Positions 1 through 64,000 of a DNA stretch of 64,000 nt are shown piece after piece. A program made the translations under genes and the position numbers. This stretch comes from a plasmid: the sequence record NZ_CP118918.1. One strand, given 5' to 3'. The notes under the pieces were generated by a model that made no database searches, was not told where the DNA came from, and saw only the letters and a list, made by a program, of their open reading frames with translations. How positions within the stretch are numbered: the stretch's first letter is position 1; each line of letters starts with the position of its first letter.

Positions 1-97
1 TGGGCGTCAATGCTGCTGGTATCGAGTCAGATCGGCGGGAAGAACGTCGAGAATCGGACAGATTCCACCGACTATCGCGGTCCGGTACTGATTTACG

Positions 98-1201
98 GTG
101 GTACCCGCATCGACCAGGCTGGCATCGAACTCGGTGAGCAGCTGGGTATGCGAGAGATGGCCTTTCATTGCGACCAGCAAGGCTGGCTCGGCGCAACCGT
201 ACTTGTGGACGTACATCGGGCCCAAGGGTGCTGCGCCCCGTGGGGGACGACTCCGTTTAACCCCGGCCAGCCCAAGTATCACTGGGTGTTCGAGTCTCCC
301 GCACGACTGGCTGCGCGGCCATGGCACGACAACGCCAAGGGGTTTGACGGGCTGCGGCCGGTGTCGTGGTCGGCCCTGGTCAGCCGCAAGGCTGCACGGT
401 ACGCCCGGCGACAAGGAGTGTCCGGTGCATCCAGGTGAGGGCGATGAGCAGGGCTGCTGGCAACAGTGGCGCACCGACCGTGACCGCGACGAGCAACGTC
501 GGGTAGCCCAGCAACGGCGCGACCGCAAGGTCCGCAACAAGCTCAGTCGCGTCGTGGACGTCCTTGACGAGCTGCTCGGCCCCGGTGAGCAGCAGCCCCG
601 TTGCCTCGGTGAGGTCGCGGACTTCTATGGCGTGAGCCAGTACCGGCTCTCAGCGGTGCTTGAGAAGCACCGCGACGAGTTCAGCCGAGATGGTTGGCAA
701 CCGCATCACCGTGGCCACGACGGGCACGACCTTTGGACTGACCGTGCTGTCGTACGAGCAGGACTGCTACTGGAAAAGTCCTCTGTAGCAGCCCATCTGC
801 GGCACCTGCTCGGTGTAGGAGATATTCCGCTGGTGTACTCCCAAAGTGATGCCCGCCTGGCTGAATGCCGGCAGCTCTACAACAAGGCTCTGACGGTCGT
901 TGCTGATATCCACGGCGAGTCCAGCACCGACGATCTGTGGCGAGCAATGCAGGGTGCGGATCGGTACGACCTGATGGCGATGGTGATGACCTTGGCCTCC
1001 CTGACCCCCTACGACCGTCCCAGCTTGGGGCAGTGGCTACGCGACATCAGCGCCCTCACCACAAAGGACGGCAGTATCGCTCGCGGTCTGGCGCTGCTGA
1101 TCCCTCAACGTCAAGCTATCGATGCGCGAAAACTCAAAGAGTCCGGGTCCGCACGATCGCACAGAGCGCGGGCCGACGACGAAGGAGCGGTGTGCCAATG
1201 A
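98..1201 (+). CDS. hypothetical protein (start uncertain; GC3 is convincing only from ~425 onward, alternative GTG start at 425)
   Basis: Long ORF with high third-position GC from ~440. Its stop TGA (1199-1201) overlaps the ATG (1198) of the next gene. No recognisable motif. Confidence 0.4.
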   Translation: MVPASTRLASNSVSSWVCERWPFIATSKAGSAQPYLWTYIGPKGAAPRGGRLRLTPASPSITGCSSLPHDWLRGHGTTTPRGLTGCGRCRGRPWSAARLHGTPGDKECPVHPGEGDEQGCWQQWRTDRDRDEQRRVAQQRRDRKVRNKLSRVVDVLDELLGPGEQQPRCLGEVADFYGVSQYRLSAVLEKHRDEFSRDGWQPHHRGHDGHDLWTDRAVVRAGLLLEKSSVAAHLRHLLGVGDIPLVYSQSDARLAECRQLYNKALTVVADIHGESSTDDLWRAMQGADRYDLMAMVMTLASLTPYDRPSLGQWLRDISALTTKDGSIARGLALLIPQRQAIDARKLKESGSARSHRARADDEGAVCQ

Positions 1202-2034
1202 GTTCCGCGTCCCACGCTCGCTCACCGATAGCCGAACGGCGTACTCGCGCTGAGCAGACCGAACGGCAGATTGCCTGCCTGTTACCTCCGCACACCCACT
1301 ACGTTCAACCACTCTCGGGAACGCTGGAAGTTCTGCTTCACAAGCCGTGCAGCCCGCTAGAGACGGTCAATGATGTGGATTCCGAGCTGGTCACGTTCTG
1401 GAGGGTCCTACGCGATCGGCCCGACGACCTTGCGCGGGCCTGTTCGTTGACCCCGCACTCGCGGGTGGAGTTCACCTCCGCGATTAGCGGTTCCCGACTT
1501 CCTCGTGACACCAACGAGGTGGAGGTTGCCCGACGAGTATGGGTCCGGCTCAATCATAGTCAAACTGGTGCTGCGCGGATGCGTCCGCAATGGCAGAACA
1601 CCGCAGCGCACCGCAGGACGGCGCCGGGCCATGATACTGCCATTGCTCAGATGACCGAGGTCGCCACCCGAATCAAGAGGGTGAGCCTGGAATCGGCCGC
1701 TCCTGTGGAGCTGATCGACTCGGTTGCGCGCCAACCCGGGGTGTGCATCTACCTCGACCTGCGAACCGAGGTCTTCGGCGCCCAGGGCGCCAGTCTCATC
1801 CATCACGCACGCGTCGACCCGACGCAGGTACTTCGGGCCGCGTCGAAGGCGAAAGCTGCCGTCGTGATCCGCGCCGAGCGCGATACGGTAGCGCACAGTC
1901 CTGTACACAGCTGGGCGTGCACGCCAGTGGGGGAGCACCGGGATAGCGCCACGGTGCACTTGTGGTCAAACCGTGTGCTGTCGATGCAAGAGCGTCTTTT
2001 CGACCTTGGCGACTACGGGTGGGCAGCAACGTGA
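1198..2034 (+). CDS. Dam-like (D12-class N6-adenine) methyltransferase homologue with degenerate SAM-binding and catalytic motifs
   Basis: HTHYVQPLSGTLEVLL...NDVDSELVTFWRVLRDRP aligns with the canonical Dam-type N-terminus at 3869 (HSHYVEPYAGGLSVL). The EPxxGG motif is replaced by QPLSGT, and the DPPY position appears as IYLDLRTE. ATGA start/stop coupling with the upstream ORF. Confidence 0.5.
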   Translation: MSSASHARSPIAERRTRAEQTERQIACLLPPHTHYVQPLSGTLEVLLHKPCSPLETVNDVDSELVTFWRVLRDRPDDLARACSLTPHSRVEFTSAISGSRLPRDTNEVEVARRVWVRLNHSQTGAARMRPQWQNTAAHRRTAPGHDTAIAQMTEVATRIKRVSLESAAPVELIDSVARQPGVCIYLDLRTEVFGAQGASLIHHARVDPTQVLRAASKAKAAVVIRAERDTVAHSPVHSWACTPVGEHRDSATVHLWSNRVLSMQERLFDLGDYGWAAT

Positions 2035-2369
2035 CCACAGCCGACACCATCGCTATTCGCGAGCAGCTGGTCGCGGTGTTGCGGGCCGCCGAAGCACCGA
2101 TGACTAGCGCCGAGCTGGCCAGCGTTCTACCGTGGCAGACCCACCGTCTCGATGTGGGCTGCGAGCTGGTGTGTCACGCACCTCGCCGGCCCACGGCGAT
2201 GCGGGTGGTCGAGTGTCATCGAACCTGGCATCTGGTGAGTCGTCCGCGGTCCTCACAGGACTCGCGCACAGGGATATATCGACATCTGAGGAGCTTGGCC
2301 CGTGCAGGGACCATCCGATCGATTGCATTGGGGCCGAGAAAAGTTCAGTGGGAGTTCGTAGGTGAATAG
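2031..2369 (+). CDS. small hypothetical protein, possible winged-helix DNA-binding
   Basis: GTG at 2031 overlaps the TGA of the upstream gene (GTGA). 'TSAELASVL' is an HTH-like stretch. Frame has high GC3. Confidence 0.3.
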   Translation: MTTADTIAIREQLVAVLRAAEAPMTSAELASVLPWQTHRLDVGCELVCHAPRRPTAMRVVECHRTWHLVSRPRSSQDSRTGIYRHLRSLARAGTIRSIALGPRKVQWEFVGE

Positions 2370-2379
2370 GAGAGTGACG

Positions 2380-2631
2380 ATGAGCAGGATCACCGTGTAC
2401 ACCAAGCCCAACTGCGTGCAGTGCACCGCGACGTTCAAGGCGCTCGACAAAGCGGGCATCACCTACGCGAAAGTCGACATCAGCGTCGATGCCGAGGCCC
2501 GCGACTACGTGATGGCCCTGGGCTACCTGCAAGCCCCCGTCGTGGTGGCCGGCGATGAGCACTGGAGCGGCTTCCGACCCGACCGCATCTCCGAAGTCAC
2601 GGCTCCAGCACTCGCGCAGCTATCCATGTAG
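2380..2631 (+). CDS. nrdH: NrdH-redoxin (glutaredoxin-like), copy 1
   Basis: MSRITVYTKPNCVQCTATFKALDKAGITYAKVDIS...LGYLQAPVVVAGDEHWSGFRPDRI. CVQC redox motif and NrdH length. Confidence 0.8.
   Translation: MSRITVYTKPNCVQCTATFKALDKAGITYAKVDISVDAEARDYVMALGYLQAPVVVAGDEHWSGFRPDRISEVTAPALAQLSM
2392..2590. repeat. inverted repeat arm 1 (nrdH copy), ~95% nt identity to the reverse complement of 16700-16900
   Basis: Nucleotide stretches accaagcccaactgcgtgcagtgcaccgcg... and ttcaaggcgctcgacaaagcggg.atcacctacgcgaaagtcgacatcagcgtcgat occur in both copies, in inverted orientation. Confidence 0.8.
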
Positions 2632-2663
2632 CGGTACAAACACTAGCGGGAGAAGAAGACCTC

Positions 2664-3872
2664 ATGACAGTCGTGGCGACCCCGTTTCAGGTCGGGGAAC
2701 ACGTGGTAGACGATGTGCATTGCCTTGAGGGACAACAGATTCTCCGAGAGGCCAAAGCAGCGAGATCACGCCCGCTGTGTTTGTGCCAGCCCGCCGGGGT
2801 ACAGATGTATATCGCTGCCGCTGGCGACAGCCTCATTGTCAAACGAATGCCCGGCACGGCGGCCGCACATGACCATCGGTGCCGGTCGTGGCTGCCTCCC
2901 AGCGAGCTATCGGGCTATGGCGCCGTTGCCGACCGGTCGATCGTTGACAACCCTGCCGACGGAACAACCACGCTGCGACTGGGATTTTCGCTGTCGAAGT
3001 CCGGCAATCGTGCCGCTCCAGAGCCTTCCGGATCGCCGGCAAGCGCGGTGCAGTCGGACGGCAACAAGTTATCCCTACGCGCTGTGCTGCACTATCTCTG
3101 GGATGAGGCGGAACTGACGACGTGGCACCCGGGCTTTGCGGGGCGGCGGCCGTGGGGTGTGGTGTACCGCCGGCTCCGGGATGCCGCCGATGGCAAGCTA
3201 GTCCGCAAAAGCCCCTTCGCCGCATCGTTGTTCATCCCGGAGCCCTTCTCGGCCGACTGCAAGGCCGAGATCGAGCAACGCCGGATTAAGGCTTGGGCTC
3301 CAGCGCGTAGACAGCCGGGGAAGCCCACCAAATTCCTGATCGGCGTGGGCGATATCAAGGCGATTGAGCCAGCCGCCCACGGGTTCAAGATGCAGGTCCG
3401 CCACCAGCCGGGCCACCCCTGGTTTCTCGATGAAGACCTGTACCGAAAAATGACCAAGCGCTTCGCCACAGAGCTGGAACTCTGGCAGATGGCTGATGCA
3501 GGTGACGTGCGGTTGGTGGCGGTAGCTACCTTCTCCGTGTCTCGGGCTGGTTACGCCAACGTAGAACAACTCTCTTTGATGACGACCGATCACAACTGGC
3601 TACCCTTCACCAGCGATGCCGAGCGCACCCTGCTGACAACTGCAATCGCAGATGATCGGTGTTTCCGGAAGGTATTGCCTTACAACGGGAGTTCCACAGC
3701 CTTGGCCTCTTTAATCTTCACCGACACCGCCCCGGCGATAGCCGCATTCATCGATCGCTGTGGAGGCGAGGACGACGACGACGACGAATCGATCGCGGGG
3801 CTTCCGGTCTGGAACTGGCGTACCGATGAAGATATGCCGGATTTGCCGTCACCTCTCGACGGTTCGGAATGA
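2664..3872 (+). CDS. hypothetical protein (402 aa), acidic DDDDDE C-terminus
   Basis: Continuous high-GC3 ORF. Its stop overlaps the ATG of the Dam-like gene at 3869 (ATGA). Confidence 0.5.
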   Translation: MTVVATPFQVGEHVVDDVHCLEGQQILREAKAARSRPLCLCQPAGVQMYIAAAGDSLIVKRMPGTAAAHDHRCRSWLPPSELSGYGAVADRSIVDNPADGTTTLRLGFSLSKSGNRAAPEPSGSPASAVQSDGNKLSLRAVLHYLWDEAELTTWHPGFAGRRPWGVVYRRLRDAADGKLVRKSPFAASLFIPEPFSADCKAEIEQRRIKAWAPARRQPGKPTKFLIGVGDIKAIEPAAHGFKMQVRHQPGHPWFLDEDLYRKMTKRFATELELWQMADAGDVRLVAVATFSVSRAGYANVEQLSLMTTDHNWLPFTSDAERTLLTTAIADDRCFRKVLPYNGSSTALASLIFTDTAPAIAAFIDRCGGEDDDDDESIAGLPVWNWRTDEDMPDLPSPLDGSE

Positions 3873-4081
3873 CCCCTTACCAGGTTGGAACAAACGCATT
3901 GTCAGCAACTGCCTTACGTCCGCCGTTCGCCTACTTCGGCGGTAAGCAGAAGATCGCCGTGGACATCGCCGAACTGCTAGCAGGCCATAGCCACTACGTG
4001 GAACCGTATGCTGGCGGACTCTCAGTATTGCAACTATCAATCACTATGGCCGTCCACTCACCCGAACCTGATGCCACGTGA
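3869..4081 (+). pseudogene. D12-class (Dam-like) N6-adenine DNA methyltransferase, N-terminal 70 aa only; disrupted by an IS21 remnant
   Basis: PPFAYFGGKQKIAVDIAELLAGHSHYVEPYAGGLSVL is the canonical Dam-family N-terminus with SAM motif I. The ORF terminates after 70 aa where istB-derived sequence begins. Confidence 0.7.
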
Positions 4082-4413
4082 ACAGCGTTGCGCCGGACCC
4101 CATTGGGCCGTCAAATCAGACATCATTCAACTGACTCTTGAGACAAGAGCTGGGCTACATGGAACTGGATCGCCGCGGCGCCGAGCTGCTGTTCCAGGTG
4201 CTCACCGAACGCGAAGAGAAAGCCTCGGTGGCCATTGCGTCAAACGAAAGCTTCTCCGGGTGGACCAAAACGTTCACCGACCCACGGTTGTGCGCAGCCA
4301 TCGTCGACCGACTCACCTTCGGCGGCAACATCATCGAAACCGGCACCGACTCCTTCCGCCTAGCGCACACCCGCGCCAAGACCAGCAACCAGAACCAGCC
4401 AACCGGTGACTGA
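4082..4413 (+). mobile_element. IS21-family remnant: C-terminal fragment of the IstB helper ATPase (coding 4138..4413)
   Basis: ELGYMELDRRGAELLFQVLTEREEKASVAIASNESFSGWTKTFTDPRLCAAIVDRLTFGGNIIETGTDSFRLAHT matches the IstB C-terminus. No istA and no IstB N-terminus are present. Confidence 0.7.
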
Positions 4414-4972
4414 GGATCTGCTCATCAAGCAGATCAGCTGCACCAGCGCTCCTCCGCCATGAGCCTCCACGGACCCCTTGCTAGGTAACCAGCTCGGCAG
4501 CATTTCCGGTTGCTGGCGACGGTTCAGCCTCCCAGACAACGCACATGGGCAGTGTCCCAGTATCGAAGAACTCGCGAGCCGCTTGAAGCATCACACCGTG
4601 GTCGACCAAACACCGAGGAAAGAAGCCGACCGTGGCATCACCGCGGGCGAACTCCACTTCACCGCCGCCGGCATCACCATCTCCCACACTGTGAAGCGGC
4701 GATTGGGATCGATCGTTGTCGGCAAACAGCAGCAGCCCGCCGCTTTGATGCCCCACCCCCAGCGACAAGGTTCCCGCCGAGCCAGCCACGCTCACCAACA
4801 CCGGCGCAGACCCTGATTTCGCCAGTGACTCAAGACGAGACTCCAGCTCTTCAGCATCGTTGACGTGCACTTCCTGGTCATCCCAACGGAGCAACATTCC
4901 TCAATTATCCGTGAACGCGATCAAAGCGCCACCCGCTCCTCGAAGCACACCAACTCGGCGTCAGCTGCCCGG

Positions 4973-5040
4973 GTGACTCCCAAATTCGTGAGCACAATCG
5001 CCTCCAAGGACACCCTGGCGACTCCGAAATTCGTGATCAA
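4973..5040 (+). promoter_or_regulatory. pair of 20-bp direct repeats GACTCC(C/G)AAATTCGTGA upstream of the 5101 gene
   Basis: 4973-4994 GTGACTCCCAAATTCGTGAGCA and 5019-5040 GCGACTCCGAAATTCGTGATCA, 18/20 identical, 46 bp apart, 60-130 bp upstream of the start codon. Confidence 0.4.
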
Positions 5041-5100
5041 ACGACTCCCGAATCAACGATCAAAACCAGCCGCAATCAGCGCGGAATAGGGCTTCCGCAC

Positions 5101-5541
5101 ATGTCGTACCCGCAGCGGACGATGGGGTACATGAACGAGAACAACAGCAACCGGTGTGTGATTCGCATTCTGGGTTTAGTTGACGGGACGCCAACCGATT
5201 TCGACGGCCAGTATGTGGTTGAGTACGACCCGAGCAGGACCGGCACGCAGCCAGTGACAGGTAAACCCATGCCGGTATTCCATCTGGTGACCACCCCCGA
5301 TATCAGTCAAGCGACGCGGTTCACTCCCGACGAGACGGTCGACCTGTACCGCGCCGTAGACCAACGTAACCCGATCCGGGCTGATGGTGAACCGAATCGC
5401 CCTCTCACTGCGTTCAGTGTGGAGACCGACACCCTTGCGGCGGCGCTGCCGCCTGCGGGATGGCACGTCGATCCGCACAATTCGCGCTACTGGCGCTGGT
5501 GGGACGGTACGGCCTGGACCAGCCATATCGCGGCGCGATGA
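5101..5541 (+). CDS. hypothetical protein with C-terminal DUF2510-like motif
   Basis: The C-terminus AGWHVDPHNSRYWRWWDGTAWTSH resembles the actinobacterial DUF2510 signature (W..P.....RYWDG..WT). Confidence 0.5.
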   Translation: MSYPQRTMGYMNENNSNRCVIRILGLVDGTPTDFDGQYVVEYDPSRTGTQPVTGKPMPVFHLVTTPDISQATRFTPDETVDLYRAVDQRNPIRADGEPNRPLTAFSVETDTLAAALPPAGWHVDPHNSRYWRWWDGTAWTSHIAAR

Positions 5542-5598
5542 TTCGGCAGTAGCGCAGCCGGGGACGTTCACGGCGTCGAGCTGCGTGTTCACAGGTTC

Positions 5599-8500
5599 CT
5601 ACCCACCTCGGCTGAATCCCTCGTCACGGTGAGCGGCGTTCCACATGCGGGTGTGGAGATCATGGGCGGTGGTGTTGCGCTGCTGGGCTTTTCGGTGGCG
5701 TTGCAGGGCGGTGGTGATGGCGGGTGTGTGGTGGTCGGGGTGTAGTCCGGCGGCTTGGGTGAGGGCTGCGTTGCTGTCGGGGCTGGCGTCGAAGTGGTTG
5801 ATGCGGCCGGTGGCGGCGGTGAGCACTGGCGACCACCGCAGTTCGGTGTGTAGCAGTTTCAGTAGTGGGGCGGCCGGTGGTGGTGGCCAGGTGGCGGTGT
5901 TGGTGTCGAGCAGGATGATCCGGGCGTGGGCGGTTGCCGCGGTCTCGGTGAGGTCGGCGATCGTTTCGGGGGAAATGTGTTCGGCGCGGTCGATGACGAC
6001 GATGGTGCCCGGTGCGCTGTCGTGCAGGTCCAGGGTGGCGGCGTCGATGACTGTGTTGGCGATCGGGGACAGGTCCGCATTGTCACAGATGGTGGCGGGA
6101 GCAGCCCAGATCAGCGGACGCTGCGCGTCGTGGGCGGCGCGTTCAAGGTGTTTCATCATGGGCAGCAGCGCGGCCCGGTCGGAGGCGTGCGCGGCGGTCA
6201 GCACGAACGGTGCATCGGTAAGCCGTCGTAGGCGGTCGGTGTCGATGTCGGGGTGTTCGCTGATCGGCAGTCGCTCTTGGAAAGCATGTTGACCGGCAGC
6301 GTCGAGCACCCGCAGTTCGGTGTCGATGCGGGGCAGCAGCTCGGTGATGTGTTCGGCGGTGCTGCGCTGTGCACGCGCGAATGCCTGTGCTGCGGCGAGC
6401 TCGGCGCGGTGGAGCTGGTCGCGCAGCGCTGCGCGGTCGGCGCGATGTCGGGCCAGCAGTGTGTCATCGTCGGCGCGGCATCGGCGCAGCAGTGCGTCGG
6501 CGTCGGCGTGGGTGACGATGTGCTCGCTGCCGCCGGCCGCGGCGGCGCGGGCTGCGGTGGCTTCGTCGAATGCGGGATGGAACTGTTCGGCGGGGCTGGT
6601 TGGGGGCAGCTGGTAGCTGGTCAGGAAGTTCAGGTGCTGGGTGGCCGAGGCGATATCGAGGGGGTCGGCGTCTGGGTCGGCGCGCAGGGTGTCGAGTTCG
6701 GTGCGGGCGTGGCCGATGAGTTCGAGGGCTTCGGCGTAGGTGGTTTCGGCGTGATGCCATTGGTCGAGCACGGCTTCGACGCGTGCCAGGAAAGGCCGGT
6801 CGGCGTCGGCCGCGGCGCGCATGCGCCGCAGTTCGTCGGTGGCGGCCAGGACGTGGGGTCCGCCACCGGCGGTCACGTGGGCGGCCAAGGCGCGTACCTG
6901 GGCGTCGGCGGCGGCGTAGCGGTCGCGCAGCGCGTGGACGTCGGCGCGGTGGGCGGCCAGCGCGGCGGCGGGGCTGGGCCGCACGGTGCTCAGGCTGTCG
7001 AAGTCGATCCCTGTATCGGGGGTGAAGTAGTCGTCGGCGTGCTCGGGTGGGGGCAGTTGATCGTCGGGGGCGGTGGGCTCGGTGAGGTCGTAGTCGTCTA
7101 GTCCGAGTGCGGCGGCAAGGTTGTTGGGGTCGGCCAACACGTCGTCGTGAGCGTGCTGGCGCCCCGGTGGTGTGTTCTCGATGTCGGGGTGCAGATGGGC
7201 GAGTTCTTCGTGTTCCTCCGGTGTCAGGGGCGCGGTGTCGGGCAGGGGAATGTCGTGGTCATAGGGGTCGGCGGTGGTGAACACCTCGATCGAGTAGGTG
7301 AGCAGTCGGGCGTACTCGTCGGGCCGTAAATGGTGGGTCAGGTGGGCGTCGGCGTCATAGAGATGTTCGGCGGCCACATGCAGCAGATCGCGCGGTGTCC
7401 ACTGGTCGGGGTCGGCGTTGCCGATCGCGGACACCAGTGCGGGGAAGGCGGGATCGGCGGCGATGGTTTCGGCCAGTTCGGTGCCGAACACGGTGTGCAG
7501 ATCGGGTAGCCAGTCCGGGCGCAGCCCACCGTTGGCGGTCTCCAACACCGCTGGTGTGAGGGTGCCGCACAGTCGCCACCACAATGCGGCGGCGGGCAGT
7601 TCGTCGGGCAGCGGGCGCTCAGCGGCGACGGTGCGTACGAGTTGGGTGATGTTGACTCCGGTGCGCGCGGCCGCGGCCAGGTGGTGGGCCAGCTGCGGCC
7701 AGTAGGGGTCGTGGCGGATGTGCGGGTTGATGGAGTCGATGAGGGTGTCGTAGCGGTTGGTGGTGGCATCAGCGCCGATGAGTTCGGCGGCGCGTTGTTC
7801 GAGTCCGCGTTGGGCGGCGCGGGTGCGGGCGGGGTATTGCTCGGCGCCGGCGATGCGGGTGTCGTTGTCCTCGACGGCGGTTGCGGCGCGATACACGGCC
7901 AGCTCGGCAGCCAGTTCAAGGTCTGTGCCGACCAGCGGTCGTGCCCATCGCGGCGCGGTCGCTGCGCTCCACTGGCGTGCGGTGGCGGTGACCTCGGCGG
8001 CCAGGTCGGTGACCCGCTGTGCGCGGGCGGCCAGGTAGGTGTGCCACTGCGGGTCGGCGGCCAGACGTTCGGGGATGGCGGGCAGCCAGGGCAGTGGGCC
8101 GGCGCCACCGGAGTGTGCACCGGTCGGATCGAGGCGCCAGTCGATGACCGCGGCTGGGTCGGCGGCGTTGTCGAATCCGCCGGAGGCGACCACTTTGTCG
8201 AGCCGTTTGAGGGGGTGGATGCCGGCGGCGGCGATCAACGCGAGGTGCTGGCGTAGCACCGGCCAGGCGGTAGCGGTGGTCAGTCCGGGCACGAGTTTCT
8301 CGGCGTGGGAATCCAGCTCGGCGTGCTGGGCGGGGCTCAGGCGTGATTCGGCGGCGGTGCCGACGGCGTGGGCGTACATCTGGGTGGCGGCGGCCAGGCG
8401 GGCAGCCGGGTCGGTGGCGGCGCGGGCCGCACTGGTGGCCGAGACTTGCGCAGCATCGCGGGCCAGGGCACGGGTCAATACGTCCACGGCGGTGTCGGGG

Positions 8501-11500
8501 TGGGTGGCTTTCGGCGACAGCACGCGGTGGGGGTCGTGCTCGGCGGTGGAGAAGTAGATGTGGTTGCCGTGCACTCCGCGGGTCAGCGCGGTGTACACCT
8601 GTTGGCGGGTGAGTTGATCGGAGCCCACGGTGTGGCAGCGGTAGCGGGCGGTCGCGCCTTGGGTGGCGTCGATGGTGCGGGCGTAGCCCAGGGTGACGTG
8701 GGAGCGGACGTAGGCGGCGGGCAGCCGTAGATGTGCGTGTGACTCCAAGTGCGTGACGGTGATCGAGCCGTCCGGATCGACCTCGGTGACTTCCCAGCGG
8801 TAGCCGTTGCGCACGAAGTCGGTGGCACCCAACGCGAGGGTGCGATCGTTGTGTTTGGTGAACACGAGGTCCCCGACGCTGGCGCGGGCCCCGGCCATCA
8901 ACACCGCTTCGATGCCGGTGGCGTGTTCTCCGAGTTCGGTCAGCCGGTGCAGCCGGGCGCGGTCGTTGAGTTCAGAAACCAGCTCGTGGGTCGGCGCCAA
9001 CAGCAGCGAGTGCTTGTCCTCAGCGATGTCGGATTGCCATGCTTGGAACGCCATATCGGAGGCGGCGGCTTGGGTGCCGACATGCACGCGCTGGGCATCG
9101 AGATAGAACGCGATCCCTGATGGGTCGCCGTCGCGCAGCGCGAGACCGGCTTGGGCTTCGGAGGCCGAGGCGAACCGCATCACCTGGGACAAGGTGATCG
9201 CCCCGTGCTCGTGGGCCAGGTCGCGCAGCACACCGCCGGCGCTGATCGAGGACAGCTGTTTGTCGTCCCCGACGAGGCGCACGCTGGCGCCGCGGGCCAA
9301 GGCGACCGCGATCATCGACGCCAGCGCCAACGTGCCGGCCTTGCCGGCTTCGTCCACGATGATCAAGGTGTTCTCATCGATCGCGTCGTACCACTGCCGG
9401 GCGGGGTCGCCGGGGGAGATGTCGGGATTGTCGGTGAGCCAGTTGAACTTATCGAGGGTGTCACCGACTTCGACGTCGATTTCTTCGCGCAACAATTGCG
9501 CGGCACTGGCGCTGGGAGACAACCCGATGACGGTGCCCCCGGCGCCTTCCCAAGACCGGGCCAGCGCGGCCGTGGCGGTGGTTTTCCCCGACCCGGCCGG
9601 GGCCAACGCGAGCATCACGCGCTGCCCGCGGCACGCCATTTCGCGGACCAGTTGGGCTTGACCGGCGTTGAGTTCGCGGCGGTGCGCGGCCTGGGCGAGT
9701 AGCTCAATTTCGACATCGGCGGCGGGCACGGTGCGGCCGTCGCGCAGTGTGGCGGCGGCCAGGATTTGCCGCTCAGCGGCCAGGATTTCGGGGCTGGTGT
9801 AGGTCTGCGTCCCGGCTTGGCGGTACACGCTGGTCCCGTCGCGGCGCCGCAACACCGCGGGCTCACCGAGGTCGGTATCAGGACTGGATGCGTGTCGGAT
9901 GCTGCGCGGTTCGGTCAGGGCGGCGTCGGTGATGAGTTCGGCGATGCCGTCGATTCCGGCGTGCCCGGTGACGCGGACCACCCGCAATGCTTCGGCCAGT
10001 ACATGGGTGCGGTTCCAGGTGGACCGCGCTGCGGAGACGGTGGCGATGACCTGGGCGGCGCGGGCGTTGATCCACCCTGCGGTGACCTCGGCGGGTGTCG
10101 TGGTGCGCCCGGCCAAGGAGCGGGCGATCATCGCGTTGACCGCTTCGTCGCTGCCCAGCAGGCCGACGGCTTGGGTGCGCCATTCTGCGCGTTGCTCGGC
10201 CAGCGATCGGGGTTCGTGTTTGGCGTCGCGGGTGGCCAGGGTGGCTTGTTGGAACATCGCGATCGACTCCGGGGTGGTCGGCTCGCGGCCGTGGGCGGCC
10301 TGAAATTTCTTGGCCAGCACCGCATATTCGGCGTCGATGGCGGCGCGGCGTGAGGACCACAGTTCGTTGAGTTCGCGGCTGACGCCGACGACTTCGCGGA
10401 CCTCGCGCTTGCCTTCGCGGGCATCGCCGCGGGCGGCGAACCGCATCCCCAGCTCGTCGCCCAGGTAGGCCTCCAGGCGTGAGTTGTACAGCTCGGAGGC
10501 CGCGACGGTGGAGGCGTAGAGCGGGCGGCCATCGAGGGCGTACCAGCGGGGGATGCCGTCGGTGCCGCGGGCGCGGACCTTGTTGGAGATCGCGACGTGG
10601 GTGTGCAGGCCGGGGTCCGAGGCGCGGGTGTCGCGGTGGAGAAATTCGGCGGTGATGAAGCCTTCGGTGTCGACTTGGGCGATTCCTTGGGCGCCGATGC
10701 GGGTGTAGGCGGCCTGATCTTGCAGGAAGTCCAGGGCGTCCTGGACGGCCTTGCGGTGGCATTCCTCGATCTGTTTGGCGATCGGTTCCGGGCACAGCGC
10801 GTACAGTGCGGACACGCTTTTGACCGGGGTGAAGGTCATGTCGTAGCCGGCGACCGAGGTGGTTTGGTCGCGGGTGCCGCGGGCGATGAACCCGGTCAGT
10901 TCGCGCTCGTCCAGGGGTGCGCGGCGGTGCTGTTCTTCGAACATGTCGGTGGCGATGTCGGTGCGCATCTGCGCCCGCACTGTCTCGTCAATGGCGGCGT
11001 TCCAGTGCGCACCGACCGACAGGTTGTGATCCCGATACGCCTCAGCGAGCCGCTGCTGCAGCTCGGTTTCGCCGGCGTTGACCCGGAACGGGCGACCGAG
11101 GGTGGTCGCGGTCAGCGCTGAGTTTTTGCGTGCCCCTTGGGCAATGAGCTGCTTGGTCAGCGCTGAGGCGTTCGGGTGCACCCCCAGCCCGAACAGGGCC
11201 TTCATCTGGTCCTCGGTGACCTCGGAGCCTTCGGCCACTGACCACAGTCGCTCTCCGGCGTCGGTACGGGTCCAGTTCTGCGAGCCCGCGGACAAGCCGG
11301 CCAGTCCGCGTCCGCCCCAGCGGCCCGGTGTCTCGCCCTTGGAGGAGTAGTAGTCGCCCAACGATTCCGGGCCATGGGTGCGGTCGTGGGCAGCCACCTG
11401 CCGCACCAGGTACAAGTACCCGGAGCCAGCGGTGAGCTTGTGGATGCCCGCATTCACCTGCCCAGCGCACCGATTTCTCACGACGAAACCAAGGCTGCTT

Positions 11501-11511
11501 TCCGCCAGCAT
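5599..11511 (-). CDS. traA: MobF-family conjugative relaxase/helicase (TraA/TrwC-like), 1970 aa
   Basis: N-terminal relaxase motif IHKLTAGSGYLYLVRQVAAHD...LGDYYSSKGETPGRWGGRGLAGL. RecD-like helicase P-loop LAPAGSGKTTATAALARSW. Long Ala-rich C-terminal extension. Single uninterrupted frame. Confidence 0.85.
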   Translation of the reverse strand: MLAESSLGFVVRNRCAGQVNAGIHKLTAGSGYLYLVRQVAAHDRTHGPESLGDYYSSKGETPGRWGGRGLAGLSAGSQNWTRTDAGERLWSVAEGSEVTEDQMKALFGLGVHPNASALTKQLIAQGARKNSALTATTLGRPFRVNAGETELQQRLAEAYRDHNLSVGAHWNAAIDETVRAQMRTDIATDMFEEQHRRAPLDERELTGFIARGTRDQTTSVAGYDMTFTPVKSVSALYALCPEPIAKQIEECHRKAVQDALDFLQDQAAYTRIGAQGIAQVDTEGFITAEFLHRDTRASDPGLHTHVAISNKVRARGTDGIPRWYALDGRPLYASTVAASELYNSRLEAYLGDELGMRFAARGDAREGKREVREVVGVSRELNELWSSRRAAIDAEYAVLAKKFQAAHGREPTTPESIAMFQQATLATRDAKHEPRSLAEQRAEWRTQAVGLLGSDEAVNAMIARSLAGRTTTPAEVTAGWINARAAQVIATVSAARSTWNRTHVLAEALRVVRVTGHAGIDGIAELITDAALTEPRSIRHASSPDTDLGEPAVLRRRDGTSVYRQAGTQTYTSPEILAAERQILAAATLRDGRTVPAADVEIELLAQAAHRRELNAGQAQLVREMACRGQRVMLALAPAGSGKTTATAALARSWEGAGGTVIGLSPSASAAQLLREEIDVEVGDTLDKFNWLTDNPDISPGDPARQWYDAIDENTLIIVDEAGKAGTLALASMIAVALARGASVRLVGDDKQLSSISAGGVLRDLAHEHGAITLSQVMRFASASEAQAGLALRDGDPSGIAFYLDAQRVHVGTQAAASDMAFQAWQSDIAEDKHSLLLAPTHELVSELNDRARLHRLTELGEHATGIEAVLMAGARASVGDLVFTKHNDRTLALGATDFVRNGYRWEVTEVDPDGSITVTHLESHAHLRLPAAYVRSHVTLGYARTIDATQGATARYRCHTVGSDQLTRQQVYTALTRGVHGNHIYFSTAEHDPHRVLSPKATHPDTAVDVLTRALARDAAQVSATSAARAATDPAARLAAATQMYAHAVGTAAESRLSPAQHAELDSHAEKLVPGLTTATAWPVLRQHLALIAAAGIHPLKRLDKVVASGGFDNAADPAAVIDWRLDPTGAHSGGAGPLPWLPAIPERLAADPQWHTYLAARAQRVTDLAAEVTATARQWSAATAPRWARPLVGTDLELAAELAVYRAATAVEDNDTRIAGAEQYPARTRAAQRGLEQRAAELIGADATTNRYDTLIDSINPHIRHDPYWPQLAHHLAAAARTGVNITQLVRTVAAERPLPDELPAAALWWRLCGTLTPAVLETANGGLRPDWLPDLHTVFGTELAETIAADPAFPALVSAIGNADPDQWTPRDLLHVAAEHLYDADAHLTHHLRPDEYARLLTYSIEVFTTADPYDHDIPLPDTAPLTPEEHEELAHLHPDIENTPPGRQHAHDDVLADPNNLAAALGLDDYDLTEPTAPDDQLPPPEHADDYFTPDTGIDFDSLSTVRPSPAAALAAHRADVHALRDRYAAADAQVRALAAHVTAGGGPHVLAATDELRRMRAAADADRPFLARVEAVLDQWHHAETTYAEALELIGHARTELDTLRADPDADPLDIASATQHLNFLTSYQLPPTSPAEQFHPAFDEATAARAAAAGGSEHIVTHADADALLRRCRADDDTLLARHRADRAALRDQLHRAELAAAQAFARAQRSTAEHITELLPRIDTELRVLDAAGQHAFQERLPISEHPDIDTDRLRRLTDAPFVLTAAHASDRAALLPMMKHLERAAHDAQRPLIWAAPATICDNADLSPIANTVIDAATLDLHDSAPGTIVVIDRAEHISPETIADLTETAATAHARIILLDTNTATWPPPPAAPLLKLLHTELRWSPVLTAATGRINHFDASPDSNAALTQAAGLHPDHHTPAITTALQRHRKAQQRNTTAHDLHTRMWNAAHRDEGFSRGG

Positions 11512-11696
11512 CCGAACGGGCCGTGACCAAACCGTGACCTAAGTGCAAGAGGTGTGTGGGACCAAGCCAGGCTGGAAAGCAACGATGCAGGTCAACAGGG
11601 GTGAGACGGTGGTGAGGGTGAAATCAGGGGTGAGTGGGTGGCTGCGGAAGAAGGGAAGCGTGATTGCGTCGTAAGGGATGGCTAGCATCCGGAAAC

Positions 11697-12308
11697 ATGG
11701 CTAAAGCAACGACGAAACATGCAGTGAAGCAGCGGGTTCTGGAGGCGCGGCGCGCCGAGAAGGCCGCACGGGAGGCGCGCGAGGCGGCCATTGTCGACGG
11801 TCTGTCGGAGTTTCTCGCCGAAGTTGACCGTGCGGCGGCGGTGGGGATGAAGCTCGAAGAGCAGGTAGCGGCGGCGCGCACGAAGGCCGCCGAACGTGTC
11901 GAGCGGATTGAACGGGAGACCGAGGAACGAATCGCCACGTTGACCGAGGCGGCGCGGGAGGAAACGGCGCGGTGTGAGCGGGCGGCCGGTGAGGCTGTGA
12001 TGCGGCTACGGGGGCAGGGTGAGACGGTGGCGGCCATTGCGAGCCAGACGGGTCAGAGCCAGAACCGAGTGCGCGACTTGGGCAAGCTGGCGGTCGGCTC
12101 GCAGGACGCAGCTGAGGCGGCGGACCCTGACGGGGCGCAGGCAGGGCAGGCTGGGTCCATGCAGGACGGGGGAGCCGGCGCTGAGGATGCCGCGGTGGTG
12201 TCGGCCAGTGGAGTGGACGCAGGCACTGCTGGTGGAGAGCTCGGCGACAGGGAGGCGACCGACGCTGAGGAGCTGACGGTAGGCGCGGCCGCGAGCCTGA
12301 GCGCGTAG
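11697..12308 (+). CDS. hypothetical coiled-coil protein with possible HTH (GETVAAIASQTGQSQNRVRDL)
   Basis: ORF 11664..12308, likely start MAKATTKHAV. Arg/Glu/Ala-rich helical N-terminal half and acidic C-terminus. Confidence 0.45.
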   Translation: MAKATTKHAVKQRVLEARRAEKAAREAREAAIVDGLSEFLAEVDRAAAVGMKLEEQVAAARTKAAERVERIERETEERIATLTEAAREETARCERAAGEAVMRLRGQGETVAAIASQTGQSQNRVRDLGKLAVGSQDAAEAADPDGAQAGQAGSMQDGGAGAEDAAVVSASGVDAGTAGGELGDREATDAEELTVGAAASLSA

Positions 12309-12322
12309 CGAGGCTTCGGCGG

Positions 12323-12850
12323 GTGGGCGCTTTGGCGCGGGAGTTGGCGGTTGATCCGGACCGCGACATGGCAGAGGTGGCAAGGTTTTTCAGCCGCGTG
12401 GTCGCAGGGCCGGGTCGCCAGGACTGCTGGCTGTGGACCGGTGCGATCGGTGATGACGGTTACGGTCGGTTCGCGATTCGCCGCGACGGCAGGCTGCGCA
12501 TGGTGCGTCCACCGCGGTATGCCCTTGCGGTGGCCGCAGACGGTGCGGCACTCGATGGGTACGTGCGGGCGCTGCACGAGTGTGATGTGCCGATGTGTGT
12601 TCGTGTGATCACTGCCGACGAGTTGCGCGACGGGGTGCGGCCTCATGTGGTCGGTGGGACGCAGCGGGAGAACATGGAGAGGATGGCGCGGGCGCGGCGC
12701 GGCGGGGGATCGCCTGCGGTGATCGCGCGCCAGGCGGGTGTGAAGGCACGGCGGGAGCAGGCGCTGGCGTTGCGTGCGGCGGTGCGTTCCGGCTGGGACG
12801 GCGCGGCGGTGGAGGCTGCGCTGTTGGGCGGCCAGCCTCGTCTATGGTGA
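12323..12850 (+). CDS. HNH endonuclease family protein
   Basis: CWLWTGAIGDDGYGRF...HECDVPMCVRVITADELRDGVRPHVVGGTQRENM matches the HNH pattern (CW.W.G....GYG.......H.CD...C.NP.HL..GT...N). Confidence 0.7.
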   Translation: MGALARELAVDPDRDMAEVARFFSRVVAGPGRQDCWLWTGAIGDDGYGRFAIRRDGRLRMVRPPRYALAVAADGAALDGYVRALHECDVPMCVRVITADELRDGVRPHVVGGTQRENMERMARARRGGGSPAVIARQAGVKARREQALALRAAVRSGWDGAAVEAALLGGQPRLW

Positions 12851-12932
12851 GCCTTCGGTAGTTCTAGTCCGCGCGATGGCCTGCGGGACTGGCCCGGGTG
12901 GGGCGGTCCCGCAGGCGGTGGCGCGGATGGGG

Positions 12933-13157
12933 CTAGTGGTCGGCGGTGGTGGCGATGAAGGCCTCGGCGTCGGTGAGGTAGTAGTCGGCGTGGCGGGTCT
13001 GGTCGGCGGTGGCGTCGTTGGCCAGGAGAACGGTGACGGCGTAGTCGCGGGCCGAGAGGGCGTATTGGCGGCGGCGGTGGGGGTCGTCGGCGGCAGCGAC
13101 CGCGGCGTGGATGTCGGCTCGGGCGTAGGCCAGTGCTGCGGTGGTGGGGATGGGCAT
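12933..13157 (-). CDS. small hypothetical protein
   Basis: ORF with likely start MPIPTTAALAYARADIH. Weak support. Confidence 0.3.
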   Translation of the reverse strand: MPIPTTAALAYARADIHAAVAAADDPHRRRQYALSARDYAVTVLLANDATADQTRHADYYLTDAEAFIATTADH

Positions 13158-13546
13158 GATGGTTCTCCGTTTCGTGGTGTGACTTGGTGGTGCGCCGGTC
13201 GGCGCTGGGGTGCGGTCAACCGGGTGAGGGTGGGCGGTCAACCCCGAAGAGGCGGCGGCGGGTGGAGCAGGGTTTTCGGCCCGCGAGCGGCAGCGAGCTT
13301 GGTAGGGCCGAAAAGGTCACTCGGCCTGTGTAGGTCGACGTCGGTGTGGGTTGACCGGTCGGGCCCCCGGCCGGTTAGGCTGCGCCCCCTGCTGACGGTG
13401 TGAAGGTGAGGGGCTACGGATGCGCCCGCCGCGAGGCGGGCATCCGCGCCGCAGGCGCGCGGCCGAAGGGAACATGCGAATCGCGCAACAAACCCCGCAG
13501 TGAACCCGTTGTTGTGGCGGTGGCGGGCTCACAGCACGCGCGGGAG

Positions 13547-14074
13547 CTAGGTAGCGCTCTGTGAGGCCAGAATGGCGTGGCGCATGGCCGCTTTGGGGTC
13601 GACGGCGATATCGAGGGTGTAGACGATCAAGTCGGCAAGGCGCGGAGCGCGGCCGTCGATCTCGGCGGCTTCGGCGATGGCGAGTTCGCATGCGATGGCG
13701 GCCCGCACGTTGTCCCCGGCGAGGCAGTAGGCGCATCCGGCGATAGTCAGTGCCTCGACGCGGGCGCTGGATCGGAGTTGGCGCGCGAAGCGCGTCCATA
13801 GCGACGCACCGGCATCAGGGTCGTTCAGTAGGAGGGGGAGCATCGCGTCGCGCAACGCCGGGCTGGTGGTGATGATGATTGCGACGCGGCTGGCAAGGGT
13901 GCCGGTGGCCCGTCGGTGGCCGCTGAGGACGTTGGTGATGTATGTGAGGGTGTCGGGGACCGAGGGTGCGTGGTCGTCGCGGTTCACGGCGGGGTCGACG
14001 TGTTCGAATTCGCGCCGCAGAGCTTGGCGGGTATCGGAGTTGCTGTGGACGGGGTGTACGAGCCTGAGGGTCAT
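13547..14074 (-). CDS. hypothetical protein (start may be at 14164)
   Basis: Protein-like ORF MTLRLVHPVHSNSDTRQALRREFEH.... No motif recognised. Confidence 0.4.
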   Translation of the reverse strand: MTLRLVHPVHSNSDTRQALRREFEHVDPAVNRDDHAPSVPDTLTYITNVLSGHRRATGTLASRVAIIITTSPALRDAMLPLLLNDPDAGASLWTRFARQLRSSARVEALTIAGCAYCLAGDNVRAAIACELAIAEAAEIDGRAPRLADLIVYTLDIAVDPKAAMRHAILASQSAT

Positions 14075-14105
14075 GGTGTTCTCCGTTCGCGCGGGGTCGC
14101 GGATG

Positions 14106-14390
14106 TCAGCGAAGGCTCGCCAGGTGGTGGTTGAGGCGGGCGGCGACATCACGGGCGCGGGCATGGGGGTCGAGCGGATCGAAGTCGGTGCTGTAGGCGA
14201 TCAGGCGGGGGCCGCTGGGCGTCCAGAGGTTCACGTCCCCCAGTTCGGTTGCGTAGAAGGGGTTATGAGCCTCGGTCCGCTGCTGGTGATGGGCGGGGGT
14301 GATCCCGTCGCGTTGGTAGGCGTGGATGCGGGCGGTGGTCAGCGGGAGGGCGATGGGGCGCCCGGGGGTGGCGGCGTGCTGTTCAGTCAT
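14106..14390 (-). CDS. small hypothetical protein
   Basis: 94-aa ORF between the Dcm-like gene and 13547..14074. Confidence 0.35.
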   Translation of the reverse strand: MTEQHAATPGRPIALPLTTARIHAYQRDGITPAHHQQRTEAHNPFYATELGDVNLWTPSGPRLIAYSTDFDPLDPHARARDVAARLNHHLASLR

Positions 14391-14435
14391 CGGAACACTC
14401 CTTGGGTTGGGGGAGGGGGCTGGCAGTGCGGGCTG

Positions 14436-15977
14436 TCAGGTGGTGACGGTGGCGGGTTCGCCGGTCAGCGTTTCCACGACGAGTCCGACGAGATCGCGGG
14501 CGGCTGGTGGGGTGACGGCGTTGCCTGCCAGGCGGACTTGCTCTCGTCGGGTGCCGAGCATGCGGTAGTCGGTGGGGAAGTCCATCGCGGCGGTGATTTC
14601 GCGGGGCTCCAGCATCCGGAAGAACACGTCGTTGATGTCGATGTGCTGTGGCGGTGCGGGGGCGGGTCCGCTGGTGATCAGGCTGTGGCGCTCGACGGTG
14701 GTGACGGTGGGCAGGGCTTCGTTGGCAGGGGTGCTGCCGCCTTTGCCGTAGTAGCTCGTGATCAGGGGGCGGGGCTCGGTGGGGTTCCAGCGTCCGTGGA
14801 ACACGTCGCCGCGTGTGACGGGGGTGTAGACCAGGCCGTGGTGGTTGCCGGATGCGGTGACCGTCGAGAGTGCTTCGGTGGTGCAGCGGGCATCGCTGGA
14901 GCCGCCGCGGAGTTCGGCGATGAAGGGCGCGAAGGCGATGCCGTCGTTCTCGCGGGTGGTTCGGGTGGCGATGGGTTGATCGACGGCGACAGCTTCGTTG
15001 CGCCAGGTGCCTCCGGTCGGGACCAGCAGCGCGGTCTCGCTGCGCGTGGTCATGGTGCGTGTCGGCTGGTCGACCGGGGCGGCGTTCTTGCCGTCGCGTC
15101 CTTCGACGGGTACCAGCATGGGCTGCCAGTAGCGCTGGATTCCGGCGGCGATGCGGGCCATGGTCTTGTCGGCCAGGGGGCGGGTGCGCTCACCGATGCG
15201 TGTGCCGGTCAGTGACCAGTCGATGATGTCGGCGGCCGGGCGGTAGGTCGGCTCGATCACCTGGTTGCGGCACGCGACGTTGGGGCAGCGGTAGACGTAC
15301 TGGGCGCGGTACTTACCCCACGGTGCGCGGTCGGTGCGCTTGAAGCTCTGGACGGCGCGGACCGGTCCGCAGGCGGGGCACACCGCGTAGGGGGACACGA
15401 TCCGCTTGACGTCGGGGCGGGGATCGCCTGCGCGGGTGAAGATCGCATAGAACCGGTCTCTCGACTGGGGGGCGCCGCGACCGAGCAGTTGCGCATGCAT
15501 TGAGTTCAGGTAGACCATCTGGCCGACGTAGCCGATGGATTCCATTGCCATGCGCCACGCCTGGAAGGGCGGCCAGAACACCACGTCGACCACGTTCTCC
15601 ACGATCACGGCGCGGTACATGTGGTACTCGGAGAAGCGCACGACATCCCACATGGTGGCGCGGGAGCGCTCGGCGGCGGCCTCGGGGAGAATCTCGCCGA
15701 ACAGATCCGGTTGGGCGTCTTGACGTTTGCGGCCCTGGGCGATGCTGTGCTTGGTGCAGCTCGGGCTGGCCCACAGCAGATCAGTGGTGGGGAACAGACG
15801 CGGGTCAATCTGGGAGAGGTCGGCCTGAATGTGGTCGGTGTCAGGGTGATTGGCGCTGTGGGTTTCGATGGCCCTGTCCCAGTGGTTACTGGCGACCCTG
15901 GCCACGACGTTGTTGATCATCACAGCACCAGCCGTGGAGCCTCCAGCGCCGCAGTAGAGGTCGGTGATCGTCAGCAT
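14436..15977 (-). CDS. DNA (cytosine-5)-methyltransferase with unusual motif IV (PSCT instead of PCQ) and a Cys4 insertion
   Basis: Motif I DLYCGAGG, motif IV LWASPSCTKHSIAQG, motif VI VIVENVVDV, motif VIII QSRDRFYAIFTR, C-terminal GNAVTPPAARDL. Insertion CPACGP...CPNVAC. SD GAGAGGA 7 nt upstream of the ATG. Confidence 0.85.
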   Translation of the reverse strand: MLTITDLYCGAGGSTAGAVMINNVVARVASNHWDRAIETHSANHPDTDHIQADLSQIDPRLFPTTDLLWASPSCTKHSIAQGRKRQDAQPDLFGEILPEAAAERSRATMWDVVRFSEYHMYRAVIVENVVDVVFWPPFQAWRMAMESIGYVGQMVYLNSMHAQLLGRGAPQSRDRFYAIFTRAGDPRPDVKRIVSPYAVCPACGPVRAVQSFKRTDRAPWGKYRAQYVYRCPNVACRNQVIEPTYRPAADIIDWSLTGTRIGERTRPLADKTMARIAAGIQRYWQPMLVPVEGRDGKNAAPVDQPTRTMTTRSETALLVPTGGTWRNEAVAVDQPIATRTTRENDGIAFAPFIAELRGGSSDARCTTEALSTVTASGNHHGLVYTPVTRGDVFHGRWNPTEPRPLITSYYGKGGSTPANEALPTVTTVERHSLITSGPAPAPPQHIDINDVFFRMLEPREITAAMDFPTDYRMLGTRREQVRLAGNAVTPPAARDLVGLVVETLTGEPATVTT

Positions 15978-15995
15978 GGGGGGGTCCTCTCAACA

Positions 15996-16048
15996 ATGGG
16001 TGATGGCTATAGCCTACCACAGAATGGATGGTGATAGCCATCCAATAT
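15996..16048 (-). promoter_or_regulatory. conserved promoter/operator element (motif family 1) upstream of the C5-MTase gene
   Basis: In transcript orientation: ATATTGGATGGCTATCACCATCCATTCTGTGGTAGGCTATAGCCATCACCC. Contains an extended -10 like TGGTAGGCT and the palindrome GGCTATAGCC. About 45 bp are shared with 23731-23775. Confidence 0.6.
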
Positions 16049-16061
16049 GTGGGGCTTGTGG

Positions 16062-16610
16062 TTAGGTCAGCTGGTCAAATAGGTCGAGCTGAGCGTCGGC
16101 ACCGAGGTCGAGAACGCGGCGCAGCAGGGCGTCGGCCTGTTCGTGCATCTCTGTGGTGCGGCGGTAATGCTCGCGGTCTTCCTCGTCCGTGGGGTGGTAG
16201 CGAGAGCATGGTCGGCTGTGTGCGTTGGGGGGCGTGCGGGCGTGGGGGCAGCGGCACCACTGCCATGTGCGGTGCTGCTCGGCTCGGGTCGCGGTCAGCA
16301 GGTCAGCTATCTGGCTGCGCAGCGCGGTTGGCAGGGCCTGTCCGAGTCGTTGAATCTGAGTGGCGGTGACCGTGGCACGCGGGGGGCCGGAGCCGGGGCG
16401 GGGGCTGATGAACTTTGATCCGACGGTCCAGTAGCTGGTCATCCAGTCGGGTGCGCCGTGGGGGGCGGTCGGGCCGCTGGCGCCGCCTGCGCGGGCCAGC
16501 AGGGATCGCAGTGCGCGTTCCTCGAGGAATGCGTCCAGGAGGGCACTGCCTGATGATCTGCCGACGAACGCCAGGAGGTGGCGTTGGTCGGGTGTCAGCG
16601 TGGGGCGCAT
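16062..16610 (-). CDS. hypothetical protein (ORF extends to 16736 but would overlap nrdH; internal start MRPTLTPDQRH more likely)
   Basis: Protein-like frame with no recognisable motif. Confidence 0.35.
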   Translation of the reverse strand: MRPTLTPDQRHLLAFVGRSSGSALLDAFLEERALRSLLARAGGASGPTAPHGAPDWMTSYWTVGSKFISPRPGSGPPRATVTATQIQRLGQALPTALRSQIADLLTATRAEQHRTWQWCRCPHARTPPNAHSRPCSRYHPTDEEDREHYRRTTEMHEQADALLRRVLDLGADAQLDLFDQLT

Positions 16611-16644
16611 GCGCACAGCCTGACGAGGCAGTGCCGGTGGGCGC

Positions 16645-16911
16645 TCATGCGGGCATCGCTGTTGCATCGGGTGCGGATACCGCAGGGTTGCCGGCGGCCT
16701 TGATGCGGTCGGGTCGGAAGCCGCTCCAGTGATCATCGCCGGCTACCACGACGGGGGCTTGCAGGTAGCCCAGGGCCATCACGTAGTCGCGGGCCTCGGC
16801 ATCGACGCTGATGTCGACTTTCGCGTAGGTGATCCCCGCTTTGTCGAGCGCCTTGAAAGTCGCGGTGCACTGCACGCAGTTGGGCTTGGTGTACACGGTG
16901 AAGGTGGACAT
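16645..16911 (-). CDS. nrdH: NrdH-redoxin, copy 2 (aa 5-68 identical to copy 1, different C-terminal tail)
   Basis: MSTFTVYTKPNCVQCTATFKALDKAGITYAKVDISVDAEARDYVMALGYLQAPVVVAGDDHWSGFRPDRI. Confidence 0.8.
   Translation of the reverse strand: MSTFTVYTKPNCVQCTATFKALDKAGITYAKVDISVDAEARDYVMALGYLQAPVVVAGDDHWSGFRPDRIKAAGNPAVSAPDATAMPA
16698..16896. repeat. inverted repeat arm 2 (nrdH copy)
   Basis: Reverse complement matches 2392-2590 with a few mismatches. Confidence 0.8.
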
Positions 16912-16930
16912 AACGCGCCTGCCTTTCTAA

Positions 16931-16951
16931 GTGGATGGCTATAGCCTACCA
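16931..16951 (-). promoter_or_regulatory. motif family 1 instance upstream of nrdH copy 2
   Basis: GTGGATGGCTATAGCCTACCA. In transcript orientation AATGGTAGGCTATAGCCATCCAC, 25 nt upstream of the ATG. Confidence 0.55.
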
Positions 16952-17487
16952 TTAAAGCTAGGGCAAGTCAACGGGAAAACGGCCCTGAACTGGACCATTC
17001 GCGACACCTAAGGCCGCGACAGGCTCGACGCGAGCAGGCATGCGATGTCCGTGTCCTTCTTCTATCCAGGCGTAGTTCTACTGACGCGGGCACGGCTGAG
17101 GCCGGACGGATCGTAGGAAACAGCGGGAGGGGGCCCTGAGTGCATGACCGGCCAGTCCGGACATCGCGAACCTCGTGGGCCGCCGCAGGGGCCACCGCCT
17201 GCCGGCAGGTCGCGGTCTCTACATCCATCGTGATCAACAGATGATGGTCCAGGTTCCGACCTAAAACTGCCGGCCGGCCGGCAGCGTCTGTGAAATCGGT
17301 GGGATTCTGCAAGGCCGGTTATTTTTCGAAAGCGTTGGTAGGTGCTCCATCCCTAAGGTGTTTGCGGCCCGCCCCTGAGAGAGGGGCTAACTACGACGCA
17401 TCCGTCGCCACAGTGCGGTGCGTATGCCGAGCCTCTCGGTCGTCCCAGCACAGAAAGCTCGAATACCTATATGAGGGTACAGATTTG

Positions 17488-18456
17488 ATGTTCCCACGTG
17501 TTCTCGCCGTCGTGGCCAGCGCACTGCTGACACTATTGCTGGCCGGCTGCACAGGCGACTCTGCAACGCCCAGCAATGAGCGTGGCGTCCCGGCCGCGCC
17601 ACGGCCATCGGGCCCTGCTGGACATTCCGTGGACACCGTGACCCTGCAATTTTGCGGCCACAACCTTGATCCCAGTTGCACGCCGGGCAGCTATGTCGGG
17701 CCGTTCGTGTCGCTGACCCCCAACGGCGGGCATTGGGACGCCAACGGTAACCCCGTCAACGGAGGCCCGGTCGGCGCTGACGGTTCCACCGGCAACAACC
17801 TCACCCAGGAGTACTGCGCCCGCAACCAAGACCCCGCCTGCCCGATCGGCACTTTCGTTGCACCCAACGCGATCAAGAATCCCGACGGAAGCCACACCTA
17901 CGTCGTCTGTGAGGGCACCATCTGCACCAACCCCAACCACGGCGGCGGTGATCCACCAGGGTATTGGGACGCCAACGGTAACCCCCTCAACGGAGGCCCA
18001 GCCGGCGCTGACGGTTCCACCGGCAACAACCTCACCCACGACTACTGCGCCCGCAACCAAGACCCCGCCTGCCCGACCGGCACCTACGTCGCACCCAACG
18101 CGATCAAGAACCCCGACGGCACCAACAGCTACGTCGTCTGCGACGGCACCATCTGCACCAACCCCAACCACGGCGGCGGCGACGACTGTGACGGCACCAT
18201 CTGCACCAACCCCAACCACGGCGGCGGCGATACACCCGACACTGACACCACTCCCGGCGACGACTCCATCGACACCGACGAACCCAGCGATGCCGGCACA
18301 AATGACACCGGAGACACCGACCCGCCACCTGATTCCGACGATGGCCCCGCATTCGACGACACCCCGGAAAGCTCCAACGACGATGGTGTCATCGACGACA
18401 CACCACCGGATTTCGACGACAGCACCGACACCGGCAGCTTCGACGACGGAAACTAG
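17488..18456 (+). CDS. secreted lipoprotein with two ~77-aa tandem Cys-containing repeats, a partial third repeat and a poly-acidic D/T-rich tail
   Basis: Signal peptide plus lipobox MFPRVLAVVASALLTLLLAGCTG. Repeat unit WDANGNP.NGGP.GADGSTGNNLT..YCARNQDPACP.GT.VAPNAIKNPDG...YVVC.GTICTNPNHGGGD. C-terminal DTDTTPGDDSIDTDEPSD... Confidence 0.7.
   Translation: MFPRVLAVVASALLTLLLAGCTGDSATPSNERGVPAAPRPSGPAGHSVDTVTLQFCGHNLDPSCTPGSYVGPFVSLTPNGGHWDANGNPVNGGPVGADGSTGNNLTQEYCARNQDPACPIGTFVAPNAIKNPDGSHTYVVCEGTICTNPNHGGGDPPGYWDANGNPLNGGPAGADGSTGNNLTHDYCARNQDPACPTGTYVAPNAIKNPDGTNSYVVCDGTICTNPNHGGGDDCDGTICTNPNHGGGDTPDTDTTPGDDSIDTDEPSDAGTNDTGDTDPPPDSDDGPAFDDTPESSNDDGVIDDTPPDFDDSTDTGSFDDGN
17730..18231 (+). 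repeat. in-frame tandem DNA repeat: two ~231-bp units plus a 48-bp partial unit
   Basis: Units 17730-17952 and 17953-18183 are ~90% identical. Partial third unit 18184-18231. Coding repeats, not CRISPR-like. Confidence 0.75.
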
Positions 18457-18501
18457 ATGCGTGTGACGTGCTCGCGCAACGAGCAGCCTATTCGCTAGGC
18501 G

Positions 18502-19263
18502 CTATGCCCCTGCAGACAGAGTGCGGTAGCTGGTCGGGCTCATACCGACGCGTCGCTTGAACGTGGTGGAGAAGTGGCTTGGCGTGGAGAATCCCAGTGC
18601 AGCGGCGATCTCGGTGATGGTTACCGAACTCGCCGATAGCATCTCCCGTGCTCGCGCGATGCGTTGCTCGATTAGATACTGGTGCGGGGTTGTACCGAAG
18701 GCGGCTGTGAATGCTGGCAGGAACGTACTCGGTGTCATGTCCACGAGGTCGGCCAACCTGTTCAGATCGATACGATGGTCCAGTTCGGTGTGCAGGTAGT
18801 CGATAACGATCTGCTGATCGTGGATTTCCATGCTGCGTTTGGGTTGGGCGAGACGCCGACGTACATCGGTCGCGGGGTACAGGTCGGCTATGTGCATCTG
18901 CATCGTCTGGGCCAGCGACTGCCGGAACAGCTGTGCTGCTGCACCCTCTTGAAGGGCCTGGCTGGCTAGGCGGTCCACCAGGCGGTGCAGCAGCGTGTCC
19001 GCGTGGCCGACACGAGGGTTGACATCCCTTCCTCCGAAAATAGCTGTGGGGACGGTGATTTCGCAGAATCCAACTGTAGACCCACGTGCCAGCGCGGCGT
19101 AGCGCCGCTCGGCCGGGATCACCCACACGTCGCCCACACGCGGAAGGCAGGGGCCCGACGGCCCGTCCTCGAACTCGATTTCCATCGACGCAAGATCCCC
19201 GCGGCGGTGCACGACGAACACGTGGTGAGGTTCCTGGAAGCACCAGTCGGTGGGCGCAGTCAC
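18502..19263 (-). CDS. AraC-family transcriptional regulator
   Basis: C-terminal HTH_18: LADLVDMTPSTFLPAFTAAFGTTPHQYLIEQRIARAREML...ITEIAAALGFSTPSHFSTTFKRRVGMSPTSYR. Confidence 0.8.
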   Translation of the reverse strand: MTAPTDWCFQEPHHVFVVHRRGDLASMEIEFEDGPSGPCLPRVGDVWVIPAERRYAALARGSTVGFCEITVPTAIFGGRDVNPRVGHADTLLHRLVDRLASQALQEGAAAQLFRQSLAQTMQMHIADLYPATDVRRRLAQPKRSMEIHDQQIVIDYLHTELDHRIDLNRLADLVDMTPSTFLPAFTAAFGTTPHQYLIEQRIARAREMLSASSVTITEIAAALGFSTPSHFSTTFKRRVGMSPTSYRTLSAGA

Positions 19264-19515
19264 CCGTTCGGCGACGAACCGGAAGTCCAGCCCTTGAACT
19301 GCAGGGTGCGCGCCGACACCACACTGCGATCAGAGCGCTTGCGGTGCCCATCCCAAACCTGCGTCCGTCCTGAACCGCGCATTTCGAAAGTCTCCAGTTT
19401 TTCGAAGCAACCTGGCGATTAGGCCACGATAGCGGCCCCCGCCGCAGGTCGATCCGCGGTCTCGGATGATCGCAGGTCGGCTTCCCGGATTCACCTATCT
19501 GGCCAGTGCCTACGG

Positions 19516-20265
19516 CTAGAGGCTGAGGCCGTGGCTGGGCGGAGCGAGAGACTTGGCCCACCGGCGTTCTTGGTCAGTGACCTGTTCTGTTGAGCGAGGT
19601 TCTACGGTGTCCAGCAGCAGCGCTGTGAGGCGGCCGTACTGCCCGGTGCTGTGCCCGTGGTAGCGGGCGCCGATGAACTCTTCCCGACGTGCGAGGAGCT
19701 GCACGCCATCGAGGGCGTAGCCGTATTTGCGGCATACGGTGGCCATCAGCATGGTTTGGCTGCGCGTGTTGCCTTCACGAAAGGGATGGACCTGATCGAG
19801 TTGCCCCCAGTGCCGGGCTATCGTCGGGATAAACGATTGTGGGGCAAGGTTTGCGGGGTCACTCAATGCGTGCTGGAGTTGGGCAAACACAGCAGTGGCC
19901 TGCTCCTCTACGAGACGCCCCGCTGGGTAGCGGTAGGTGACCCATGGAGCGGACCGGTCGTCGGGGGCGAAATTGACGACATCGCGCCACTGCTTTGCCA
20001 TCGCGTTCTCCGGAACAACTCGCGTTGTTCCGGCCCACGCGTACACGTCCTGGAAGATGCGGTGGTGCACGCGGCGGTAGTAATCGAGGTCGACGGTCTC
20101 GGGAAGCGCGGAGTGGTCATCGAGGATGATGCCGCGCATGCGCGGCGCGACGGCATGCGCTTCGGCAACCGCTAGGTCGGGGTAGCTCTTGATGCCGAAT
20201 TTGTTCTTGAGCACGCCTGGCGCATCAGGCCAGAAGTAGCTATCCCACGTGTCGTAGGACGTCAC
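19516..20265 (-). CDS. Fic family protein (class I FicT-like)
   Basis: Fic motif HPFREGNTRSQTM (HPFxxGN.R). Confidence 0.75.
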   Translation of the reverse strand: MTSYDTWDSYFWPDAPGVLKNKFGIKSYPDLAVAEAHAVAPRMRGIILDDHSALPETVDLDYYRRVHHRIFQDVYAWAGTTRVVPENAMAKQWRDVVNFAPDDRSAPWVTYRYPAGRLVEEQATAVFAQLQHALSDPANLAPQSFIPTIARHWGQLDQVHPFREGNTRSQTMLMATVCRKYGYALDGVQLLARREEFIGARYHGHSTGQYGRLTALLLDTVEPRSTEQVTDQERRWAKSLAPPSHGLSL

Positions 20266-20477
20266 CTGTCCCTGAATCCCGGCTGTGTGAAGCGCGCGAC
20301 CACCTCAGCGGCGGCCTGGTCTTCGTTGAGTTCACCACGGTCCATGCGGGCCAGGAGGTCGCGAACAGAGTCGCTGTCGGGGAACCCGGCGAGGCCGGCG
20401 GCGGCGATGGCCAGAGATGATGCTTCCTCTGGGGTGTAGGTCACCGGTCGGCGCTGGAGCTGGCTCATGAGAGGCAT
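20262..20477 (-). CDS. small protein upstream of and overlapping fic; putative FicA/VbhA-like antitoxin, though the (S/T)xxxE(G/N) motif is not evident
   Basis: 71-aa ORF with a 4-nt overlap with the Fic start; arrangement typical of FicTA modules. Confidence 0.4.
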   Translation of the reverse strand: MPLMSQLQRRPVTYTPEEASSLAIAAAGLAGFPDSDSVRDLLARMDRGELNEDQAAAEVVARFTQPGFRDR

Positions 20478-20784
20478 TGTAGTTTCTTTCGTTCGATGGG
20501 TTGCGTCAACGGAAAACGTGGGGTGCAGGTTCTGCGAGGCAGTCCACCCTGGAGTAGGCGGGGTATCGAGGCGACCCTTAGCCCGGCCTACCTTCCAGAA
20601 GTGAGCCCAGCAGCGGCATGGGTCGCCGCCCCCATGCCCGCTGGCGTGAGCGTGTAGGCGATAGGTACGTCGCAGTGGTCCTCGTTGAGGCTGTAGGCGA
20701 TCGGGGAGTCAACAGAAGCGCTGGAGTTCATGCGGGGCATCACCTCTCGTGTAGGAGATAGGGCTCACCGCCATAAGTGGCGGC

Positions 20785-20820
20785 TGTCTATAGCCTATCA
20801 GCAATGGTAGGCTATAGACA
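20785..20820 (+). promoter_or_regulatory. motif family 1 instance upstream of the PP-loop gene, with a perfect 13-bp inverted repeat
   Basis: TGTCTATAGCCTATCAGCAATGGTAGGCTATAGACA. SD GGAGAG follows before the ATG at 20845. Confidence 0.6.
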
Positions 20821-20844
20821 CCCTCACGGAGAGTTTGCCTACGA

Positions 20845-22032
20845 ATGAATGTCTGTGCCACAACAGAATTGGAACTGTCCGGCCTACACGGTTCGCGTCC
20901 ACCGTCGGTAGTGGTGTCCTACGGCCTCGGCCTCGATTCAACGTGCCTGCTGCTGCGGTGGCTGCGGGAACCCTCAACCCGCGACTTCGCCGTGGAGGAC
21001 ATGGTGGTGGTCACGGCGATGGTGGGAGACGAGTTCAGCTCTACTACGGTTGCGGTGGAGTCACTGATGCTGCCGCTGTTCCGAGAGTTTGGCGTTCGCT
21101 ACGTCCAGTGCGCCCGCGGTCAGCGGGTTACGACGGCGGCTGGCGAAGGTGTTGTCGTGCTGGATGACTCGACGTATCCGCAGAAACTGTACGCGGAGGG
21201 CGCATACCGGCTGTCCGACGAGATGCTGTCTGCTGGCACGCTGCCACAGCTCGGGGGAGCACGGAAGTGCAGCATGCATGCCAAAGGGTGGGCTTTGGAC
21301 CCGGTGATTGCCAAACTCACGGCAGGGCAACCATATCGGCATGCCATTGGGTTCGAATTGGGTGAGCAGGGCCGGGCTGAAAAGGACCGCCGGTACAACA
21401 CCACACAGCGCACCGGTTGGTATCCGTTGATAGAGGCTGGCTTTGACCGACAAGCCTGTCATGACTACGTGTCCGCGAACCTTGGTGTGGCGTGGGAAAA
21501 GTCGTGCTGTTCGTACTGCGTTTTCGCCCTGACGAGTGCACGTGGGCGCGCCGGGATGGTGGAGCGGTACCGTCAGGAGCCGGCGGCCGGGGCGCGGGCG
21601 ATGCTCATCGAAGCGACAGCTCGGCGGCTCAACGCACGTCAGACGTTGATAGCGGGTAGCAGTGTGGCGCAGATGGTCCGAGAGGCGGGCTTGACCGCGG
21701 TTGAAGACGAGTTCCGGCGGGTCTTCGCCGAGTCGGGTTTCGCAGTGTACGACGTCCGTCGTGTCACACCGGCGGGCGTGGGCGGTCGGCGGGGTGTGAC
21801 GGCGCGGTCTGTCCGCAGGCTCGCTACTGGGTCCGAGGGCGCCATGGACGCATACCTTGCGGGTAGCCCAGGGCAGAGGGCGGTGGGGGCTGACCGCATT
21901 GTCCGGCATCACCTACCTGCTGGGCCGGGGTGCGAGCATTTCCGGGTGGTTGCCCCCGCCGTGGTAGAGGATAAGCAGCGCAAAGGATTTGATCGCATAT
22001 GGGCTAACGCCAATAGCCCTTCGCTATTCTGA
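20845..22032 (+). CDS. PP-loop ATP-pyrophosphatase superfamily protein (PAPS-reductase/QueC-like) with C-terminal Cys cluster
   Basis: PP-loop VVVSYGLGLDSTCLLLRWL (SxGxDS). Cys cluster CHDYVSANLGVAWEKSCCSYCVF. Confidence 0.5.
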   Translation: MNVCATTELELSGLHGSRPPSVVVSYGLGLDSTCLLLRWLREPSTRDFAVEDMVVVTAMVGDEFSSTTVAVESLMLPLFREFGVRYVQCARGQRVTTAAGEGVVVLDDSTYPQKLYAEGAYRLSDEMLSAGTLPQLGGARKCSMHAKGWALDPVIAKLTAGQPYRHAIGFELGEQGRAEKDRRYNTTQRTGWYPLIEAGFDRQACHDYVSANLGVAWEKSCCSYCVFALTSARGRAGMVERYRQEPAAGARAMLIEATARRLNARQTLIAGSSVAQMVREAGLTAVEDEFRRVFAESGFAVYDVRRVTPAGVGGRRGVTARSVRRLATGSEGAMDAYLAGSPGQRAVGADRIVRHHLPAGPGCEHFRVVAPAVVEDKQRKGFDRIWANANSPSLF

Positions 22033-22180
22033 GCAGGTAGCAGTGTGCCTGCGCGGTCGAGTCCCCCGTCGGCCAGAGATCGCGGGCGCACTGCTATCCC
22101 CCTGTCGAACTGACCGGAGATAGTGGCGCAGCGGCGTAGTGGCGGCGAGCGGGAATTCAGATTCTACGAAGTCGTGGTGG

Positions 22181-22606
22181 TTAGTTGCTGCGCAGAATGT
22201 CGGTGACGCGGTGTTGCACAGCGGTCCAGTCCTCGGGTGGGAGCGCGGCGATGCCCGCGGTCCATCCGGCATTGGGGTCGATGTGATGGCGCAGCTCGGT
22301 GAAGCAGGCGATCTGGGGCAGCGCTCCAGTAGCGCTGAGGGTGCGGATACGGGCTACCACGTCGTGGGCGTGGCGGTCGATGTGGAGCCAGTAGGTCGCC
22401 GGGCGATGGGTGACAGCAGCCAGGTCGTCGTGTCGCACGTGGTGCCAGCTCAGGTAGGTCAGACCGTTGGTGAGTCGTACGCGTGCGACGGGGTGTCGAT
22501 CGTCGACGCTGACGGCGTGGAACGGTCGGACGGCCGCCACGTAGGGGGCTGGGGTGGTGGGTGACTGGGCGTTTCGGTCTGGTGGGGGAGAGTCGAACGG
22601 GTCCAT
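22181..22606 (-). CDS. hypothetical protein
   Basis: 141-aa protein-like ORF with no motif. Confidence 0.4.
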   Translation of the reverse strand: MDPFDSPPPDRNAQSPTTPAPYVAAVRPFHAVSVDDRHPVARVRLTNGLTYLSWHHVRHDDLAAVTHRPATYWLHIDRHAHDVVARIRTLSATGALPQIACFTELRHHIDPNAGWTAGIAALPPEDWTAVQHRVTDILRSN

Positions 22607-22639
22607 TGCAGTGGTGCCCTCCCTGGAGTCGCGGGCGGG

Positions 22640-22981
22640 TTAGGAGTCTTGCGCTGGCGTGGCCATGGCCTGCTCGATGCCTCTGGTGAGCGCAGCGACG
22701 GTGGTCTGCAATGGGGGCGCGATCTTTGCCAGAAAGACCACGGTGGGTGTACGTTCGCCGGCTTCCACGCCACGCAGGAAGATACGGTCGACGCTGGCCT
22801 GGTCGCTGAGGGCGCGTTGAGACAAGCCCAGGGTCTCGCGGCGCTGGGCGATGTTGCGGCCGACGACCGGCATGATGCGTGCCAGCAGCGCGCGGTCGGC
22901 CTGCGCTTGCAGCTCACGGGCGGCCAGACCGGCGCGCTTGCGTTCCTCAGCAGTGGTGGTCACGGCTTTGGTCGGGGACAT
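22640..22981 (-). CDS. XRE-family HTH transcriptional regulator
   Basis: GRNIAQRRETLGLSQRALSDQASVDRIFLRGVEAGERTPTVVFLAKIA. Likely start MSPTKAV. Confidence 0.65.
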   Translation of the reverse strand: MSPTKAVTTTAEERKRAGLAARELQAQADRALLARIMPVVGRNIAQRRETLGLSQRALSDQASVDRIFLRGVEAGERTPTVVFLAKIAPPLQTTVAALTRGIEQAMATPAQDS

Positions 22982-23092
22982 GGGCGGCGGTCCTTTCACG
23001 TGCGGTATCACCACCGCGACTTCTTGCCGATAGCGTACTCGCGGTGGTGGGTGAAAGGCTACCAACGGGCGCGGGTGGGTCACCGTGCTGAC

Positions 23093-23674
23093 TTATCCTT
23101 GGCTGGCGGGTTCTACCGCGGGTGCTGTGTCGTCACGGACCGGGAATGGGCTGGCTTGCAACGGTGCTCGGTCATACGCTGGTGCGTATCGACCGTCACG
23201 GTCGTAGCCCCAGACATCGAATCCGTGCTCGTCAAATCGGTGGATTGCCGCCGCACCAGCGCACGTCATTTCGGCGCGGCAGGCCAAGCCGTTGCGATCG
23301 ACCCATTCGAGGTCAGGGCTGGTCTCGGAGATCACCCAGTTAACGAGGGCTGTCTCGTCGGCCTCCAGCGGCCTGGACCGGGCGTCAGCCTCTCCGAGAT
23401 ACCAGTGAGTGCGGTCCTGCAATTGCCGGTCATGCTGACGGTCACCGTGGGCCTCGATGGCTGCGCGTTTCGTGGTGTAGCGGGTAGCGGTTCGTGGTGT
23501 CCCGTGCACGTCGACTATGGCCCAGCAGCGGTCGGACTTCTTGGCTACGGTCCACGTCGTGGGCAGGTTGTCCAGGTGGTCTCGCAGCGACCTTTCGAAC
23601 GCGTCGAGCTGGCTGGCGCGGAGGCGGGCGTGGCGGGCATCCGCGTGTTCGGCCGGGGGCGGCTGAGTGTCCAT
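23093..23674 (-). CDS. hypothetical protein
   Basis: 193-aa ORF preceded by a motif family 1 promoter. Confidence 0.5.
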   Translation of the reverse strand: MDTQPPPAEHADARHARLRASQLDAFERSLRDHLDNLPTTWTVAKKSDRCWAIVDVHGTPRTATRYTTKRAAIEAHGDRQHDRQLQDRTHWYLGEADARSRPLEADETALVNWVISETSPDLEWVDRNGLACRAEMTCAGAAAIHRFDEHGFDVWGYDRDGRYAPAYDRAPLQASPFPVRDDTAPAVEPASQG

Positions 23675-23730
23675 GGAGCGCAGTCCTTTCCTCGGATGCT
23701 GTGGGGTATCGACAGCTTTCGCTATGCGGA

Positions 23731-23775
23731 TTGCTATAGCCTACCACAAATGTGGATGGTTATAGCCGTCCAATA
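23731..23775 (-). promoter_or_regulatory. motif family 1 instance (long form) upstream of 23093..23674
   Basis: TGCTATAGCCTACCACAAATGTGGATGGTTATAGCCGTCCAATAT, near-identical to 16005-16047. Confidence 0.6.
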
Positions 23776-23790
23776 TCGTGTCGGTGAGGG

Positions 23791-24360
23791 TTAGGCGGGG
23801 CAGGTCTCAGGCGACCACAAGCCGCGCGCCTCGTCGGCGGCGGCGAACTCGGCGGCCTGGAATTCCGCCTGGTAGCGGTGCGGTGTGTTGAAGGTGTACT
23901 CGTTGGCGTAGCCGCCGGCGATGAGGTCCAGATTGACCAGTTGCCCGGCGGTCGTCCAGACATACGCCAGGCCGCGCCCGTAGCGGTCGATGCGGTCCTG
24001 GCTGAGATCGTATTCGAGGTAGACCGACTGGCCGGTGAGCATCGCCTTGGTGTACTCGGATGCCTCACGCGAGAAACACTGAACCGGCTTGCGCGGATCA
24101 ACGAGTTCAGGTGTGTCGACACCGATCAAACGGATAGTCGTTGGCGTACCGTCGATTTCGACCACAATGGTATCACCGTCGATGACACGTACCACTGGAA
24201 AAGGGCCGTCGATCACAGCCGTGGCCGGCATCGGTGGATAGGTGGCGGTAGTGGCGGTGTGCGCCGTCCACGATGATGGGCTGTGGCATCCGGCGAGCAG
24301 TATCGCGGCTGCACCCAGGAGTGCAGCCAGTGCGCGGCCAGCGGCAGACAGAGCGGTCAT
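23791..24360 (-). CDS. secreted thermonuclease (staphylococcal-nuclease-like) lipoprotein
   Basis: Lipobox AAAILLAGC. SNase motifs VVRVIDGDTIVVEIDGTPTTIRLIGVDTPE...YGRGLAYVW. Confidence 0.7.
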   Translation of the reverse strand: MTALSAAGRALAALLGAAAILLAGCHSPSSWTAHTATTATYPPMPATAVIDGPFPVVRVIDGDTIVVEIDGTPTTIRLIGVDTPELVDPRKPVQCFSREASEYTKAMLTGQSVYLEYDLSQDRIDRYGRGLAYVWTTAGQLVNLDLIAGGYANEYTFNTPHRYQAEFQAAEFAAADEARGLWSPETCPA

Positions 24361-24464
24361 GAGGGCATGGTGACCGTTTCTCACGACGGATTCCAACAGA
24401 TAGGCAGGTCGGTCAATCATGTTCTCTCCTAGTGTGTTCTATCGGGCACGGGGATCTCGGGCCT

Positions 24465-24818
24465 TCAGCGGCACGTGATACACCGGCGGTGGTCCTCGGA
24501 TGGCTGGCAGTCATCGCCCCACTCGCCCTCGTTGTGCAACCCCTCCATGCGGTCTGCGCATCCCCCGCAACACCCGGCCCAGCCCTGCCCGTCATCAAGG
24601 GATTCGCGACACCCTTCATCGAACGGGTCGCGGCACGCAGCATCGTCGTCACTTATGTCGAATCCGTCGAAGATCGTTGCTATGGCATCAGGTATCGATG
24701 AATGAGGGATCGCCGCAGAAAGGCGTTCGAGCTGACCTGACGTGAGCCGGAAACCTGCCCAGTCGTCGGCTTGTTCAGGGGAAATCAATTGCAGGGCCAC
24801 TACATCCGTTGTGCTCAT
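24465..24818 (-). CDS. Cys-rich acidic hypothetical protein
   Basis: 117 aa with CRDPFDEGC...CCGGCADR...CITCR. Start codon abuts the motif family 2 promoter. Confidence 0.45.
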   Translation of the reverse strand: MSTTDVVALQLISPEQADDWAGFRLTSGQLERLSAAIPHSSIPDAIATIFDGFDISDDDAACRDPFDEGCRESLDDGQGWAGCCGGCADRMEGLHNEGEWGDDCQPSEDHRRCITCR

Positions 24819-24822
24819 AGCA

Positions 24823-24847
24823 ATTAGTGTAGTCGGTTAATAGTGGC
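24823..24847 (-). promoter_or_regulatory. motif family 2: probable leaderless promoter, -10 TACACT placed 7 nt before the ATG
   Basis: Transcript orientation CACTATTAACCGACTACACTAATTGCT-ATG. Nearly identical to the sequence upstream of the Doc-like gene at 29404. Confidence 0.5.
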
Positions 24848-24948
24848 GTGGGAACACTTTTCGACACTACTTCCAAGGGAAGGGCAAGAAACTCGCGCAG
24901 CCCGATACGTTTGCGCTGACGCCACTTCCGCTGACGCTTTCAGGAGGT

Positions 24949-25371
24949 ATGCTCACAAGCGTGGCCGTGGTGCTTCATAGTTTGCGGGGATTTCCCCATA
25001 CTGATATCGCTGCGCGGCTACCGCTGGAGCTGTCGGTGGCCGGACGGTTGCGCTCGGATCTGCCGGGTCGGTTTTGGTTGTGTCGAGTAGCGGCCGAGAT
25101 GTGGTGCAGGCTGGACGAATCCACGGAGCGGAGCCATATCTGTGAAGCCCTCTTATCCGAGGATGGGAGTTCGTTGCGCGTGAGCGCACTGGTGGTGACT
25201 CCAGCGGCCAGTAATCAGGTTCTACAGTCCGGGATTGAGAACCTTGCGGTGCACGCTGCGGCGGTCCTCGACCCTGTTGTGGGCGAGTCAGGGGTGTTCA
25301 ACGCCGCGCAGGTCGGTTACCTCGGGTGCGGACTGTTGGACGACGCGGCACGGGTGCCAACTCGGGTCTGA
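24949..25371 (+). CDS. hypothetical protein
   Basis: 140-aa ORF with ~70% GC3. Weak support. Confidence 0.3.
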   Translation: MLTSVAVVLHSLRGFPHTDIAARLPLELSVAGRLRSDLPGRFWLCRVAAEMWCRLDESTERSHICEALLSEDGSSLRVSALVVTPAASNQVLQSGIENLAVHAAAVLDPVVGESGVFNAAQVGYLGCGLLDDAARVPTRV

Positions 25372-25388
25372 GGTAACGCTGCCGCTGG

Positions 25389-26234
25389 TCAGGAGTGGCT
25401 TGACCACCAGGTGTAGAGCTGTTCCAGGCTTGGTTTTTGGGGTGTGTCGGCTCGGATTGTTGCCAGGAGGAGCGTCGATGTGGTGGTCCAGGCGACCATC
25501 GGTTGACTGTCCTGGTTGGTGCCGCACAGCAGGGTTCCGGCGACGGTTTCGGGGTTGGCGTTGCGGCGCCACGCACCCGGGGACTGGTAGCCGCCGTCGG
25601 CCCCTGGGCACACCTTCGCGGTGGTGGAGGCGGTGACGTCGGCAAATGCGGCATCGAGGTCCGCGGTGGCGTCATAGAGCGTGTAGTGCGCGGTCGTTGC
25701 CTCGGCGATGGCGGGGTGTGGCCCGCAACGCACGCCAGCGATGGCCGGTGGCGGCTCAGTGGTCGCAGTGCAGTCCGAGGGTCGATATCCAGGTGGCAGG
25801 TTGTGGCGCAGCAGTTCCGCCGCGGCCGTCGTGGTGTCGGCGGCGGCGGCCGGGGAGTTCGTGGCCTCCGGCGGGTCTGGTGAGGGCCACAGCAGGATCG
25901 CCCACAGCACGACCGCGATGGTCGCGACAACGGCGAAGATGGACCACAGAATCACCAGGGGCCGCTGCATACGCGGTGGGCGCCGGATCGGTGTGATCGC
26001 GATTGTTTGGTCGACGCTCGCGCCCAGGTCCGATTTCTGGGAGCTGACGGACTGGTCGCGGGCGGCACCGCTGGCAGCCAGGTCCGTGGCCGGCGGCGGA
26101 TACGGGTGTGGGGCATCGGCGGCAGACCAGGTGAAGAACCCCGTGAGTTCGGGAAGTGGACCTGTGGGCGGGTCGTCGGAGGTGGGTGTCATGAGGGCTC
26201 GATTCGGTGGGCGTGAGTGCCAGCTTCCACGCAT
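25389..26234 (-). CDS. membrane-anchored protein with possible PknH-like extracytoplasmic sensor domain (4 Cys)
   Basis: TM segment LVILWSIFAVVATIAVVLWAILLW. C-terminal domain with CTATTEPP...RCGP...VCPGADGGY...LLCGTNQ. Confidence 0.4.
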   Translation of the reverse strand: MRGSWHSRPPNRALMTPTSDDPPTGPLPELTGFFTWSAADAPHPYPPPATDLAASGAARDQSVSSQKSDLGASVDQTIAITPIRRPPRMQRPLVILWSIFAVVATIAVVLWAILLWPSPDPPEATNSPAAAADTTTAAAELLRHNLPPGYRPSDCTATTEPPPAIAGVRCGPHPAIAEATTAHYTLYDATADLDAAFADVTASTTAKVCPGADGGYQSPGAWRRNANPETVAGTLLCGTNQDSQPMVAWTTTSTLLLATIRADTPQKPSLEQLYTWWSSHS

Positions 26235-27958
26235 GCTCGCTTGAGGAGATCGGCCACGTCCGTGTCGCCGCGCCGACCAAGGATGTCCTCGGGGCTTGAC
26301 TTCGGGTTGTCCAGTGCGGCGGTCATGGCAGCGTTCGGGTCTCGGGTATCGCGGCCGGTGAATTGGGCGAGCTGTTCGGTGGCCGGTGCGCTCGTGTCGA
26401 GCGTGGCGATCGTGTACGTGCGGCGGTGTGTGTTGAAGGCGATGATCAGCGTGCCCCCGACGGCGGCGTTGAGCTGTTGGGCGTGGGTGCGCAGCGAGCC
26501 GATGCGTGCGTTGTTGCTCGCGTTGGTCACCCAGGTGACGGTGATAGGGCTGTGGTCGGGGTTGGTGAAGCTCTGGTGTCCACCGAGGGTGATGTGCGCG
26601 GCCCGCGCGACGGACACGGCAATGCTGCGTCCGGATCCGCGTTGCAGTTCCGGGGTGACGGGGAGGGCAAGCCGGATGACGTGGGTATTGGTGCGATACA
26701 TACCCCGGGCCTGGTTGAGGGGTCTGCTTGCCGGGGCGGGGTCGGCGGCGGTGCGCCGGCGGCTGTAGCCATTTCGGGTGATGTATCGAGGTGTGGCGAG
26801 GTAGGTGCGCAGCGATCGTGCGCTGATGTCGGGGTATGGGGTGTGAAGGTCTTTGAGGAGCTCAGTGGTGCGGACGCTCCCTCCATGGTCATCGATGTAG
26901 GTGGCGATGGCATCGTTGATGCTGGTGTACTCGGGCAGCTTCCATGTACGCAGCGCCCAGGTGGTGCGGCTGGCCCGTGCGAACTCCTTGTGGTCTGAGA
27001 GCGCGGTGGCCACCGATCCGGGTGAGACGGCAAGGCCGATATCGGCGCGAACCTCTTCGATGGTCAGTGGCCGTTGGTGTGCGTGCAGGACCGCCGCCGC
27101 CATCGTGGCTGTGGTTGCGGCGGTGTGGGTGATGCGTTGGTCCGCGATGGTGGTGTGGCGGTAGGTCTCGGTGAGGTAGGTGTCGATCGCGTCAGGGTGC
27201 ATCCCCGCGGCCGCCAAGACCGTCGTGAGTTCGGTCGTCCGCAGCGCTCCCGCACCCGCGGTCAGTGCGTGTTCGGCGGTGGTGTCGACGTGTTCGCGGC
27301 CGCGTGTCCCGGTGTTTTCGAGCCAGTGGAGGCGGCGACGGTAGGGACCGGCGGTATGCAGCAGTAACGCTGCGGTGTCGCAGGTCAGTGTCTGACCGGT
27401 CTGGGCGAGTTCAGCGGCGGCCACCTGGGCCGGTAGATAGGGGCCCAGGCGCTGGGCGATCCGCTGGGCGTGACGGTGCAGGGCCTCGTGTTCGGGGTGG
27501 GCGAGCAGGCCAACCAGTTTGCGCTCGGCGCGGCGGGTCCCGCGCGACACGCTGGCTTTGGCGCAGCCGAGCATCGCTGCCACCTGGGCGGTGGGCTTCG
27601 GGTCTAGCGGGAGGACGCGGGTAGTGAGGATGGTGCGGGTCTCGGCGTCGAGCTGGTCGAGTAGCTTGGCGGCGGCGCCGGCGGCGGTGGTGTCTGGGTG
27701 GCTCGCTGTTGTGCTACGGATTGCGCGACGGGCCGTGTCGATGATCGCGGTGAGGGCGCTGAGGCCGATGCCTGGTTGTGCGGTAAGGCTTTTCGAGGTG
27801 TGCGCGCCGATATCTCGCCAGTAGGGATATACCTCGCTGTAGGCGGCCAGGCGTGGTGGGAGCTGGCTGTACGGGATCAGTTGGTCAGCGATCCCGTCGA
27901 AGTCCTCAATCAGCTCGCCCAGCGGGCGCGACGAGGCTTCGACTATGGGTTCGATCAT
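26189..27958 (-). CDS. hypothetical 589-aa protein with sigma-region-4-like HTH
   Basis: TAQVAAMLGCAKASVSRGTRRAERKLVGLL resembles a sigma70 region 4.2 HTH. Confidence 0.5.
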   Translation of the reverse strand: MIEPIVEASSRPLGELIEDFDGIADQLIPYSQLPPRLAAYSEVYPYWRDIGAHTSKSLTAQPGIGLSALTAIIDTARRAIRSTTASHPDTTAAGAAAKLLDQLDAETRTILTTRVLPLDPKPTAQVAAMLGCAKASVSRGTRRAERKLVGLLAHPEHEALHRHAQRIAQRLGPYLPAQVAAAELAQTGQTLTCDTAALLLHTAGPYRRRLHWLENTGTRGREHVDTTAEHALTAGAGALRTTELTTVLAAAGMHPDAIDTYLTETYRHTTIADQRITHTAATTATMAAAVLHAHQRPLTIEEVRADIGLAVSPGSVATALSDHKEFARASRTTWALRTWKLPEYTSINDAIATYIDDHGGSVRTTELLKDLHTPYPDISARSLRTYLATPRYITRNGYSRRRTAADPAPASRPLNQARGMYRTNTHVIRLALPVTPELQRGSGRSIAVSVARAAHITLGGHQSFTNPDHSPITVTWVTNASNNARIGSLRTHAQQLNAAVGGTLIIAFNTHRRTYTIATLDTSAPATEQLAQFTGRDTRDPNAAMTAALDNPKSSPEDILGRRGDTDVADLLKRACVEAGTHAHRIEPS

Positions 27959-27980
27959 GCGGGAGCCTGGGGGTGCGAAC

Positions 27981-28256
27981 CTACGATCGACGTTCGTGCG
28001 GTTCGGGCTTCGACCGCGTGGAGCGCCAGATGCGCCGCACGATGGCTATCCACCCCAGCGCGACCAGGATCAGCGTCGCGGCGATCATGACCCCTGGACT
28101 CCAGTTGCCTTTGAGTGTGCCTGCATACGCTATCGCCCATGCCGTAACGATCGCGACGAGAACGAGCATTCCGATGCGGGTATAGAGCCAGCGCTGCGTC
28201 CATTGTTCTGCGTGGTCCAACCCGCGCGTGATCGCAGTACTAGCCATTGTCGGCAC
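27981..28256 (-). CDS. small membrane protein (2 TM)
   Basis: LYTRIGMLVLVAIVTAWAIAYAG and VMIAATLILVALGWIAIV. Confidence 0.4.
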   Translation of the reverse strand: MPTMASTAITRGLDHAEQWTQRWLYTRIGMLVLVAIVTAWAIAYAGTLKGNWSPGVMIAATLILVALGWIAIVRRIWRSTRSKPEPHERRS

Positions 28257-28632
28257 CCTTTCCTGTGGCGGTTGCGCTGGTCAGATCTCGTTGTCGCTGA
28301 CGAATCCGCCGGCGAACGTCCATGGTCCCCATGTGGGTGGGGTCGCTCGCTGCGGCATCCATGCGGATCACGGTGACCGTGTGGCCACCCTCAACCCAGG
28401 AATGGGTTGTGCTCACCTGCTCGATGAGCGAGGCGAACTCGTGTGCGCGTTGCTTGGTCTGCGTCTGGCGGTCACCGGTGATGGCACCGAAGTCGTGTAG
28501 TGCGAGGGCGAGCCACCGTGCGGCGTGCTCTGCTTGCACCCATTCCTCGGCCGGTGTGTAGTAGCCGCCGGGGTATCCCGGGCCCTCGATTTCGAAGGTC
28601 CATAGTGACGTAGCTTCATCAGTTCGCATGGT
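28240..28632 (-). CDS. hypothetical protein
   Basis: Likely start MRTDEATSLWTFEIE. No motif. Confidence 0.35.
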   Translation of the reverse strand, partial: TMRTDEATSLWTFEIEGPGYPGGYYTPAEEWVQAEHAARWLALALHDFGAITGDRQTQTKQRAHEFASLIEQVSTTHSWVEGGHTVTVIRMDAAASDPTHMGTMDVRRRIRQRQRDLTSATATGKGADNG

Positions 28633-28712
28633 CCTCAGTTTCCCTTGTATCCGTTGGTGTGTGAGTCGCCGCGTCGGGTCATCGACATGAGGAAGGAAAA
28701 CCATGCTTGGAG

Positions 28713-29399
28713 TTACCGGCCGATCCGGGTGAGCCCGGCGCGGCGTAGCAGCGTTTTCACTGCCTCGTGTTCGTTGTAGAGGTAGGCCCTGGCCAGCAGG
28801 TCGTTGAACGTTTTCGCTACACCGGGATCGTTGTCATCGACCGGGATGGTAAGCAAGACACCGGCATCAGCGCCGATGAGCAGGCTGTTGGCGACGAATA
28901 CGGCGGTGCGCTTGTTGCCGTCCTCGAACGGTTGCGCTTTGGCGAGGTTGATGAACAGGTCGAGTGCGTTTTCTTCAGCCTCGGGGCTGCGGGTCGCGTT
29001 GTCGAGCAGGAGTTGGAGCTGGTCTTCGGTCAGGGCATCGGGAGAGTGGCGCCCGTACGGTGTCGTGACGCCTATGGCCTGGTCCTGAGTCCGCAGCTGC
29101 CCGGGATGTAGGGCTCCGCTGCGGGTGATGGTGGCGTTGATGGCCCGCACGAAGCCTGCGTCGATGCGATGGGCGGCGTGGTCGATCACGAATTGCGCCG
29201 CGTCGCGCAGATCTTCCAGTAGCGCCAGGTCGGCCCGCGATGAAACTCCTTCCAGGCTGCCGGTCCGCAGGAAGTTCTCGGTGTCCAGTCGGCCGGTGGA
29301 TAGGCCGTCGAACACTCTGCCCGACGAATAGACCACGCCAGCAAGGTCGGTCACGGTGAGTCGACCCACGGCACGGTCGTCTTGATCGGCTGCGTTCAT
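28713..29399 (-). CDS. Fic/Doc-family protein with Gln replacing the catalytic His (QPFEDGNKRTA)
   Basis: Doc-type motif HxFx(D/N)(A/G)NKR reads QPFEDGNKRT here. Leaderless-type promoter immediately upstream. Confidence 0.65.
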   Translation of the reverse strand: MNAADQDDRAVGRLTVTDLAGVVYSSGRVFDGLSTGRLDTENFLRTGSLEGVSSRADLALLEDLRDAAQFVIDHAAHRIDAGFVRAINATITRSGALHPGQLRTQDQAIGVTTPYGRHSPDALTEDQLQLLLDNATRSPEAEENALDLFINLAKAQPFEDGNKRTAVFVANSLLIGADAGVLLTIPVDDNDPGVAKTFNDLLARAYLYNEHEAVKTLLRRAGLTRIGR

Positions 29400-29403
29400 A
29401 GCT

Positions 29404-29461
29404 TTTAGTGTAGTCGATTAATTGAGTTGTCGGATCAGGAATTGTGTAGTCGATTATCATC
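29404..29461 (-). promoter_or_regulatory. motif family 2, two tandem copies (TTTTAGTGTAGTCGATTAATTGAG and AATTGTGTAGTCGATTATCATC) abutting the Doc-like start codon
   Basis: Transcript orientation ...CAATTAATCGACTACACTAAAAGCT-ATG, with TACACT 7 nt from the ATG. Confidence 0.5.
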
Positions 29462-29467
29462 ATCGGT

Positions 29468-29662
29468 ATGCCTCCCGGGAGACCGCCTTTCAAGGCGGGG
29501 CAGCGCCGCAGCGCCGCGGTGCCGGTCCGGTTCACCGAGGATGAGCGCGACATCATTGAGGCCGCGGCCGAGGCTGATGGACAGGCCGTGTCGGCCTGGG
29601 TTCGTGATCGGGCACTTGCCGCGGCCCGCAGGCGGTCTCGGGGTCGGCCAGAAGCCGGTTAG
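29468..29662 (+). CDS. ribbon-helix-helix (CopG-like) DNA-binding protein
   Basis: VPVRFTEDERDIIEAAAEADGQAVSAWVRDRALAAA is RHH-like. Divergent from the Doc-like gene. Confidence 0.5.
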   Translation: MPPGRPPFKAGQRRSAAVPVRFTEDERDIIEAAAEADGQAVSAWVRDRALAAARRRSRGRPEAG

Positions 29663-29735
29663 CTGTTACAACATCAACCCCCGCGCAGGCGTAGCCGAGG
29701 AGAGCTCGCTGACACGCCTGTGGGACCGGAGGCCG

Positions 29736-30014
29736 TCACTGCGGGATGCAGGGCTGCGGACCGTCGAGTTCTGTGCGTGCGGCGGTGATGTGGCCGACCG
29801 CTTCGTCGGCAAAGATGGCGGCTGCGTCGAGTTCCGAGGGTTGGGCGTCGTCGGCCTCGTTGATCAGGACGCCCATGGCGAAGGTCCAGGTTTTACGGGC
29901 ATGGATGATCCGCAGCCGCGGTTGATCCATCGCTCGCACCGCCGCATGCAGGTGTGCGCGGGCCTCGCCAAGCCAAATGCTGGGTAGCTGATTCGGGATC
30001 ATGTGCCGGTTCAC
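29736..30014 (-). CDS. hypothetical protein
   Basis: 92-aa ORF. Weak support. Confidence 0.3.
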   Translation of the reverse strand: MNRHMIPNQLPSIWLGEARAHLHAAVRAMDQPRLRIIHARKTWTFAMGVLINEADDAQPSELDAAAIFADEAVGHITAARTELDGPQPCIPQ

Positions 30015-30049
30015 GCACCTTCCTGCGGTAGGGGCGGCCGGGGCGGTTG

Positions 30050-31285
30050 CTACTCGCTCGGGGGCTTCGGGGCGGTGGCGGCCTTCTTGCTCGCAGGACG
30101 TTTCCTGGTCGCCTTCTTGGTGGCGGCGGGGCTATCGCTGTGGGCGGTCCCGGCCGTCTGTCGGGCGTGGGTGAGCGCGTCGTTGAGGGCTTGCACGCGT
30201 TCGTCTGCGTTGCGCTGCACGAGTGCGAGTTGCTGCGCGTGGGTGGTTTCCAGGCGTTCACGTTCTGATCGTTGCTCGGTGCGTACACGCTCAAGCTCGG
30301 CGGTGAGGGTGGACACGGTGGCACGCTCGGTGTCGGCTGCTCGTTGCGCCGACTCGGCTCGCGCGTGCGCTGTGGCGAGGTCGACGCGAAGCGCCGCGGC
30401 GTCGGCCGTGGCGGCGCGGGCTTCCTCGCGTGCGGTGTCGATCTGGTTGTGCAGCGCGGCCTGCTTTTCTTCGGAATCCGTTCGGGCGTGGTCGAGTTGG
30501 TTGCGCAACTGCGCCGTGGTCTGCCGTTCACGCTCGGCAGAGTCATTCGCCGCGGCCAGCGCGGCTTGGGCGGCACTGGCCTCGATGTGTGCGGCATTGG
30601 CGGCCTCGCGCGCGGCCTCGACCTGACGGTCCCGTTCGGCGAGTTGCTCACCGAACCGGGTACGCGCATCGGCAAGGCTGGCTTCCGCCGCCGCGACGGC
30701 AGCGTCGGTCCGAGCGCGCAGTTCGGCCATGTCCGCCTCGGTGGTGGTGCGCAGCCGCTCCACCTCGGTAAGAGCTTCTTCGGCGAGTGCGTCGGCTTCC
30801 TCGCGTTCCTGGCGTGCCTGTGCTGCTCGATCGTCGGCGGCCCGTGCGGAGCGCTCGGCGGCGCTGGCCCGGCGTTCGGCTTCGTTGACTTTGGCCAGGG
30901 CGTCGCGGTGGGCGTCCTCGACCTCCGCGCCGGCGGCTTCGACGTCTCCGGCCGCGCGGATTCCGGCCAGCACGTCATCGAAGTACTGGCGGAACTCAGA
31001 CACCCTCTGCGGCAGCTCGTCCAGACGTTGCTCCAGGGTCGCTCGTGCCATCGAGACAGGTGCATCCGCCTGCTCGGCGTCGGGCCGCGCATCAGCCGAT
31101 GGTGTCTGCGCGCGGCGTGCCTTCCAGGCGTTCGCGCGGTTGTGAACTGGTCCGCCACCGTCGTCGGCCCGTTCGCAGTAGCGGGAAGGGCGGCCAGTGG
31201 CCGGGTCTGGGCGGCGGGGACGAGAACAGCCCGGGTAGTGGCAGCGGTCCACGGCCGTCACCACGGTAGCGCTCTCTTCTGACAT
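30050..31285 (-). CDS. zinc-ribbon plus long coiled-coil protein
   Basis: N-terminal CHYPGCSRPRRPD...GRPSRYCERA. About 300 aa of Ala/Glu/Arg-rich heptad-like sequence. Lys-rich C-terminal tail. Confidence 0.55.
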   Translation of the reverse strand: MSEESATVVTAVDRCHYPGCSRPRRPDPATGRPSRYCERADDGGGPVHNRANAWKARRAQTPSADARPDAEQADAPVSMARATLEQRLDELPQRVSEFRQYFDDVLAGIRAAGDVEAAGAEVEDAHRDALAKVNEAERRASAAERSARAADDRAAQARQEREEADALAEEALTEVERLRTTTEADMAELRARTDAAVAAAEASLADARTRFGEQLAERDRQVEAAREAANAAHIEASAAQAALAAANDSAERERQTTAQLRNQLDHARTDSEEKQAALHNQIDTAREEARAATADAAALRVDLATAHARAESAQRAADTERATVSTLTAELERVRTEQRSERERLETTHAQQLALVQRNADERVQALNDALTHARQTAGTAHSDSPAATKKATRKRPASKKAATAPKPPSE

Positions 31286-31289
31286 GGCT

Positions 31290-31770
31290 CCAGACTATCA
31301 CTTTCGTCGCCTGAAGGTGATAACAAAACAAAAGACGAAACGTAACGTAACAAAACGAAATGTGGCTTACCGATGGACGGGAAGAGGAGGGGCTGTCTCG
31401 TCCCCGATACCTACACTCCGGCCATCTCCGCCATCTCCGCCATCTTCGATGTCGTCGGCACGGACTGTGCACGACAATGGCAAGCTTTAAAACGGCCGAT
31501 AGTGGACGCACTTGCCGCCGTCGGGGCATCGAGTCCACCGCAACGGATCTGCCGCAATACCGCAGCCGTAGCAAGCGTGATCTGTTCCGCGGTTTGACCG
31601 GCGATGAACAATCGGCAGACAACGGATTCTCTGCCTTCGTCCGAAATGTCGAGGAAGCCATCAGCTACGGCCACCTGGTGCCGTCAAAGCAAACTGAGGT
31701 TGTCATTAAGTTCGTAGGTGCAGTTACTTCGTCTTGTTACGTTGTGCTGCGACCCGGGTGGGTCGGGTGA
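31290..31770. other. low-GC (~50%) segment flanked by imperfect inverted repeats (aagacgaaacgtaacgtaacaaaacg / cacaacgtaacaagacgaagtaa)
   Basis: Abrupt GC drop relative to the ~66% flanks. Only short ORFs. Lies immediately upstream of the IS110-family element. Confidence 0.4.
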
Positions 31771-31943
31771 GGCTGATGTGGGTTCTTGCCGGCCTTCGGG
31801 TGCGGCTTGAAAGGGACTGGCCGCCCGACTTGCCTGGACTTCTCTGGCCGCTGATTGAGATCTGCGATGTGATCGCTTGTTTAAGGAAATGCCGGCGGGG
31901 TTGTCCGTGGGGATCATGGTGGTAGACAAGCGAAAAGAGGATC

Positions 31944-33160
31944 GATGACAATGAGCCAGTTGTGGGCTGGCGTGGACGTCGGCAAGGAGCATCACTGGGG
32001 GTCGTAGTCGTCGACGACACCGGTACGGTGAAGCTCTCGCGCAAGCTGGTCAACGACGAGCAACCCATCCGGGCGCTGGTGGCCGAGATCGGCGCCATGG
32101 CGGAGCGGGTGTCCTGGGCGGTCGACCTGACCACGGTGTATGCCAGCCTGTTGTTGACGGTGTTGGCCGACGCCGGCAAGTCGGTGCGGTACCTGGCTGG
32201 CCGTGCGGTGTGGCAGGCCTCGGGGACCTACCGCGGTGGCGAAGCCAAGACCGACGCCAAGGACGCCGCGAGTGATCGCCGATCAATCGCGGATGCGCGG
32301 CACCGATCTGCCGGTTCTGCACACCCACGATGACCTGATCACCGAACTGCGGATGCTGACCGCTCGTCGGGCGGGCCTGGTGGCCGATCGCACCCGCACC
32401 ATCAACCGACTGCACCAGCAACTCATGGCGGTGTGCCCCGCCCCCTCGAGCGAGTCGCCCAACTGACCCAGGACCGTGGATGGGTGGTTCTGCTGTCGCG
32501 CTACTAGCGCACGAAATCCATTCGGCAGAGCGGACTTTCGCGCATCACGAAGAACCTGACCGAGGCCGGGGGGTACGCAATGCATCCTCCATCGCCGAAG
32601 CCGCCGTCGCCGCTGCGAAGACCCAGACCGTGCGGCTGCCCGGCGAAGAGGTCGCCGCCGCGCTGGTCGCCGAACTGGCGCAGGGGGTGATCTCCCTCGA
32701 TGAACGCATCCAATCTACTGACGCTGACATCGAGGGCCGATTTCGCCGACATCCATTCGCCGAGGTGATTACCAGCATGCCTGGCATCGGCTTCCGACTC
32801 GGCGCCGAATTCCTCGCCGCCTTCGGCGACCCGACACTGATCGGCTCGGCCGACCAACTCGCCGCCTGGGCCGGACTGGCCCCCGTTCCCCGCGATTCGG
32901 GGAAACGCACCGGACGGCTGCACACTCCGCAGCGCCACAGCCGACGACTGCGTCGGGTGATGTACATGTCCGCCCTGACCGCAATCCGCTGCGACCCGCA
33001 ATCTCGGGCCTACTACCAGCGCAAACGAGATGAGGGTAAACGGCCCATCCAAGCCACGATCTGCCTGGCCAGACGCCGCACAAACGTCCTCTACGCACTT
33101 ATCCGCGACAACCGCACCTGGCAACCCGATTCACCCCAAATCACCGAATCGGCGGCTTGA
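31944..33160 (+). mobile_element. IS110-family insertion sequence; transposase is a pseudogene split over four frames by at least three frameshifts
   Basis: N-terminal DEDD domain MSQLWAGVDVGKEHHW|VVVDDTGTVKLSRKL.... C-terminal Transposase_20 domain MPGIGFRLGAEFLAAFGDPTLIGSADQLAAWAGLAPVPRDSGKRTG. Frames 31944-32001, 31962-32333, 32203-32466, 32480-33160. Confidence 0.8.
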
Positions 33161-33573
33161 CATCTTCATTGAGAGTCCTTTCCGCATTTCGCCGACGCAG
33201 GATCACCACCGTACTGACCACAGGTCTGGACCGCGAGACGTTCGACCTATTGCTACGCAGCCTCGGGTGGACAGACATTGCGGATTTCACCCTCAGCGGT
33301 GACGACGTACCCCGGGGTCGACCCGCACCAGATCTGATTCTGACGGCGTTCTTGCGCGCCAGCACAGTCGATATCCGTGACGTGCTCACCGTGGGTGACA
33401 CCACCAACAACCTTATGGCTGCTCACCGCGCTGGTGTCATCAACAGCTATAGGATCACCGGTGGCGCACAGCCGCTTTGCCCTGGAAGCCGCCCCACACA
33501 GGGCGATCATCGACTCTATCGACGAGTTGTGCCTCTGCGGGTTGCTGCGGCTACCCTCGCGCCTCATGACTGA
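33157..33573 (+). pseudogene. HAD-superfamily hydrolase, C-terminal fragment only
   Basis: GRPAPDLILTAFLRASTVDIRDVLTVGDTTNNLMAAHRAGV is HAD motif III/IV. No N-terminal DxD motif region is present. Confidence 0.5.
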
Positions 33574-34492
33574 CGGTATCAGGACTTGGATCGGCGGCGT
33601 TCTGAGCGCCTGCGGTCTGGTAGACGATCAGACTCGAGTCGATCGACTCGTCGACGAAGTAGTACTGGGCACCGGTGAGATACCGCATGTATCGGTCGAA
33701 GTTCTCCTCATCCGTGGCGGCCACTGCGGCGGCTCGGTTGCGCTCGAGTCGTTCAGCCCAGATACCGAGGGTCTTGATGTAGTGGTTACGCAGAGACAGT
33801 GTTTCGAGCACGGTGAAGCCGGCACGTTCACCGTGCTCGACCATCATTGCGGTGGTCGGGATCCGGCCTCCGGGGAAAATCTCGGTGATCATGAACCTGA
33901 CGAATCGGGCAAGTTCGAAGGTCAGCTTCTTGCCGCGGGCCCGCAGGTCGTGGGGGTGATAGCCGACGCTGCTTTGGATAGTCATCCGGCCATCGTCAGG
34001 GAGCACGGTCCGGCACATCGTGAAGAAGTCGTCGTAGCGCTCGAACCCAAAGTGCTCGAACGCCTCGATTGACACGATCCGATCAACCGGTTCGCAGAAC
34101 TGCTCCCAGCCTTGGAGACGGATGTCGAAGCTGCGCTCGGAATTGATGTCGGACAGCAGTTGTGTGCAGTAGGCCTGCTGATTTCTGCTCAATGTCAGAC
34201 CGATCACGTTGACGTCGTAATTCTCCATGGCGCGCTGCAGGGTCAGGCCCCAGCCGCAGCCGATATCAAGCAAGGTCATACCTGGCCTGAGGTTAAGCCG
34301 TTGCAGATGCTGATCGACGTTGGCGACTTGCGCCTCGGACAGTGTGCAGTTCGGTCCGGTGAAGAAGCCGCAGCTGTACTTGCGGGTGGGGTCCTGGAAG
34401 ACGCCGAAGAAGTCATCAGAAAGGTCGTAGTGGGCCTGAATGTCTTCGAAATGCGGTTTCATTGACGCTTCGGCGTGCGGGTGAGCGGGCAT
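33551..34492 (-). CDS. cyclopropane mycolic acid synthase family SAM-dependent methyltransferase (CmaA/MmaA-like)
   Basis: [33 protein letters not shown]...LLDIGCGWG...[10 protein letters not shown]...SIEAFEHFG...ITEIFPGGR aligns along the full length with the CmaA1 family. Alternative start at 34462. Confidence 0.85.
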
Positions 34493-34650
34493 GCGTTGCG
34501 CATTCCTTTTCGGTTGTCACGGTTGGGGTGTTTGCCGGAGTTGGTCGAGGCGCTGGTTGTGTCGTCGCTCCGCTAGGAGCGTCTGGGAGTGTATCCGTCA
34601 GACTCGCGCGGCCACGTTGGCGCGGCGAGTCCGACGGGCACACTGTGGCA

Positions 34651-37600
34651 CTACTTGGAAGACCAGGCATCAATGACGAGTCTGCCGCTGGCAGTGAGCT
34701 CTTCGAGCCAGGCGAGGGCTTGATCTTCGTCGTCGTTACCCGATTGGGTGCGGTAGACATCAAGCAGGGCTCGGTTGACCCCGGGAACTAATCGGGCCCC
34801 GTCTCCGCACACTCGCAGGTGCCTCTGTTCTTCTTCGATCATGCGCCAGACTTCGCGGGCGTCCTTCCTGATGCGATCCTGAACGAAGGCGCAGTTGTCT
34901 TCGGGTGCAGCGAAGTATGTGGGCCGTAGATCAACTACCCCGTTGGATTCTGCTTCCTCAAGTTCCTCTCGGTGAAGGAAGTCGACGTCCGGGTGGTCGC
35001 AACCGAAGTAGCAGAGTAGCGGCGCGGCGTCTGCGCTGTGGGCCCGGTCCTGGATCACGCCACGAAACGGTGCCAGTCCGGTGCCAGCGCTGATGACGAT
35101 TGCCGGTTGATCATTCTCCAGACGGAAGTCATCTGAGCACGGCAGCACGCGGCCCAGCACCGTGTCTCCTTGTTGCAGTTGGCGCACATAGGTGGAGGCA
35201 GTTCCGCGATATGTTCCCTCGCCTGACAGGTGAGGGGCATCGACAGCGGCCACCATCAAGTCGATGTGGCCTGGCTGCGCGGCCGGTGACGACGACACGG
35301 AGTACCGCCGCGGAGCCAGTGCCGGCAGCATAGCGAGGAAGGTGTCAACGCCGAGCTCGACGGACCGATAGCTTTCGAGTAGATCCAGCAGCGACACTCG
35401 AGCGGTCGTGATTCTGGCAGCGAACTCGTCGGCGTCGTCGACGAGCTTCTGTAGCGCGGTGCGCTCGGGCGGGCATGAGCACCGCGCGATCATTGTCTCG
35501 ATCTGCTCGATCGTGGCTGGGCTCTGCAGTTCCACGTATCGACTGAAGACCTCGCCCAAGGTGATGGGTCGTTCGGTGGGGATGTGATCCGGGACCCGAC
35601 CGTGACGGTGGAGGATCACCAGCTCGGTGAGGTCGGTGCCGAAGCGGCGTTGCACTCGTGCGATCAGTTCGGCCGGGTTCTGTGGAAGCAGTGCAAGGTG
35701 ATCGGCGGTGCGATACGTCGTCCCTGCTGGTAGTTCGAGGCGAAGAAACATCTTCGATCGCCCCAGTGGGTGCGTGGTGTCGACCAGTTCATGGGCCGAG
35801 ACGACCGTCATCGGTTCGAGACCGTGCCTGCTCTGCAGGTCCTGGTCCAACGACCACACTGCTGACTCGATGGTGAGGCCGGCGTCGTGTTCATCCGGCG
35901 GCTCGGCGGTGATGCCGTCACGAGGCAGGATCGTCGCCCACAGGTCGGTGTTCCAGCGTTCGACTTCTCCGGTGAAGTCGCCGGCGACGTCTGCGGCGCC
36001 GCGGTCGATGAGCCGGTGCCCGCCGGCGGCTGATAAGCGTGCGTCGATCGTGGCGGGGACGTGTTGGTACGTGGCAGCCCAGTTGCGGTCACCGACTCCG
36101 AGGACTGCGTATCGCAGTCCGTCGAGGGAGCCAGGGGTCACGAATTCCAGCCAGGGCAGGAATTCATCGGCGTCGTCGGTGGGCTTGCCGTTGTAGGACG
36201 ATGCCACCACCAGTACCACCGAGTCCGAACGCAATTGCCCGACCGCATCGTTCAAGGAACCCAGCGTTGCGTTGTAGCCGGCTTGTGTGGCGCGGTCGGT
36301 GATATCCCGGGCCAGTCGTGCCGATGTGCCCAAATTGGACCCGTGCAGCACCGTGAGCGTGGTTCCCAGCTCGACTGCGTTGCCGGGCTGCGCCACCACA
36401 GTGCTGGCGTGGCGCCCGGTGTCGGCCGGCTGAACGCTGCGATCAGCGGGTAGGCGGCGGGCCAGCTTCAGCGTCAGGCCGCCCGGTTTGATCGTCAAGG
36501 CTTCGGTGATCTTGAGTTGATAGTTGGAGTAGTCGTTGAGGCGGTACCGGTGAATGATCATGGCCAGGACAAGGGTTGCTTCGTGGAGCGCGAATTGCCG
36601 TCCAATACAGGCGCGTTCACCGTTGCCGAAGGGCTTGTAGAGGTGCATGGGTCGTGTGCTGACGTTTTCGGTGTTGAAGCGCTCGGGATCGAATGCTTCA
36701 ACGCTGTCGCCCCATTCGGGTGAACGATGCAGAGGCGGGGTGAGGATCGTTATAACGTCGCCGCGTTTGACTGCGTAGCGTCCGCCGATGACAGTGTCTT
36801 CGAAGGGTTCGACAGCGTAGCCGGGAGCTGTTGGCCACAGCCGAAGAGTTTCATTGAGGATCTGCTGGACGTAGGTCAACCGTCCGATGTCGGTGTAGGA
36901 CGGATCGATGTCGTCCGAGGTTCCCCACAAGGTATCGACTTCAGCTTGGGCGCGGGCCAGCACCGTTGGGTTCTTGGCGAGGTAGTAGAGAGCAAAAGAC
37001 ATGGCACCGCTGGTGGTTTCGTGTCCGGCGACCAGGAAGGTGATGACTTGGTTGCGGACGTTCTCCGGGTCCAGGCGTTGCCCGGTGTCTTTGTCAGCAG
37101 TGTTGAGCATGCGGCCGAGCAGGTCGTCGGTGTGGTTGTCGCCAGATTCGAGGCGCTGGCGCACAACGTCGTCCACCACGTTGTGCATCAAAGCGATGTC
37201 GCGCTCGTACTGCTCGCCGCTTGTGCGTTTGAACGCGTTCATGATCGGCAGGGTCGCCGCCAGACCTTGCGCGTGGTGCAGCGCTCGGCTCATGGCTTCG
37301 ACAAAGGGATGAGGGGTCTCTCGCTGGAACGATTCCAGGTCGAAACCGAATCCGCACAGGCCGATGGTGTCGAAGGTCAACCGCGTCATGTCCTCCGGTA
37401 TCTCTACTACTGAGGCAGCGGCTGCGTAACGGTCCCACCGATCGAGGAGCTTTCGCGCGACATCGACCATTGTGGTGTGGTACTGGCTCATAGCCTCGAG
37501 CGAGAACGCGGGGAGCAGAATGTTGTGGGCCTTGCGCCAGTTGGGTTCATCGTTGAAAGCGGTGAACAGGCCGTCGCCGCCGATGTCGCGCAGCTGAACT

Positions 37601-37845
37601 AGCTCGGTGTAGACGCTCTTACAGAACCTGGCGGTGTCCGAGAGTTCGGCCACCAGGTCTCCGTCCGAGACGACGATCGTGTTGGTGTTCGCGATCCTCA
37701 GCCGCATGATCGGTCCCAGTTCCTTGGCCTGGGCCATCATCCACTGCATGGGGTTCTCGCGCGGGACGCTGAAGGTGTGCCCAACCAGCGGTAGTCCTGG
37801 TGGCTCGGGGATAGAGCCGAAGTGAGCAACAGGTGAGGTGGTCAA
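34651..37845 (-). CDS. self-sufficient cytochrome P450 fused to an NADPH-P450 reductase (CYP102/P450-BM3-like), 1064 aa
   Basis: Heme loop [25 protein letters not shown] is almost identical to BM3 [25 protein letters not shown]. C-terminal flavodoxin-like and FAD/NADPH reductase domains. Length matches BM3. Confidence 0.9.
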   Translation of the reverse strand: [1064 protein letters not shown]

Positions 37846-37957
37846 GATGGGTTCCTTTCCGTGGCGGGGGGCTCAGGCGTGGCGACGGGTCGATAATGTG
37901 AGAGCTATCGCGGGGAAGTACCGCGCCAGACGTTCTTTGTGGCCCGCTGCGGGTCTG

Positions 37958-39001
37958 TCAGGGTTTGACCAGGATGCGGATCGGGTTGCCTTCGGGTTCC
38001 TTGAGCATGTCGATGCCTCGTTGCACGTCGTCCAGCGGCACGATCTGACTGATCGAGCGAGAAAGGTCGAGGCGTCCGCGTGAGACGAGTGTCGCCAGAG
38101 TGCCGATGTCCTCGTTGTGGTAGCCGAGGTGTCCGAGTACCTGTCGGTGCCCGAAGTTGAAGTCTGACGTCGACCCGAGGGAGGGAGTGTCGGCGCTCAT
38201 ACCGACACCCACGAGTTTGCCTCCCACAGCTACGGCGGCAAGTGCCTGCTCGAACGTCGTGGTCACCCCCACTGCGTCGAAGCTGACGTTGAGGTTTTCG
38301 CCGTCAGTGGCGGCGGCGATCTTGGAGATCAGTTCAGGATCGCGGGCATCGAAGGCATAGTCGGCACCGAGATCCAGCGCGCGGTCGAGCACAGCCGGTT
38401 TGATGTCGACGGCGATGATGGGTGCGGCGCCGACCAGGCGGGCTAGTTGCACGATGTGTGTACCGACCCCGCCGACACCCCAGACGCCGACGGACTCCCC
38501 GACGCGCACGTTGGCGGTCCGTACTACGGCGCCGAATGGTGTTGACACTGCATCGGCGAGGATCGCGGCGTGCTCGAGCGAGACGTTGTCAGGAATTCGT
38601 GTGAGCCCGATAGCTTGTGCGACAGTGTATTCGGCCCAGCCGCCGTCGTAGCCGAAGGCCATGATGCTGGGGCTCAGGCAGTTCGCGGCGTCGCCCCGCG
38701 CGCATTTCGCGCATGTCCCGCAGGTGCGGCCCGCGGCCACCACCACGCGGTCGCCCACCGCCCAGCCCGATACGTCGGGTCCGAGGGCAGCGATGGTGCC
38801 CGACGCTTCGTGCCCCTGGGTGATGACGGGGAGTTCGGCGGGGAACGTGCCGTCTAGCAGGCTGAGGTCAGAATGGCAGATTCCGCAGAACGCGACTTTC
38901 ACCAAAACCTCGCCGGGGCCCGCGATGGGGATGGCGACGTCTTCGATGACCACTGTGCCGGTGTCGGCGTAGAAGCGCTGCGCGCGCATTGAATCGTTCA
39001 T
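37958..39001 (-). CDS. zinc-dependent alcohol dehydrogenase (MDR family)
   Basis: GPGEVLVKVAFCGICHSDL..., structural-Zn Cys cluster CGTCAKCARGDAANC, Rossmann VGVWGVGGVG. Confidence 0.8.
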   Translation of the reverse strand: MNDSMRAQRFYADTGTVVIEDVAIPIAGPGEVLVKVAFCGICHSDLSLLDGTFPAELPVITQGHEASGTIAALGPDVSGWAVGDRVVVAAGRTCGTCAKCARGDAANCLSPSIMAFGYDGGWAEYTVAQAIGLTRIPDNVSLEHAAILADAVSTPFGAVVRTANVRVGESVGVWGVGGVGTHIVQLARLVGAAPIIAVDIKPAVLDRALDLGADYAFDARDPELISKIAAATDGENLNVSFDAVGVTTTFEQALAAVAVGGKLVGVGMSADTPSLGSTSDFNFGHRQVLGHLGYHNEDIGTLATLVSRGRLDLSRSISQIVPLDDVQRGIDMLKEPEGNPIRILVKP

Positions 39002-39071
39002 AACGTGTCCTTGTCGTAGCTGAGTTGATGGACGACAGCGAGTCGTCGTTGGGTGGACGCGCTCGAGATAC

Positions 39072-39755
39072 TCAGAGTCCGCGCCCGTCTGCGTAACGGC
39101 CGTCGCCGAGACTGAGCAGGTGTTTGCGGACAGCGACGCGTGCACGATGGAGTCGCGACATGACCGTTCCCAGAGGCACTCCCGCGATTCGGGCTATCTC
39201 TTTGTAGCGGAAGCCCTCGATGTCTGCGAGGTAGAGAACGAGGCGTTGCGGTTCTGTGAGTCCTTCTAGTGCGTTCTTGACGTCGTCGTCAGCGACGGTG
39301 TCGAGGGCGGCCTGTTCGGCGGACCGGGCCGATGGCCCGAGGCGTTGACCGCGAGTTGATTCCACATCGTTGAGGCCACCGGTGAGCAGTTCCTCGGGCC
39401 GACGCGCACGTGCGCGGTAAAAACTGATCCAGGTGTTGGACTGGATTCTCAGCAGCCAGGCTTTGATGTTTGTTCCGGGCTGAAACGTGGAGAAGCCGGC
39501 GAAAGCCTTGAGCATGGTTTCTTGCACCAGGTCCTCGGCGTCGGCGTGGTTCCGAGTCAGCCTGCGGGCCACGCGGAGAAGGTCGTTGACCAGCGGAAGG
39601 ACCGCTTCAGCGAAGCGCGCAGACGCCCCCACAGTGCCGGCGGCCTCGTCGGCCGTTCTCCGGTGCGGATGATCGCTCACAGCACGAGTCGGGGAAAGAG
39701 CCTCTCGGACAACGGACTTCGTTGAGCTCTCGTATGCGTCGCGCGTCGTTGTCAT
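39072..39755 (-). CDS. ECF-subfamily sigma-70 RNA polymerase sigma factor
   Basis: Region 2 DAEDLVQETMLKAFAGFSTFQPGTNIKAWLLRIQSNTWISFYR. Region 4 LTEPQRLVLYLADIEGFRYKEIARIAGVPLGTVMSRLHRAR. Confidence 0.8.
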   Translation of the reverse strand: MTTTRDAYESSTKSVVREALSPTRAVSDHPHRRTADEAAGTVGASARFAEAVLPLVNDLLRVARRLTRNHADAEDLVQETMLKAFAGFSTFQPGTNIKAWLLRIQSNTWISFYRARARRPEELLTGGLNDVESTRGQRLGPSARSAEQAALDTVADDDVKNALEGLTEPQRLVLYLADIEGFRYKEIARIAGVPLGTVMSRLHRARVAVRKHLLSLGDGRYADGRGL

Positions 39756-40108
39756 TTCAGCTCGCCTTTACATGTGGAAGGAGCCTTGCAGTAAGCGGTC
39801 CGGACGACGGCGGTGCTTCGAGTGGCACGATGGCATGACCCCGGTCGATGACATCGCCCGCCCGCTGCTGTGGCTGTCGACGGTATGACCCGCACACCCA
39901 ACTGATGCCCCAACTCGTGCGGATTGAAGGCCGACGGGCACCAGACGTTGTGCGCCTCGATGGTGTCGATGACCTCGCTGTTCTTCGAAGCAGCTGCAGC
40001 CCTCAGGCCGTGGTGCGGCGGGCAGTCGAGGATGCTGGCGGGGCTTTCCATGTCCTCAGCGACATCCCAAGCGGGCCTCTTCCACGTGTCAGCGCGATGC
40101 CTGCTCAA
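39752..40108 (-). CDS. hypothetical protein coupled (ATGA) to the ECF sigma gene; possible regulator
   Basis: 118-aa ORF whose stop overlaps the sigma start. No anti-sigma motif verified. Confidence 0.3.
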   Translation of the reverse strand: MSRHRADTWKRPAWDVAEDMESPASILDCPPHHGLRAAAASKNSEVIDTIEAHNVWCPSAFNPHELGHQLGVRVIPSTATAAGGRCHRPGSCHRATRSTAVVRTAYCKAPSTCKGELK

Positions 40109-40163
40109 GGGGCTTGCTCCCCGCTGCGGGGTCTCGCTGTGGATTTCATCCCTGGACGAATAC

Positions 40164-41705
40164 TCACGAACGACGTGACCCCCCCGTTTCGCAGTGGCTG
40201 GGGTCGGGGCGATGGTTTTCCGCAGTGGACGGGTCCTGTCCGGGCTGCGCGTGTTCGGTCCTGTGGAACTGCAGCACTCCGTCGTCGATGGCGCGGTGTC
40301 GCATCGTGATGACGTCTTCGATGTAGTTCATGCCTTGTCGCCATGGTGCGCGGGGCCCGCTGCTGGGCATGCGGTCGAGCGCCCGTTTGACGTAGCCGGC
40401 CTCGAAGTCGAACAGCGGCCGGCGCGGCATCGTCAGGTCATCGGGGTGCGGCACGCAGCTGGTGTAGCCGTGGCTGTCCATGAAATCGATGAGCCGACAC
40501 AGGTACTGGCTGACCAGATCGGCCTTCAAGGTCCACGAGGAGTTGGTGTAGCCCAGCGTGTACACGAAGTTGGGGACGTCGCTGAGCATCATGCCCTTGT
40601 AAGCGAAGGCCTCGGCTACGTTCACCCGATTTCCGTTGACGCGGAGGTCGATGCCGCCGAAGAAGAGTAGGTCCAGTCCTGTTGCGGTGACCACGATGTC
40701 GGCTCGCAGTGTTGTGCCTGACGTCAGCCGTATGCCTACGTCGGTGAAGGTGTCGATGGTGTCGGTCACCACTGACGCCCGTCCGGACTTCAGCGATCGG
40801 AACAGGTCGCCGTCTGGGGCCGCGCACAGCCGCTGATCCCACGGCTGGTAGCTGGGGGTGAAGTGCGCATCGACGTCGGCTGCCGGCAAGTGTTCAGCGA
40901 CGTTCTTGCGCACCATTGCTTTGATGATGCTCGGGCACCGGCGGCTCAACTCATACACGGCCCAGGCCGTGGCCACGTTCTTCCATCGCGTGAGCCGATA
41001 GGACAACTGTGAACCCACGAGCCGACGCAGGGTGTTGGCGATGACGTCCTGGGAGGGGACGGACATGATGTAGGTGGGCGAGCGTTGCAGCATCGTCACG
41101 TGAGCCGCGGACTTCGCGAGGGCGGGCACCAGCGTCACGGCGGTCGCGCCGCTGCCGATGACCACGATGTCCCGGCCAGAGTGATCGAGGTCCTCAGGCC
41201 ACTGCTGCGGATGGACTACCCGACCCTCAAAGGTATCGATGCCCTTCAGTTCAGGGGTGTAGCCGGCATCGTAGGAGTAGTAGCCCGAGCACATGACCAG
41301 GAATGAGCACTCGAAGAACCGGGTGGTTTCCCCCGCAATCACCTTGACCCGCCAGGTCGAGGTGGCTGCGGACCAGTCGGCGGCCACGACCCTGTGCCCG
41401 AACCGGATGTGGGCGTCGATGCCGCTCTCGGTTGCCGTGGATCTGATGTAGTCCAGAATGGAAGCGCCGTCGGCGATGGACTTGGCGGCGGTCCACGGCC
41501 GGAACCGGTAGCCCAGGGTGTGCATATCGGAGTCCGAGCGGATGCCGGGATACCGGAACAGATCCCACGTACCGCCGATCTGCGGGCGTGATTCCAGAAT
41601 GGCGAAGCTACGATCCGGATGCGCAGACTTCAGGTGGTGGGCGGTGCCGATGCCTGACAGGCCGGCACCGACAATCAAGATGTCGAGTCGCTCCGCGGTG
41701 CTCAT
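40164..41705 (-). CDS. flavin-containing / Baeyer-Villiger monooxygenase (EthA-like)
   Basis: FAD site ILIVGAGLSGIG. BVMO fingerprint FEGRVVHPQQWPED. Second Rossmann VVIGSGATAV. Confidence 0.85.
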   Translation of the reverse strand: MSTAERLDILIVGAGLSGIGTAHHLKSAHPDRSFAILESRPQIGGTWDLFRYPGIRSDSDMHTLGYRFRPWTAAKSIADGASILDYIRSTATESGIDAHIRFGHRVVAADWSAATSTWRVKVIAGETTRFFECSFLVMCSGYYSYDAGYTPELKGIDTFEGRVVHPQQWPEDLDHSGRDIVVIGSGATAVTLVPALAKSAAHVTMLQRSPTYIMSVPSQDVIANTLRRLVGSQLSYRLTRWKNVATAWAVYELSRRCPSIIKAMVRKNVAEHLPAADVDAHFTPSYQPWDQRLCAAPDGDLFRSLKSGRASVVTDTIDTFTDVGIRLTSGTTLRADIVVTATGLDLLFFGGIDLRVNGNRVNVAEAFAYKGMMLSDVPNFVYTLGYTNSSWTLKADLVSQYLCRLIDFMDSHGYTSCVPHPDDLTMPRRPLFDFEAGYVKRALDRMPSSGPRAPWRQGMNYIEDVITMRHRAIDDGVLQFHRTEHAQPGQDPSTAENHRPDPSHCETGGSRRS

Positions 41706-42571
41706 CGGGCCATCACCGTGCCCAGCCGCTTCGCCGCACGCGAGCTGAGAGCCGCTTGCACCGCGGCAATGCCGATGGGGTAGCGGGTCGGTGCCAGCCG
41801 GACCAGCGCGTCGATGACCTTGGCGTCGATGCCGACGAGGATCCGCGACTGTCCTCGCTCGACCCCTTCGACGATGATGTCCGCCGCCGCCTCCGGCGTC
41901 GTCATCGCAAGCGCTTCGAACTCTTCGGCGATGTCATCCGGTGTTCGTCCCCACCCTTCCGTGTCCTCACGGAGACGGCCGTTGCGGGCGATGTTGGTTT
42001 TGACCCCACCGGGGTGGATGGTGACCGCCCGGACGCCCGTGCCGCGCAACTCGTGACGCAGTGACTCCGTGAATCCACGCACGGCGAACTTCGAGGCGCA
42101 GTAGGCGCTCTCGTTGCCGACTCCGATGAGACCGTAGACGCTGGAGGTGTTGACGATCGCGCCGGCGGACTGACCTAGCAACTGTGGCAGGAAGGCGCGC
42201 GTGCCGTTCACAACGCCTCGGTAGTTGATCTCGTGCAGCCAGTCCTCGTCGTCGCTGACACCGTTGCGGATGCTCGCGCTCAGGGCGACGCCGGCGTTGT
42301 TGAAGACCGCTCCGATCGGCGCGGGCGCCCACGATGCCACCTGCGCGGCGAACTCACCCACCGCCGCGGCGTCGCGTACGTCCACCACGTGGGTCAGGCA
42401 CGCGCCAGAGAGCATCGACAAGGTCTCCTTGAGGCCGACCTCGTCGACGTCGGCGATTGCGACGGGACATCCCGCTGTCGAGAGCCGGTGCGCCAGCGCC
42501 CGGCCGATGCCGGAGCCGGCGCCGGTGATGACCACGGTCCTGCCGGTCAGTGTCGTTCTGCGATTGAACAT
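41702..42571 (-). CDS. SDR-family oxidoreductase
   Basis: TGRTVVITGAGSGIGRALA, NNAG, YCASKFAVRG. 4-nt overlap with the BVMO gene indicates an operon. Confidence 0.85.
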   Translation of the reverse strand: MFNRRTTLTGRTVVITGAGSGIGRALAHRLSTAGCPVAIADVDEVGLKETLSMLSGACLTHVVDVRDAAAVGEFAAQVASWAPAPIGAVFNNAGVALSASIRNGVSDDEDWLHEINYRGVVNGTRAFLPQLLGQSAGAIVNTSSVYGLIGVGNESAYCASKFAVRGFTESLRHELRGTGVRAVTIHPGGVKTNIARNGRLREDTEGWGRTPDDIAEEFEALAMTTPEAAADIIVEGVERGQSRILVGIDAKVIDALVRLAPTRYPIGIAAVQAALSSRAAKRLGTVMAR

Positions 42572-42742
42572 CGGTGTTCCTCTCCAGATGCGGACGCGGG
42601 CCGCGGTGACGTGTCGCTTTTCCGCTCGTGCGAGGCGCGTGACCCCAGTCGATCGTCGGTACTACGGAGTACCTACCCCATGGGTACTCTAGAGTACCCA
42701 TGGGCGTCAAGCGACGTTGTTCGGGGACGGAGAGGCTTGTTG

Positions 42743-43168
42743 ATGAATGAAGATGGGGTGCGATACCCGGGAAACCCCGGTGCCCGGCGTTTGCGCCGGG
42801 CCACGGGGGCGCGGGCGGGGACAACTCCTCTGGGTTTGCTGAGCTGCGCGATTACCGCCGAGGTGGGGGCGTCGCTGGCTATGCAGGCAGCAGTGGAACA
42901 CCCCTGGTGGTATCTGGTGGTCGTCCTCGGGTATGGCGTCGGGTTTGCACTTCTGGTGCGCATTCTGAAGTCGGGCACGGCGGTCGGGGTGGCGTACGGC
43001 ATTTGGGCAGCCAGCGGCGTCGCCCTGACCGCCCTGTGCGCCGCCCTGCTGTTCGGCCACACACTCTCCGGCACGTCGGTGGGCGGCATTGCCCTGATCG
43101 TCGTGGGGGTCGTTCTGGTCGAGTGGGGCGCGCAGGCTGGTCACCGGCGGATCGGCCAGGAGCTCTGA
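42743..43168 (+). CDS. SMR (small multidrug resistance) transporter subunit, pair member 1
   Basis: 4 TM helices with the EmrE-like conserved TM1 Glu (ITAEVGASLAM). Start uncertain. Confidence 0.65.
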   Translation: MNEDGVRYPGNPGARRLRRATGARAGTTPLGLLSCAITAEVGASLAMQAAVEHPWWYLVVVLGYGVGFALLVRILKSGTAVGVAYGIWAASGVALTALCAALLFGHTLSGTSVGGIALIVVGVVLVEWGAQAGHRRIGQEL

Positions 43169-43485
43169 TGCAGTGGTGGATTCTAGGATTCGCGATCCTC
43201 AGCGAGGTGAGCGCGACTCTGTGCCTCAAAATCGCCGTGGACCGCGGCCGTCCGTCGTGGTACTTGGTCGTGATCCTCGGTTACGTGATCGCCTTTTCCT
43301 GCCTGGCCCGTAGCCTGTCGCTCGGCCTGCCAATCGGGATCGCCTATGGCGTGTGGGCGGCGTGCGGAGTGGCGCTAACAGCGATCTTCGCACGGCTGTT
43401 CCTGCGAGAGCCGCTGACGCGGACCATGGCATGCGGCATCTTGGTGATCGTTGTGGGGGTGTGGCTCGTGGAGGCGGGGCACTGA
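43168..43485 (+). CDS. SMR transporter subunit, pair member 2
   Basis: MQWWILGFAILSEVSATLCLK..., 105 aa. TGATG overlap with the upstream subunit indicates a paired SMR. Confidence 0.75.
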   Translation: MQWWILGFAILSEVSATLCLKIAVDRGRPSWYLVVILGYVIAFSCLARSLSLGLPIGIAYGVWAACGVALTAIFARLFLREPLTRTMACGILVIVVGVWLVEAGH

Positions 43486-43505
43486 CGCATCTGACCGTGT
43501 GAGTC

Positions 43506-44126
43506 TCAGGTCGGTTGCGGCGTGTCGACGTCAAGTGACAGCAGTGCCGCCGTGCTGGCTATCGCCAGATCCACTCCGTCGGCGATCCGGCCGGATGACT
43601 GCAGGATGTCGGCGACGAGTTCATTCAGCGCGCCTTGGACCATCATCGCGTGCAGCCGGGTGGCGGGTTCGATTCCGGCGCGCCGAAACTGCTCGTTGTC
43701 GGTCATGGTGGTGATGAGGGAGGCGAAGGCGTCGTTGCTCTGGCGGATCACCGGCTCGGCGATCTCTCCCAGGTAGGGGAGTTCGCGAATGGAGCACAGG
43801 TGGACCGCCGGCCACCGTTCGACATGAGCGAAATAGACGCGGATCGCCTTGTCCACCTGCGACTTCCACGACAGTCGCGGGTCTACCGCCGCACGCAGAT
43901 CCGCGATCAGACTGGCGTTGACATCCTTCATCAGCGCCAAGAGGGCGTCGCCTTTGGTCCCGAAGACACGGTAGAAGGTCCGACGAGATGCCTTGGCCAG
44001 GCTGACCACGTCGGTAACAGCGGTCTTGCGGTAGCCCTTGACTTCGATGGACTGCGCCAGGGCTCGGATTAGGCGCTCGTGCGCGTCGACGGGGACTGAG
44101 CCCGGCAGAGGAGCGGAATGACTCAT
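43506..44126 (-). CDS. TetR-family transcriptional regulator
   Basis: HTH LIRALAQSIEVKGYRKTAVTDVVSLAKASRRTFYRVFGTKGDALL. Confidence 0.75.
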   Translation of the reverse strand: MSHSAPLPGSVPVDAHERLIRALAQSIEVKGYRKTAVTDVVSLAKASRRTFYRVFGTKGDALLALMKDVNASLIADLRAAVDPRLSWKSQVDKAIRVYFAHVERWPAVHLCSIRELPYLGEIAEPVIRQSNDAFASLITTMTDNEQFRRAGIEPATRLHAMMVQGALNELVADILQSSGRIADGVDLAIASTAALLSLDVDTPQPT

Positions 44127-44259
44127 CGCTGCGCGCCTTTTCCCTACGACGCCAGCCATGGACGGATTGTAGCGAGTCTGGGCCGCCGCTCGGCGGCGCA
44201 GACTCGCCTCAGTGCAATCGTCATCGTGGGCGCGGTGATCAGACCGAGGGTCGCCGCAG

Positions 44260-45867
44260 CTAGCCCCGCAGGTCCTTGCGCAGTATTTTCCCGGACGCCG
44301 ACTTCGGTATGGCGTCGATGAACTCCACCCGGCGCACCTTCTTGTACGGCGCGACGTTGTCGGCCACGAACGCCATGACCTGTTCTTCGTCGACGGTGGC
44401 GCCGGACTGCTTGACGACAAACGCTTTCGGGATCTCCTCACCGTCAGCATCGGTGACACCGATGACGGCGGCATCGGCGATGCCGGGATGGGTCAGCAGC
44501 AGGGCCTCGAGTTCGGCGGGCGGCACCTGATACCCCTTGTACTTGATCAGTTCCTTGAGCCGGTCGACGATGTACACGCAACCAGTGGAGTCCACACACG
44601 CCATGTCGCCGGTGTGCAGGAACCCGTCGCCGTCGATGGTCTCGGAAGTCGCCTTGTCGTTGCCCAGATAGCCGGCCATCACATTGGGGCCGGAGAACCA
44701 CAATTCGCCGGCCTCGCTACGACCCGACTCCGGAATGCCGATTTCGGCGCCGGTTTCCGGGTTGATGATCTTGCTGACGGCATTCGGCACGGTCCAGCCC
44801 ACTGAGCTCAGGGGCGGGGTCACCCCGACGCTTTGCTCACCACCGTCGAAGGGCATGCAGTGGCTCACCGGGGAGAGTTCACTCATCCCGTAGCCCTGCA
44901 CAACCCGGCAGCTGATCCGCTTGGCGACGGCATGGCCCAGATCCTCGTCCAGGGGTGCGGCGCCCGACATGACGACCTTCAGTGACGACAGATCGAACTG
45001 GTCGATGACTGGGTGCTTGGCCAACGCGACCGCGACCGGCGGGGCGATGTAGCCAACGGTGCATCGGTGGTTCTCGATGTTGGTCAGGAACTTCTGCAGA
45101 TCGAAGGACGGCATGATGACCAGCCGGGCCCGGGCGCGCAACGCGGCGTTGAGCAGAACTGTCATCCCGTAGATGTGGAAGAACGGGAGCACGGCGATGA
45201 TCACGTCATCGGCGGTGATCCCCTGGATGGAACTGAACTGTGCGACGTTGGCCACGAGGTTGCGATGGGTGAGCATGACGCCCTTGGGATTGCCCGTTGT
45301 CCCGGAACTGTAGGGCAGGGCCGCCAGATGTGTCGCGGCGTCGAACGAGACCATGGGGGCGTCGGCGCCGCAGGCCAGCAGATCATCGACACTTAGATGC
45401 TTGGCCGCAGCGGCTTCGCCGGCGCCGTCGAGCACTACTACCTCGCTGGGGGACAGGCCGGCGTGCGCAGCGCCTTCGGCGGCCTGGGGCAGCAGTGCGG
45501 AGACGGTGATGAGCATCGTGGCGTGCGCGTCGGTCAACTGCGTGGCAATGTCCTTGGCGGTGAACAGCGCGTTGATGGTGGTGGCCGTCGCCCCGGCGCG
45601 CAGGATGCCGTGGAACGCGACTGCGAAGCCCGAGCTGTTGGGGGAGAGCAGGCCCACGACGTCGCCGACACCGATTCCGCGGTCCGCCAGACCCGCGGCG
45701 AAGGCGTCGATCCGGGTGATCAGACCCCGGTAGGTCAGCTCGGTGCCCGTCGGGGCGTCCACCAGCGCCACTCGATTGGCATCGGCGTCTGATAATTCGC
45801 CGAACAGGTAGTCGTAGACACCGGTGTCCGGAATCTCGACCTCAGGGTATGGGCTGGCAAATGTCAC
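44260..45867 (-). CDS. acyl-CoA synthetase / fatty-acid-CoA ligase (FadD-like AMP-binding enzyme); alternative ATG start at 45915
   Basis: AMP-binding motifs LPYSSGTTGNPKGV, YGMTE-like, C-terminal GWLHTGD...PKSASGKILR. Confidence 0.85.
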   Translation of the reverse strand: MTFASPYPEVEIPDTGVYDYLFGELSDADANRVALVDAPTGTELTYRGLITRIDAFAAGLADRGIGVGDVVGLLSPNSSGFAVAFHGILRAGATATTINALFTAKDIATQLTDAHATMLITVSALLPQAAEGAAHAGLSPSEVVVLDGAGEAAAAKHLSVDDLLACGADAPMVSFDAATHLAALPYSSGTTGNPKGVMLTHRNLVANVAQFSSIQGITADDVIIAVLPFFHIYGMTVLLNAALRARARLVIMPSFDLQKFLTNIENHRCTVGYIAPPVAVALAKHPVIDQFDLSSLKVVMSGAAPLDEDLGHAVAKRISCRVVQGYGMSELSPVSHCMPFDGGEQSVGVTPPLSSVGWTVPNAVSKIINPETGAEIGIPESGRSEAGELWFSGPNVMAGYLGNDKATSETIDGDGFLHTGDMACVDSTGCVYIVDRLKELIKYKGYQVPPAELEALLLTHPGIADAAVIGVTDADGEEIPKAFVVKQSGATVDEEQVMAFVADNVAPYKKVRRVEFIDAIPKSASGKILRKDLRG

Positions 45868-46317
45868 GACGCTCCTTGGGTCTCGAGTTGGGCGATGAAT
45901 TCTCTTGGTGGCCACAACCGGTATGACCTGTCGATCAGCTTCGCCACCTCCTCCCGATCAGGGTTCGAGTCACTGCCGTCGCCGCAGATCCAGGCCCAAC
46001 CAACAAAGGGACTCGGGTACATCAGGCAGAGGAACTTGCTGTCCTGGCTCATGCGGCCGCTCGGTCGGATCAAGGGGGAGTGGCCGTGGCGGACCATCTC
46101 GCCCGCCGACTGCTTGGAATGTCGCCCTACAGACCAAGCTCTCGGGGCGTGGAACATCGGCCTGCCGTGCGAGATCTTATCGAGTGGCCCGGGGAAGCTC
46201 CGAGCGATTCGCCGCACGTCCTATCGGGCGGCAGCCGTATCGAGCAAGCCGCTGCTCGATCGTCCGCCCTATGCCCGAAGCCGCGCCGGTGATGACCGCA
46301 GTGTGGCGGCGAGCGGA

Positions 46318-47304
46318 TCAGGCCTCTGATGGTGCACCGCTTCTCCGTTTCTGGATGGTCGAGCTGAAGGTGCCTGGGGCGGCCGCAGCCTGGACATCGC
46401 CGCGCACTTGCGGCGGCAGGTCGGTGGTGCCCGCCTGGTCGGCGACGGCGTCAACGAGCTGCGGCCAGAACGCAGGAGGGTAGTCGTGGCCCAGTCCGGG
46501 TACGACCCACAGTCGCGAATGCCCGATGGCCCGGTGGGTGGCCCGGCCGCCCGATGTGGCGACCATCCGGTCGCGGTCTCCGTGGATCACCAGTGTCGGC
46601 GCGATTATGCGAGCGAGTTCGGCAGTGCGGTCGCCGGTGGCCAGTATCGCCGCAAGCTGCCGGGAGGCTCCGTCGGGGCTCGGGTCGCGGCGCCAGGCCG
46701 CAGCGGCGTGGTCGCGTATCCAGGCTTCGTCCTGCGGGAAGCCAACGGAGCCGATGTGAGCGTACGTCGCGACATCGGCGTCGGCGGCCTCGTGGGCCGA
46801 GGACGGTGGCGAGGCGAGCATCCTCAACCAGGTCGACCAGGCGGGCCGTCCGATGCGCGGCGCACCGGTGGTGGAGAACATGGAGGTCAGGCTGGCCACT
46901 CGCTGCGGCCACCGGCTGGCAACGACCTGCGCGATCATGCCGCCCATCGACGCGCCGAAGACATGGGCCCGTTCAATCGCCAGCGCGTCCAGCAGCCCTA
47001 CGGTGTCGCGGGCCAGGTGGTGGAGACCATAGGTATCGCTGGGGTAGCGACCGGTGAGCATGGCCAGCAGCCCGGGGGGCTTCGCGCTCGCGTGAGTCGA
47101 CCGGCCGCTGTCGCGGTTATCGAAGCGAATCACCCGAAAACCGCGCCCGGCCAGTGCCTCGCACAGCGGTAACGGCCAGGACAGCAGTTGCTGGCCCAGT
47201 CCGGCGACGAGCAGCAGTGGCGTCGCATCGGCGTCACCGATCTGCTCGAAGCACAACGTGATCCCTTGGCCGACATCGGCGAACTCCTCACGGGGGTCGG
47301 TCAT
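46318..47304 (-). CDS. alpha/beta-hydrolase fold protein
   Basis: Nucleophile elbow HVFGASMGG. C-terminal His VVPGLGHDYP. Start TGATG-coupled to the upstream P450. Confidence 0.75.
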   Translation of the reverse strand: MTDPREEFADVGQGITLCFEQIGDADATPLLLVAGLGQQLLSWPLPLCEALAGRGFRVIRFDNRDSGRSTHASAKPPGLLAMLTGRYPSDTYGLHHLARDTVGLLDALAIERAHVFGASMGGMIAQVVASRWPQRVASLTSMFSTTGAPRIGRPAWSTWLRMLASPPSSAHEAADADVATYAHIGSVGFPQDEAWIRDHAAAAWRRDPSPDGASRQLAAILATGDRTAELARIIAPTLVIHGDRDRMVATSGGRATHRAIGHSRLWVVPGLGHDYPPAFWPQLVDAVADQAGTTDLPPQVRGDVQAAAAPGTFSSTIQKRRSGAPSEA

Positions 47305-48668
47305 CACGCCACGACCTCGCCGACCGCGGCGTCGACCCTGCCGACGACCTGCGGCACAGTGCGGCGATGCCAGACGGCCCGGCCACCGTCGCCCGGGGTC
47401 CAGGCCACACCCCGGGAGCGCCACTTCTCGTCCGGGGCTGTCGTGGGGGACAGCTCATAGTCCTGCAGCAAGGTGCGCAACACGACGTTCATCTCCATGT
47501 CGGCGAAGGCGGCACCGATGCACCGGCGGGTGCCACCACCAAACGGAATCCAGGAGTACATACCGGGTTTGGCGCCAATGAACCGGTCGGGGTGGAACGT
47601 CATGGGGTCAGGGAAAACGTTCTCGTCGAGCTGTACCTGGTCGAGCGCGACCACAATCTGGTAGCCCGGCGGGATCACCCACTGGCCCAGTTGCAGGGGC
47701 TCCCCGGCGATCATCCGCGCGACCTCGGTAACAACCGGCCGGGTGCGCTGGACCTCGAGCACCGTGGCTGCCAACAGCTCGGTTCCACCTCGATCGATCT
47801 CCTCGACGAGTCGGTCGAGGAGCGCAGGATGGCGTCGCAGGCGTTCGACGGCCCAGGCAAGTGTGTTGGCCGTGGTCTCGTGCCCTGCGCCGAGCAGGGT
47901 GAAAAGCTCATCGGCGATCTCGGTGTCGGTCATCGCTTCGCCGTCCTCGTAGGTGCTCTGCACCAGCATGGCCAGGACGTCGTCGCGTTCGGACAGCGTC
48001 GGATCGGCGCGCGTGGCCGCGATGAGGTCGAGCACCACTGCGTCATACTCGGCACGCATCGAGCGGAATCGTGCCCAAGCCCCCCATCTGCGGTCGGGGT
48101 CGGCGAACGGTGAGGCGGTCAGCTTGGCTCCGAGTTCCACCATCGGCGGCATGATGCGTCGCAACTGCTCCAGGTGTGCGCCTTCGGCGCCGAGGACGGC
48201 GCGCAGGATGATGTTGAGCGTCAAGCGCATGAATGGCTCGGCGGACTCCATCTCCTCGCCCATCCGCCACGTCGTGGCCTCGCGGCGGGTCTCCTCGATC
48301 ATGAGCTGCTCGTGGGCCCTCATCTGTCTGCCGTGGAAGGGCGGTACCAGGAGCTTGCGTCGGCGTCGGTGCGCTTCGCCCTCCAGTGCGAACGTCGACC
48401 CGGGCCCGAGGACGTTGCCGAGGTTGGGGACCCCGTTACCGGCGATCTCAGTACTGGCGGTGAAGAGTTCCTTGGTCAGATCGGCGGTGGTCAACACGAC
48501 GCAGCGCCCGTAGGGCGCCATCTTCATGGTGAAGGTCGACCCGTGGCGGCACTGAAGTCCGGTCAGAAGACGTCTGCGGAAATAGATCCAGCCGGCGAGC
48601 AAAACCGGGCCGGGGAGCCTGGTCGCCTCCGGTAGGCGGGCCGCCGAGGGGGTAGTGAGCGAGTTCAT
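47304..48668 (-). CDS. cytochrome P450
   Basis: Heme loop FGGGTRRCIGAAFADMEMNVVL. EXXR TVLEVQRTRP. Confidence 0.85.
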   Translation of the reverse strand: MNSLTTPSAARLPEATRLPGPVLLAGWIYFRRRLLTGLQCRHGSTFTMKMAPYGRCVVLTTADLTKELFTASTEIAGNGVPNLGNVLGPGSTFALEGEAHRRRRKLLVPPFHGRQMRAHEQLMIEETRREATTWRMGEEMESAEPFMRLTLNIILRAVLGAEGAHLEQLRRIMPPMVELGAKLTASPFADPDRRWGAWARFRSMRAEYDAVVLDLIAATRADPTLSERDDVLAMLVQSTYEDGEAMTDTEIADELFTLLGAGHETTANTLAWAVERLRRHPALLDRLVEEIDRGGTELLAATVLEVQRTRPVVTEVARMIAGEPLQLGQWVIPPGYQIVVALDQVQLDENVFPDPMTFHPDRFIGAKPGMYSWIPFGGGTRRCIGAAFADMEMNVVLRTLLQDYELSPTTAPDEKWRSRGVAWTPGDGGRAVWHRRTVPQVVGRVDAAVGEVVA

Positions 48669-48875
48669 GTCTTCTCTCCCTTTCGACGTCGGGTACTTAA
48701 CAGTACCCTCCGTACCGTACAGCGATGTGAGTGCCACCACAATGTTCGGTGGGTGCAAAGCCGGGGCGAAGAGAATCCTGACCGGCAATCACCATCGAAT
48801 CCGGTCGAGGTGGTGGCTGTCGTCCCGAGATTCCTTCGCCTGCGCCGCCCTAACTCTCGGAGTGAAACGGACCGC

Positions 48876-49658
48876 TTAGGCGCGAAGACGCACTCTGTCG
48901 GCAGCGAATTGCGCTGCTTCGGTGGTCATCCCAGCTGTGCGATATGCGCTGTGGGCGGAGCGTTCAAAGCCGTCTGGCGAGCACACCGGGTCCCCAACCA
49001 TACAGAGGTCGATGGTCCGGTCGGCATACCGCGAGCCGATGGTAATGGGTGGGGCTGTTTGGACGAGCATGTGCACAAAGCCTTGCGTGGGTTTGCCGAA
49101 CAACACTACGGCGGCGACATGATCGGCGATCTCGGGTGGTAGCGGGCCCGTAATTCCGGGCGGCAGAGCGTATCCCGGCGGAACGACGTCGGTGGTGGTG
49201 TAGGCCGCCACGGCGGCTCCCTGTGAGTACCCGCCGAGCACGATCTGCGTTTCCGGGCATTGCGCGGCGATCGCCGCAACTCTGGTGCTCGCGTCGGCAA
49301 CCCCGTCGGCCGCCCGGGGAAAATCAAGGGAGGCAGGATAATTCACGGGGTAGAGATCTACGGACTCATCGGGCAGATGGGCGCGCAGTGCGTCGACGAA
49401 CGCTTGTCCTGTTTGCCCGGGTCCTGGCGCTTCGAAGGTGCCGCGAGCGAAGACCACCTCGACTCCTGGGCAGGGGTCGGCGGACGCCGCGGGGATGAGT
49501 GTCAACGACGACGCGAGGGCCGTCAGGGCTACCGTTAGCAGAAGGGGTAGGCGGCGTCGTCCGGCGTACGTCAACGTTCCGGCCTTTTTGTCGGCGATGG
49601 TGGGATGCGAAGTCGATCGGAATCTACGTTGTCCAGACCTCAGGCGGGTGTCATGCAT
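48876..49658 (-). CDS. secreted cutinase-family esterase
   Basis: Signal peptide, DPCPGVEVVFARGTFE, catalytic GYSQGAAV, conserved Cys pair. Confidence 0.8.
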   Translation of the reverse strand: MHDTRLRSGQRRFRSTSHPTIADKKAGTLTYAGRRRLPLLLTVALTALASSLTLIPAASADPCPGVEVVFARGTFEAPGPGQTGQAFVDALRAHLPDESVDLYPVNYPASLDFPRAADGVADASTRVAAIAAQCPETQIVLGGYSQGAAVAAYTTTDVVPPGYALPPGITGPLPPEIADHVAAVVLFGKPTQGFVHMLVQTAPPITIGSRYADRTIDLCMVGDPVCSPDGFERSAHSAYRTAGMTTEAAQFAADRVRLRA

Positions 49659-49879
49659 GTTGGTTCTCCAGTGGGAGTTCGAATGTGAGCTGAGGGGATC
49701 GCGAGCGCCACGAGACTGCGGTTGGTCGGCGCATGATTCATGGCATCACGATCGGATTGGTGGGCTGTGAAGGGTCTTGGCGTCGGCGTCGGCCAACCCC
49801 GGAGCGCCAGCTGGTGATCGCGGTTACCGCAACCGAGACAAGGGTCTGAGCGCCTGCACCTCAAGGGTAAGCAGCGGGC

Positions 49880-51190
49880 TCACTCTCCGCCGTCGTCGAC
49901 GACGTTCTGCACGTCCTCTGGGGTCAGGAGTTGTCGCGTGGCGGCCGCGCGAGCTGCTGCCAGGTCAGGATTGTCGGAACTGGCGAAATCGATGGCCAGG
50001 GATCCGTTGAAGGTGGTGATGTACGCGCTTTCTGTCATGTGCAGGCCGGGGATGTCGAGTCCCTGTGGCGACTGCCATTGTTGATAGGATGCTGGGTGAA
50101 AATCGATGAGCGAAACGCTCGGCGGGGTAACGAGTTCGGGTATCCGCCCCCAGTTGGTGCTGCTCAGTGTTTCCCCGGGAGTCAGCACTGCGGGCAGTTC
50201 GGGGAACTCGTCATTGGATAGTGCCGCCACTAGTCCCAAGAGCTCGGCGATCATGCCTCGGTCCAGATCCGCTGCGAGCTTGGTATTGAGTTTGCGGGCC
50301 ATCTCGTACATTCCGTCCCCAGCGACATCGGCCCCTGTCGCAAACACCGGGGCTATCACATTCGTGCCCTCGGTGAGTCCCACCGGCGGGTTCAGACGTG
50401 AGCGTAGGTCGACGGTGTACATGTAGGCGATCTCGCCCATGTCGACGGAACGTACCTGTGCTTCGGCGAGAATCAATGCGGCCGAGATGACGCCATTCAC
50501 GGTCGTGTGCTGCGACCGGGCGTTGGAGATGAGCTGTGTTGTCTGCGCCGGCGTCAGCCGCAGCCGGATGAACTCGGCGGACGCAGCGTCGTTCGCGACG
50601 GTGGTGTCGCTGATGTCACTGCAGGGCGACGGAACTGAGCCCGACGATGTAGCGTCAAGATAACCGCGTGCCAGCAGCAGGGCCTCGGCCGACTCAGGGT
50701 ACGGGTGGGGAGCTACAGCCGGGGATGGGCGTCCGGCAACGATATCGGTGTACATCGACCACAGCTGAGTGAGAAGGACCAGAGAATGCTGCCCGTCAGC
50801 CACGCTGTGGTGGGTGAAGAAGGCGACAGTAGTATCGCCTTCTCCTTCGGCGATGTGCACGGCGCACACTTGGTCTTGCTGGCGCATCGTCAAGCCACGC
50901 AGAGGCGGTGAGCCGCGCCCCGAGGTGACGGTCACGTAGGTGGGGTCAGCATCGTCTCTTTCTGCGGTGATAGCGTGCCGCCCGGTGCCCAGTGGGACTA
51001 TTCGGGTGGCGAGCACTGGATAACACGATCGCAGTTGGGCAAGGGCGCGCGTCATCGCCGCGACATCGATATGCCCAGTTGCACGAACGCAGTATCCGAC
51101 GAAGCTGCCAAAGCTGGCGTACACCTCCTCGCTCAGGTCCAGCGGACGAATCAGCGATTGGGTCGCTGCTGTCGCGCGGTGATCTGCCAT
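49880..51190 (-). CDS. PapA5-like (condensation-domain) acyltransferase
   Basis: HHxxxDG motif FFTHHSVADGQH. Length ~435 aa, consistent with polyketide-associated protein acyltransferases. Confidence 0.7.
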   Translation of the reverse strand: MADHRATAATQSLIRPLDLSEEVYASFGSFVGYCVRATGHIDVAAMTRALAQLRSCYPVLATRIVPLGTGRHAITAERDDADPTYVTVTSGRGSPPLRGLTMRQQDQVCAVHIAEGEGDTTVAFFTHHSVADGQHSLVLLTQLWSMYTDIVAGRPSPAVAPHPYPESAEALLLARGYLDATSSGSVPSPCSDISDTTVANDAASAEFIRLRLTPAQTTQLISNARSQHTTVNGVISAALILAEAQVRSVDMGEIAYMYTVDLRSRLNPPVGLTEGTNVIAPVFATGADVAGDGMYEMARKLNTKLAADLDRGMIAELLGLVAALSNDEFPELPAVLTPGETLSSTNWGRIPELVTPPSVSLIDFHPASYQQWQSPQGLDIPGLHMTESAYITTFNGSLAIDFASSDNPDLAAARAAATRQLLTPEDVQNVVDDGGE

Positions 51191-51293
51191 TTTGAAAGTC
51201 CCTCTCGATTCATTGCGGATCCAACTTCGACCCACAATATCTGGGTCATGTGACCCGGGGTCACATGACCCAACTTAGAGGTAGGCTGATCAG

Positions 51294-51962
51294 GTGTCAA
51301 AGAGTCTCCGATCACAGCGCGCCCTCGAACGTCGTCAGCAGCTCATCAACGCGGCGATAGAGGTGATCGCCGACGTGGGGTTGGAAGCGACGACCACCCG
51401 CAAGGTGGCCGAGCAATCCGGCCTCCCGTTAAGTTCGGTGCACCACACGTTCACGGACAAAGACGAATTGATCTGCGCAGTCATAGATTTCGTTGGCGAC
51501 CAAGTCGAAGCGCTGCGGCGCGATGCGCAACACCCGCAGGCTCGGAAACATTCGACACCCGAGAACGCGGTGCGCGAGGCGCTGTTTGTCTTCTGGAGCC
51601 TCGTCGAAGACGATCCGTCCTTCCAGCTGATGCAATTTGAGCTCATGATCTACTGTTTGCGCCACCCTGACTCGCACTGGATGGCGCAACGGCAGTACGA
51701 CCGCAACTGCGCTCTTGTCGCCAATGCGTTGAGGACAGCGGTCGAGGGTACGGTCGCCGCGGGCGGTATTGACATCGAGCAGACCGCTCGGCTGATCTTG
51801 GCTGCCCTGGACGGTATCGTGCTGCATTTCCTTGTGTATAGAGATCGCGAACGGGCCAAGATCGCGCTGGAGAGCCTAGCGAGTGCTTGTAGCCCGTACC
51901 TCACCGGGGGCCCGGGCTCGTACCGAGGTCCCAGATCGCTCCCAGCCACGCTGCGATTCTGA
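51294..51962 (+). CDS. TetR-family transcriptional regulator
   Basis: RQQLINAAIEVIADVGLEATTTRKVAEQSGLPLSSVHHTFTDKDELI. Confidence 0.8.
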   Translation: MSKSLRSQRALERRQQLINAAIEVIADVGLEATTTRKVAEQSGLPLSSVHHTFTDKDELICAVIDFVGDQVEALRRDAQHPQARKHSTPENAVREALFVFWSLVEDDPSFQLMQFELMIYCLRHPDSHWMAQRQYDRNCALVANALRTAVEGTVAAGGIDIEQTARLILAALDGIVLHFLVYRDRERAKIALESLASACSPYLTGGPGSYRGPRSLPATLRF

Positions 51963-51978
51963 CCCTCGGAAAGGGTGA

Positions 51979-53090
51979 CTATCGCGAATCCTCCGGCGTA
52001 GACAGCACCGTGCCCTCGGGAGGCCGGGCTGTGCTGTCGCCCGCGACGAGGCGGAGTCGGCTCGTCACCTCGATGGCCGCCGAAGGTTCGAGTGCGTCTT
52101 GGCCGGTGATGATGAGTTGCACCATGTACCTCGCACTGAATTCGAGATCGTGGCCGGCATCGCGGATCGCGCCACGCAAATCGACTGTGCCGTAAGCAGA
52201 ATCGCCATACCACTCACGCCCACCACCACTGGTGGTGGTGTCCTCGGTCAGGAACTGCTCGGCGACCGCGGCATCGGAATTCTCGGTTCCGGCGGCCATG
52301 GTCAACGCCTCATCGGTGATGATCCCAGTCTCGGGTTCGGCCACCACATGCGCCCGACACCCATCCCGGTGTGCCTCAGGTGACTTACGGGTATGGCGGG
52401 CGTCGGGGTCGACCTGGGAGATCACCCCGTCCGGGGCGACCCGACGGGCCGATACGCCACCGCCCGTCGGTGCCGTCTGAGCCTTCAGCTGGTTCGACAT
52501 CTTGGCCAACGCCGCCGCCACCATCTCCTCGGCAGCGATCTGCTCGTCAATCCCGGCCAGTGCCTCCAACAGGGCGTTCGCATCGTTGACCAGCGCCGAG
52601 ACCAACGCGTCCTTGGCGCCGGGTTCCTCCCAGTCGATCTGAGGCTTCCCCGCACGGCTGTAGTCATGCCCGGTGCACACCGCCGCGATGGCCTCGCTGC
52701 CCCCGGGTACCACCCGCCCGACCCGGCGGATCGCCAAAATCAGCTGGGTGATGGTGTCCTGGGTGGCCACCGCGTCAGCCAGAATCGTGGAATCCACCGC
52801 CCGCCTACGCCGACCAGTCATCACCCCGGTCTGTGTGATCACCGCGCGTACCGCGTCGTTGATCCGCTGCGGCCGCTCCGATTTCGCCAGTCGTTGCGCC
52901 AGTACACCAGCGTCGACGGATCAAACCCCTTGTCGTCCAACGCCATCCCGGTAGCGACCTTCCACCGCAGATCACACCGGACCGCCTCAGCGGTCTCGCG
53001 ATCCGACAGGTCCTGCAACGTCTGCAACACCAGAACCGAGGCCATCACCGACGCCGGGATCGACGGCCGTCCCCTACCCGAAGTAAACAT
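51979..53090 (-). mobile_element. IS1182/IS5-like DDE transposase remnant (pseudogene): DUF772 N-terminal domain (52839..53090) and DDE domain (51979..52842) in different frames, probably truncated
   Basis: N-terminal GRPSIPASVMASVLVLQTLQDLSDRETAEAVRCDLRWKVATGMALDDKGFDPSTLVYWRN. DDE residues AVDSTIL, VDPDARHTRKS, YGDSAYGT. Confidence 0.65.
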
Positions 53091-53599
53091 GGCTGATCAT
53101 CGCCTGGACTTGTTCGGCGACGGTGAGCTCGAGGATCCTGGTGGGTCATTTGGTGGCGCCGGGCAGTATGTTCGCGTTTTTGGTTTGTGCAGGGTGCGGA
53201 GCGGCCGGATCGGGAGTTGTTGGACGCGTAGCCTATTATCCCAGCTCACACCAACCCCACCACGAAGGCACGCCGATTATTCAGCGGCCTCCCAGATGCC
53301 GCGATGCTGACACTCCTCTGGCGCGCAGTTGTTGCATCAAACGCAATTCTTCCCATTTCTGACAGCAGATCGAACGGTGAATGCCACACGTCTGGCAGTG
53401 CTGCGTTCCGATCAGCACACGTCCGGCGCCACCCCGTAGTGGATGCCCATTTACGCAGTACAGAGGGGGCGGCGGCTCCTCCCAGCCATGCCGCGTTCGA
53501 CGCAACTCCATCCTCGCCATGCCCTAAGTTCCGGGATCGCTGGACCGAAGAGACCAAACAGCCCTGTAGATACAGTTGTCTACAGTTTATTCTGGGATC

Positions 53600-53836
53600 A
53601 TGTCTACACCTACAACAACGATCCGCGTACCGGTTACCACTCGTGATCGCCTCAATGCACAAGCCCGCGACCGCGGCATCTCCGTCGTCGCACTCCTCGA
53701 CGAATGGTCCCACCGCGCCGAAAGGGACGCCGCCTTCGCCGAGGAACGCGCCGCCACCCGCGCAGAAGCCGCCAACCCAGCCGTCATCGAGGAGGACCGC
53801 GACTGGGAACAGGCCGACGCCGATGGAATCGACTAA
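53600..53836 (+). CDS. RHH antitoxin (MazE/CopG-like)
   Basis: [36 protein letters not shown]. 14-nt overlap with the downstream toxin. Confidence 0.6.
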
Positions 53837-54182
53837 TCCCCGCCGGGGCGAACTGTGGCTGGTCGCCTTCGGCGCCGGCCGCCCCGGCGAACCCGCCAAA
53901 CACCGGCCCGCCGTCATCGTGTCGGCTGACGAACTCCTCACCGGCGATCCAGATCCCACCGAACTCGTCGTGGTGATACCGGTGTCGAGTTCGCGCACAC
54001 CGACAAGCCTCCGGCCACCGATCACCCCCGATGAAGGCGTCGACACCAACAGCGTCGCAGTCTGCCGGGCAGTCCGAGGCATCGCCCGAGGACGACTACT
54101 GCGCCACCTCGGAACGCTCAACAGACCCACGATGAGCCACATCGAGAAGTCCGTGGCCCTCATCCTCGGACTCGACCGATGA
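53823..54182 (+). CDS. MazF/PemK-family toxin endoribonuclease
   Basis: [29 protein letters not shown]...VVIPVSSS...[46 protein letters not shown]. Confidence 0.75.
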
Positions 54183-56597
54183 CCCGGCCGCAAGCCCCGA
54201 TGAGTTCGCGCCGAGCGCAGGTCCAGTCTCGGCGATGCCCCAGTGCCATCCTGGTAACGCTTCAAGCTGATCGCGCCGACGAGGGTGCAGCTTTCGGCGG
54301 CGCGAAGGCCGACGCATCTGGCGCACCCAGTCGCTCACATTAATGCCGTCCGGCGAGTGGTAATCAGCGGGTGGGTCGGCGTGGCCGTGCTCGGCCGCGA
54401 ATGCCGCTAGCGCAGCGAAAGAGTCATCCCACGTTGATGCCTGGCGGAGATCCCACGACCAGCCTGGCACCGCTTCGAGCTGTTTGCGTCGCTGCGGATC
54501 CATTCTGTCCCGGCGCCCGGGACGGCGCAGCGTGACCACCCAACTGTTGAGCTTGAACAACCTGGGATCCCCTGTGTCACGCGGCGGATAGGCGTGCCCG
54601 TGCTCGACCGCGAACGCCGTCAGAGCGGCTAGGTTCTCTTCCCACTGTGCCTCAGCGGGGTTCCACGCCCAGCCGGGCAGCGATTCCAGCCGCGCGCGGC
54701 GCTCATCGGACAACTTCGCTCGTCGGCGACGCTGATCGGAAACCCAGTGCCCCAGAGCAAGTCCGGACTCGGCATAGTAGGCCTGCGGCGGCCGGGCATG
54801 TCCGTGCTGGGCGGCATAGACGGCCAAGTCCCCGAAATTGATGTCCCATTGGTCATCAAGTGCCTTCCACGACCACCCGGGTAGCCCGGCAAGGCGCCTC
54901 GCGCGTGCAGCGGGCAGCTTTCCGTTGTTGTGAAGTCTGCGTTGCATCCCCACCCAATTGCCGACCGCGAAATCGCCAACCCGGTACGCCGCGGGTGGGC
55001 GGGTGTGTCCGTGCTCGGCCCCATACTGGACTAACGCAGCGAAGTTGGCCTCCCACTGCTGATCTGTGAGCGGATCCCACGTCCAACCCGGCAGCGACTC
55101 GAACAGTTCTACGCGGCGCGCTGGCATACGCCCCAATTTGTAGGCGGCGCGCTGATTTTGGACCCATATGCCCAGCGCATCCCCAGCGGGCGTGCGGTAC
55201 TTATAGTCCGGGTACGGGTGGCCATGGGCCTTGATGAAGTCCGTGAGCGCGTTGAATCGCTGGTTCCAAATGGCTTCATGCTGGTTCCATGCCCATCCAG
55301 GCAGGCTCTCGAGAAGTTCGACGCGGTGGGCAAGAAGACGGCCCTGAGAATACCGGGTGCGCTGATGCTGAATCCAGGTGCCGAGATCGGCGCCAGACGG
55401 GGCCAGGTGCCGGCGGGGCACGTTGGAGTGACCGTGTTCGGCGGCGAATGCCCGAGCGGCCTGGTAATGCTGGTCCCACTGCCGAGTCAGCGAGTCGACG
55501 GTGTGAACGCTGAAAGCGCTAAAAAACTGTGCGGCAAGCTTCTTCGGCAATTTCGCGGGGAGGTGGATATCTAGGATATCGGTCTCGATGTCGGTGACAT
55601 CATCGGCGCTAGGACCGTCAGCCAGGCGCTGCCGGACCAGTCCGAGATCGCGGTTCAGTGTCGGATCGTGGCTCTGCAGCGCAGCAAGGACCTGGCGCAC
55701 GCGTTTGAATTCGCTTATGTCGATGACCGTTTCGGCGTCCTGGCTGTCATCGACTGTGACGGCCAGGACGATGAGGGCGGGCCGGTCATGATTGGGGTTC
55801 TTGCGGATAGCTCTGCCGACCGCTTGGGCCACATCAACCTCCGACGATCGCGGCTCGGCGAAGAACACGGCATCCAGAGCCGGGATATTGATGCCCTCGG
55901 TCAAACAGCGGGCGTTGGTGACCATGTTCCACCGCGCAGGGTCGTGAATAGCCAACGTCTGCGTGGCGGCCAGCCGATCACTGAGCTTGGTGGAGCCGTC
56001 GATATGGATGACCTTCGCGGCGCGACCGTCACGGACAAGGCCCCTGGCCGTCAACAGCGCGTGAGTGCGGCGAAAAGTGGCTGCAAACTCTGAACTTGCG
56101 GCAATCGTATTGTGAAACGCCAGCACGCTGGACAACCCGTAATCAGCGGCAGCCTGGGTCAGCGCGATCGAGGAGGCGACATGATCGGCGCGGGCTGCAC
56201 CATCCTCGCCGGCCGCCAAACTGATCATCCGCAGATCCTTGAGCGCTGACGACACCGCGCTATCAGCCACCGCAATGACCGCGACCTTGAACGGTGACAG
56301 AATCCCTTGCTCGATAGCGGCCCGGGTGGGCAAGGTGAAGACCTGCCGTCCGTACAACTCAGGGTCATCCATGGAGGCCACCGAACGCCGTCGCGGCTTG
56401 CCCCCGCGAGTGCGCGGACCACTGTGCACCTTCGGTGTCGCGGTGAAGAACAGCCGATGCGCCGCGGGGATCAGCCTGTCATCAAGCGCGGCGGCGAACG
56501 GCTTGCCCTTGAGCCCCGCAGTCCGGTGCGCCTCGTCGCATTTACTGATCGGACTCACGGAACCGGGCCGCGGATCGTGCGGGAATGCGTCGCGCAC
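54096..56597 (-). pseudogene. SF2 (DEAD/DEAH-like) helicase lacking the N-terminal motif I/II region, followed by about six 'helicase-associated' (HA) domain repeats
   Basis: Starts at motif III FFTATPK, then helicase-C CLTEGINIPALDAVFFAEPRSSEVDVAQAVGRAIRK. Repeated W...L..F...HGH...PP...Y....G..LG.WV..QR.....L...R...LE.LPGW.W units. No Walker A upstream. Confidence 0.7.
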
Positions 56598-56876
56598 ATG
56601 TAAGCCACACGACGCGGGTACGGCGTAACTACCCGATTAGATCGGACCGCTGGCTTGCTAGGGTATTGACCGACATGGTGCCAGTCGAGCCGATCTCCCA
56701 CCGGCTCCGTGACCTGGCCGGCAGCGACTAACGTCTACCTGTGGGTCAACGGAATCCACCCCAAAGTTCGACTGGAGCAGAAAACGCCGTGTTTGCTGGT
56801 GATGACGGGAGCGCGTGCCGACCACCGCAAGGGGCTGGTCGAGCTCGCCTGCGCATCCGAAAAGTTGATCTTCGAT

Positions 56877-57443
56877 ATGACACCAAGTGACTGTCGGAGC
56901 CGGCCGGTACCCTCAACCGCGGCCAGAAAGGGTCCGCATCACGGCAGGAGTTTGGCATTGGGTACACGGACGGTGTTCTATTCGTTCCACTACGACCGTG
57001 ACGTTCACCGCGTCCAGCTGGTGAGGAATATCGGCGCCGTAGACGGAAGCCCCGCTCTCGGATCGCAAGAGTGGGAAACCGTCCGGCGCAACAGCCGGCA
57101 GGCGGTAGTCAGCTGGATCGACAAGCAGATGGCGTACAAGCGAGCTGTGGTCGTCCTTATCGGACAGCAGACTGCGAACCGCCCCTGGGTCAAGTACGAG
57201 ATCGAGAAGGCATGGAACAACAAGAAGCCCCTCGTCGGCGTTCACATCCACGGGCTGTCATCTATGGGGCTCACCGACACCAAGGGGGCTAACCCGTTCG
57301 ACGCAGTCGCTGGCGTCACGAGCGTGCCGGTCTTCGACCCCACCAAGCATGACTATCTAGGCCGGATCGACACCAAGGCCACCTACGCCTACCTCGCTGC
57401 CAACTTGCCTAGCTGGGTGGACCAGGCGAGAGCACGCGCGTAG
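56877..57443 (+). CDS. TIR-like domain protein of the DUF1863/ThsB type (start uncertain; ORF opens at 56709)
   Basis: RTVFYSFHYDRDVHRVQLVRNIGAV...SWIDKQMAYKRAVVVLIGQQTANRPWVKYEIEKAWNNKKPLVGVHIHGL matches the ThsB/MTH538 TIR-like pattern (FxSFhYxxD...V.vLIG..T..r.WV.yEI..A....K.lvgV.i). Confidence 0.65.
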   Translation: MTPSDCRSRPVPSTAARKGPHHGRSLALGTRTVFYSFHYDRDVHRVQLVRNIGAVDGSPALGSQEWETVRRNSRQAVVSWIDKQMAYKRAVVVLIGQQTANRPWVKYEIEKAWNNKKPLVGVHIHGLSSMGLTDTKGANPFDAVAGVTSVPVFDPTKHDYLGRIDTKATYAYLAANLPSWVDQARARA

Positions 57444-58465
57444 TGCCTCCAGCGGAATGCCCGTTCTGCGAGATCGTCGACCGCAGCGATCCTGACGTGC
57501 GCGAGGTATACCGCGACGCGAATGTGGTCGCCTTCTTCCCGACCGACCCCGCAGTACTAGGCCACACACTGGTGATCCCGCGTCGCCACGTTCCGGATAT
57601 CTGGAGCTTGCGCACCGAGGAGGCCGCGCAGCTCTCCGCGGCCGTCCTACGACTCGCTGAAGCGATTCGGGCGGCGGTCGTCCCCGAGGGCTTCAACATC
57701 ATCCAGTCCAACGGAGCGGCCGCTACACAGACGGTTTCCCACCTACACGTCCATCTCGTCCCTAGGAACGATGCGGACGCGATGGGGCCTATCTGGCCGC
57801 AAGAGACGGACTATTCCGAGGACCGCAAGGACGATGTGCTCAACCGGGTCAAATCGGCGGTGTCTTCTCTCAAACCCGTCGAGCCGGAGGTGTCACCGGA
57901 GGACCGACGCAAGCACCTCGACTACATCCAAGCTGTGGTGACTCGACAGTCGGCGGCCTCAGCGTCCGCGAAGGGGTGGCTGCTTCCTGTTGTCACTGCA
58001 CTTTTCGGGTTCGCACTCACCCAGCACGTGTGGCTGCTCGCCCTGCTGGGAATGTTCTTGATTGCCGTGTTCGCCTACATCGACGCGAATTACCTCCGCA
58101 GCGAGAAGGCTTACCGCGCTCTTTACAACGCGGTAAGCCGCTCCGAACGCATGGTTCCGCGATTCACGCTCGACCCAACGGACGCCCACGAGCCGCAATG
58201 CGGCGATGCGCCTGCCGCAGCGAAATGGAAGGTGTTGCGCGACAAGTACCTCCCCCCTCGGGAGGTGTGGACGTCGTGGTCGATCGCCCCTTTTTACAGC
58301 GCAATGCTGTTACTCGGTGTCGGAGTGGCCGTCACCGCAGCGTTCACTGCCGATAAGGCTGCGATACCTTTACCGCACGGACCCACGATGACCACGACCG
58401 TGGTGAGCACAGTGCCGGCGTCCCCCGCACCTGTACCCGCTCAACCGAAGTCGCCGCCGCCGTGA
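57443..58465 (+). CDS. HIT (histidine-triad) domain fused to a C-terminal transmembrane domain (2-3 TM)
   Basis: CPFCEI..., GHTLVIPRRH, HLHVHLVPR (intact HxHxHxx). TM segments GWLLPVVTALFGFALTQHVWLLALLGMFLIAVFAYI and WSIAPFYSAMLLLGVGVAVTAAF. GTG start overlaps the TAG of the TIR gene (TAGTG). Confidence 0.7.
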   Translation: MPPAECPFCEIVDRSDPDVREVYRDANVVAFFPTDPAVLGHTLVIPRRHVPDIWSLRTEEAAQLSAAVLRLAEAIRAAVVPEGFNIIQSNGAAATQTVSHLHVHLVPRNDADAMGPIWPQETDYSEDRKDDVLNRVKSAVSSLKPVEPEVSPEDRRKHLDYIQAVVTRQSAASASAKGWLLPVVTALFGFALTQHVWLLALLGMFLIAVFAYIDANYLRSEKAYRALYNAVSRSERMVPRFTLDPTDAHEPQCGDAPAAAKWKVLRDKYLPPREVWTSWSIAPFYSAMLLLGVGVAVTAAFTADKAAIPLPHGPTMTTTVVSTVPASPAPVPAQPKSPPP

Positions 58466-58692
58466 GAATCGCCGATCTTGCCTTTCGTGGGCAGATACAG
58501 CATCGACGAATTGAAGCCGCGGATTCCCGCTACGTACAGCGAGAACGTCTCCGGTTCACGGACCTTTAGCCGGTCACGTAACGACATTCTCAGTATTCGC
58601 CAAAATTATTGCTGGGCAGTTGGTTACGCCAACTATCGACGAGCGAAGCGTCGTTGATCTGATCGCGGCGAGTTCGCTAGTCGGGCATCGCG

Positions 58693-61299
58693 TCATCCAG
58701 CAGCATCTTCTTCGGCGACGCGCTCCAGGACGTCCTCGATCGTCTCGTGCGGCTGCATGACGGTGTCCCAGAGCCCTATCGGGCGCTCTTCGCGCGCAAC
58801 GTTGGGATTGTCGGCGTATTCGAGGCTGGAGTCCTCGAAGGCTTTGAACTGGTAGATGGCGGCGTTCATGTGAATCGGATTGAACACCCCGATCTGGTTG
58901 AGCAGCTTGAAGTCCTCGACGCTCAGGCCGGTGACCCGCTCGAACAACAGGCCGTCCACGCCGAGGATGATGTCCTTGAGTGCCTGCTCCCGGACCTGGG
59001 TGACGTACATGAACACCGGGATCTTGGCGAGCAGCTTCTGAAGCTTCTCGCGGATCTCCTTGCGGCGCTTGGCGGTCTCGGACTGCTCCCGTTTCTGTTC
59101 ACGGTTGAGCTTGCCGTCGTCGCTTTCCCGTTTGGCCTTCTTAAGCAGCTTCGAGGAGGTGACGACCTGCTCCGCGGTCTGCGCCAGGTTGCGGAAATCC
59201 TCGATCCGGCCGAGGGCCTCCAGCAGATCGGGGTGGTCGAGCAGCTTGGTGAGGGTCTGCTCGTTGATGTTGACCAGCAGGGGCGAGTTCCACCGCTGCG
59301 CGAGCGCGGTCGCGCCGATGCCGGTGGTGGCCCAGTTCAGCACGTCGGCGGCGTCGAGTTCGGTCATCATGCCGCCAGCGAAGGCGAAGATTGGCAGATA
59401 GTTCAGCAGCTGGCCGATAGCTTCCTGCGGTGTCGTATCCCCGAGGGCGCCCAACCGCATGCCGTACTCGCCGACCAGGGTCAGGGCCCGGTTCGGATCG
59501 AACTCGAAGACGTACACCGGGTCCTTGAGCACCTCCACGGTGCCGTCCGGGAGGCGCTTTGACCACGGCGACTGCACCCGGAACGCGGCCTGGAAATAGG
59601 TTTCCGGGGACCTAAGCGAGCGCAGCATGAGGATCGCGCCCCATTCGCGCACCGTCACCCCGGTCATCAGCTTGCCGCAAGTCAGGGTGATCGACCCAGT
59701 GCCGGTCTTGGCAGCACGGTTGATGGCGTCGGTCACAGGGGGCTTGGCCTCCTTCCCCATTCCGACCCCGCTGCCGGCGGCCACCACGACCTCGAAAGTA
59801 GAGAAATACGGGTGCTTCTGCAGGGCGTCGCGCATGGCGAAGCACGCGGCCACGTCGTTGAGATACCAGACCGAATGCGTGATGGCGCGTGCAAACACCG
59901 GCGCCTGGTAGGGGAACGGCGGCTTCTGCCCGCCGACGATCTGCAGCTTCATCTGCTCGGGCAGCGTCCCGCGCAGCATCTCGAGGAACTCGAACACCCG
60001 GTTGGGATCCTCGAACAAATAGGCCCCAGGAGCGGTGGAGGTGGATCTCGGTACGACCTTCTTGGCCCTGAAGTATTCGTTGAGGGAGAAGCCGTCGAAT
60101 TCCCCGTCGGCAGCCCACCTTTCGGCGTCCCCGCCGATGTCGTAGCTGAAGATCTGCATCCCCGGCAGGTCGATGTAGGGATTGGATTCGGCAGCAATGT
60201 CCCAGCGTTCCTTCTCGCGCTGCTCGTCGACGTAGGTCCAGTTGAAGATCTGATCCTCGGTGAACTCACCGTTGGTGATCGCGCGAAACGGGGTTCCCGA
60301 CAGGTACAGGTAGTGGTGGCTAGACAGACCCAGATCGTCCTCAGTGACCGAGTCGTCGGGCTCCTCGGCCTCGGCGATCTCGGCGTCGGTCGGGTCGTAC
60401 AGCTCGCGAGCCGAATCGCGCCAGGCTCCAAAGTGATATTCGTCAAGGACGATGACATCCCAGTCGATGAGGTGGATTACCTCGTTGTGCTGCTTGATGT
60501 TCCCGTCCGCGGTTCTGCCGCGCATGTCCTGGAACGAGGCGAACCAGACCACCGTCTCGGGGGCGTCGGCCGCGCCGTCGCGGTCCTCCGGCGAGGACTC
60601 CCGGTCCACGAATCGCCAGCCCTCGAAATCGACGTGGGTGAGCAGGTCCTCTTTCCACGCGGTCTGGACCACAGGTTTGTAAGTGAGCACCAGGATGCGC
60701 TTCCAACCCATTTCACGGGCGAGTTGGTAGGTGGTGAAGGTCTTACCGAAGCGCATCTTGGCATTCCACAGGAACCGCGGGGCGTGGGCGTCTTCGGCGT
60801 GTGAGCGGAAGTAACCGGCGGTCTGGGCAACGGCCTCCTCCTGCTCGGGCCGCATTCCGAAGTCCGCGGTGCGGGTGCCGTCATAGGGCTTGCCGTTGCG
60901 CACTGCGACGATGGCGGCCTGGACCTCTTCGGGGGTTGCCTCGAACCATTCGGCATCCTTGCGGATCCCTTTAGCGACCAGGGCCCGGTGGACGTCGTGG
61001 TCACGGAAGGCGCTGCCATCGTTGCGCCGGGCCTCTATGTCCAGCAGCAGCGTCACCCCTTCAAGGTGCGGGAAAGCGGTGCCAAGCTGCTGCTTGATGC
61101 GCTGTAGCACTTCGGCTTTCGTTGTATCGCCGACTTTGATCAGACCCGTTCCGCTGGAGTGGGTGCCGCCGACCGTGCGTTCCCACCGCTGGGCATCCTT
61201 ACCGGGCAGCGTGTAGGCGTAGATCCGGCGGGCGACACTGCCCGAGCCGACGGTCTCGACCTCTTCCGGCGGCAGCGTCGTCTCCTCGGCGGCGGTCAC
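58693..61299 (-). CDS. T5orf172/GIY-YIG-like nuclease domain fused to an SF2 (ResIII/DEAD-like) helicase, 868 aa
   Basis: N-terminal RIYAYTLPGK...GTGLIKVGDTTKAEVLQRIKQ...EWFE (T5orf172). Helicase motif I MRFGKTFTTYQ, motif II VIVLDEYHFGA, motif III YLSGTPFR, helicase-C TLTCGKLMTGVTV...QAAFRVQSP. Confidence 0.75.
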   Translation of the reverse strand: MTAAEETTLPPEEVETVGSGSVARRIYAYTLPGKDAQRWERTVGGTHSSGTGLIKVGDTTKAEVLQRIKQQLGTAFPHLEGVTLLLDIEARRNDGSAFRDHDVHRALVAKGIRKDAEWFEATPEEVQAAIVAVRNGKPYDGTRTADFGMRPEQEEAVAQTAGYFRSHAEDAHAPRFLWNAKMRFGKTFTTYQLAREMGWKRILVLTYKPVVQTAWKEDLLTHVDFEGWRFVDRESSPEDRDGAADAPETVVWFASFQDMRGRTADGNIKQHNEVIHLIDWDVIVLDEYHFGAWRDSARELYDPTDAEIAEAEEPDDSVTEDDLGLSSHHYLYLSGTPFRAITNGEFTEDQIFNWTYVDEQREKERWDIAAESNPYIDLPGMQIFSYDIGGDAERWAADGEFDGFSLNEYFRAKKVVPRSTSTAPGAYLFEDPNRVFEFLEMLRGTLPEQMKLQIVGGQKPPFPYQAPVFARAITHSVWYLNDVAACFAMRDALQKHPYFSTFEVVVAAGSGVGMGKEAKPPVTDAINRAAKTGTGSITLTCGKLMTGVTVREWGAILMLRSLRSPETYFQAAFRVQSPWSKRLPDGTVEVLKDPVYVFEFDPNRALTLVGEYGMRLGALGDTTPQEAIGQLLNYLPIFAFAGGMMTELDAADVLNWATTGIGATALAQRWNSPLLVNINEQTLTKLLDHPDLLEALGRIEDFRNLAQTAEQVVTSSKLLKKAKRESDDGKLNREQKREQSETAKRRKEIREKLQKLLAKIPVFMYVTQVREQALKDIILGVDGLLFERVTGLSVEDFKLLNQIGVFNPIHMNAAIYQFKAFEDSSLEYADNPNVAREERPIGLWDTVMQPHETIEDVLERVAEEDAAG

Positions 61300-62906
61300 T
61301 CCTCGTCCTCGGAGGTGCCTTCGTCAGCTATTCGATACTTCACGCCGCCAGGGCGGTGGGAAGCGGGGATCGGGGAGTCCAGGGAGAGAATCGGCTCCCG
61401 CGGGTGGATGGTTCGGTCGATGTAGTCGCGCTCGTCGTCGGTGAGCCCGAAATTGTTGTACAGATCCTCGTCGGTCCACCGCTGCTTCATATCAAGCATC
61501 GGGACGAACTTGAATCTGTCCGGCGTGACGTCCTGGGTAACTTTCCGCTGCAGCACGAGGAAACGCGCGAACTTGCCCGCCAGGTAGTAGGCGAAGTTCG
61601 CCGTCTCGTCGGCGGTGTCGAACATCCCGGCGATCAAGTATGTCTGGGTGCACGCCGACCCGGGAGCGACTGCAATCGGCTCGCCCAGAACGTAGGAGAC
61701 ATCACGGCCGTGGCCGTCGCCCGCTTTGGGGATCAATACTTTCCAGCGGTCGATCCATTGGTGGTTACGCTCAATCTGATCGGGCCTGCTGTATCCGACC
61801 CGGTTGCTGTAGATCAGTGGGATACCGCCGGGGAAAGGCTCGGGAACGCTTCCCGCATAGTTCGAGAACATATTCAACCCGAAAGGCTTTCGGACCGAGC
61901 ACACCTCGGCGACGGTTTTGCTCGTCTTCGCCCGAACCTTGTCGACGATGGACATGGCGCGGTTGTCCCGGACGAGAACACCATCACCTGCACGAAGATC
62001 ACGCACCAGCGTGGAGAGGATCACGCCATCTATCCGCGTGGAGAATTCGCAGTCGCCGTCGTGCTCGCGGTCCCAGAGAAAGTAGGAAACACCGCCTTTG
62101 ATCTCGACGCCGGGAAAGCAGTCAAACAACTTGGGGTTGTCGACCAACTTGGCGAGGTGACGATCGGCAATCATCTTGTCGCGGAACTCATCGAGCCCCT
62201 TGCCGCCGGCGAACCAGCGCGACGGTGTGATCATCAGCAGGTAGCGGGGGTTCATCGAGATGGCCATCTCAACGAATCGGTGGTAAATCGTCGAGGCGGT
62301 TGCGCCGTAGCCTTCGGTGGAAAGTTGGTATGGGGGGTTGGTGACGATGATGTCGAACTTCATGTCCTTCATTTCTTTCGTCGGGTACGCGTCGTGGATG
62401 AACGAATACGCATGGTTCTCGCGAGCTTCGCGCTCAAGGCTTTCCGGCGCACCGCACACGGTGCAGCGGCCTCGGATGAACCTGTGCGGAGCCGCGACGA
62501 AAGGCAAATTCCCGTCCGGGTCGTCGAAACGAACCACCGACAGCTCGCTAGAGGCGTCGCGAGCGCAGTACACGCTGCGCCGCGAAATCATCCCGGTCAT
62601 CTGGGTGATCGACGTACCGAAAAGCATGTCGCGGTAGATGTGCTTGCGACGCTTGTCGAAGTCGGGTTCCCACTCCTCGAGCCCGGCGAGAAGGCGGGAG
62701 GCGATCTCGCGGAGGAACACCCCGGACTTACAGCACGGGTCGAGCCAGCGGTAATTGGGCTCGCTCCACACGTGGGCCGGAAGGATGTCGAGCATCGCAC
62801 GCGCCACCCTGGGTGGGGTGGGAACCTCGTCGTTGGACAGTTGCGCCAGGCAGTCGAGAATGTCTGGCACATGGTTGCCGAATCGCCGGTGCAGGACCTC
62901 TGTCAT
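61296..62906 (-). CDS. Eco57I-family (gamma-class) N6-adenine DNA methyltransferase with C-terminal target-recognition region
   Basis: Motif I VPTPPRVARAMLDIL...WLDPCCKSGVFL. Motif IV FDIIVTNPPYQ. 536 aa. ATGA overlaps with both neighbouring genes. Confidence 0.8.
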   Translation of the reverse strand: MTEVLHRRFGNHVPDILDCLAQLSNDEVPTPPRVARAMLDILPAHVWSEPNYRWLDPCCKSGVFLREIASRLLAGLEEWEPDFDKRRKHIYRDMLFGTSITQMTGMISRRSVYCARDASSELSVVRFDDPDGNLPFVAAPHRFIRGRCTVCGAPESLEREARENHAYSFIHDAYPTKEMKDMKFDIIVTNPPYQLSTEGYGATASTIYHRFVEMAISMNPRYLLMITPSRWFAGGKGLDEFRDKMIADRHLAKLVDNPKLFDCFPGVEIKGGVSYFLWDREHDGDCEFSTRIDGVILSTLVRDLRAGDGVLVRDNRAMSIVDKVRAKTSKTVAEVCSVRKPFGLNMFSNYAGSVPEPFPGGIPLIYSNRVGYSRPDQIERNHQWIDRWKVLIPKAGDGHGRDVSYVLGEPIAVAPGSACTQTYLIAGMFDTADETANFAYYLAGKFARFLVLQRKVTQDVTPDRFKFVPMLDMKQRWTDEDLYNNFGLTDDERDYIDRTIHPREPILSLDSPIPASHRPGGVKYRIADEGTSEDEE

Positions 62907-63595
62907 CGCCTCTTCCCCTTAGCCGCCAACGGCTTCGGATTGGCAGCCAGTTGCGCGTAGTGCACCGGAATCTCGTCACGTTGCGGCTCATCTGGCAGCA
63001 CATCGAACAGATCGAGCTGCGAGTCCAGCGCCGGCTCCTCCAGGGTTGACCACTTCCGCAAGAAGGTGCCGGCCGCGCCCGGCTGGTAGGAGACCAGTTC
63101 GATCACCTGGGCATCGGCGAGGGTGTCGGCGCGCACGATGTTGGTGGTGAGGATTGCGTCGACGGCCGACCAGAATCCGGCGGTTCGGGATGCCGGGTCG
63201 CCAATGTGAGTGGCGATGACGGAGCGCATATGCCGGCGGGAGTCGGTCACGTTTTCGGGGTCGATATCGATGCCATAGATCGAGGCCAGACAGCGAAGGA
63301 TCCGGTGCTCGTACTCCTCGCCGCGATACCGGGCAGGAGCCACCGCTGCCAGTTTGCGGCGCAAGATCTCGACCAGGAAGTTGCCGTGGCCTGCGGCCGG
63401 CTCGAGGAAGGTTTTGTCGAGGTTGTCGGGAGCTTCCTCGCTGGGGAACATGTCCGGTACGAGGTCAAGCATCGCGGTGACCTCACGGTGGTGGGTGTAG
63501 ACCTCGGCGAGATCCCGCACGCGGTTGCGGTTCTTGATCTGCTCCGGGCCGGCTTGAAAAAGCGTAGGGGCAACACCCTCGCTGGTCTCCGTCAC
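62903..63595 (-). CDS. MTase-like protein: SAM-binding motif I intact but motif IV degenerate (TNIVR instead of NPPY)
   Basis: TFLEPAAGHGNFLVEIL and IYGIDIDPENV (motifs I-III). FDAILTTNIVRADTL sits where FD.I.TNPPY is expected. 230 aa. First gene of the three-gene operon. Confidence 0.5.
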   Translation of the reverse strand: MTETSEGVAPTLFQAGPEQIKNRNRVRDLAEVYTHHREVTAMLDLVPDMFPSEEAPDNLDKTFLEPAAGHGNFLVEILRRKLAAVAPARYRGEEYEHRILRCLASIYGIDIDPENVTDSRRHMRSVIATHIGDPASRTAGFWSAVDAILTTNIVRADTLADAQVIELVSYQPGAAGTFLRKWSTLEEPALDSQLDLFDVLPDEPQRDEIPVHYAQLAANPKPLAAKGKRR

Positions 63596-63657
63596 CGCTG
63601 CCTCACCTCCGTACTGGTCCAGCTTACAAACAAGCAGGTCAAACAGGTCCGATAGTT

Positions 63658-63915
63658 CTAGTTGATTCCATTGAGGAGCTTGCCGGCTTCTCTCTGGCGC
63701 AGATTTCGGACGTTGGACCGAGACGCTTCGAGTCGTCGCTCAGCTTCAGAACGAGCAAGCCGCTCTGCGGCCAGGGCGGCACGCAACGTCTCGTTCTGCT
63801 GTCGCAGTTGTTCCCTGTCATCTTCGACCCACGTCCCATCAGGGTCGCGGAGCTGACCGAGCAGGTCGGCAACCGTTCGTGACAACGAACTGTTCTTTTC
63901 CCGGAATGTGCGCAA
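63658..63915 (-). CDS. small coiled-coil hypothetical protein
   Basis: 85 aa, Arg/Glu/Leu-rich, at the window edge upstream of the MTase operon. Confidence 0.3.
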   Translation of the reverse strand: MRTFREKNSSLSRTVADLLGQLRDPDGTWVEDDREQLRQQNETLRAALAAERLARSEAERRLEASRSNVRNLRQREAGKLLNGIN

Positions 63916-64000
63916 TTGCTGCTCGGCGAAGAGCGCTCGCTCGCGCCAGTTCGCTTCCTCGATGGGATCGGATGCGGGGGCGTCATTCAGGGGCGACGCT

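Follow-up and report, generated by a model that had tools for sequence, protein, structure and literature searches.

Two Dam-like genes lie near the beginning of a 64,000-nucleotide stretch of plasmid DNA (record NZ_CP118918.1; hereafter the window), one with altered catalytic motifs and the other truncated, which raises the question of whether they are failed copies of a single methyltransferase or whether either has been kept for a function. The initial annotation took them for paralogues within a duplicated two-gene cassette. Both open reading frames, at 1198-2034 (278 aa) and 3869-4081 (70 aa), were found with the peptides quoted there. The features of the region are collected in Table 1.

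Table 1. Features of the analysed region, with coordinates in the window
Feature	Position	Strand	Evidence or remark
Preceding operon gene, 3' part (263-aa family), context only	10..438	+	Homologous to L002 4440-5231; annotated in pSMC-8_2
258-aa protein, up258	425..1201	+	ATGA-coupled to degenerate Dam gene
Degenerate Dam-fold gene (conserved pseudo-methyltransferase)	1198..2034	+	278 aa; homology, AF2 fold, motif losses, dN/dS
Winged-helix-like protein, 112 aa	2031..2369	+	Weak HTH_20/TrmB/ScpB matches
NrdH-like glutaredoxin, first gene of accessory insert	2380..2631	+	TIGR02194 E=1.4e-30
DUF1173 gene, 402 aa, ATGA-coupled to Dam remnant	2664..3872	+	PF06666 E=3e-116
5' remnant of canonical D12 Dam gene, codons 1-54	3869..4030	+	89% aa identity to pSMC-8_2 Dam residues 1-54
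Filler at deletion junction, 116 bp, origin unmatched	4031..4146	.	No match in fetched loci or PLSDB
istB 3' fragment, IstB residues 184-275 of 275	about 4135..4413	+	tblastn 91% to pTY66_01 IstB; PF01695 E=3e-20, profile positions 161-236 of 238
Imm1-family immunity-protein gene, passenger of IS21-family element	4481..4897	-	PF14430 E=4e-10
IRR (right terminal repeats) of IS21-family element; outer end 5068	4968..5068	+	Repeated GACTCC(C/G)AA(A/T)TTCGTGA units
Dam gene 3' remnant, last 6 sense codons + stop	5069..5089	+	AAISAE* vs AAISGE* in pSMC-8_2
DUF2510 gene, context	5101..5541	+	PF10708; follows intact Dam in pSMC-8_2
MobF/TrwC relaxase, 1970 aa, convergent with operon	5599..11511	-	Annotated mobF in pSMC-8_2 and M. 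dioxanotrophicus plasmid

The protein encoded at 1198 (the degenerate protein) matched canonical D12-class enzymes with phmmer E-values of 1e-44 to 1e-37, and alignment with these enzymes bore out the QPLSGT motif and the missing DPPY that had been read from its sequence. SPIAER replaces FxYxGGK, YVQPLSGT stands where YVEPFAGS (EPFxGx) is expected, and YLDLRTEVF occupies the YVDPPYL site, with DLRTE for DPPY. A motif scan of the whole 278-aa protein for (D/N/S)PP(Y/F/W/H) returned nothing, leaving no DPPY displaced but intact elsewhere. In N6-adenine methyltransferases, the (D/N/S)PP(Y/F/W) motif holds the flipped adenine in place and stacks against it, and substitution of this motif abolishes or cripples catalysis. 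PF02086 gave no match to the degenerate protein at E<=1, and TIGR00571 scored 16.8 bits against a cut-off of 114.85; the protein lies below both the Pfam and the NCBIfam family thresholds.

Its relatives form a monophyletic clade in a neighbour-joining tree, found on Mycobacteriaceae plasmids and comprising three subclades with identities down to 36%. All 15 members lack motif IV, the GGK motif and the Glu of motif I; only two of the 15 match PF02086 (best E=0.004), and a profile of the clade itself aligns with solved D12 enzymes over residues 35-78 only. The replacements are conserved within the clade, namely SP(L/I)AER, YVQxxSG, DLR...GAQGA and an Arg for the Ser of canonical LSGY. When the degenerate and canonical clades were aligned, 12 columns were conserved in both with different residues and 31 in the degenerate clade only; 64 columns are invariant across degenerate subclades of 36-48% identity.

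An AF2 model of the degenerate protein (pLDDT 84.3, pTM 0.83) gave 7m6b, EcoDam, DpnM and T4Dam as top Foldseek matches (prob 1.0, TM 0.57-0.73), and on this model a Dam/DpnM-type fold is predicted with confidence; the loop replacing DPPY (residues 191-200) was modelled at low confidence (pLDDT 56). Like the D12-class (alpha-group) N6-adenine methyltransferases (EcoDam, T4Dam, DpnM, Mcbe1/7m6b; PF02086), with which it shares this fold and, via actinobacterial members, clear sequence homology, the protein has the Rossmann core with its strands, the motif-II ND including the Asp, target-recognition helices carrying FWRVLRDRP, LTPxSR and ARRVW, and the hairpin with its Arg and Trp. Retention of these recognition-domain (TRD-side) motifs and hairpin residues fits a DNA-binding role. 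Unlike those enzymes, it has neither (D/N/S)PP(Y/F/W) nor FxYxGGK, its motif-I E/F is replaced, it falls below the family thresholds, and its gene is located within a conjugative-transfer operon instead of an R-M pair or a phage early region.

The dN/dS of the degenerate gene is 0.16-0.31 overall, over dS up to about 0.9, and 0.13-0.45 when the core (residues 24-187) and C-terminal third (188-278) are taken separately. No stop or frameshift was present in the 14 loci and 15 protein clusters examined, and no conserved overlapping gene that could cause the dN/dS signal was found here. The gene is under purifying selection and is not decaying; with its clade-wide replacement motifs, it is, as the initial annotation had suggested, a retained protein and not a wreck.

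The gene at 3869 does start as a D12-class protein, its 70-aa stub matching PF02086 profile positions 1-35 (E=1.2e-4), and codons 1-54 mark it as a true member of the actinobacterial orphan D12 group; the pSMC-8_2 Dam with which it was compared is intact at 343 aa, with PF02086 over residues 22-250 (E=1.4e-17). It does not, as had been thought, run into istB after 70 codons: Dam homology ends at codon 54 (4030), 16 unrelated codons lead to a stop at 4079-4081, and the istB fragment begins 54 nt past this stop in a different frame, with no fusion. The istB C-terminal fragment itself is present after the stub, and the window holds neither istA nor any further istB. Between istB and the right end of the element lies the Imm1 gene, where the pTY66_01 element has TetR and two hypothetical genes. 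The repeat units at 4968-5068 are 95% identical over 40 nt to the left end of the pTY66_01 element, inverted, and are also present at the right end of that element. The istB C-terminus and the repeated terminal units, which end in CA at 5068, are those of the IS21 family (istA-istB, multiple terminal repeats); unlike a complete element, the window copy is a right part only, with no IRL, istA or istB codons 1-183. Its right end at 5068 coincides exactly with the 5068/5069 point at which homology to pSMC-8_2 resumes (5069, equal to L001 11119).

Truncation of dam by an istB fragment, as first proposed, is thus upheld in the involvement of IS21 and revised in mechanism. An IS21-family element with its Imm1 passenger would have inserted near the 3' end of dam, at about codon 337, and a later deletion would have taken the IS left end, istA, istB codons 1-183 and dam codons 55-336. 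A search for the missing Dam C-terminus beyond the IS fragment recovered the last six sense codons and the stop; codons 55-336 are gone, and there is no other Dam sequence within the window. The 116 bp at 4031-4146 had no match in any of the fetched loci or in PLSDB and are unaccounted for by the IS-plus-deletion scenario.

The comparisons suggest that the 3869 gene is what is left of an ordinary orphan D12 Dam in a variable accessory insert (nrdH-DUF1173-dam). The NrdH-like gene is missing from the P0008/P0009-type plasmids L002 and L008. DUF1173 proteins have been described (PMC3045609) as combining an N-terminal Zn motif with a PD-(D/E)XK fold that lacks the active-site signature. Nineteen of 27 DUF1173 loci have no nearby D12 gene, the state of Dam varies across the 27, and the degenerate gene is always intact; djl-10-type plasmids carry an independent Dam stub.

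A duplicated cassette did not survive examination, since the upstream genes, DUF1173 and up258, are unrelated, the latter having no Pfam match. Identity between the two Dam-like proteins is only 41%, which puts them no nearer to each other than to any actinobacterial D12 enzyme, and the neighbour-joining tree places the intact pSMC-8_2 Dam among canonical enzymes and not beside the degenerate clade. The degenerate gene belongs to the transfer-operon core and DUF1173-Dam to the variable insert, and the two Dam-like genes appear to be unrelated things here. Orphan D12 methyltransferases of actinobacterial prophages, ICEs and plasmids (P0015 Nocardia, P0083 Kribbella, pSMC-8_2 Dam), the nearest relatives at about 40% identity, are the probable ancestors of the degenerate gene; they keep DPPY, GGK and EPFxG, match PF02086 and occupy variable positions, whereas the 1198 gene lacks all of these features and stays in one place.

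Both Dam-like genes were said to end ATGA-coupled pairs. The ATGA overlaps are present at 1198-1201 and 3869-3872, but the series continues beyond the 1198 gene, whose stop overlaps the start of the winged-helix gene (GTGA, 2031-2034). The overlapping start and stop codons suggest translational coupling of the degenerate gene with both neighbours, and this arrangement is conserved. The order in L002, L003, L008, L011 and L001 is an AAA_10 ATPase gene, genes for proteins of 707, 236 and 263 aa, up258, degenerate Dam, winged helix and a convergent TrwC relaxase, the last with TrwC, AAA_30 and related Pfam matches in L002. The winged-helix gene is kept downstream of the degenerate gene in these five loci and in L013, where the whole trio recurs at 37% identity. 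The degenerate gene stands at the 3' end of a T4SS-like transfer operon converging on a MobF relaxase, and by comparison of loci it appears to be a core gene in a MobF plasmid family of Mycobacteriaceae. In the M. kansasii-type operon (L017), the winged-helix gene directly follows up258 and the degenerate gene is absent, so not every version of this transfer system requires it. Only 22 up258 homologues were found, all from Mycobacteriaceae where the source names them; neither up258 nor the 263-aa-family gene gave a match in Pfam searches. The up258 model is all-helical (AF2, pLDDT 68), with local, non-significant Foldseek matches to MerR/Xis-type DNA-binding domains, and its dN/dS is 0.07-0.23.

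We consider it reasonably probable that the degenerate copy, adjacent to an ordinary dam destroyed by IS21 insertion and deletion, serves the conjugation module as a DNA-binding factor with a Dam fold but no catalytic activity. The catalytic and cofactor-pocket residues of a Dam-fold ancestor would have been replaced by new, conserved motifs, and the gene inserted between the up258 and winged-helix genes. The protein would no longer methylate DNA and may still bind it through the retained recognition domain, possibly with base flipping or probing; with its two co-translated neighbours, it may assist conjugative transfer as an accessory in DNA processing or regulation. DNA binding in conjugation is its most likely function, the link with conjugation being drawn from operon position. 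The expectation that neither copy is an active adenine methyltransferase is borne out as likely, with catalytic motifs lost in one and the other destroyed, and the segment examined would be without a functional D12 methyltransferase.

An anti-defence or decoy role, in which the protein sequesters SAM, occludes plasmid restriction sites, or binds or poisons a host R-M or other defence component, is unlikely, although anti-restriction methyltransferases are common on plasmids (PMC11541004), the nearest canonical relatives are orphan enzymes from prophages or ICEs and the pocket is remodelled yet conserved. The gene lies at the distal end of the T4SS-like operon beside the 3' end of the relaxase gene, outside the accessory/variable island and presumably outside the leading region, and the adjacent accessory hot spot varies, which the degenerate gene never does; PADLOC gives generic MTase_II matches only, and it is implausible that a plasmid would protect sites by stoichiometric occlusion. 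Still less probable is an active methyltransferase, on DNA or another substrate, with a non-canonical site formed by DLR...GAQGA, R225 and SPLAER. The motif-II Asp (D59), motif-I Gly (G41) and motif-IV Asp (D187) are invariant in the clade, so SAM/SAH binding or remodelled chemistry is conceivable, and purifying selection on the whole protein, C-terminal third included, and the non-random replacement motifs point the same way; against this, three pocket elements have gone together (GGK, the Glu and the aromatic residue of motif I, and the motif-IV PPY), and the residue aligned two positions past the canonical Tyr varies (L/F/Y). We know of no N6-adenine methyltransferase that works without a PP(Y/F/W)-type motif.

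A regulatory partnership with an active Dam, such as the neighbouring canonical one, in a METTL14/DNMT3L-type heterodimer is very improbable: pseudo-methyltransferase partners have eukaryotic precedent and both genes co-occur in pSMC-8_2, SMC-4 and some MAGs, but a canonical D12 gene is missing from most plasmids that carry the degenerate gene, the records of H24, H25 and djl-10 each show just one D12-like place, the flanks of L002/L003 contain no canonical D12 gene, and the degenerate gene is intact where Dam is destroyed (the window, djl-10, L021, L022). A functionless relic passively carried, which the lost motifs and failed family thresholds might suggest, is scarcely credible, being contradicted by the dN/dS values, the intact reading frames, the 64 invariant columns and the conserved coupling to both neighbours.

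METTL14, DNMT3L, ciliate MTA9 and mitochondrial TFB2M/mtTFB have a methyltransferase fold without catalytic motifs, used for nucleic-acid binding or scaffolding, and they partner an active paralogue or a polymerase. The degenerate protein is like them in keeping its fold under selection after losing catalytic motifs, the likeness being one of Rossmann-type fold; unlike them, it has no consistently present active partner and belongs to a bacterial plasmid transfer operon. Read as a non-catalytic DNA-binding factor, it would mean that a mycobacterial conjugative plasmid retains a catalytically dead Dam-fold protein in its DNA-transfer operon under purifying selection.

Over its first 6 kb the window shares 95% identity with pSMC-8_2, a plasmid from Mycobacterium sp. 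SMC-8, and the features are summarized in the table below. The peptides quoted in the initial annotation were recovered from the sequence, and ATGA overlaps were confirmed at both 1198 and 3869. The Dam-like gene with degenerate motifs (hereafter the degenerate gene) is not the last of its pair, as had been stated, since its stop codon overlaps the GTG start of a downstream winged-helix-like gene (wHTH; GTGA, 2031–2034). Scanning positions 1–5700 for promoters and terminators returned nothing exceeding shuffle expectation. In pSMC-8_2 (comparison locus L001), approximately 234 bp between nrdH and the DUF1173 gene (8673–8905) are missing from the window (2632–2663); the degenerate gene of that plasmid is intact and full length (7198–8034), and the gene table gives only a 384-nt "hypothetical protein" (7651–8034). 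Further downstream in the window, a second NrdH-like gene includes a 200-bp stretch that is 98% identical, in inverted orientation, to the first copy (2389–2588) and could mediate inversion. Near it, a 513-aa C5-cytosine DNA methylase (PF00145, E = 4e-21) provides the segment with another DNA methyltransferase, of a different class, whose gene is apparently intact.

Features of the window and their coordinates
Feature	Coordinates	Strand	Remark
up258, 258 aa	425–1201	+	
Degenerate Dam-like gene	1198–2034	+	
Winged-helix-like gene (wHTH), 112 aa	2031–2369	+	
NrdH-like glutaredoxin	2380–2631	+	
DUF1173 gene	2664–3872	+	
Dam stub	from 3869	+	ORF stop at 4079–4081
istB fragment	4135–4413	+	
Imm1 gene	4481–4897	-	passenger inside IS21-family element
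DUF2510 gene	5101–5541	+	
MobF/TrwC relaxase, 1970 aa	5599–11511		convergent with preceding genes
C5-cytosine DNA methylase	14439–15977	-	
Second NrdH-like gene	16648–16911	-	
P450-flavodoxin-FAD/NAD reductase fusion (BM3-like)	34651–37872	-	cargo
Second P450	47304–48788	-	cargo
PapA-like acyltransferase	49880–51274	-	cargo
Helicase with six HA domains	54096–56636	-	cargo
T5orf172 + ResIII protein	58693–61323	-	cargo

Comparison of the degenerate protein with the profile of the D12 class of N6-adenine DNA methyltransferases (PF02086), as proposed in the initial annotation, gave no match at all even at E ≤ 1 (Pfam), and no intact DPPY was present elsewhere in the protein. Only two of 15 clade members matched PF02086 (best E = 0.004), and TIGR00571, whose cut-off is 114.85 bits, reached 16.8 and aligned to residues 24–83 only; the intact Dam of pSMC-8_2, used as a positive control, matched PF02086 with E = 1.4e-17 over residues 22–250. 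With phmmer, the degenerate protein was approximately 40% identical to hundreds of PF02086-positive actinobacterial enzymes (E 1e-44 to 1e-37, best 4.5e-44). Structure prediction, likewise suggested earlier, was performed with AlphaFold2 on 110 sequences and yielded a confident Dam fold (pLDDT 84.3, pTM 0.83), in which only the N-terminal 14 residues and a loop at approximately 190–205 were uncertain. In Foldseek, the best 24 PDB matches of this model (E 2e-9 to 3.5e-4) were without exception D12 enzymes, comprising 7m6b/Mcbe1, EcoDam, DpnM and T4Dam. At the sequence level, a single-sequence search of the PDB returned nothing at E ≤ 10, a clade-only profile gave a weak match to 7m6b restricted to residues 35–78, and DpnM and EcoDam were reached only with a mixed profile (A2). 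PADLOC reported only generic MTase_II matches ending before motif IV for the degenerate protein, and no match for the neighbours of its gene. Sequence and predicted structure together identify the protein as a true homologue of the Dam/DpnM fold that shares its ancestry with D12 enzymes.

The scaffold is thus common to both, but the features that define the D12 family fail in the degenerate protein. At motif IV, DLRTE aligns to DPPY, with YVDPPYLGxTR replaced by Y(L/A)DLRxxxxGAQGA across the clade, and a search for [DNS]PP[YFWH] along the whole protein and every clade member found none. The N-terminal pocket motif (F/Y/W)xGGK is altered from PPFxYxGGK to SP(L/I)AER, motif I (EPFxGxG) from YVEPFAGS to YVQPLSGT or YVQLQSGG, and the LSGY motif has Arg in place of Ser. 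Of the cofactor-pocket motifs, only the glycine G41 and D59 of motif II remain invariant in the clade. The motif-II ETxND, D187 and the core strands are also kept, as are the recognition-domain elements FWRVLRDRP, LTPxSR and ARRVW; the hairpin region retains an Arg that is conserved and a Trp that is invariant. EcoDam residue numbers in this alignment are approximate, and nothing rests on them. These alignments show that the protein lacks the catalytic motif, along with much of the pocket for the cofactor, and it is not classed here as a DNA adenine methylase. Binding of SAM or SAH may persist, because D59, G41 and D187 are invariant. The (D/N/S)PP(Y/F/W) motif holds the flipped base in adenine methylation, and because it is missing we infer that the degenerate protein cannot methylate adenine. 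The earlier expectation that neither copy is likely to be an active adenine methyltransferase was borne out at the sequence level, as the degenerate copy lacks motif IV and the pocket motifs and the Dam stub lacks a complete catalytic domain.

The degenerate clade comprised 14 clusters of homologous proteins at 90% identity (P0001–P0014) plus the more distant P0121 (37% identical), with named members from Mycobacteriaceae only and P0008 by itself occurring on 154 contigs. Neighbour joining grouped P0001–P0013, P0121 and the protein from the window into one clade and placed the pSMC-8_2 Dam among canonical enzymes. Among the 150 nearest representatives at 50% identity, only four full-length, unframeshifted proteins had wholly lost motif IV (P0004, P0121, P0142 and P0186), and single substitutions in the motif were found in a few others, among them P0131 (DPPT), P0243 (DPTY), P0094 (DAPY) and P0262 (DPPR). 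P0142 and P0186 are singletons and represent independent full-length D12 homologues without motif IV; the former is located in a phage-like context with HNH (L014), and the latter overlaps the ParA-like gene downstream of it by 4 bp (L016). The context of P0131 is limited to a 1-kb contig, and P0261 is a D12 enzyme with an apparent intein inserted just before the DPPY position.

The degenerate clade looks remodelled rather than eroded, because the same motif replacements are common to every member, 64 columns are invariant across subclades only 36–48% identical, and 31 columns are conserved in this clade only. All orthologous ORFs examined were intact, and dN/dS was 0.16–0.31 (pairwise Nei-Gojobori, unsaturated comparisons), and a decaying pseudogene was rejected on these values. 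By part, the core (residues 24–187) and the C-terminal third (188–278) gave values of 0.13–0.45, and the neighbouring genes gave 0.07–0.24 in the same comparisons. The proposal that the degenerate copy has been retained is therefore upheld by purifying selection, intact ORFs and a conserved operon position, and the combination of catalytic loss, purifying selection and conserved context argues for a pseudo-enzyme kept for a non-catalytic role. Annotation of the family is inconsistent, alternating between "hypothetical protein" and "DNA adenine methylase"; P0008–P0011, which carry the latter name at NCBI, are almost certainly not DNA adenine methylases.

The degenerate gene occupied the same place in five independent loci (L001, L002, L003, L008 and L011), in the order AAA_10 (VirB4-like) ATPase, proteins of approximately 707, 236, 263 and 258 aa, degenerate gene and wHTH, followed by the convergent relaxase, with 4-bp overlaps at most junctions of this operon. 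Its operon position was conserved in at least 10 loci, and the divergent P0121 contig carried the same trio of up258 (the 258-aa gene), degenerate gene and wHTH. The stretch between wHTH and the relaxase varies and constitutes an accessory hot spot; the degenerate gene adjoining it never varies. An M. kansasii-type plasmid possesses the same T4SS-like locus (TcpC, AAA_10, DUF4326 protein and up258), with wHTH directly after up258 and no Dam-like gene there. As this operon lacks the gene and its position elsewhere is constant, the degenerate gene was inserted long ago at the distal end of this transfer operon in a single plasmid lineage, where it has since become fixed. The locus is of the kind needed for transfer of pRAW, and such mycobacterial loci consist largely of proteins of unknown function (PMC4173767). 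Neither up258 nor the 263-, 236- and 707-aa operon proteins had a Pfam match. The model of up258, which has 22 homologues, was moderately confident, and its Foldseek matches to MerR/Xis-type DNA-binding domains were local and non-significant (best E = 0.8), so that a DNA-binding resemblance is only hinted at by the model. A by-eye assignment of the 263-aa protein as ASCH-like was unsupported, and its M. kansasii homologue has a precomputed DUF4326 match.

The canonical Dam followed a separate course. In pSMC-8_2, the DUF1173 gene shares an ATGA overlap with the gene after it, which encodes an intact Dam of 343 aa that has DPPY and, at its C-terminus, a Cys-rich tail. The window is homologous to this plasmid up to 4030 and again from 5069, with 849 bp of dam replaced by 1038 bp, leaving codons 1–54 (3869–4030) and, just beyond the IS fragment, only the last seven codons including the stop (5069–5089). 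A tblastn search with the intact 343-aa homologue revealed no other Dam sequence in the window, and the remnant at 3869–4030 evidently lacks a complete catalytic domain. Dam had been described as running into an istB fragment: the truncation and the fragment following it were verified, but the 3869 ORF does not enter istB, as Dam homology ends at codon 54 and istB starts after the ORF stop and in another frame. The replacing 1038 bp consist of 116 bp, IstB residues 184–275, the opposite-strand Imm1 gene and two to three IS21-type terminal repeat units, the last nucleotide of which (...AAAACCA) is at 5068. In pTY66_01 a complete IS21-family element of 4.4 kb has matching units at its ends, and the istB C-terminus also matches that element. 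The left IS end, istB codons 1–183 and istA are absent, the last from the whole window, and the stretch 4135–5068 is, on this composition, an IS21-family remnant and not a functional member. In the simplest history, an IS21-family element would have inserted at approximately dam codon 337, and a later deletion would have taken out the stretch between an internal point of istB and dam codon 55. As a product of IS-mediated loss within a variable accessory hot spot, the Dam remnant is ordinary.

The 116 bp at 4031–4146, which separate the Dam stub from the istB fragment, had no match in PLSDB or the fetched loci. In these mycobacterial plasmids, the part of IS21-family elements that lies between istB and the right terminal repeats harbours passenger genes, namely TetR and two hypothetical genes in the pTY66_01 element (L046, approximately 1190–5560) and an Imm1-family immunity protein in the window. 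An independent frameshifted Dam remnant (residues 16–50) is found 3' of an intact DUF1173 gene in djl-10_1 (L011, 11056–11161) and in L020–L022; it ends approximately 13 bp before the window's breakpoint and is followed by different DNA. In the near-identical relative from Mycobacterium sp. smrl_JER01 contig_5 (L035/L045; 99% in DUF1173), Dam is intact and DUF1173 is broken at residues 97/98 into two parts that are kilobases apart, another sign of a rearrangement hot spot.

Across 27 DUF1173 loci, Dam was intact and adjacent in two, displaced by 1.1 kb in one, partial in one and a frameshifted stub (residues 16–50, the same as in the djl-10 plasmid) in three; 19, including all betaproteobacterial ones, lacked any D12 gene within 4 kb of DUF1173, and two more loci had the degenerate gene alone downstream. 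A heterodimer of the degenerate protein with the neighbouring Dam was rejected on this survey, since the degenerate gene is constant and the Dam states vary. The duplicated two-gene cassette put forward in the initial annotation (DUF1173–Dam versus up258–degenerate gene) was likewise abandoned, as the upstream genes are unrelated, up258 having its own small set of homologues and no Pfam match, and the two methylase-like genes have separate tree positions. DUF1173 and Dam do not form a type II restriction-modification pair either: DUF1173, described as a PD-(D/E)XK fold without an active-site signature (PMC3045609), is intact even where Dam is destroyed and is therefore not a restriction partner, most loci lack a D12 gene within 4 kb, and PADLOC found no match.

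The degenerate protein would still bind DNA and, together with its two co-translated neighbours, would act in DNA processing or in the regulation of conjugative transfer. In other MobF plasmids, oriT lies upstream of the relaxase gene; if so here, the operon end with the degenerate gene would enter the recipient late. Such late entry would argue against an early anti-restriction role like the one reported for leading-region orphan methyltransferases (PMC11541004). Returning to a function in transfer, a more specific proposal, which we advance as speculative and rather unlikely in its full form, is that this clade represents a pseudo-methyltransferase of bacteria whose pocket was remodelled yet conserved, and which a mycobacterial conjugation machine has taken on as a subunit that binds DNA sequence-specifically and perhaps flips bases. 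It would operate with up258 and wHTH, possibly at oriT or transfer-gene promoters, as a prokaryotic counterpart of METTL14/DNMT3L/TFB2M-type repurposing and, within the T4SS-like transfer system of mycobacterial plasmids, which is poorly understood, an unrecognised component.

Eukaryotes are well known to have pseudo-methyltransferases that are retained under selection; together with methyltransferase-fold factors, these are the nearest conceptual relatives of the degenerate protein. No bacterial or plasmid example of the Dam type was found in the literature searched. The degenerate clade offers a tractable bacterial case for pseudo-enzyme biology. If the "DNA adenine methylase" names were taken over, analyses of the methylome or of restriction-modification in these Mycobacteriaceae plasmids would come to false conclusions. 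A predicted Dam-fold DNA binder coupled to two small proteins near the relaxase is a candidate DNA-processing or regulatory accessory of mycobacterial conjugation.

Follow-up and report, generated by a model that had tools for sequence, protein, structure and literature searches.

Two nrdH genes that lie in inverse orientation, 14 kb apart, on a mycobacterial conjugative plasmid share a 200-nt inverted repeat, which is very probably a gene-conversion tract between these paralogs. Within the window (the whole 64-kb stretch of plasmid DNA that was analysed) and its relatives, the mosaic structure of the recipient gene, at least three separate conversion events and homogenisation of the pair within individual plasmids are directly apparent; the case is an ordinary instance of the known concerted evolution of paralogs, not a new kind of system.

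The inverted repeat and the two nrdH genes

Self-comparison of the window returned the two arms (Table 1) as its sole inverted repeat of at least 60 nt. Both arms fall wholly inside nrdH coding sequences, whose coordinates agree with those of the original prediction, and they are 98% identical, above the ~95% estimated there. The mismatches, at arm offsets 44, 68, 158 and 170, leave exact stretches of 43, 23, 89, 11 and 30 nt. Identity ends abruptly on both sides, in each case within coding sequence (after codon 4 and after ...CCGACCGCATC), and outside the arms the flanks of copies 1 and 2 show background identity (~40%). At the protein level, the claimed identity of residues 5-68 was slightly overstated, residues 5-70 matching except for E60D, and the differing C-terminal tails were correctly described; copy 1 has a head of codons 1-4 (MSRI) and the tail SEVTAPALAQLSM. 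The concern, raised beforehand, that the arrangement might be an assembly artefact of the window is answered by its recurrence in independent assemblies, namely a 126-kb JGI contig (100% identity), M. obuense UC1 (99.98%) and the complete plasmid pSMC-8_2, which shows the same two-nrdH arrangement.

NrdH-redoxins are characterised by a CVQC redox motif and a C-terminal WSGFRP(D/E) motif; they are reduced by thioredoxin reductase and pass electrons to NrdEF, and their genes are associated in genomes with the class Ib ribonucleotide reductase genes nrdI, nrdE and nrdF. Both plasmid copies carry CVQC and WSGFRPDRI, exceed the 85.75-bit cut-off of TIGR02194 (GlrX_NrdH) and align over the full length with M. 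tuberculosis NrdH (PDB 4HS1/4F2I; E=2e-38) at ~80% identity, as counted from the printed alignment, from which they differ in being plasmid genes set in backbone operons and in having extra C-terminal tails. The divergent glutaredoxins referred to below as type A (djl-10 copy 1, p20-157661) reach 76 bits, under the family cut-off, and carry WAGHRPDR. No ribonucleotide-reductase domain was found in the open reading frames (ORFs) scanned at 0-17 kb, or, at 17-64 kb, in the 18 scanned out of 31 listed ORFs of at least 280 aa, a length class above NrdI size.

The suggestion that NrdH is unusual in a conjugative backbone proved wrong. Genes of this type were recovered from 197 plasmid records by DNA search and 372 by protein search, mostly from Mycobacteriales, and a published survey of mycobacterial T4SS/T7SS plasmids worked with nrdH as one of the genes that these plasmids widely share, its trees being incongruent with those of the T4SS and T7SS (Mortimer et al., 2017; PMC5381665). 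The gene and the plasmid type are the same as here; two copies per plasmid and intra-plasmid conversion are without mention in the accessible part of the survey.

Genetic context

Table 1. Features of the window discussed in the text
Feature	Position	Strand	Remarks
Four overlapping or tightly spaced genes 5' of copy 1	10-438, 425-1201, 1198-2034, 2031-2369	+	overlaps of 14, 4 and 4 nt
nrdH copy 1, 83 aa	2380-2631	+	TIGR02194, 105.3 bits; chimera of copy-1-type head, type-B core and copy-1-type tail
Inverted-repeat arm 1, probable conversion tract (recipient)	2390-2589	+	196/200 against reverse complement of 16702-16901
DUF1173 gene	2664-3872	+	PF06666, E=3e-116; starts 33 nt 3' of copy 1
Dam (D12 N6-adenine methyltransferase) remnant	3869-4081	+	PF02086, E=1.2e-4
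Foreign segment in place of ~850 nt of Dam	4031-5068		IS21 IstB fragment, ~4147-4418; Imm1 immunity-protein gene, 4481-4897 (-)
MobF/TrwC relaxase-helicase, 1970 aa	5599-11511	-	TrwC, E=1e-76; AAA_30, E=3e-50
Segment missing from pSMC-8_2	13177-14070		overlaps DUF4192-fragment ORF, 13547-14164 (-)
C5 cytosine DNA methyltransferase, 513 aa	14436-15977	-	PF00145, E=4e-21
Second copy of motif GGTAGGCTATAGCCATCCAC, upstream of C5-MTase	15999-16018	-	motif search
Hypothetical gene, 182 aa, directly downstream of copy 2	16062-16610	-	conserved there in all relatives
nrdH copy 2, 88 aa, canonical NrdH-redoxin (type B), probable tract donor	16645-16911	-	TIGR02194, 104.1 bits
Inverted-repeat arm 2 (probable donor)	16702-16901	-	4 mismatches to arm 1, all private to copy 2
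Palindrome-containing motif GGTAGGCTATAGCCATCCAC upstream of copy 2, putative promoter/operator	16931-16950	-	TANNNT-type -10 candidate included

Four close genes do precede copy 1, as had been described, the last of them with a weak HTH_20 match and separated from the copy-1 ATG by a 10-nt gap containing GGAGAG, but copy 1 does not end the operon, since DUF1173 follows on the same strand. Between the copies, the large relaxase, the C5-MTase and a truncated Dam gene adjoining an IS21 IstB fragment were all found where expected, together with DUF1173, Imm1, DUF2510 and a DUF4192 fragment; no HNH domain was detected in any ORF tested, contrary to the gene called there originally. Homology to the intact pSMC-8_2 gene covers only about the first 162 nt of the Dam remnant. 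The 182-aa gene is kept even in relatives with a type-A glutaredoxin at the copy-2 position. The promoter-like motif reported upstream of copy 2 was confirmed as a repeated motif, with five sites observed against none expected, and its copy-2 site is conserved in pSMC-8_2 and djl-10_1; judged from its sequence, it may act as a promoter.

Mosaic structure of copy 1

Comparison with ~15 related mycobacterial plasmids supplied the apparent unconverted state. In djl-10_1, M. vanbaalenii BC8_1 and GF69, two genes occupy the same positions and orientations as in the window, with a type-A gene as copy 1 and a type-B gene as copy 2, and the flanks of both window copies are collinear with these repeat-free relatives. 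The divergent type-A gene at the djl-10-type copy-1 position has 64% nucleotide identity in the core and shares the flanks and tail end; in the window, the core of copy 1 thus matches copy 2 at 98% but its own positional ortholog at only 64%. The surroundings of that core follow the opposite pattern: against djl-10 copy 1, the upstream flank of copy 1 has 74-79% identity and the tail 65%, whereas against copy 2 the values are ~39% and 47%, respectively, and homology to the djl-10_1 gene of type A in this position extends over the head, the upstream flank and the end of the tail.

These observations bear on two other origins of the repeat. Had nrdH recently been duplicated, in tandem or at a distance, and the ends then diverged, two genes with near-identical cores would result, but this origin is very improbable given that identity stops within a few nucleotides on both sides inside coding sequence and that the head, tail end and flanks of copy 1 are orthologous to the divergent type-A gene of djl-10-type plasmids; duplication and divergence cannot give a 98% core beside ~40% immediately outside it. 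The repeat might instead mark the seam at which two related elements, each with one nrdH, had recombined, and the backbones are indeed mosaic: the match to pSMC-4_1 ends at the relaxase, and between the window and pSMC-8_2 divergence is greater on the side of copy 2 than on that of copy 1. That origin is nevertheless exceedingly improbable, for synteny around both copies is conserved in plasmids with and without the repeat, and a seam would yield one hybrid gene, not two genes with a common internal patch. The original suggestion of a duplication or recombination junction between elements is not supported: the flanks are collinear with repeat-free relatives and the repeat is an internal patch.

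Separate events and concerted evolution

Transfers from copy 2 to copy 1 are seen on at least three separate occasions, in the window clade, in M. tusciae and in a 140-kb metagenomic plasmid (jgi140). The M. tusciae backbone is 96-99.9% identical to that of djl-10, yet its copy-1 core has no mismatch to its own copy 2 over ~216 nt, starting 3-4 nt ahead of the ATG and ending at ...CGCATC; because the window retains copy-1 codons 2-3, the 5' junctions are unlike and the events must be separate. The backbones of jgi140 and pSMC-8_2 are 98-99% identical, and four of the five differences between their copy-1 cores are exact copy-2 alleles (sites 83, 84, 155 and 188). The tracts accordingly differ in extent, covering coding nt 11-210 in the window, about -3 to +213 in M. 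tusciae and at least sites 83-188 in jgi140. Such discrete tracts, with abrupt ends, unrelated flanks and differing end points, are what gene conversion leaves behind. The three resolved events all run from copy 2 to copy 1, three being too few to establish directionality.

The cores group by plasmid and not by locus, paralogs being closer than orthologs: copies 1 and 2 differ within plasmids by 0, 1, 1, 4 and 5 nt, while same-locus cores differ between plasmids by 7-15 nt, a range that leaves out the close pairs window/pSMC-8_2 and pSMC-8_2/jgi140 (1-9 nt). Constraint at the protein level does not explain the identity of the cores, since many of the changes between plasmids are synonymous (8 synonymous and 7 non-synonymous differences separate the copy-2 genes of the window and M. 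tusciae).

Proposed course of conversion

The plasmid family carries two inverted glutaredoxin-like genes flanking the relaxase/methylase module, with type B at copy 2 and, when unconverted, type A at copy 1. In the window lineage, whose ancestral copy-1 core was presumably type A as in these relatives, non-reciprocal homologous recombination very probably placed the copy-2 core into copy 1, which kept the head, tail and flanks it had before and its place in the operon. The tract is bounded by the only two 12-13-nt blocks common to types A and B, TCACCGTGTACA (ITVYT) and CCCGACCGCATC (RPDRI); with a recipient of only 64% nucleotide identity, the first event would have been homeologous and delimited by these blocks. 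Conversion at this identity and with such anchors would be inefficient for RecA-type recombination. A RecA-type double-strand-break-repair or gap-repair reaction is the presumed chemistry. Once 200 nt of near-identity had arisen, later conversions repeatedly re-homogenised the pair, giving concerted evolution. The donor could in principle have been another type-B nrdH, on the host chromosome or a co-resident plasmid, instead of copy 2 of the same molecule. Type A, moreover, may not be the original copy-1 state: the djl-10 type-A core and the gene that M. neglectum has in the copy-2 position share ~98% identity, so copy 1 may have been overwritten more than once.

Inversion of the 14-kb segment

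Under gene conversion, the repeat would be a by-product that could allow a reciprocal crossover and hence inversion, stable inverted plasmids not being seen; the inverted isomer is probably disfavoured by selection because inversion would swap the downstream genes of the two operons. The original prediction proposed such inversion by homologous recombination, rightly as to the process and the potential substrate. It is unlikely, however, that the repeat works as an inversion substrate, with the relaxase/methylase segment flipping and the two isomers coexisting in nature. Each of the six crossover proteins that can be postulated is present as an exact sequence in public assemblies. Among them is the reciprocal pair P0002 (copy-2 head and copy-1 tail) and P0017 (copy-1 head and copy-2 tail), which occur in 36 and 24 contigs, respectively; these contigs show exactly both expected junctions with flanks identical to the window; one recombinant contig (L024) is a 10.7-kb SPAdes assembly at 25x coverage, and inversions accompany up to 50% of recombination events between tufA and tufB (PMC6735719). 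Against this, the fraction of recombinant index blocks declines as contigs get longer, from 36% (<2 kb) through 16%, 5%, 9% and 0% to 0% (>=20 kb) (z=-6.4, p=2e-10), which indicates misassembly for the ~60 short junction contigs. Among index blocks with a contig of at least 20 kb, recombinant genes account for none and parental genes for 79, so that the two orientations expected of a programmed inversion in well-assembled genomes do not both appear. The recombinant proteins are confined to automated Logan/ENA assemblies, with none in NCBI genomes, and many of their contigs have a coverage of 0.5-3x; the switch point lies inside the 89-nt exact stretch in 18 of 20 contigs, as chimeras of the de Bruijn graph predict. 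The plasmid variant in contig L025, with an insertion at 20944, is parental in SPAdes contigs of 121-127x, and the comparison with related plasmids that had been proposed found the parental arrangement in all eight further plasmids or long contigs that contain the two loci. Inversion is thus without support from long assemblies, though it may occur at low frequency.

A site-specific inversion switch was also considered and rejected, as the arms are a 200-nt coding segment and not a short recombination site, and no recombinase domain was found in any ORF scanned at 0-17 kb. Were the junction contigs real, which is unlikely, the repeat would cause the 14-kb relaxase/oriT/methylase module to invert reversibly and at a low level in natural populations of a mycobacterial plasmid that is widely disseminated; inversion would then swap the operon (T4SS-side versus motif-promoter-side) driving the DUF1173/Dam and the 182-aa/C5-MTase genes, and repeated conversion would sustain the very repeat that permits it.

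Relation to tufA/tufB and implications

The closest analogue of the plasmid nrdH pair is tufA/tufB of Salmonella enterica, an inverted pair that undergoes concerted evolution by RecA-dependent conversion and in which a tufA x tufB crossover gives an inversion that is viable, costly and absent from natural isolates (PMC5485169; PMC6735719). In both systems, paralogs in inverse orientation with few dispersed differences are kept alike by non-reciprocal recombination, the sequences (here, the nrdH cores) cluster within the replicon and a stable inversion is not seen. The nrdH pair differs in lying on a plasmid and not the chromosome, in its 200-nt tract versus 1185 nt, in a recipient that began as, or alternates with, a strongly divergent paralog (64% nucleotide identity), and in heads and tails that remain unlike.

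The plasmids thereby offer a natural series from homeologous to homologous conversion, comprising unconverted, fresh (0 mismatches), re-homogenised (1) and older (4-5) states. Conversion of nrdH also provides a concrete mechanism, one that could be among the causes of the incongruence between NrdH trees and plasmid backbones noted in the published survey (PMC5381665). As a practical lesson, short-read metagenome assemblies appear to manufacture chimeric "inversion junctions" at a 200-nt repeat, exact-sequence look-ups having returned ~60 such public contigs.

The nrdH Repeat and Its Two Genes

The inverted repeat shared by the two nrdH genes is a gene-conversion patch between inverted paralogs, a known kind of process, with copy 2 as probable donor and copy 1 as recipient. 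The coordinates originally predicted for both genes were confirmed, and a repeat search identified the 200-nt arms as the sole inverted repeat of at least 60 nt in the 64-kb window. The arms are 98% complementary rather than ~95% identical as first estimated, with four mismatches (offsets 44, 68, 158, and 170); the anticipated identity of protein residues 5-68 is likewise near-complete, broken by a single E60D substitution. Alignment with flanking sequence places the onset of identity after codon 4 and its stop at ...CCGACCGCATC, and beyond the repeat the two loci are unrelated.

Copy 2, which aligns with the M. tuberculosis NrdH of known structure (4HS1/4F2I; E=2e-38, ~80% identity) and exceeds the TIGR02194 cut-off, is by sequence a canonical NrdH-redoxin; the chimeric copy 1 passes this cut-off too, and the family assignment is unambiguous. 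The WSGFRP motif is part of the definition of NrdH.

Features of the window and of related loci (window positions unless a locus is named)
Feature	Position	Strand	Description
nrdH copy 1	2380-2631	+	83 aa, glutaredoxin fold
nrdH copy 2	16645-16911	-	88 aa, glutaredoxin fold
Repeat arm, copy 1	2390-2589
Repeat arm, copy 2	16702-16901
Gap, nrdH copy 1 to DUF1173	2632-2663		32 nt; ~275 nt in pSMC-8_2, pSMC-4_1, and jgi140
Segment missing from window	L001 6673-6905		233 bp between nrdH copy 1 and DUF1173; present in pSMC-8_2, pSMC-4_1, and jgi140
Dam remnant			about first 162 nt of gene, then 1-kb foreign piece with IstB fragment and Imm1 gene
TrwC/MobF relaxase			1970 aa, between nrdH copies
182-aa gene			conserved, between nrdH copies, after C5-MTase
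GGTAGGCTATAGCCATCCAC site	15999-16018	-
GGTAGGCTATAGCCATCCAC site	16931-16950	-
GGTAGGCTATAGCCATCCAC site	20806-20825	+
GGTAGGCTATAGCCATCCAC site	23726-23745	-
GGTAGGCTATAGCCATCCAC site	23752-23771	-
ORF with internal repeats	17290-18456	+	57-nt and longer units
Tandem units	17728-18182		two, 224-231 nt, 92% identity
Cargo region	33551-51235		P450-reductase fusion (1064 aa), second P450, flavin monooxygenase, acyl-AMP ligase, PapA-type acyltransferase, mycolic-acid cyclopropane synthase-like methyltransferase, ADH, alpha/beta hydrolase
Insertion in variant plasmids	11533		22 nt upstream of relaxase ATG; integrase + HTH_26 + 488-aa + TetR cargo element (L051, L054, L055)
Insertion in variant plasmids	20944		tyrosine recombinase and two large genes (L054, L057, L025)
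IS256-family (Transposase_mut) element	L024 6949-8381		in relaxase gene; 8-bp target duplication at window 8134-8141
Insertion, M. bacteremicum MAG	L007 10136-11629		~1.5 kb, between 112-aa gene and nrdH copy 1
Insertion, Mycobacterium sp. smrl_JER01	L012 18898-25512		~6.6 kb, splits DUF1173

Gene Conversion Within Related Plasmids

A relaxase-anchored scan of species-representative genomes and a plasmid database yielded ~15 informative relatives. In djl-10_1, M. vanbaalenii BC8_1, and Mycolicibacterium sp. GF69, both loci occupy the same positions and orientation as in the window, with a divergent glutaredoxin at copy 1 (type A, CVQC...WAGHRPDR) and the canonical NrdH at copy 2 (type B); the two types share ~45% protein and 64% DNA identity, and type A falls below the NrdH cut-off (TIGR02194). 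Copy 1 of the window resembles the type-A gene in its upstream flank (74-79%), in its first codons, which are common to both, and in its tail end (...AQLSM* vs. ...AQLSV*), whereas its core agrees with copy 2 at 98% identity and with type A at only 64%. The ends of the tract coincide with the only 12-13-nt blocks common to types A and B. This mosaic bears the signature of a conversion tract and speaks against the duplication or recombination junction between two related elements that had been put forward as an alternative origin of the repeat.

Conversion from copy 2 to copy 1 has recurred. The M. tusciae backbone is djl-10-like (flanks 96-99.9%), and no mismatch separates its copy-1 core from its own copy 2 across ~216 nt, a stretch that opens 3-4 nt ahead of the ATG. 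The 5' junction is therefore unlike that of the window, where codons 2-3 stay copy-1-type. A 140-kb JGI plasmid (jgi140) and a 77-kb ENA contig have backbones 98-99% identical to pSMC-8_2, and of the five sites at which the copy-1 cores of the JGI plasmid and pSMC-8_2 differ, four carry exact copy-2 alleles. Together with the window's own tract, the M. tusciae junction and these alleles resolve at least three copy-2-to-copy-1 events. Within plasmids, the two cores differ by 0, 1, 1, 4, and 5 nt, and same-locus cores of more distant plasmids differ by 7-15 nt, many of the changes synonymous; this distance pattern is one of concerted evolution. The window's four mismatches are all private to copy 2, and its copy-1 core looks like the ancestral type-B sequence of the clade. 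The case documents a series of naturally occurring conversion states on a plasmid.

The deeper history of the two types is less certain. The more distant plasmids p20-157661, an M. dioxanotrophicus plasmid, and pSMC-4_3 each have only one such gene, which is type-A-like and sits at the copy-2 position, with copy 1 absent, and a type-A gene with p20-like flanks occupies the copy-2 position in M. neglectum. The core of the latter is ~98% identical to djl-10 copy 1 (5 differences in 200 nt), a likeness which points, with less certainty, to movement of type-A sequence between the two positions as well. Reverse conversion, from copy 1 to copy 2, was considered for M. neglectum, but a native gene is more likely, given that the gene preceding it and the overlap with the one that follows are as in p20-157661-type plasmids. 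In the ancestor of djl-10 and the window plasmid, the type-B gene probably took the place of type A at copy 2 and brought along the motif-carrying region upstream of it.

Possible Inversion of the Intervening Segment

The original prediction held that the repeat could mediate inversion of the 2.6-16.7-kb segment. All six chimeric proteins hypothesized from crossover within the repeat were found by exact-match look-up, including P0002 (copy-2 head, copy-1 tail; 36 contigs) and P0017 (copy-1 head, copy-2 tail; 24 contigs), compared with 121 and 93 contigs for the parental proteins; among them, the recombinant contigs show exactly the two junctions that an inverted segment would have, and their flanks hardly differ from the window. 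The recombinant proteins are nevertheless confined to Logan/ENA automated assemblies, and when the indexed blocks are binned by longest contig, the recombinant share falls from 36% (<2 kb) and 16% (2-5 kb) through 5% and 9% to 0% (20-50 kb) and 0% (50-200 kb), with no recombinant against 79 blocks at ≥20 kb (length trend p=2e-10). Several recombinant contigs have 0.5-3x coverage, too low for assembly of a minority isomer, and the switch from head to tail lies inside an 89-nt exact stretch in 18 of 20. A plasmid variant with the mobile-element insertion at 20944 (L025) is parental in SPAdes contigs of 121-127x, as is every complete plasmid or long contig with both loci (the window, pSMC-8_2, djl-10_1, BC8_1, M. 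tusciae, GF69, jgi140, the 77-kb ENA contig, and a 126-kb JGI contig). A stable inversion is thus not supported, while rare inversion is possible. These observations argue that the recombinant-junction contigs are mostly assembly chimeras, a cautionary example for the use of public metagenome assemblies. Only L024 (10.7 kb, 25x coverage), the sole high-coverage contig with a recombinant nrdH junction, is left as a credible candidate for a truly inverted molecule. Searching metagenome contigs for a 68-nt core pattern gave just two loci, not enough for per-sample junction counts.

Proposed Mechanism

Bacterial gene conversion proceeds by repair of a double-strand break or gap off a homologous template. 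The mosaic structure, the several tracts with differing ends, and the within-plasmid homogenization are evident in the sequences, and would be explained if copy 2 served as template for repairing breaks or gaps in copy 1. The first event may have been homeologous and restricted to the conserved ITVYT- and RPDRI-coding blocks, with subsequent events relying on the 200-nt identity. By analogy with tufA/tufB, crossovers yielding inversion probably occur but would be selected against, as each would swap downstream halves between two operons. The tuf genes, likewise an inverted paralog pair, undergo RecA-dependent gene conversion (PMC5485169); up to 50% of their recombination events produce inversions, at a cost of 8% in growth rate (PMC6735719).

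Gene Context and Plasmid Spread

Between the nrdH copies lie, in order, DUF1173, the Dam remnant, the foreign piece, DUF2510, the relaxase, hypotheticals, a DUF4192 fragment, the C5-MTase, and the 182-aa gene; the HNH gene expected among them was not borne out, a domain search detecting no HNH domain in any ORF lying within 11.5-14.4 kb. Copy 1 is indeed preceded by four overlapping or tightly spaced genes, but does not end the operon as supposed, since DUF1173 follows 33 nt downstream. The motif noted ahead of copy 2 is real: GGTAGGCTATAGCCATCCAC, a 20-nt sequence including the perfect 10-bp palindrome GGCTATAGCC, recurs at five sites in the window (0 expected), ahead of genes that include nrdH copy 2 and the C5-MTase, and probably serves as a common promoter/operator for a plasmid regulon. 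This motif was used in place of a sigma-70 promoter and terminator scan, which found nothing beyond shuffled expectation over 1-18.5 kb and is uninformative for mycobacteria.

The view that nrdH is unusual in a conjugative backbone is contradicted by 197 (DNA search) and 372 (protein search) plasmid records with nrdH-like sequences, mainly from Rhodococcus, Mycobacterium, Gordonia, and Mycolicibacterium, and by Mortimer et al., who describe nrdH as common to a subset of mycobacterial T4SS/T7SS plasmids and its tree as incongruent with conjugation genes (PMC5381665). A domain scan of 18 of the 31 large ORFs (≥280 aa) between 17 and 64 kb, and of ORFs at 0-17 kb, found no RNR genes; plasmid NrdH proteins presumably work with host partners.

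The window is mycobacterial plasmid sequence. It matches the 126-kb JGI metagenome contig at 100% identity over the 27 kb compared and M. obuense UC1 contig LAUZ02000015.1 at 99.98%, and its relaxase is 100% identical to that of M. iranicum H39; the nearest complete plasmids are pSMC-8_2 (93.6%), djl-10_1 (86%), and pSMC-4_1. Dozens of public metagenomes from unrelated sources, such as human skin, TARA ocean, and many SPIRE sets, contain sequence ~100% identical to the plasmid (L024-L057), often at <3x coverage, and NrdH proteins identical to those of the window (P0001, P0016) are listed from a Mycobacteroides chelonae plasmid and Mycolicibacterium (NCBI/UniRef names). The plasmid is either very widely disseminated or a recurrent contaminant. 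The opposite end of the 11533 element is visible in L047 and L011. Contigs of several assemblies end at the tandem units, and the repeats of the enclosing ORF encode Cys-rich ...DGTICTNPNHGGG... sequence. The cargo region carries genes of lipid and xenobiotic metabolism.

Follow-up and report, generated by a model that had tools for sequence, protein, structure and literature searches.

What kind of signal recurs in front of several genes of a plasmid, and what might it control? In a 64,000-nucleotide stretch of NZ_CP118918.1 (the window), an initial annotation had noticed a promoter-like element upstream of four genes and proposed that it makes them one regulon. Here, we consider it probable that these elements are the promoters of an auto-repressed XRE regulon of putative establishment genes, with a SigA-type extended -10 set inside a dyad operator and a transient burst of expression in recipients.

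All four instances described initially are present, and each holds an exact copy of the 13-mer TGGTAGGCTATAG. The A or T said to precede its TGG was an error: the bases found there are G, A, A and G. When up to two mismatches are allowed, TGGTAGGCTATAG has six matches in the 64-kb window (0.16 expected), a number reached by none of 100 shuffled sequences. The repeated unit is a 20-bp dyad, TGGWWGGCTATAGCCWWCCA, with the consensus TGGWWGGCTA|TAGCCWWCCA, also written TGG(A/T)(T/A)GGCTA|TAGCC(A/T)(T/A)CCA. Seven copies with four mismatches or fewer occur in the window, against 0.1 expected in block shuffles, and a degenerate eighth (23045-23064) completes a set of eight boxes in five intergenic regions. 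All eight are intergenic and point toward genes, and three of the five regions carry paired boxes, 24-26 bp apart. The idea of an embedded palindromic operator is supported, though its size would be 20 bp and not the 10 bp of GGCTATAGCC. Likewise, the MTase and 23674 sites do have about 45 bp in common, and the extra upstream element is there; it is a complete second 20-bp palindrome rather than a half-site. At 20.8 kb, the reported 13-bp inverted repeat (TGTCTATAGCCTA-N10-TAGGCTATAGACA) is correct and the instance is real, but it consists of two back-to-back promoters instead of a single one.

Table 1. Coordinates of boxes, predicted promoters and genes in the window, and of boxes before XRE genes in relatives.
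Feature	Position	Strand	Remarks
Exact 13-mer TGGTAGGCTATAG	16007-16019(-), 16939-16951(-), 20805-20817(+), 23734-23746(-)
Fifth core copy, TGATAGGCTATAG	20788-20800		one mismatch; strand opposite to the 20805-20817 copy
MTase promoter-proximal box	16000..16019	-	reads TGGTAGGCTATAGCCATCAC on the - strand
MTase extended -10	TGG 16019-16017, TAGGCT 16016-16011	-	MTase ATG at 15977
MTase distal box, TGGATGGTGATAGCCATCCA	16025..16044		7-bp perfect dyad arm; no -10-like element; covers the -35 region
nrdH box, single	16932..16951	-	dyad consensus matched perfectly
nrdH predicted promoter	-35 TTGACT 16971-16966, TGG 16951-16949, -10 TAGGCT 16948-16943		17-nt spacer; ATG 16911
Divergent pair, left box	20781..20800	-	predicted leftward promoter TGATAGGCT
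Divergent pair, right box	20805..20824	+	predicted rightward promoter TGGTAGGCT for the PP-loop-like gene 20845..22032
Degenerate box directly 5' of the XRE gene	23045..23064	-	reads TGGTAGCCTTTCACCCACCA; extended -10 TGGTAGCCT
XRE-operon promoter-proximal box	23727..23746	-	precedes 23093..23674 / XRE / 22181..22606
XRE-operon distal box, TGGATGGTTATAGCCGTCCA	23753..23772
Boxes before XRE genes	window 23045-64 and 23727-72; L002 30423-42; L124 2394-2413; L126 19838-57; L128 19942-61
MobF (TrwC/TraI-type) relaxase	5599..11511	-	1970 aa; marks a conjugative-plasmid context
Candidate nic core of oriT	11543..11558	+	+ strand reads GTGCAAGAGGTGTGTG
C5 DNA cytosine methyltransferase	14436..15977	-	basis: orthologues annotated DNA cytosine methyltransferase
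nrdH operon	16062..16911	-	nrdH 16645..16911 (glutaredoxin Pfam domain); 182-aa protein 16062..16610
VbhA-like antitoxin and Fic toxin	20262..20477 and 19516..20265	-	downstream of the leftward promoter
Conserved 395-aa protein	20845..22032	+	PP-loop-like SYGLGLDS motif
XRE operon	22181..23674	-	193-aa protein (23093..23674), XRE gene, 141-aa protein (22181..22606)
XRE-family (HTH_3) protein, candidate repressor	22640..22981	-	113 aa

One half of each promoter-proximal box is the extended -10 promoter TGGTAGGCT, that is, a TAnnnT with TGn directly upstream, as in mycobacterial SigA extended -10 promoters. In M. smegmatis, SigA prefers TAnnnT as its -10, and this hexamer goes along with higher expression (PMC6448022). 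The variants in the window are TGG-TAGGCT (four sites), TGA-TAGGCT (one) and TGG-TAGCCT (one), with TGG lying 40-42 nt from the start codon at three promoters and 69-83 nt at the other three. Among 38 unique contexts from relatives with a recognisable Shine-Dalgarno, 34 have the motif 35-49 nt before the start codon. At the nrdH site (TTGACT-17-TAGGCT), TTGAC is kept in five relatives while the flanks diverge. The motif match and the spacing to start codons support the earlier claim that TGnTAnnnT marks mycobacterial promoters at these sites, which we treat as predicted promoters. A scan for E. coli-type promoters gave no match at these sites because TAGGCT fits TATAAT at only three of six positions. 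The boxes share TGnTAnnnT with SigA extended -10 promoters, but here the NNN and the next six bases are also fixed (TAGGCTATAGCC) and run into the dyad. This conservation beyond the -10 is not a promoter requirement.

The proposed regulon of the MTase, nrdH, the PP-loop-like gene and the 23093..23674 gene is supported, although its membership was incomplete: the VbhA-Fic and XRE operons have to be added. The leftward promoter of the divergent pair, TGATAGGCT, faces a small ORF (ATG ~20731), followed by the VbhA-like gene and then the Fic gene. The 395-aa PP-loop-like protein found no family match in domain-family searches. The XRE protein carries HTH_3 (PF01381; 27.1 bits against a cut-off of 23, E=4.3e-6), and a longer, 147-aa ORF for it starting at 23083 is probably too long.

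Nine contigs from PLSDB or genomes and nine from metagenomes show the same arrangement, all of them from Mycobacterium-type MOBF plasmids. Profiled over 20 loci (49 unique promoter contexts), positions within the box carry 1.4-2.0 bits of information; the distal box carries a moderate amount, and the sequence farther out about none. The boxes are short, palindromic and repeated, as a MITE-like dispersed repeat without regulatory function would be, and such a repeat could lie between genes by chance. We find this scarcely credible. There are only eight boxes in the 64 kb and seven in the complete 114-kb plasmid pSMC-8_2 (six of them in the region beside mobF and one outside), all promoter-proximal and at a constant distance upstream of genes, where a dispersed repeat would be numerous and placed without regard to genes. 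The boxes belong to no larger shared unit bounded by terminal repeats, and similarity falls to background within about 45 bp. Among the 120 matches listed in a 14-mer genome search, only two are mycobacterial, and both are homologous plasmid regions. An 18-mer metagenome search returned 14 matches, nine of which are high-GC relatives with 1-8 boxes each, and none in viral contigs. The motif is kept in relatives of the plasmid, a point on which the initial annotation had called for a check in plasmids or phages.

A different question is whether the dyad means anything beyond the promoter. The boxes may instead form a strong constitutive promoter cassette, spread by recombination and with no dedicated regulator; the dyad would then be a relic of bidirectional promoters, and its downstream half a conserved 5'-UTR. 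In favour of this, the promoter half TGGTAGGCT is the most invariant part across contexts, and divergent sites are predicted to use both halves as promoters. Against it, the distal boxes (16025-16044, 23753-23772 and their orthologues) are well-formed palindromes that lack TAnnnT in both orientations, so the dyad symmetry is not explained by the promoter alone. Their spacing is also fixed: across relatives, the start-to-start distance of adjacent boxes is 24 bp in 20 cases and 25 bp in 12. Moreover, the non-promoter half-site is constant within lineages and shifted between them, and the putative regulator gene is itself preceded by boxes. Altogether, we regard an unregulated cassette as quite unlikely.

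If the boxes are operators, which protein binds them? XRE homologues adjoin boxes in all four lineages (identities of 96%, 95%, ~50%, 53% and 55%), and each lineage has a box directly 5' of its XRE homologue; the degenerate box of the window is kept in L125 and L123. The promoter half is unchanged between lineages (TGGTAGnCT), and the other half reads TGGATGGCTA in the window lineage, TGG(G/A)TGGCTW in L002/L124 and TGGTTGTCTA in L126/L128. Recognition-helix residues of the XRE protein differ between lineages, in line with these half-site shifts; between lineages A and B the half-sites differ at one position and not cleanly, TGGATG being present in lineage B too. The box is absent from more distant XRE homologues (Gordonia pKB1 and M. 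abscessus pGD21-1). The initial annotation had named two candidate regulators, and this co-occurrence, the own-gene boxes and the shifting half-sites support the XRE protein at 22640, whereas nothing speaks for the wHTH at 2031, which lies on the opposite side of mobF with no box nearby.

A regulator other than XRE, either another plasmid protein or a host factor, is in our view unlikely, although it deserves some weight. Candidates are the 141-aa and 193-aa partners in the XRE operon, a 589-aa protein (26189..27958) and the wHTH near 2031. In lineages A, B and C, the 141-aa gene comes after XRE, and the 589-aa protein is kept in relatives and has a Sigma70_r4 match (E=0.0024, below the curated cut-off). 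On the other hand, no annotated DNA-binding protein apart from XRE is shared by the box-bearing regions of all four lineages, and in the short M. lentiflavum region XRE is the sole regulator annotated among the genes with boxes beside mobF. No other candidate has a box before its own gene in every lineage, or a recognisable DNA-binding domain above threshold.

Under the auto-repressed XRE regulon that we favour, we infer promoter activity, XRE binding, repression and transient induction as follows. The unit would be a SigA-type extended -10 (TGG-TAGGCT) set in one half of a 20-bp dyad operator, to be bound by the 113-aa XRE/HTH_3 protein of the plasmid itself, as a dimer. The dyad contains the -10 and the predicted +1 (a dyad-symmetric site over a putative core promoter), and a bound dimer would cover both. 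The second dyad, present 24-26 bp upstream in three of the five regions, would lie over the -35 region and make repression tighter; as this spacing is a non-integral number of helical turns, cooperative binding is not obviously favoured. An operator-like box precedes the regulator's own gene, as in autoregulated XRE/HTH_3 repressors. Since the XRE gene lies in a controlled operon and has a further box of its own, we propose a negative-feedback loop.

The location of the boxes suggests when such a circuit might act. All sites lie within about 12 kb of mobF and 4.5-12 kb from a nic-like block that hardly varies upstream of mobF among plasmids of Mycobacterium, Mycobacteroides and Gordonia. We used this candidate nic, compared with the F nic sequence (PMC2504302), solely to infer the leading-region side. 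The oriT of these plasmids is unmapped (PMC8190616), so that the term 'leading region' rests on the conserved block and on analogy; with a putative nic site, leading-region status is putative as well. By this analogy, the box region is probably the side of the plasmid that enters the recipient first. Of the 23 ORFs from 11.7 to 29.4 kb, about 18 lie on the - strand, with most neighbours transcribed toward mobF. In published leading regions, orphan MTases and toxin-antitoxin genes are over-represented, and the genes point such that transcription would read the transferred strand (PMC11541004). Given the candidate nic strand, the genes here would have the same orientation, and their content (a C5 MTase and VbhA-Fic) is typical of such regions, to which anti-defence genes also belong. 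In a repressor-free transconjugant, the regulon would fire in a burst and then be shut off as XRE accumulates. The burst would supply the MTase for self-protection, the NrdH redoxin, VbhA-Fic, the PP-loop-like protein and several uncharacterised proteins.

The closest known system is that of ArdK in IncW R388, together with ArdK/ArdR acting on ardA and ardB in the leading region of IncN pKM101. In R388, ArdK represses five maintenance-gene promoters including its own (PardC, Porf7, Porf12, Porf14 and Pssb), with an overshoot after transfer (PMC3937220). The likeness lies in one small plasmid repressor that would act on several establishment or maintenance promoters near oriT, its own among them, with a burst after transfer, and in a repeated promoter element that precedes leading-region genes (PMC8744291). 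The differences are several. The host clade here is Mycobacteriales, and relatives of the plasmid carry T4SS-like and ESX/T7SS transfer genes. The putative operator is another one, a 20-bp dyad containing an extended -10, and the proposed regulator belongs to HTH_3. The cargo consists of a C5 MTase, NrdH, VbhA-Fic and a PP-loop-like protein; ArdA, ArdC, ssb and psiB were not seen. The relation to ArdK is one of analogy, not family membership.

Controller (C) proteins of restriction-modification systems offer a second comparison. C proteins bind two adjacent dyads over their own promoter and time the expression of methylase and nuclease in a new host. The XRE protein is weakly similar to C.AhdI, C.BclI and SinR; C.AhdI (E=2.8e-4) and C.BclI (E=6e-4), small dimeric HTH_3 proteins, are its closest natural solved relatives, and the overall top structure match is 8tac 'DBP48' (E=3.4e-5). 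Yet the box here is unrelated to the GACT...AGTC C-box, and the regulon would extend over five operons or more, not a single one. No restriction endonuclease was recognised beside the MTase, where two small downstream ORFs have no NCBIfam match. With its weak similarity, different box and no recognised endonuclease partner, a C-protein system was rejected.

Finally, the boxes could be signals on the transferred single strand, either nic-like or secondary oriT sites for MobF or hairpins of the Frpo/ssi type, which would permit priming or transcription there. The sequence at 20766-20797, a hairpin (CCGCCA-TAAG-TGGCGG) and then CTGTCT|ATAGCC, is similar to the R388 substrate GGTGCGTATTGTCT|ATAGCCC (PMC4176350), and the relaxase domain is slightly nearer pCU1 TraI and TrwC than F TraI. 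As single-stranded DNA, the divergent site folds strongly (-24 kcal/mol, z=-6.4), and the extended -10 would be double-stranded in the hairpin. However, GTCTATAGCC and its flanking hairpin are not kept at the same site in relatives (djl-10 has GGTCATAGCC and L002/L124 have GGCTTTAGCC), and a far better nic candidate adjoins mobF. We rejected an R388-type MOBF nic site (hairpin plus GTCT|ATAGC), as L123, L002 and L124 lack the resemblance at the orthologous position. The + strand folds at the five sites have z values of -2.9, +0.76, -6.4, -1.35 and -1.5, with nrdH (+0.76) and 23.7 kb (-1.35) ordinary in structure. A Frpo/ssi single-strand promoter, in which a long and stable hairpin restores the -35 and -10 elements, was rejected as well: only the divergent site is strongly structured, with a stem of 16 bp. 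Where two boxes are both near-consensus palindromes, pairing between them is automatic. Frpo itself is a stem-loop of about 330 nt (PMC8744291), against units of 20-45 bp here. A single-strand role for the boxes at large is accordingly highly improbable. What the boxes do share with the Frpo/ssi elements of F-like and IncI leading regions is a probable leading-region location, the gene orientation and presumed early expression of establishment genes; the mechanism proposed here differs, being release from repression on double-stranded DNA.

The proposed auto-repressed XRE circuit would be of an ordinary kind for plasmids, and one not described before for these plasmids. A narrower idea, which we hold to be very unlikely, is that inverted-pair operators (20785-20820 in the window; perfect 48-bp palindromes in the L002/L124 lineage) also serve as small single-strand promoters or priming signals, or that the flanking hairpin with GTCT|ATAGCC is a secondary site of the relaxase. 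The transferred strand would then fold at inverted pairs into a stem running from the extended -10 to the start site. If this were true, the hairpin pairs would fire before complementary-strand synthesis, and actinobacteria would have, made out of repressor operators, their own equivalent of Frpo.

The recurring element that the initial annotation proposed as a promoter/operator family is real, and its interpretation there is essentially right. On inspection of the sequence, the four instances lie where that annotation placed them, and the inverted repeat of 13 bp at 20.8 kb and the similarity of about 45 bp between the MTase (C5 methyltransferase) and 23.7-kb sites were correctly described. 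The 13-mer TGGTAGGCTATAG occurs six times in the window at up to two mismatches, against 0.16 expected. When both strands are read, the repeat unit is a 20-bp dyad, TGGWWGGCTA/TAGCCWWCCA (hereafter the box). The postulated palindromic operator would have this dyad as its unit, and the 'second upstream half-site' is present as a full second box. Seven boxes are found at up to four mismatches (0.1 in block-shuffled sequence), and an eighth, degenerate box directly upstream of the XRE gene is kept in relatives. Altogether, the window holds eight boxes and six predicted promoters in five regions, three of which have two boxes with starts 24-26 bp apart. The genes listed in the proposed regulon do have boxes, and the predicted set also takes in VbhA-Fic and XRE itself.

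Positions of boxes, genes and related elements (window coordinates unless a relative is named; L-numbers are sequence stretches from relatives)
Element	Position	Remarks
Box, MTase	16000-19	
Distal box, MTase	16025-44	
Box, nrdH copy 2	16932-51	perfect
Boxes, divergent 20.8-kb site	20781-800, 20805-24	
Box, 23.7-kb XRE operon	23727-46	
Distal box, XRE operon	23753-72	
Box, XRE gene	23045-64	counterparts: L002 30423-42, L124 2394-2413, L126 19838-57, L128 19942-61
Seventh box of pSMC-8_2	L130 27556-27575 (record ~96455)	TGGTAGGCTGTAGACAACCG
TGGTAGGCTATAG, exact	16007-16019(-), 16939-16951(-), 20805-20817(+), 23734-23746(-)	
TGGTAGGCTATAG, one mismatch	20788-20800	opposite strand
R388-like sequence	20766-20797	CTGTCTATAGCC
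mobF	5599..11511(-)	MobF relaxase, 1970 aa
ACACACCTCTTGCA block	11543-11558	non-coding; also L127 25351, L131 28616, L128 14248
nrdH copies 1 and 2	2362-2631; 16645-16911	
Repeat-protein ORF	17290..18456(+)	tandem repeat at 17728-18182
395-aa gene	20845..22032	L002 26340-27530
141-aa protein	22181-22606	
XRE gene	22640..22981(-)	HTH_3 protein
117-aa gene	24465..24818	upstream of thermonuclease gene
589-aa protein	26189-27958	
Second Fic gene	28713..29399	
Second promoter-like repeat	24804-24856; 29385-29437	75% identical

In transcript orientation, all promoter-proximal boxes start with TG(G/A)-TAG(G/C)CT, so that the extended -10 motif recognized in the initial annotation, TGnTAnnnT, appears in every one of them; in M. 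smegmatis, SigA prefers TAnnnT as its -10 (PMC6448022). The predicted nrdH promoter reads TTGACT-17-TAGGCT, and its TTGAC is kept in five relatives despite diverged surroundings. From TGG to the start codon there are 40-42 nt at the MTase, nrdH and PP-loop-like genes, with a Shine-Dalgarno sequence in between, and 69, 72 and 83 nt at the leftward 20.8-kb promoter, the XRE operon and XRE's own promoter, respectively. The 20.8-kb site has two back-to-back predicted promoters, the rightward facing the 395-aa gene and the leftward a small ORF, a VbhA-like antitoxin (51% identity to the annotated VbhA of p20-157661) and Fic. An E. coli-type promoter scan of 12.8-25.5 kb gave no sites, which is uninformative because TAGGCT fails its 4/6-match requirement. 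The distal MTase and XRE-operon boxes are good palindromes without any -10 and span the -35 region of the downstream promoter. That the boxes are an unregulated promoter cassette is quite unlikely, given these promoterless distal dyads and the fixed spacing.

A second, unrelated promoter-like repeat reads ...TTAACCGACTACACTAATTGCT-ATG in transcript orientation. Its TACACT -10 stands 7 nt 5' of the ATG of both the 117-aa gene and the second Fic gene, whose mRNAs are probably leaderless.

The window comes from a mycobacterial plasmid, and the records most similar to it are pSMC-8_2, pSMC-4_1, djl-10_1, p20-157661 and an M. dioxanotrophicus plasmid. Motif conservation in related plasmids, a check named in the initial annotation, bears the family out: boxes stand at orthologous promoters in all of these, as well as in pSMC-4_3, an M. 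lentiflavum plasmid, two genome contigs and nine high-GC metagenome contigs. Five low-GC metagenome matches are single chance matches. In a set of 49 unique promoter contexts drawn from 20 loci, each position of the box carries 1.4-2.0 bits of information; values are moderate for the distal box and fall to about zero outside. Adjacent boxes start 24 bp apart in 20 cases and 25 bp apart in 12, and TGG lies 35-49 nt from the start codon in 34 of 38 cases. The complete 114-kb pSMC-8_2 has seven boxes, six of them in the mobF-proximal region, and viral contigs gave no box match. The boxes are not a dispersed repeat such as the MITE that the initial annotation had considered; their copy number and position in the plasmid sequences exclude that reading, and we give it a negligible chance. 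The seventh pSMC-8_2 box, away from the mobF-proximal region, stands in a long intergenic stretch with PPE/ESX-associated genes around it, and may mark an extra regulon member there. A scan of genome contigs with the 14-mer TGGTAGGCTATAGC says little on chromosomal copies: a search space of 596 Gb should yield about 4,400 matches by chance, and at least 120 stretches matched; among the 120 listed, only L011 and L021 are real relatives. One Stappiaceae MAG has the 14-mer in at least seven separate stretches (L008, L053, L069, L073, L087, L100, L101; OZ2199xx/OZ2200xx), which suggests an unrelated repeat family there.

The candidate regulator is XRE. Among natural proteins of solved structure, those closest to it are the R-M controllers C.AhdI and C.BclI, and SinR (weak matches; the top match overall is 8tac 'DBP48'). 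Every relative has an XRE homologue within its box-bearing region, and a box stands directly before the XRE gene in four of four lineages. The promoter half stays TGGTAGnCT throughout, whereas the non-promoter half-site, tabulated from curated lists of box sequences, is TGGATGGCTA in lineage A (L001/L125 and L123; 96% and 95% identity to the window XRE), TGG(G/A)TGGCTW in lineage B (L002/L124; about 50%), and TGGTTGTCTA in lineages C (L126; 53%) and D (L128; 55%). The predicted recognition-helix residues vary as well (SVDRIFLRG, GVDRVFLRH, DVDRIWIRQ, KVDRSFMAR). This pattern fits an operator and its repressor with one half-site also constrained as a -10, but lineages A and B differ too little for it to be more than suggestive. 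We consider it unlikely that a regulator other than XRE acts on the boxes. A homology search with the XRE protein returned only five close matches and no new lineages. Box searches found none in Gordonia pKB1 or M. abscessus pGD21-1 and one in M. aubagnense, so the XRE family extends further than the recognisable box family does.

The 141-aa protein, encoded downstream of XRE in lineages A, B and C (with an inserted transposase between the two genes in L002), is a possible partner of the repressor. All close relatives also have the 589-aa protein, whose Sigma70_r4 match is weak and sub-threshold (E=0.0024).

In the mechanism we propose, the proximal dyad would bind an XRE dimer that occludes the -10 and start site, and the distal dyad a second one that spans the -35 region. 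In a repressor-free recipient the promoters would fire upon plasmid entry, and would be shut off as XRE accumulates. Since the XRE gene also lies within the operon of the dual-box 23.7-kb promoter, negative autoregulation is predicted. The proposed circuit parallels, by analogy and not family membership, R388, where ArdK represses PardC, Porf7, Porf12, Porf14 and its own Pssb with transcriptional overshoot (PMC3937220), and pKM101, where ArdK/ArdR control ardA and ardB (PMC8744291). Strong promoters under negative feedback are a well-known plasmid design, which this circuit, if real, would extend to another phylum with no new principle.

On the other hand, the boxes could be a DNA-processing signal. 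At 20766-20797 a hairpin (CCGCCA-TAAG-TGGCGG) is followed by CTGTCT/ATAGCC, resembling the R388 TrwC substrate GGTGCGTATTGTCT/ATAGCCC (PMC4176350), and, as single-stranded DNA, the divergent site forms a strong fold (z=-6.4). Yet pairing of two near-consensus palindromes is automatic, the remaining sites are unstructured (nrdH z=+0.76), and the R388-like sequence is absent at the same site in djl-10 and in the L002/L124 lineage (including p20-157661). We therefore rejected both an R388-like nic, as not conserved, and, from the folds, an Frpo-like hairpin as a general property of boxes; a processing role is very improbable. CTATAG as a methylation/restriction target is too rare to interpret (five of six window copies in boxes; about 6.5 expected overall), and an Rfam search of 11-26 kb gave only a chance miRNA match, leaving no known RNA element to explain the conservation.

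The complete relative pSMC-8_2 also has T4SS-like and ESX/T7SS genes, as conjugative plasmids of the pRAW type do (PMC4173767). In the window, metabolic cargo makes up the right half. The block ACACACCTCTTGCA, which begins some 30-45 nt upstream of mobF, is invariant in six aligned plasmids. It also stands upstream of mobF in pKB1 and pGD21-1, where the flanks are unrelated, and hardly varies among the MOBF plasmids of Mycobacterium, Mycobacteroides and Gordonia. Its complement, GTGCAAGAGGTGT/GTGG (GAGGTGT/GTGG), resembles the F nic GGGGTGT/GGTGC (PMC2504302). The block is a candidate nic/oriT for a group of plasmids in which no oriT is known (PMC8190616). As a putative MobF substrate, the candidate nic oligonucleotide is 5'-GTGCAAGAGGTGTGTGGGAC-3'. 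In F and R388 the relaxase gene enters the recipient last. If the block is nic and the same order holds, the + strand would be transferred and 11.6 kb upward would be the leading region. The box area, and with it the whole box set, probably belongs to this region. Of the 23 ORFs from 11.7 to 29.4 kb, about 18 are on the - strand, so they would have the transferred (inferred +) strand as template. The same gene orientation is seen in published leading regions, along with an enrichment of orphan methyltransferases and toxin-antitoxin genes (PMC11541004).

Several genes in and around the set deserve mention. Two motifs mark the conserved 395-aa protein, a PP-loop-like SYGLGLDS at the N-terminus and CSYCVFA; Pfam and NCBIfam gave no match for the 395-, 193-, 182-, 141- and 117-aa proteins. 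In p20-157661 the annotated start of its orthologue (26649) appears about 100 codons too short, and the ORF from 26340, just after the box promoter, shows 68% identity over the full length. Only nrdH copy 2 has a box; copy 1 lies across mobF, after a 135-aa ORF (the wHTH candidate of the initial annotation), with no box nearby. The repeat-protein ORF contains a tandem 231-nt coding repeat (92% identical) and shorter CDGTICTNPNHGGGD repeats, and its product looks like a secreted or lipoprotein-like protein.

The regulation of mycobacterial conjugative plasmids is poorly understood. The literature searched contained neither the box nor the nic-like sequence; regulation of this kind is not described in the pRAW and Mycolicibacterium mobilome papers, and neither an oriT nor an early-gene programme or plasmid repressor is defined for relatives that combine a MOBF relaxase with T4SS-like and ESX genes (PMC4173767, PMC8190616). 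A by-product of our analysis is a testable candidate nic sequence common to Mycobacterium, Mycobacteroides and Gordonia MOBF plasmids. If our reading is true, the boxes would constitute the first candidate establishment regulon of such plasmids, together with its master repressor, and a compact promoter/operator/repressor set that might serve as a tightly repressible expression tool in mycobacteria. It would also give a shortlist for the first minutes after transfer: an orphan C5 methyltransferase, NrdH, VbhA-Fic and four conserved uncharacterised proteins, the last being candidates for anti-defence roles.
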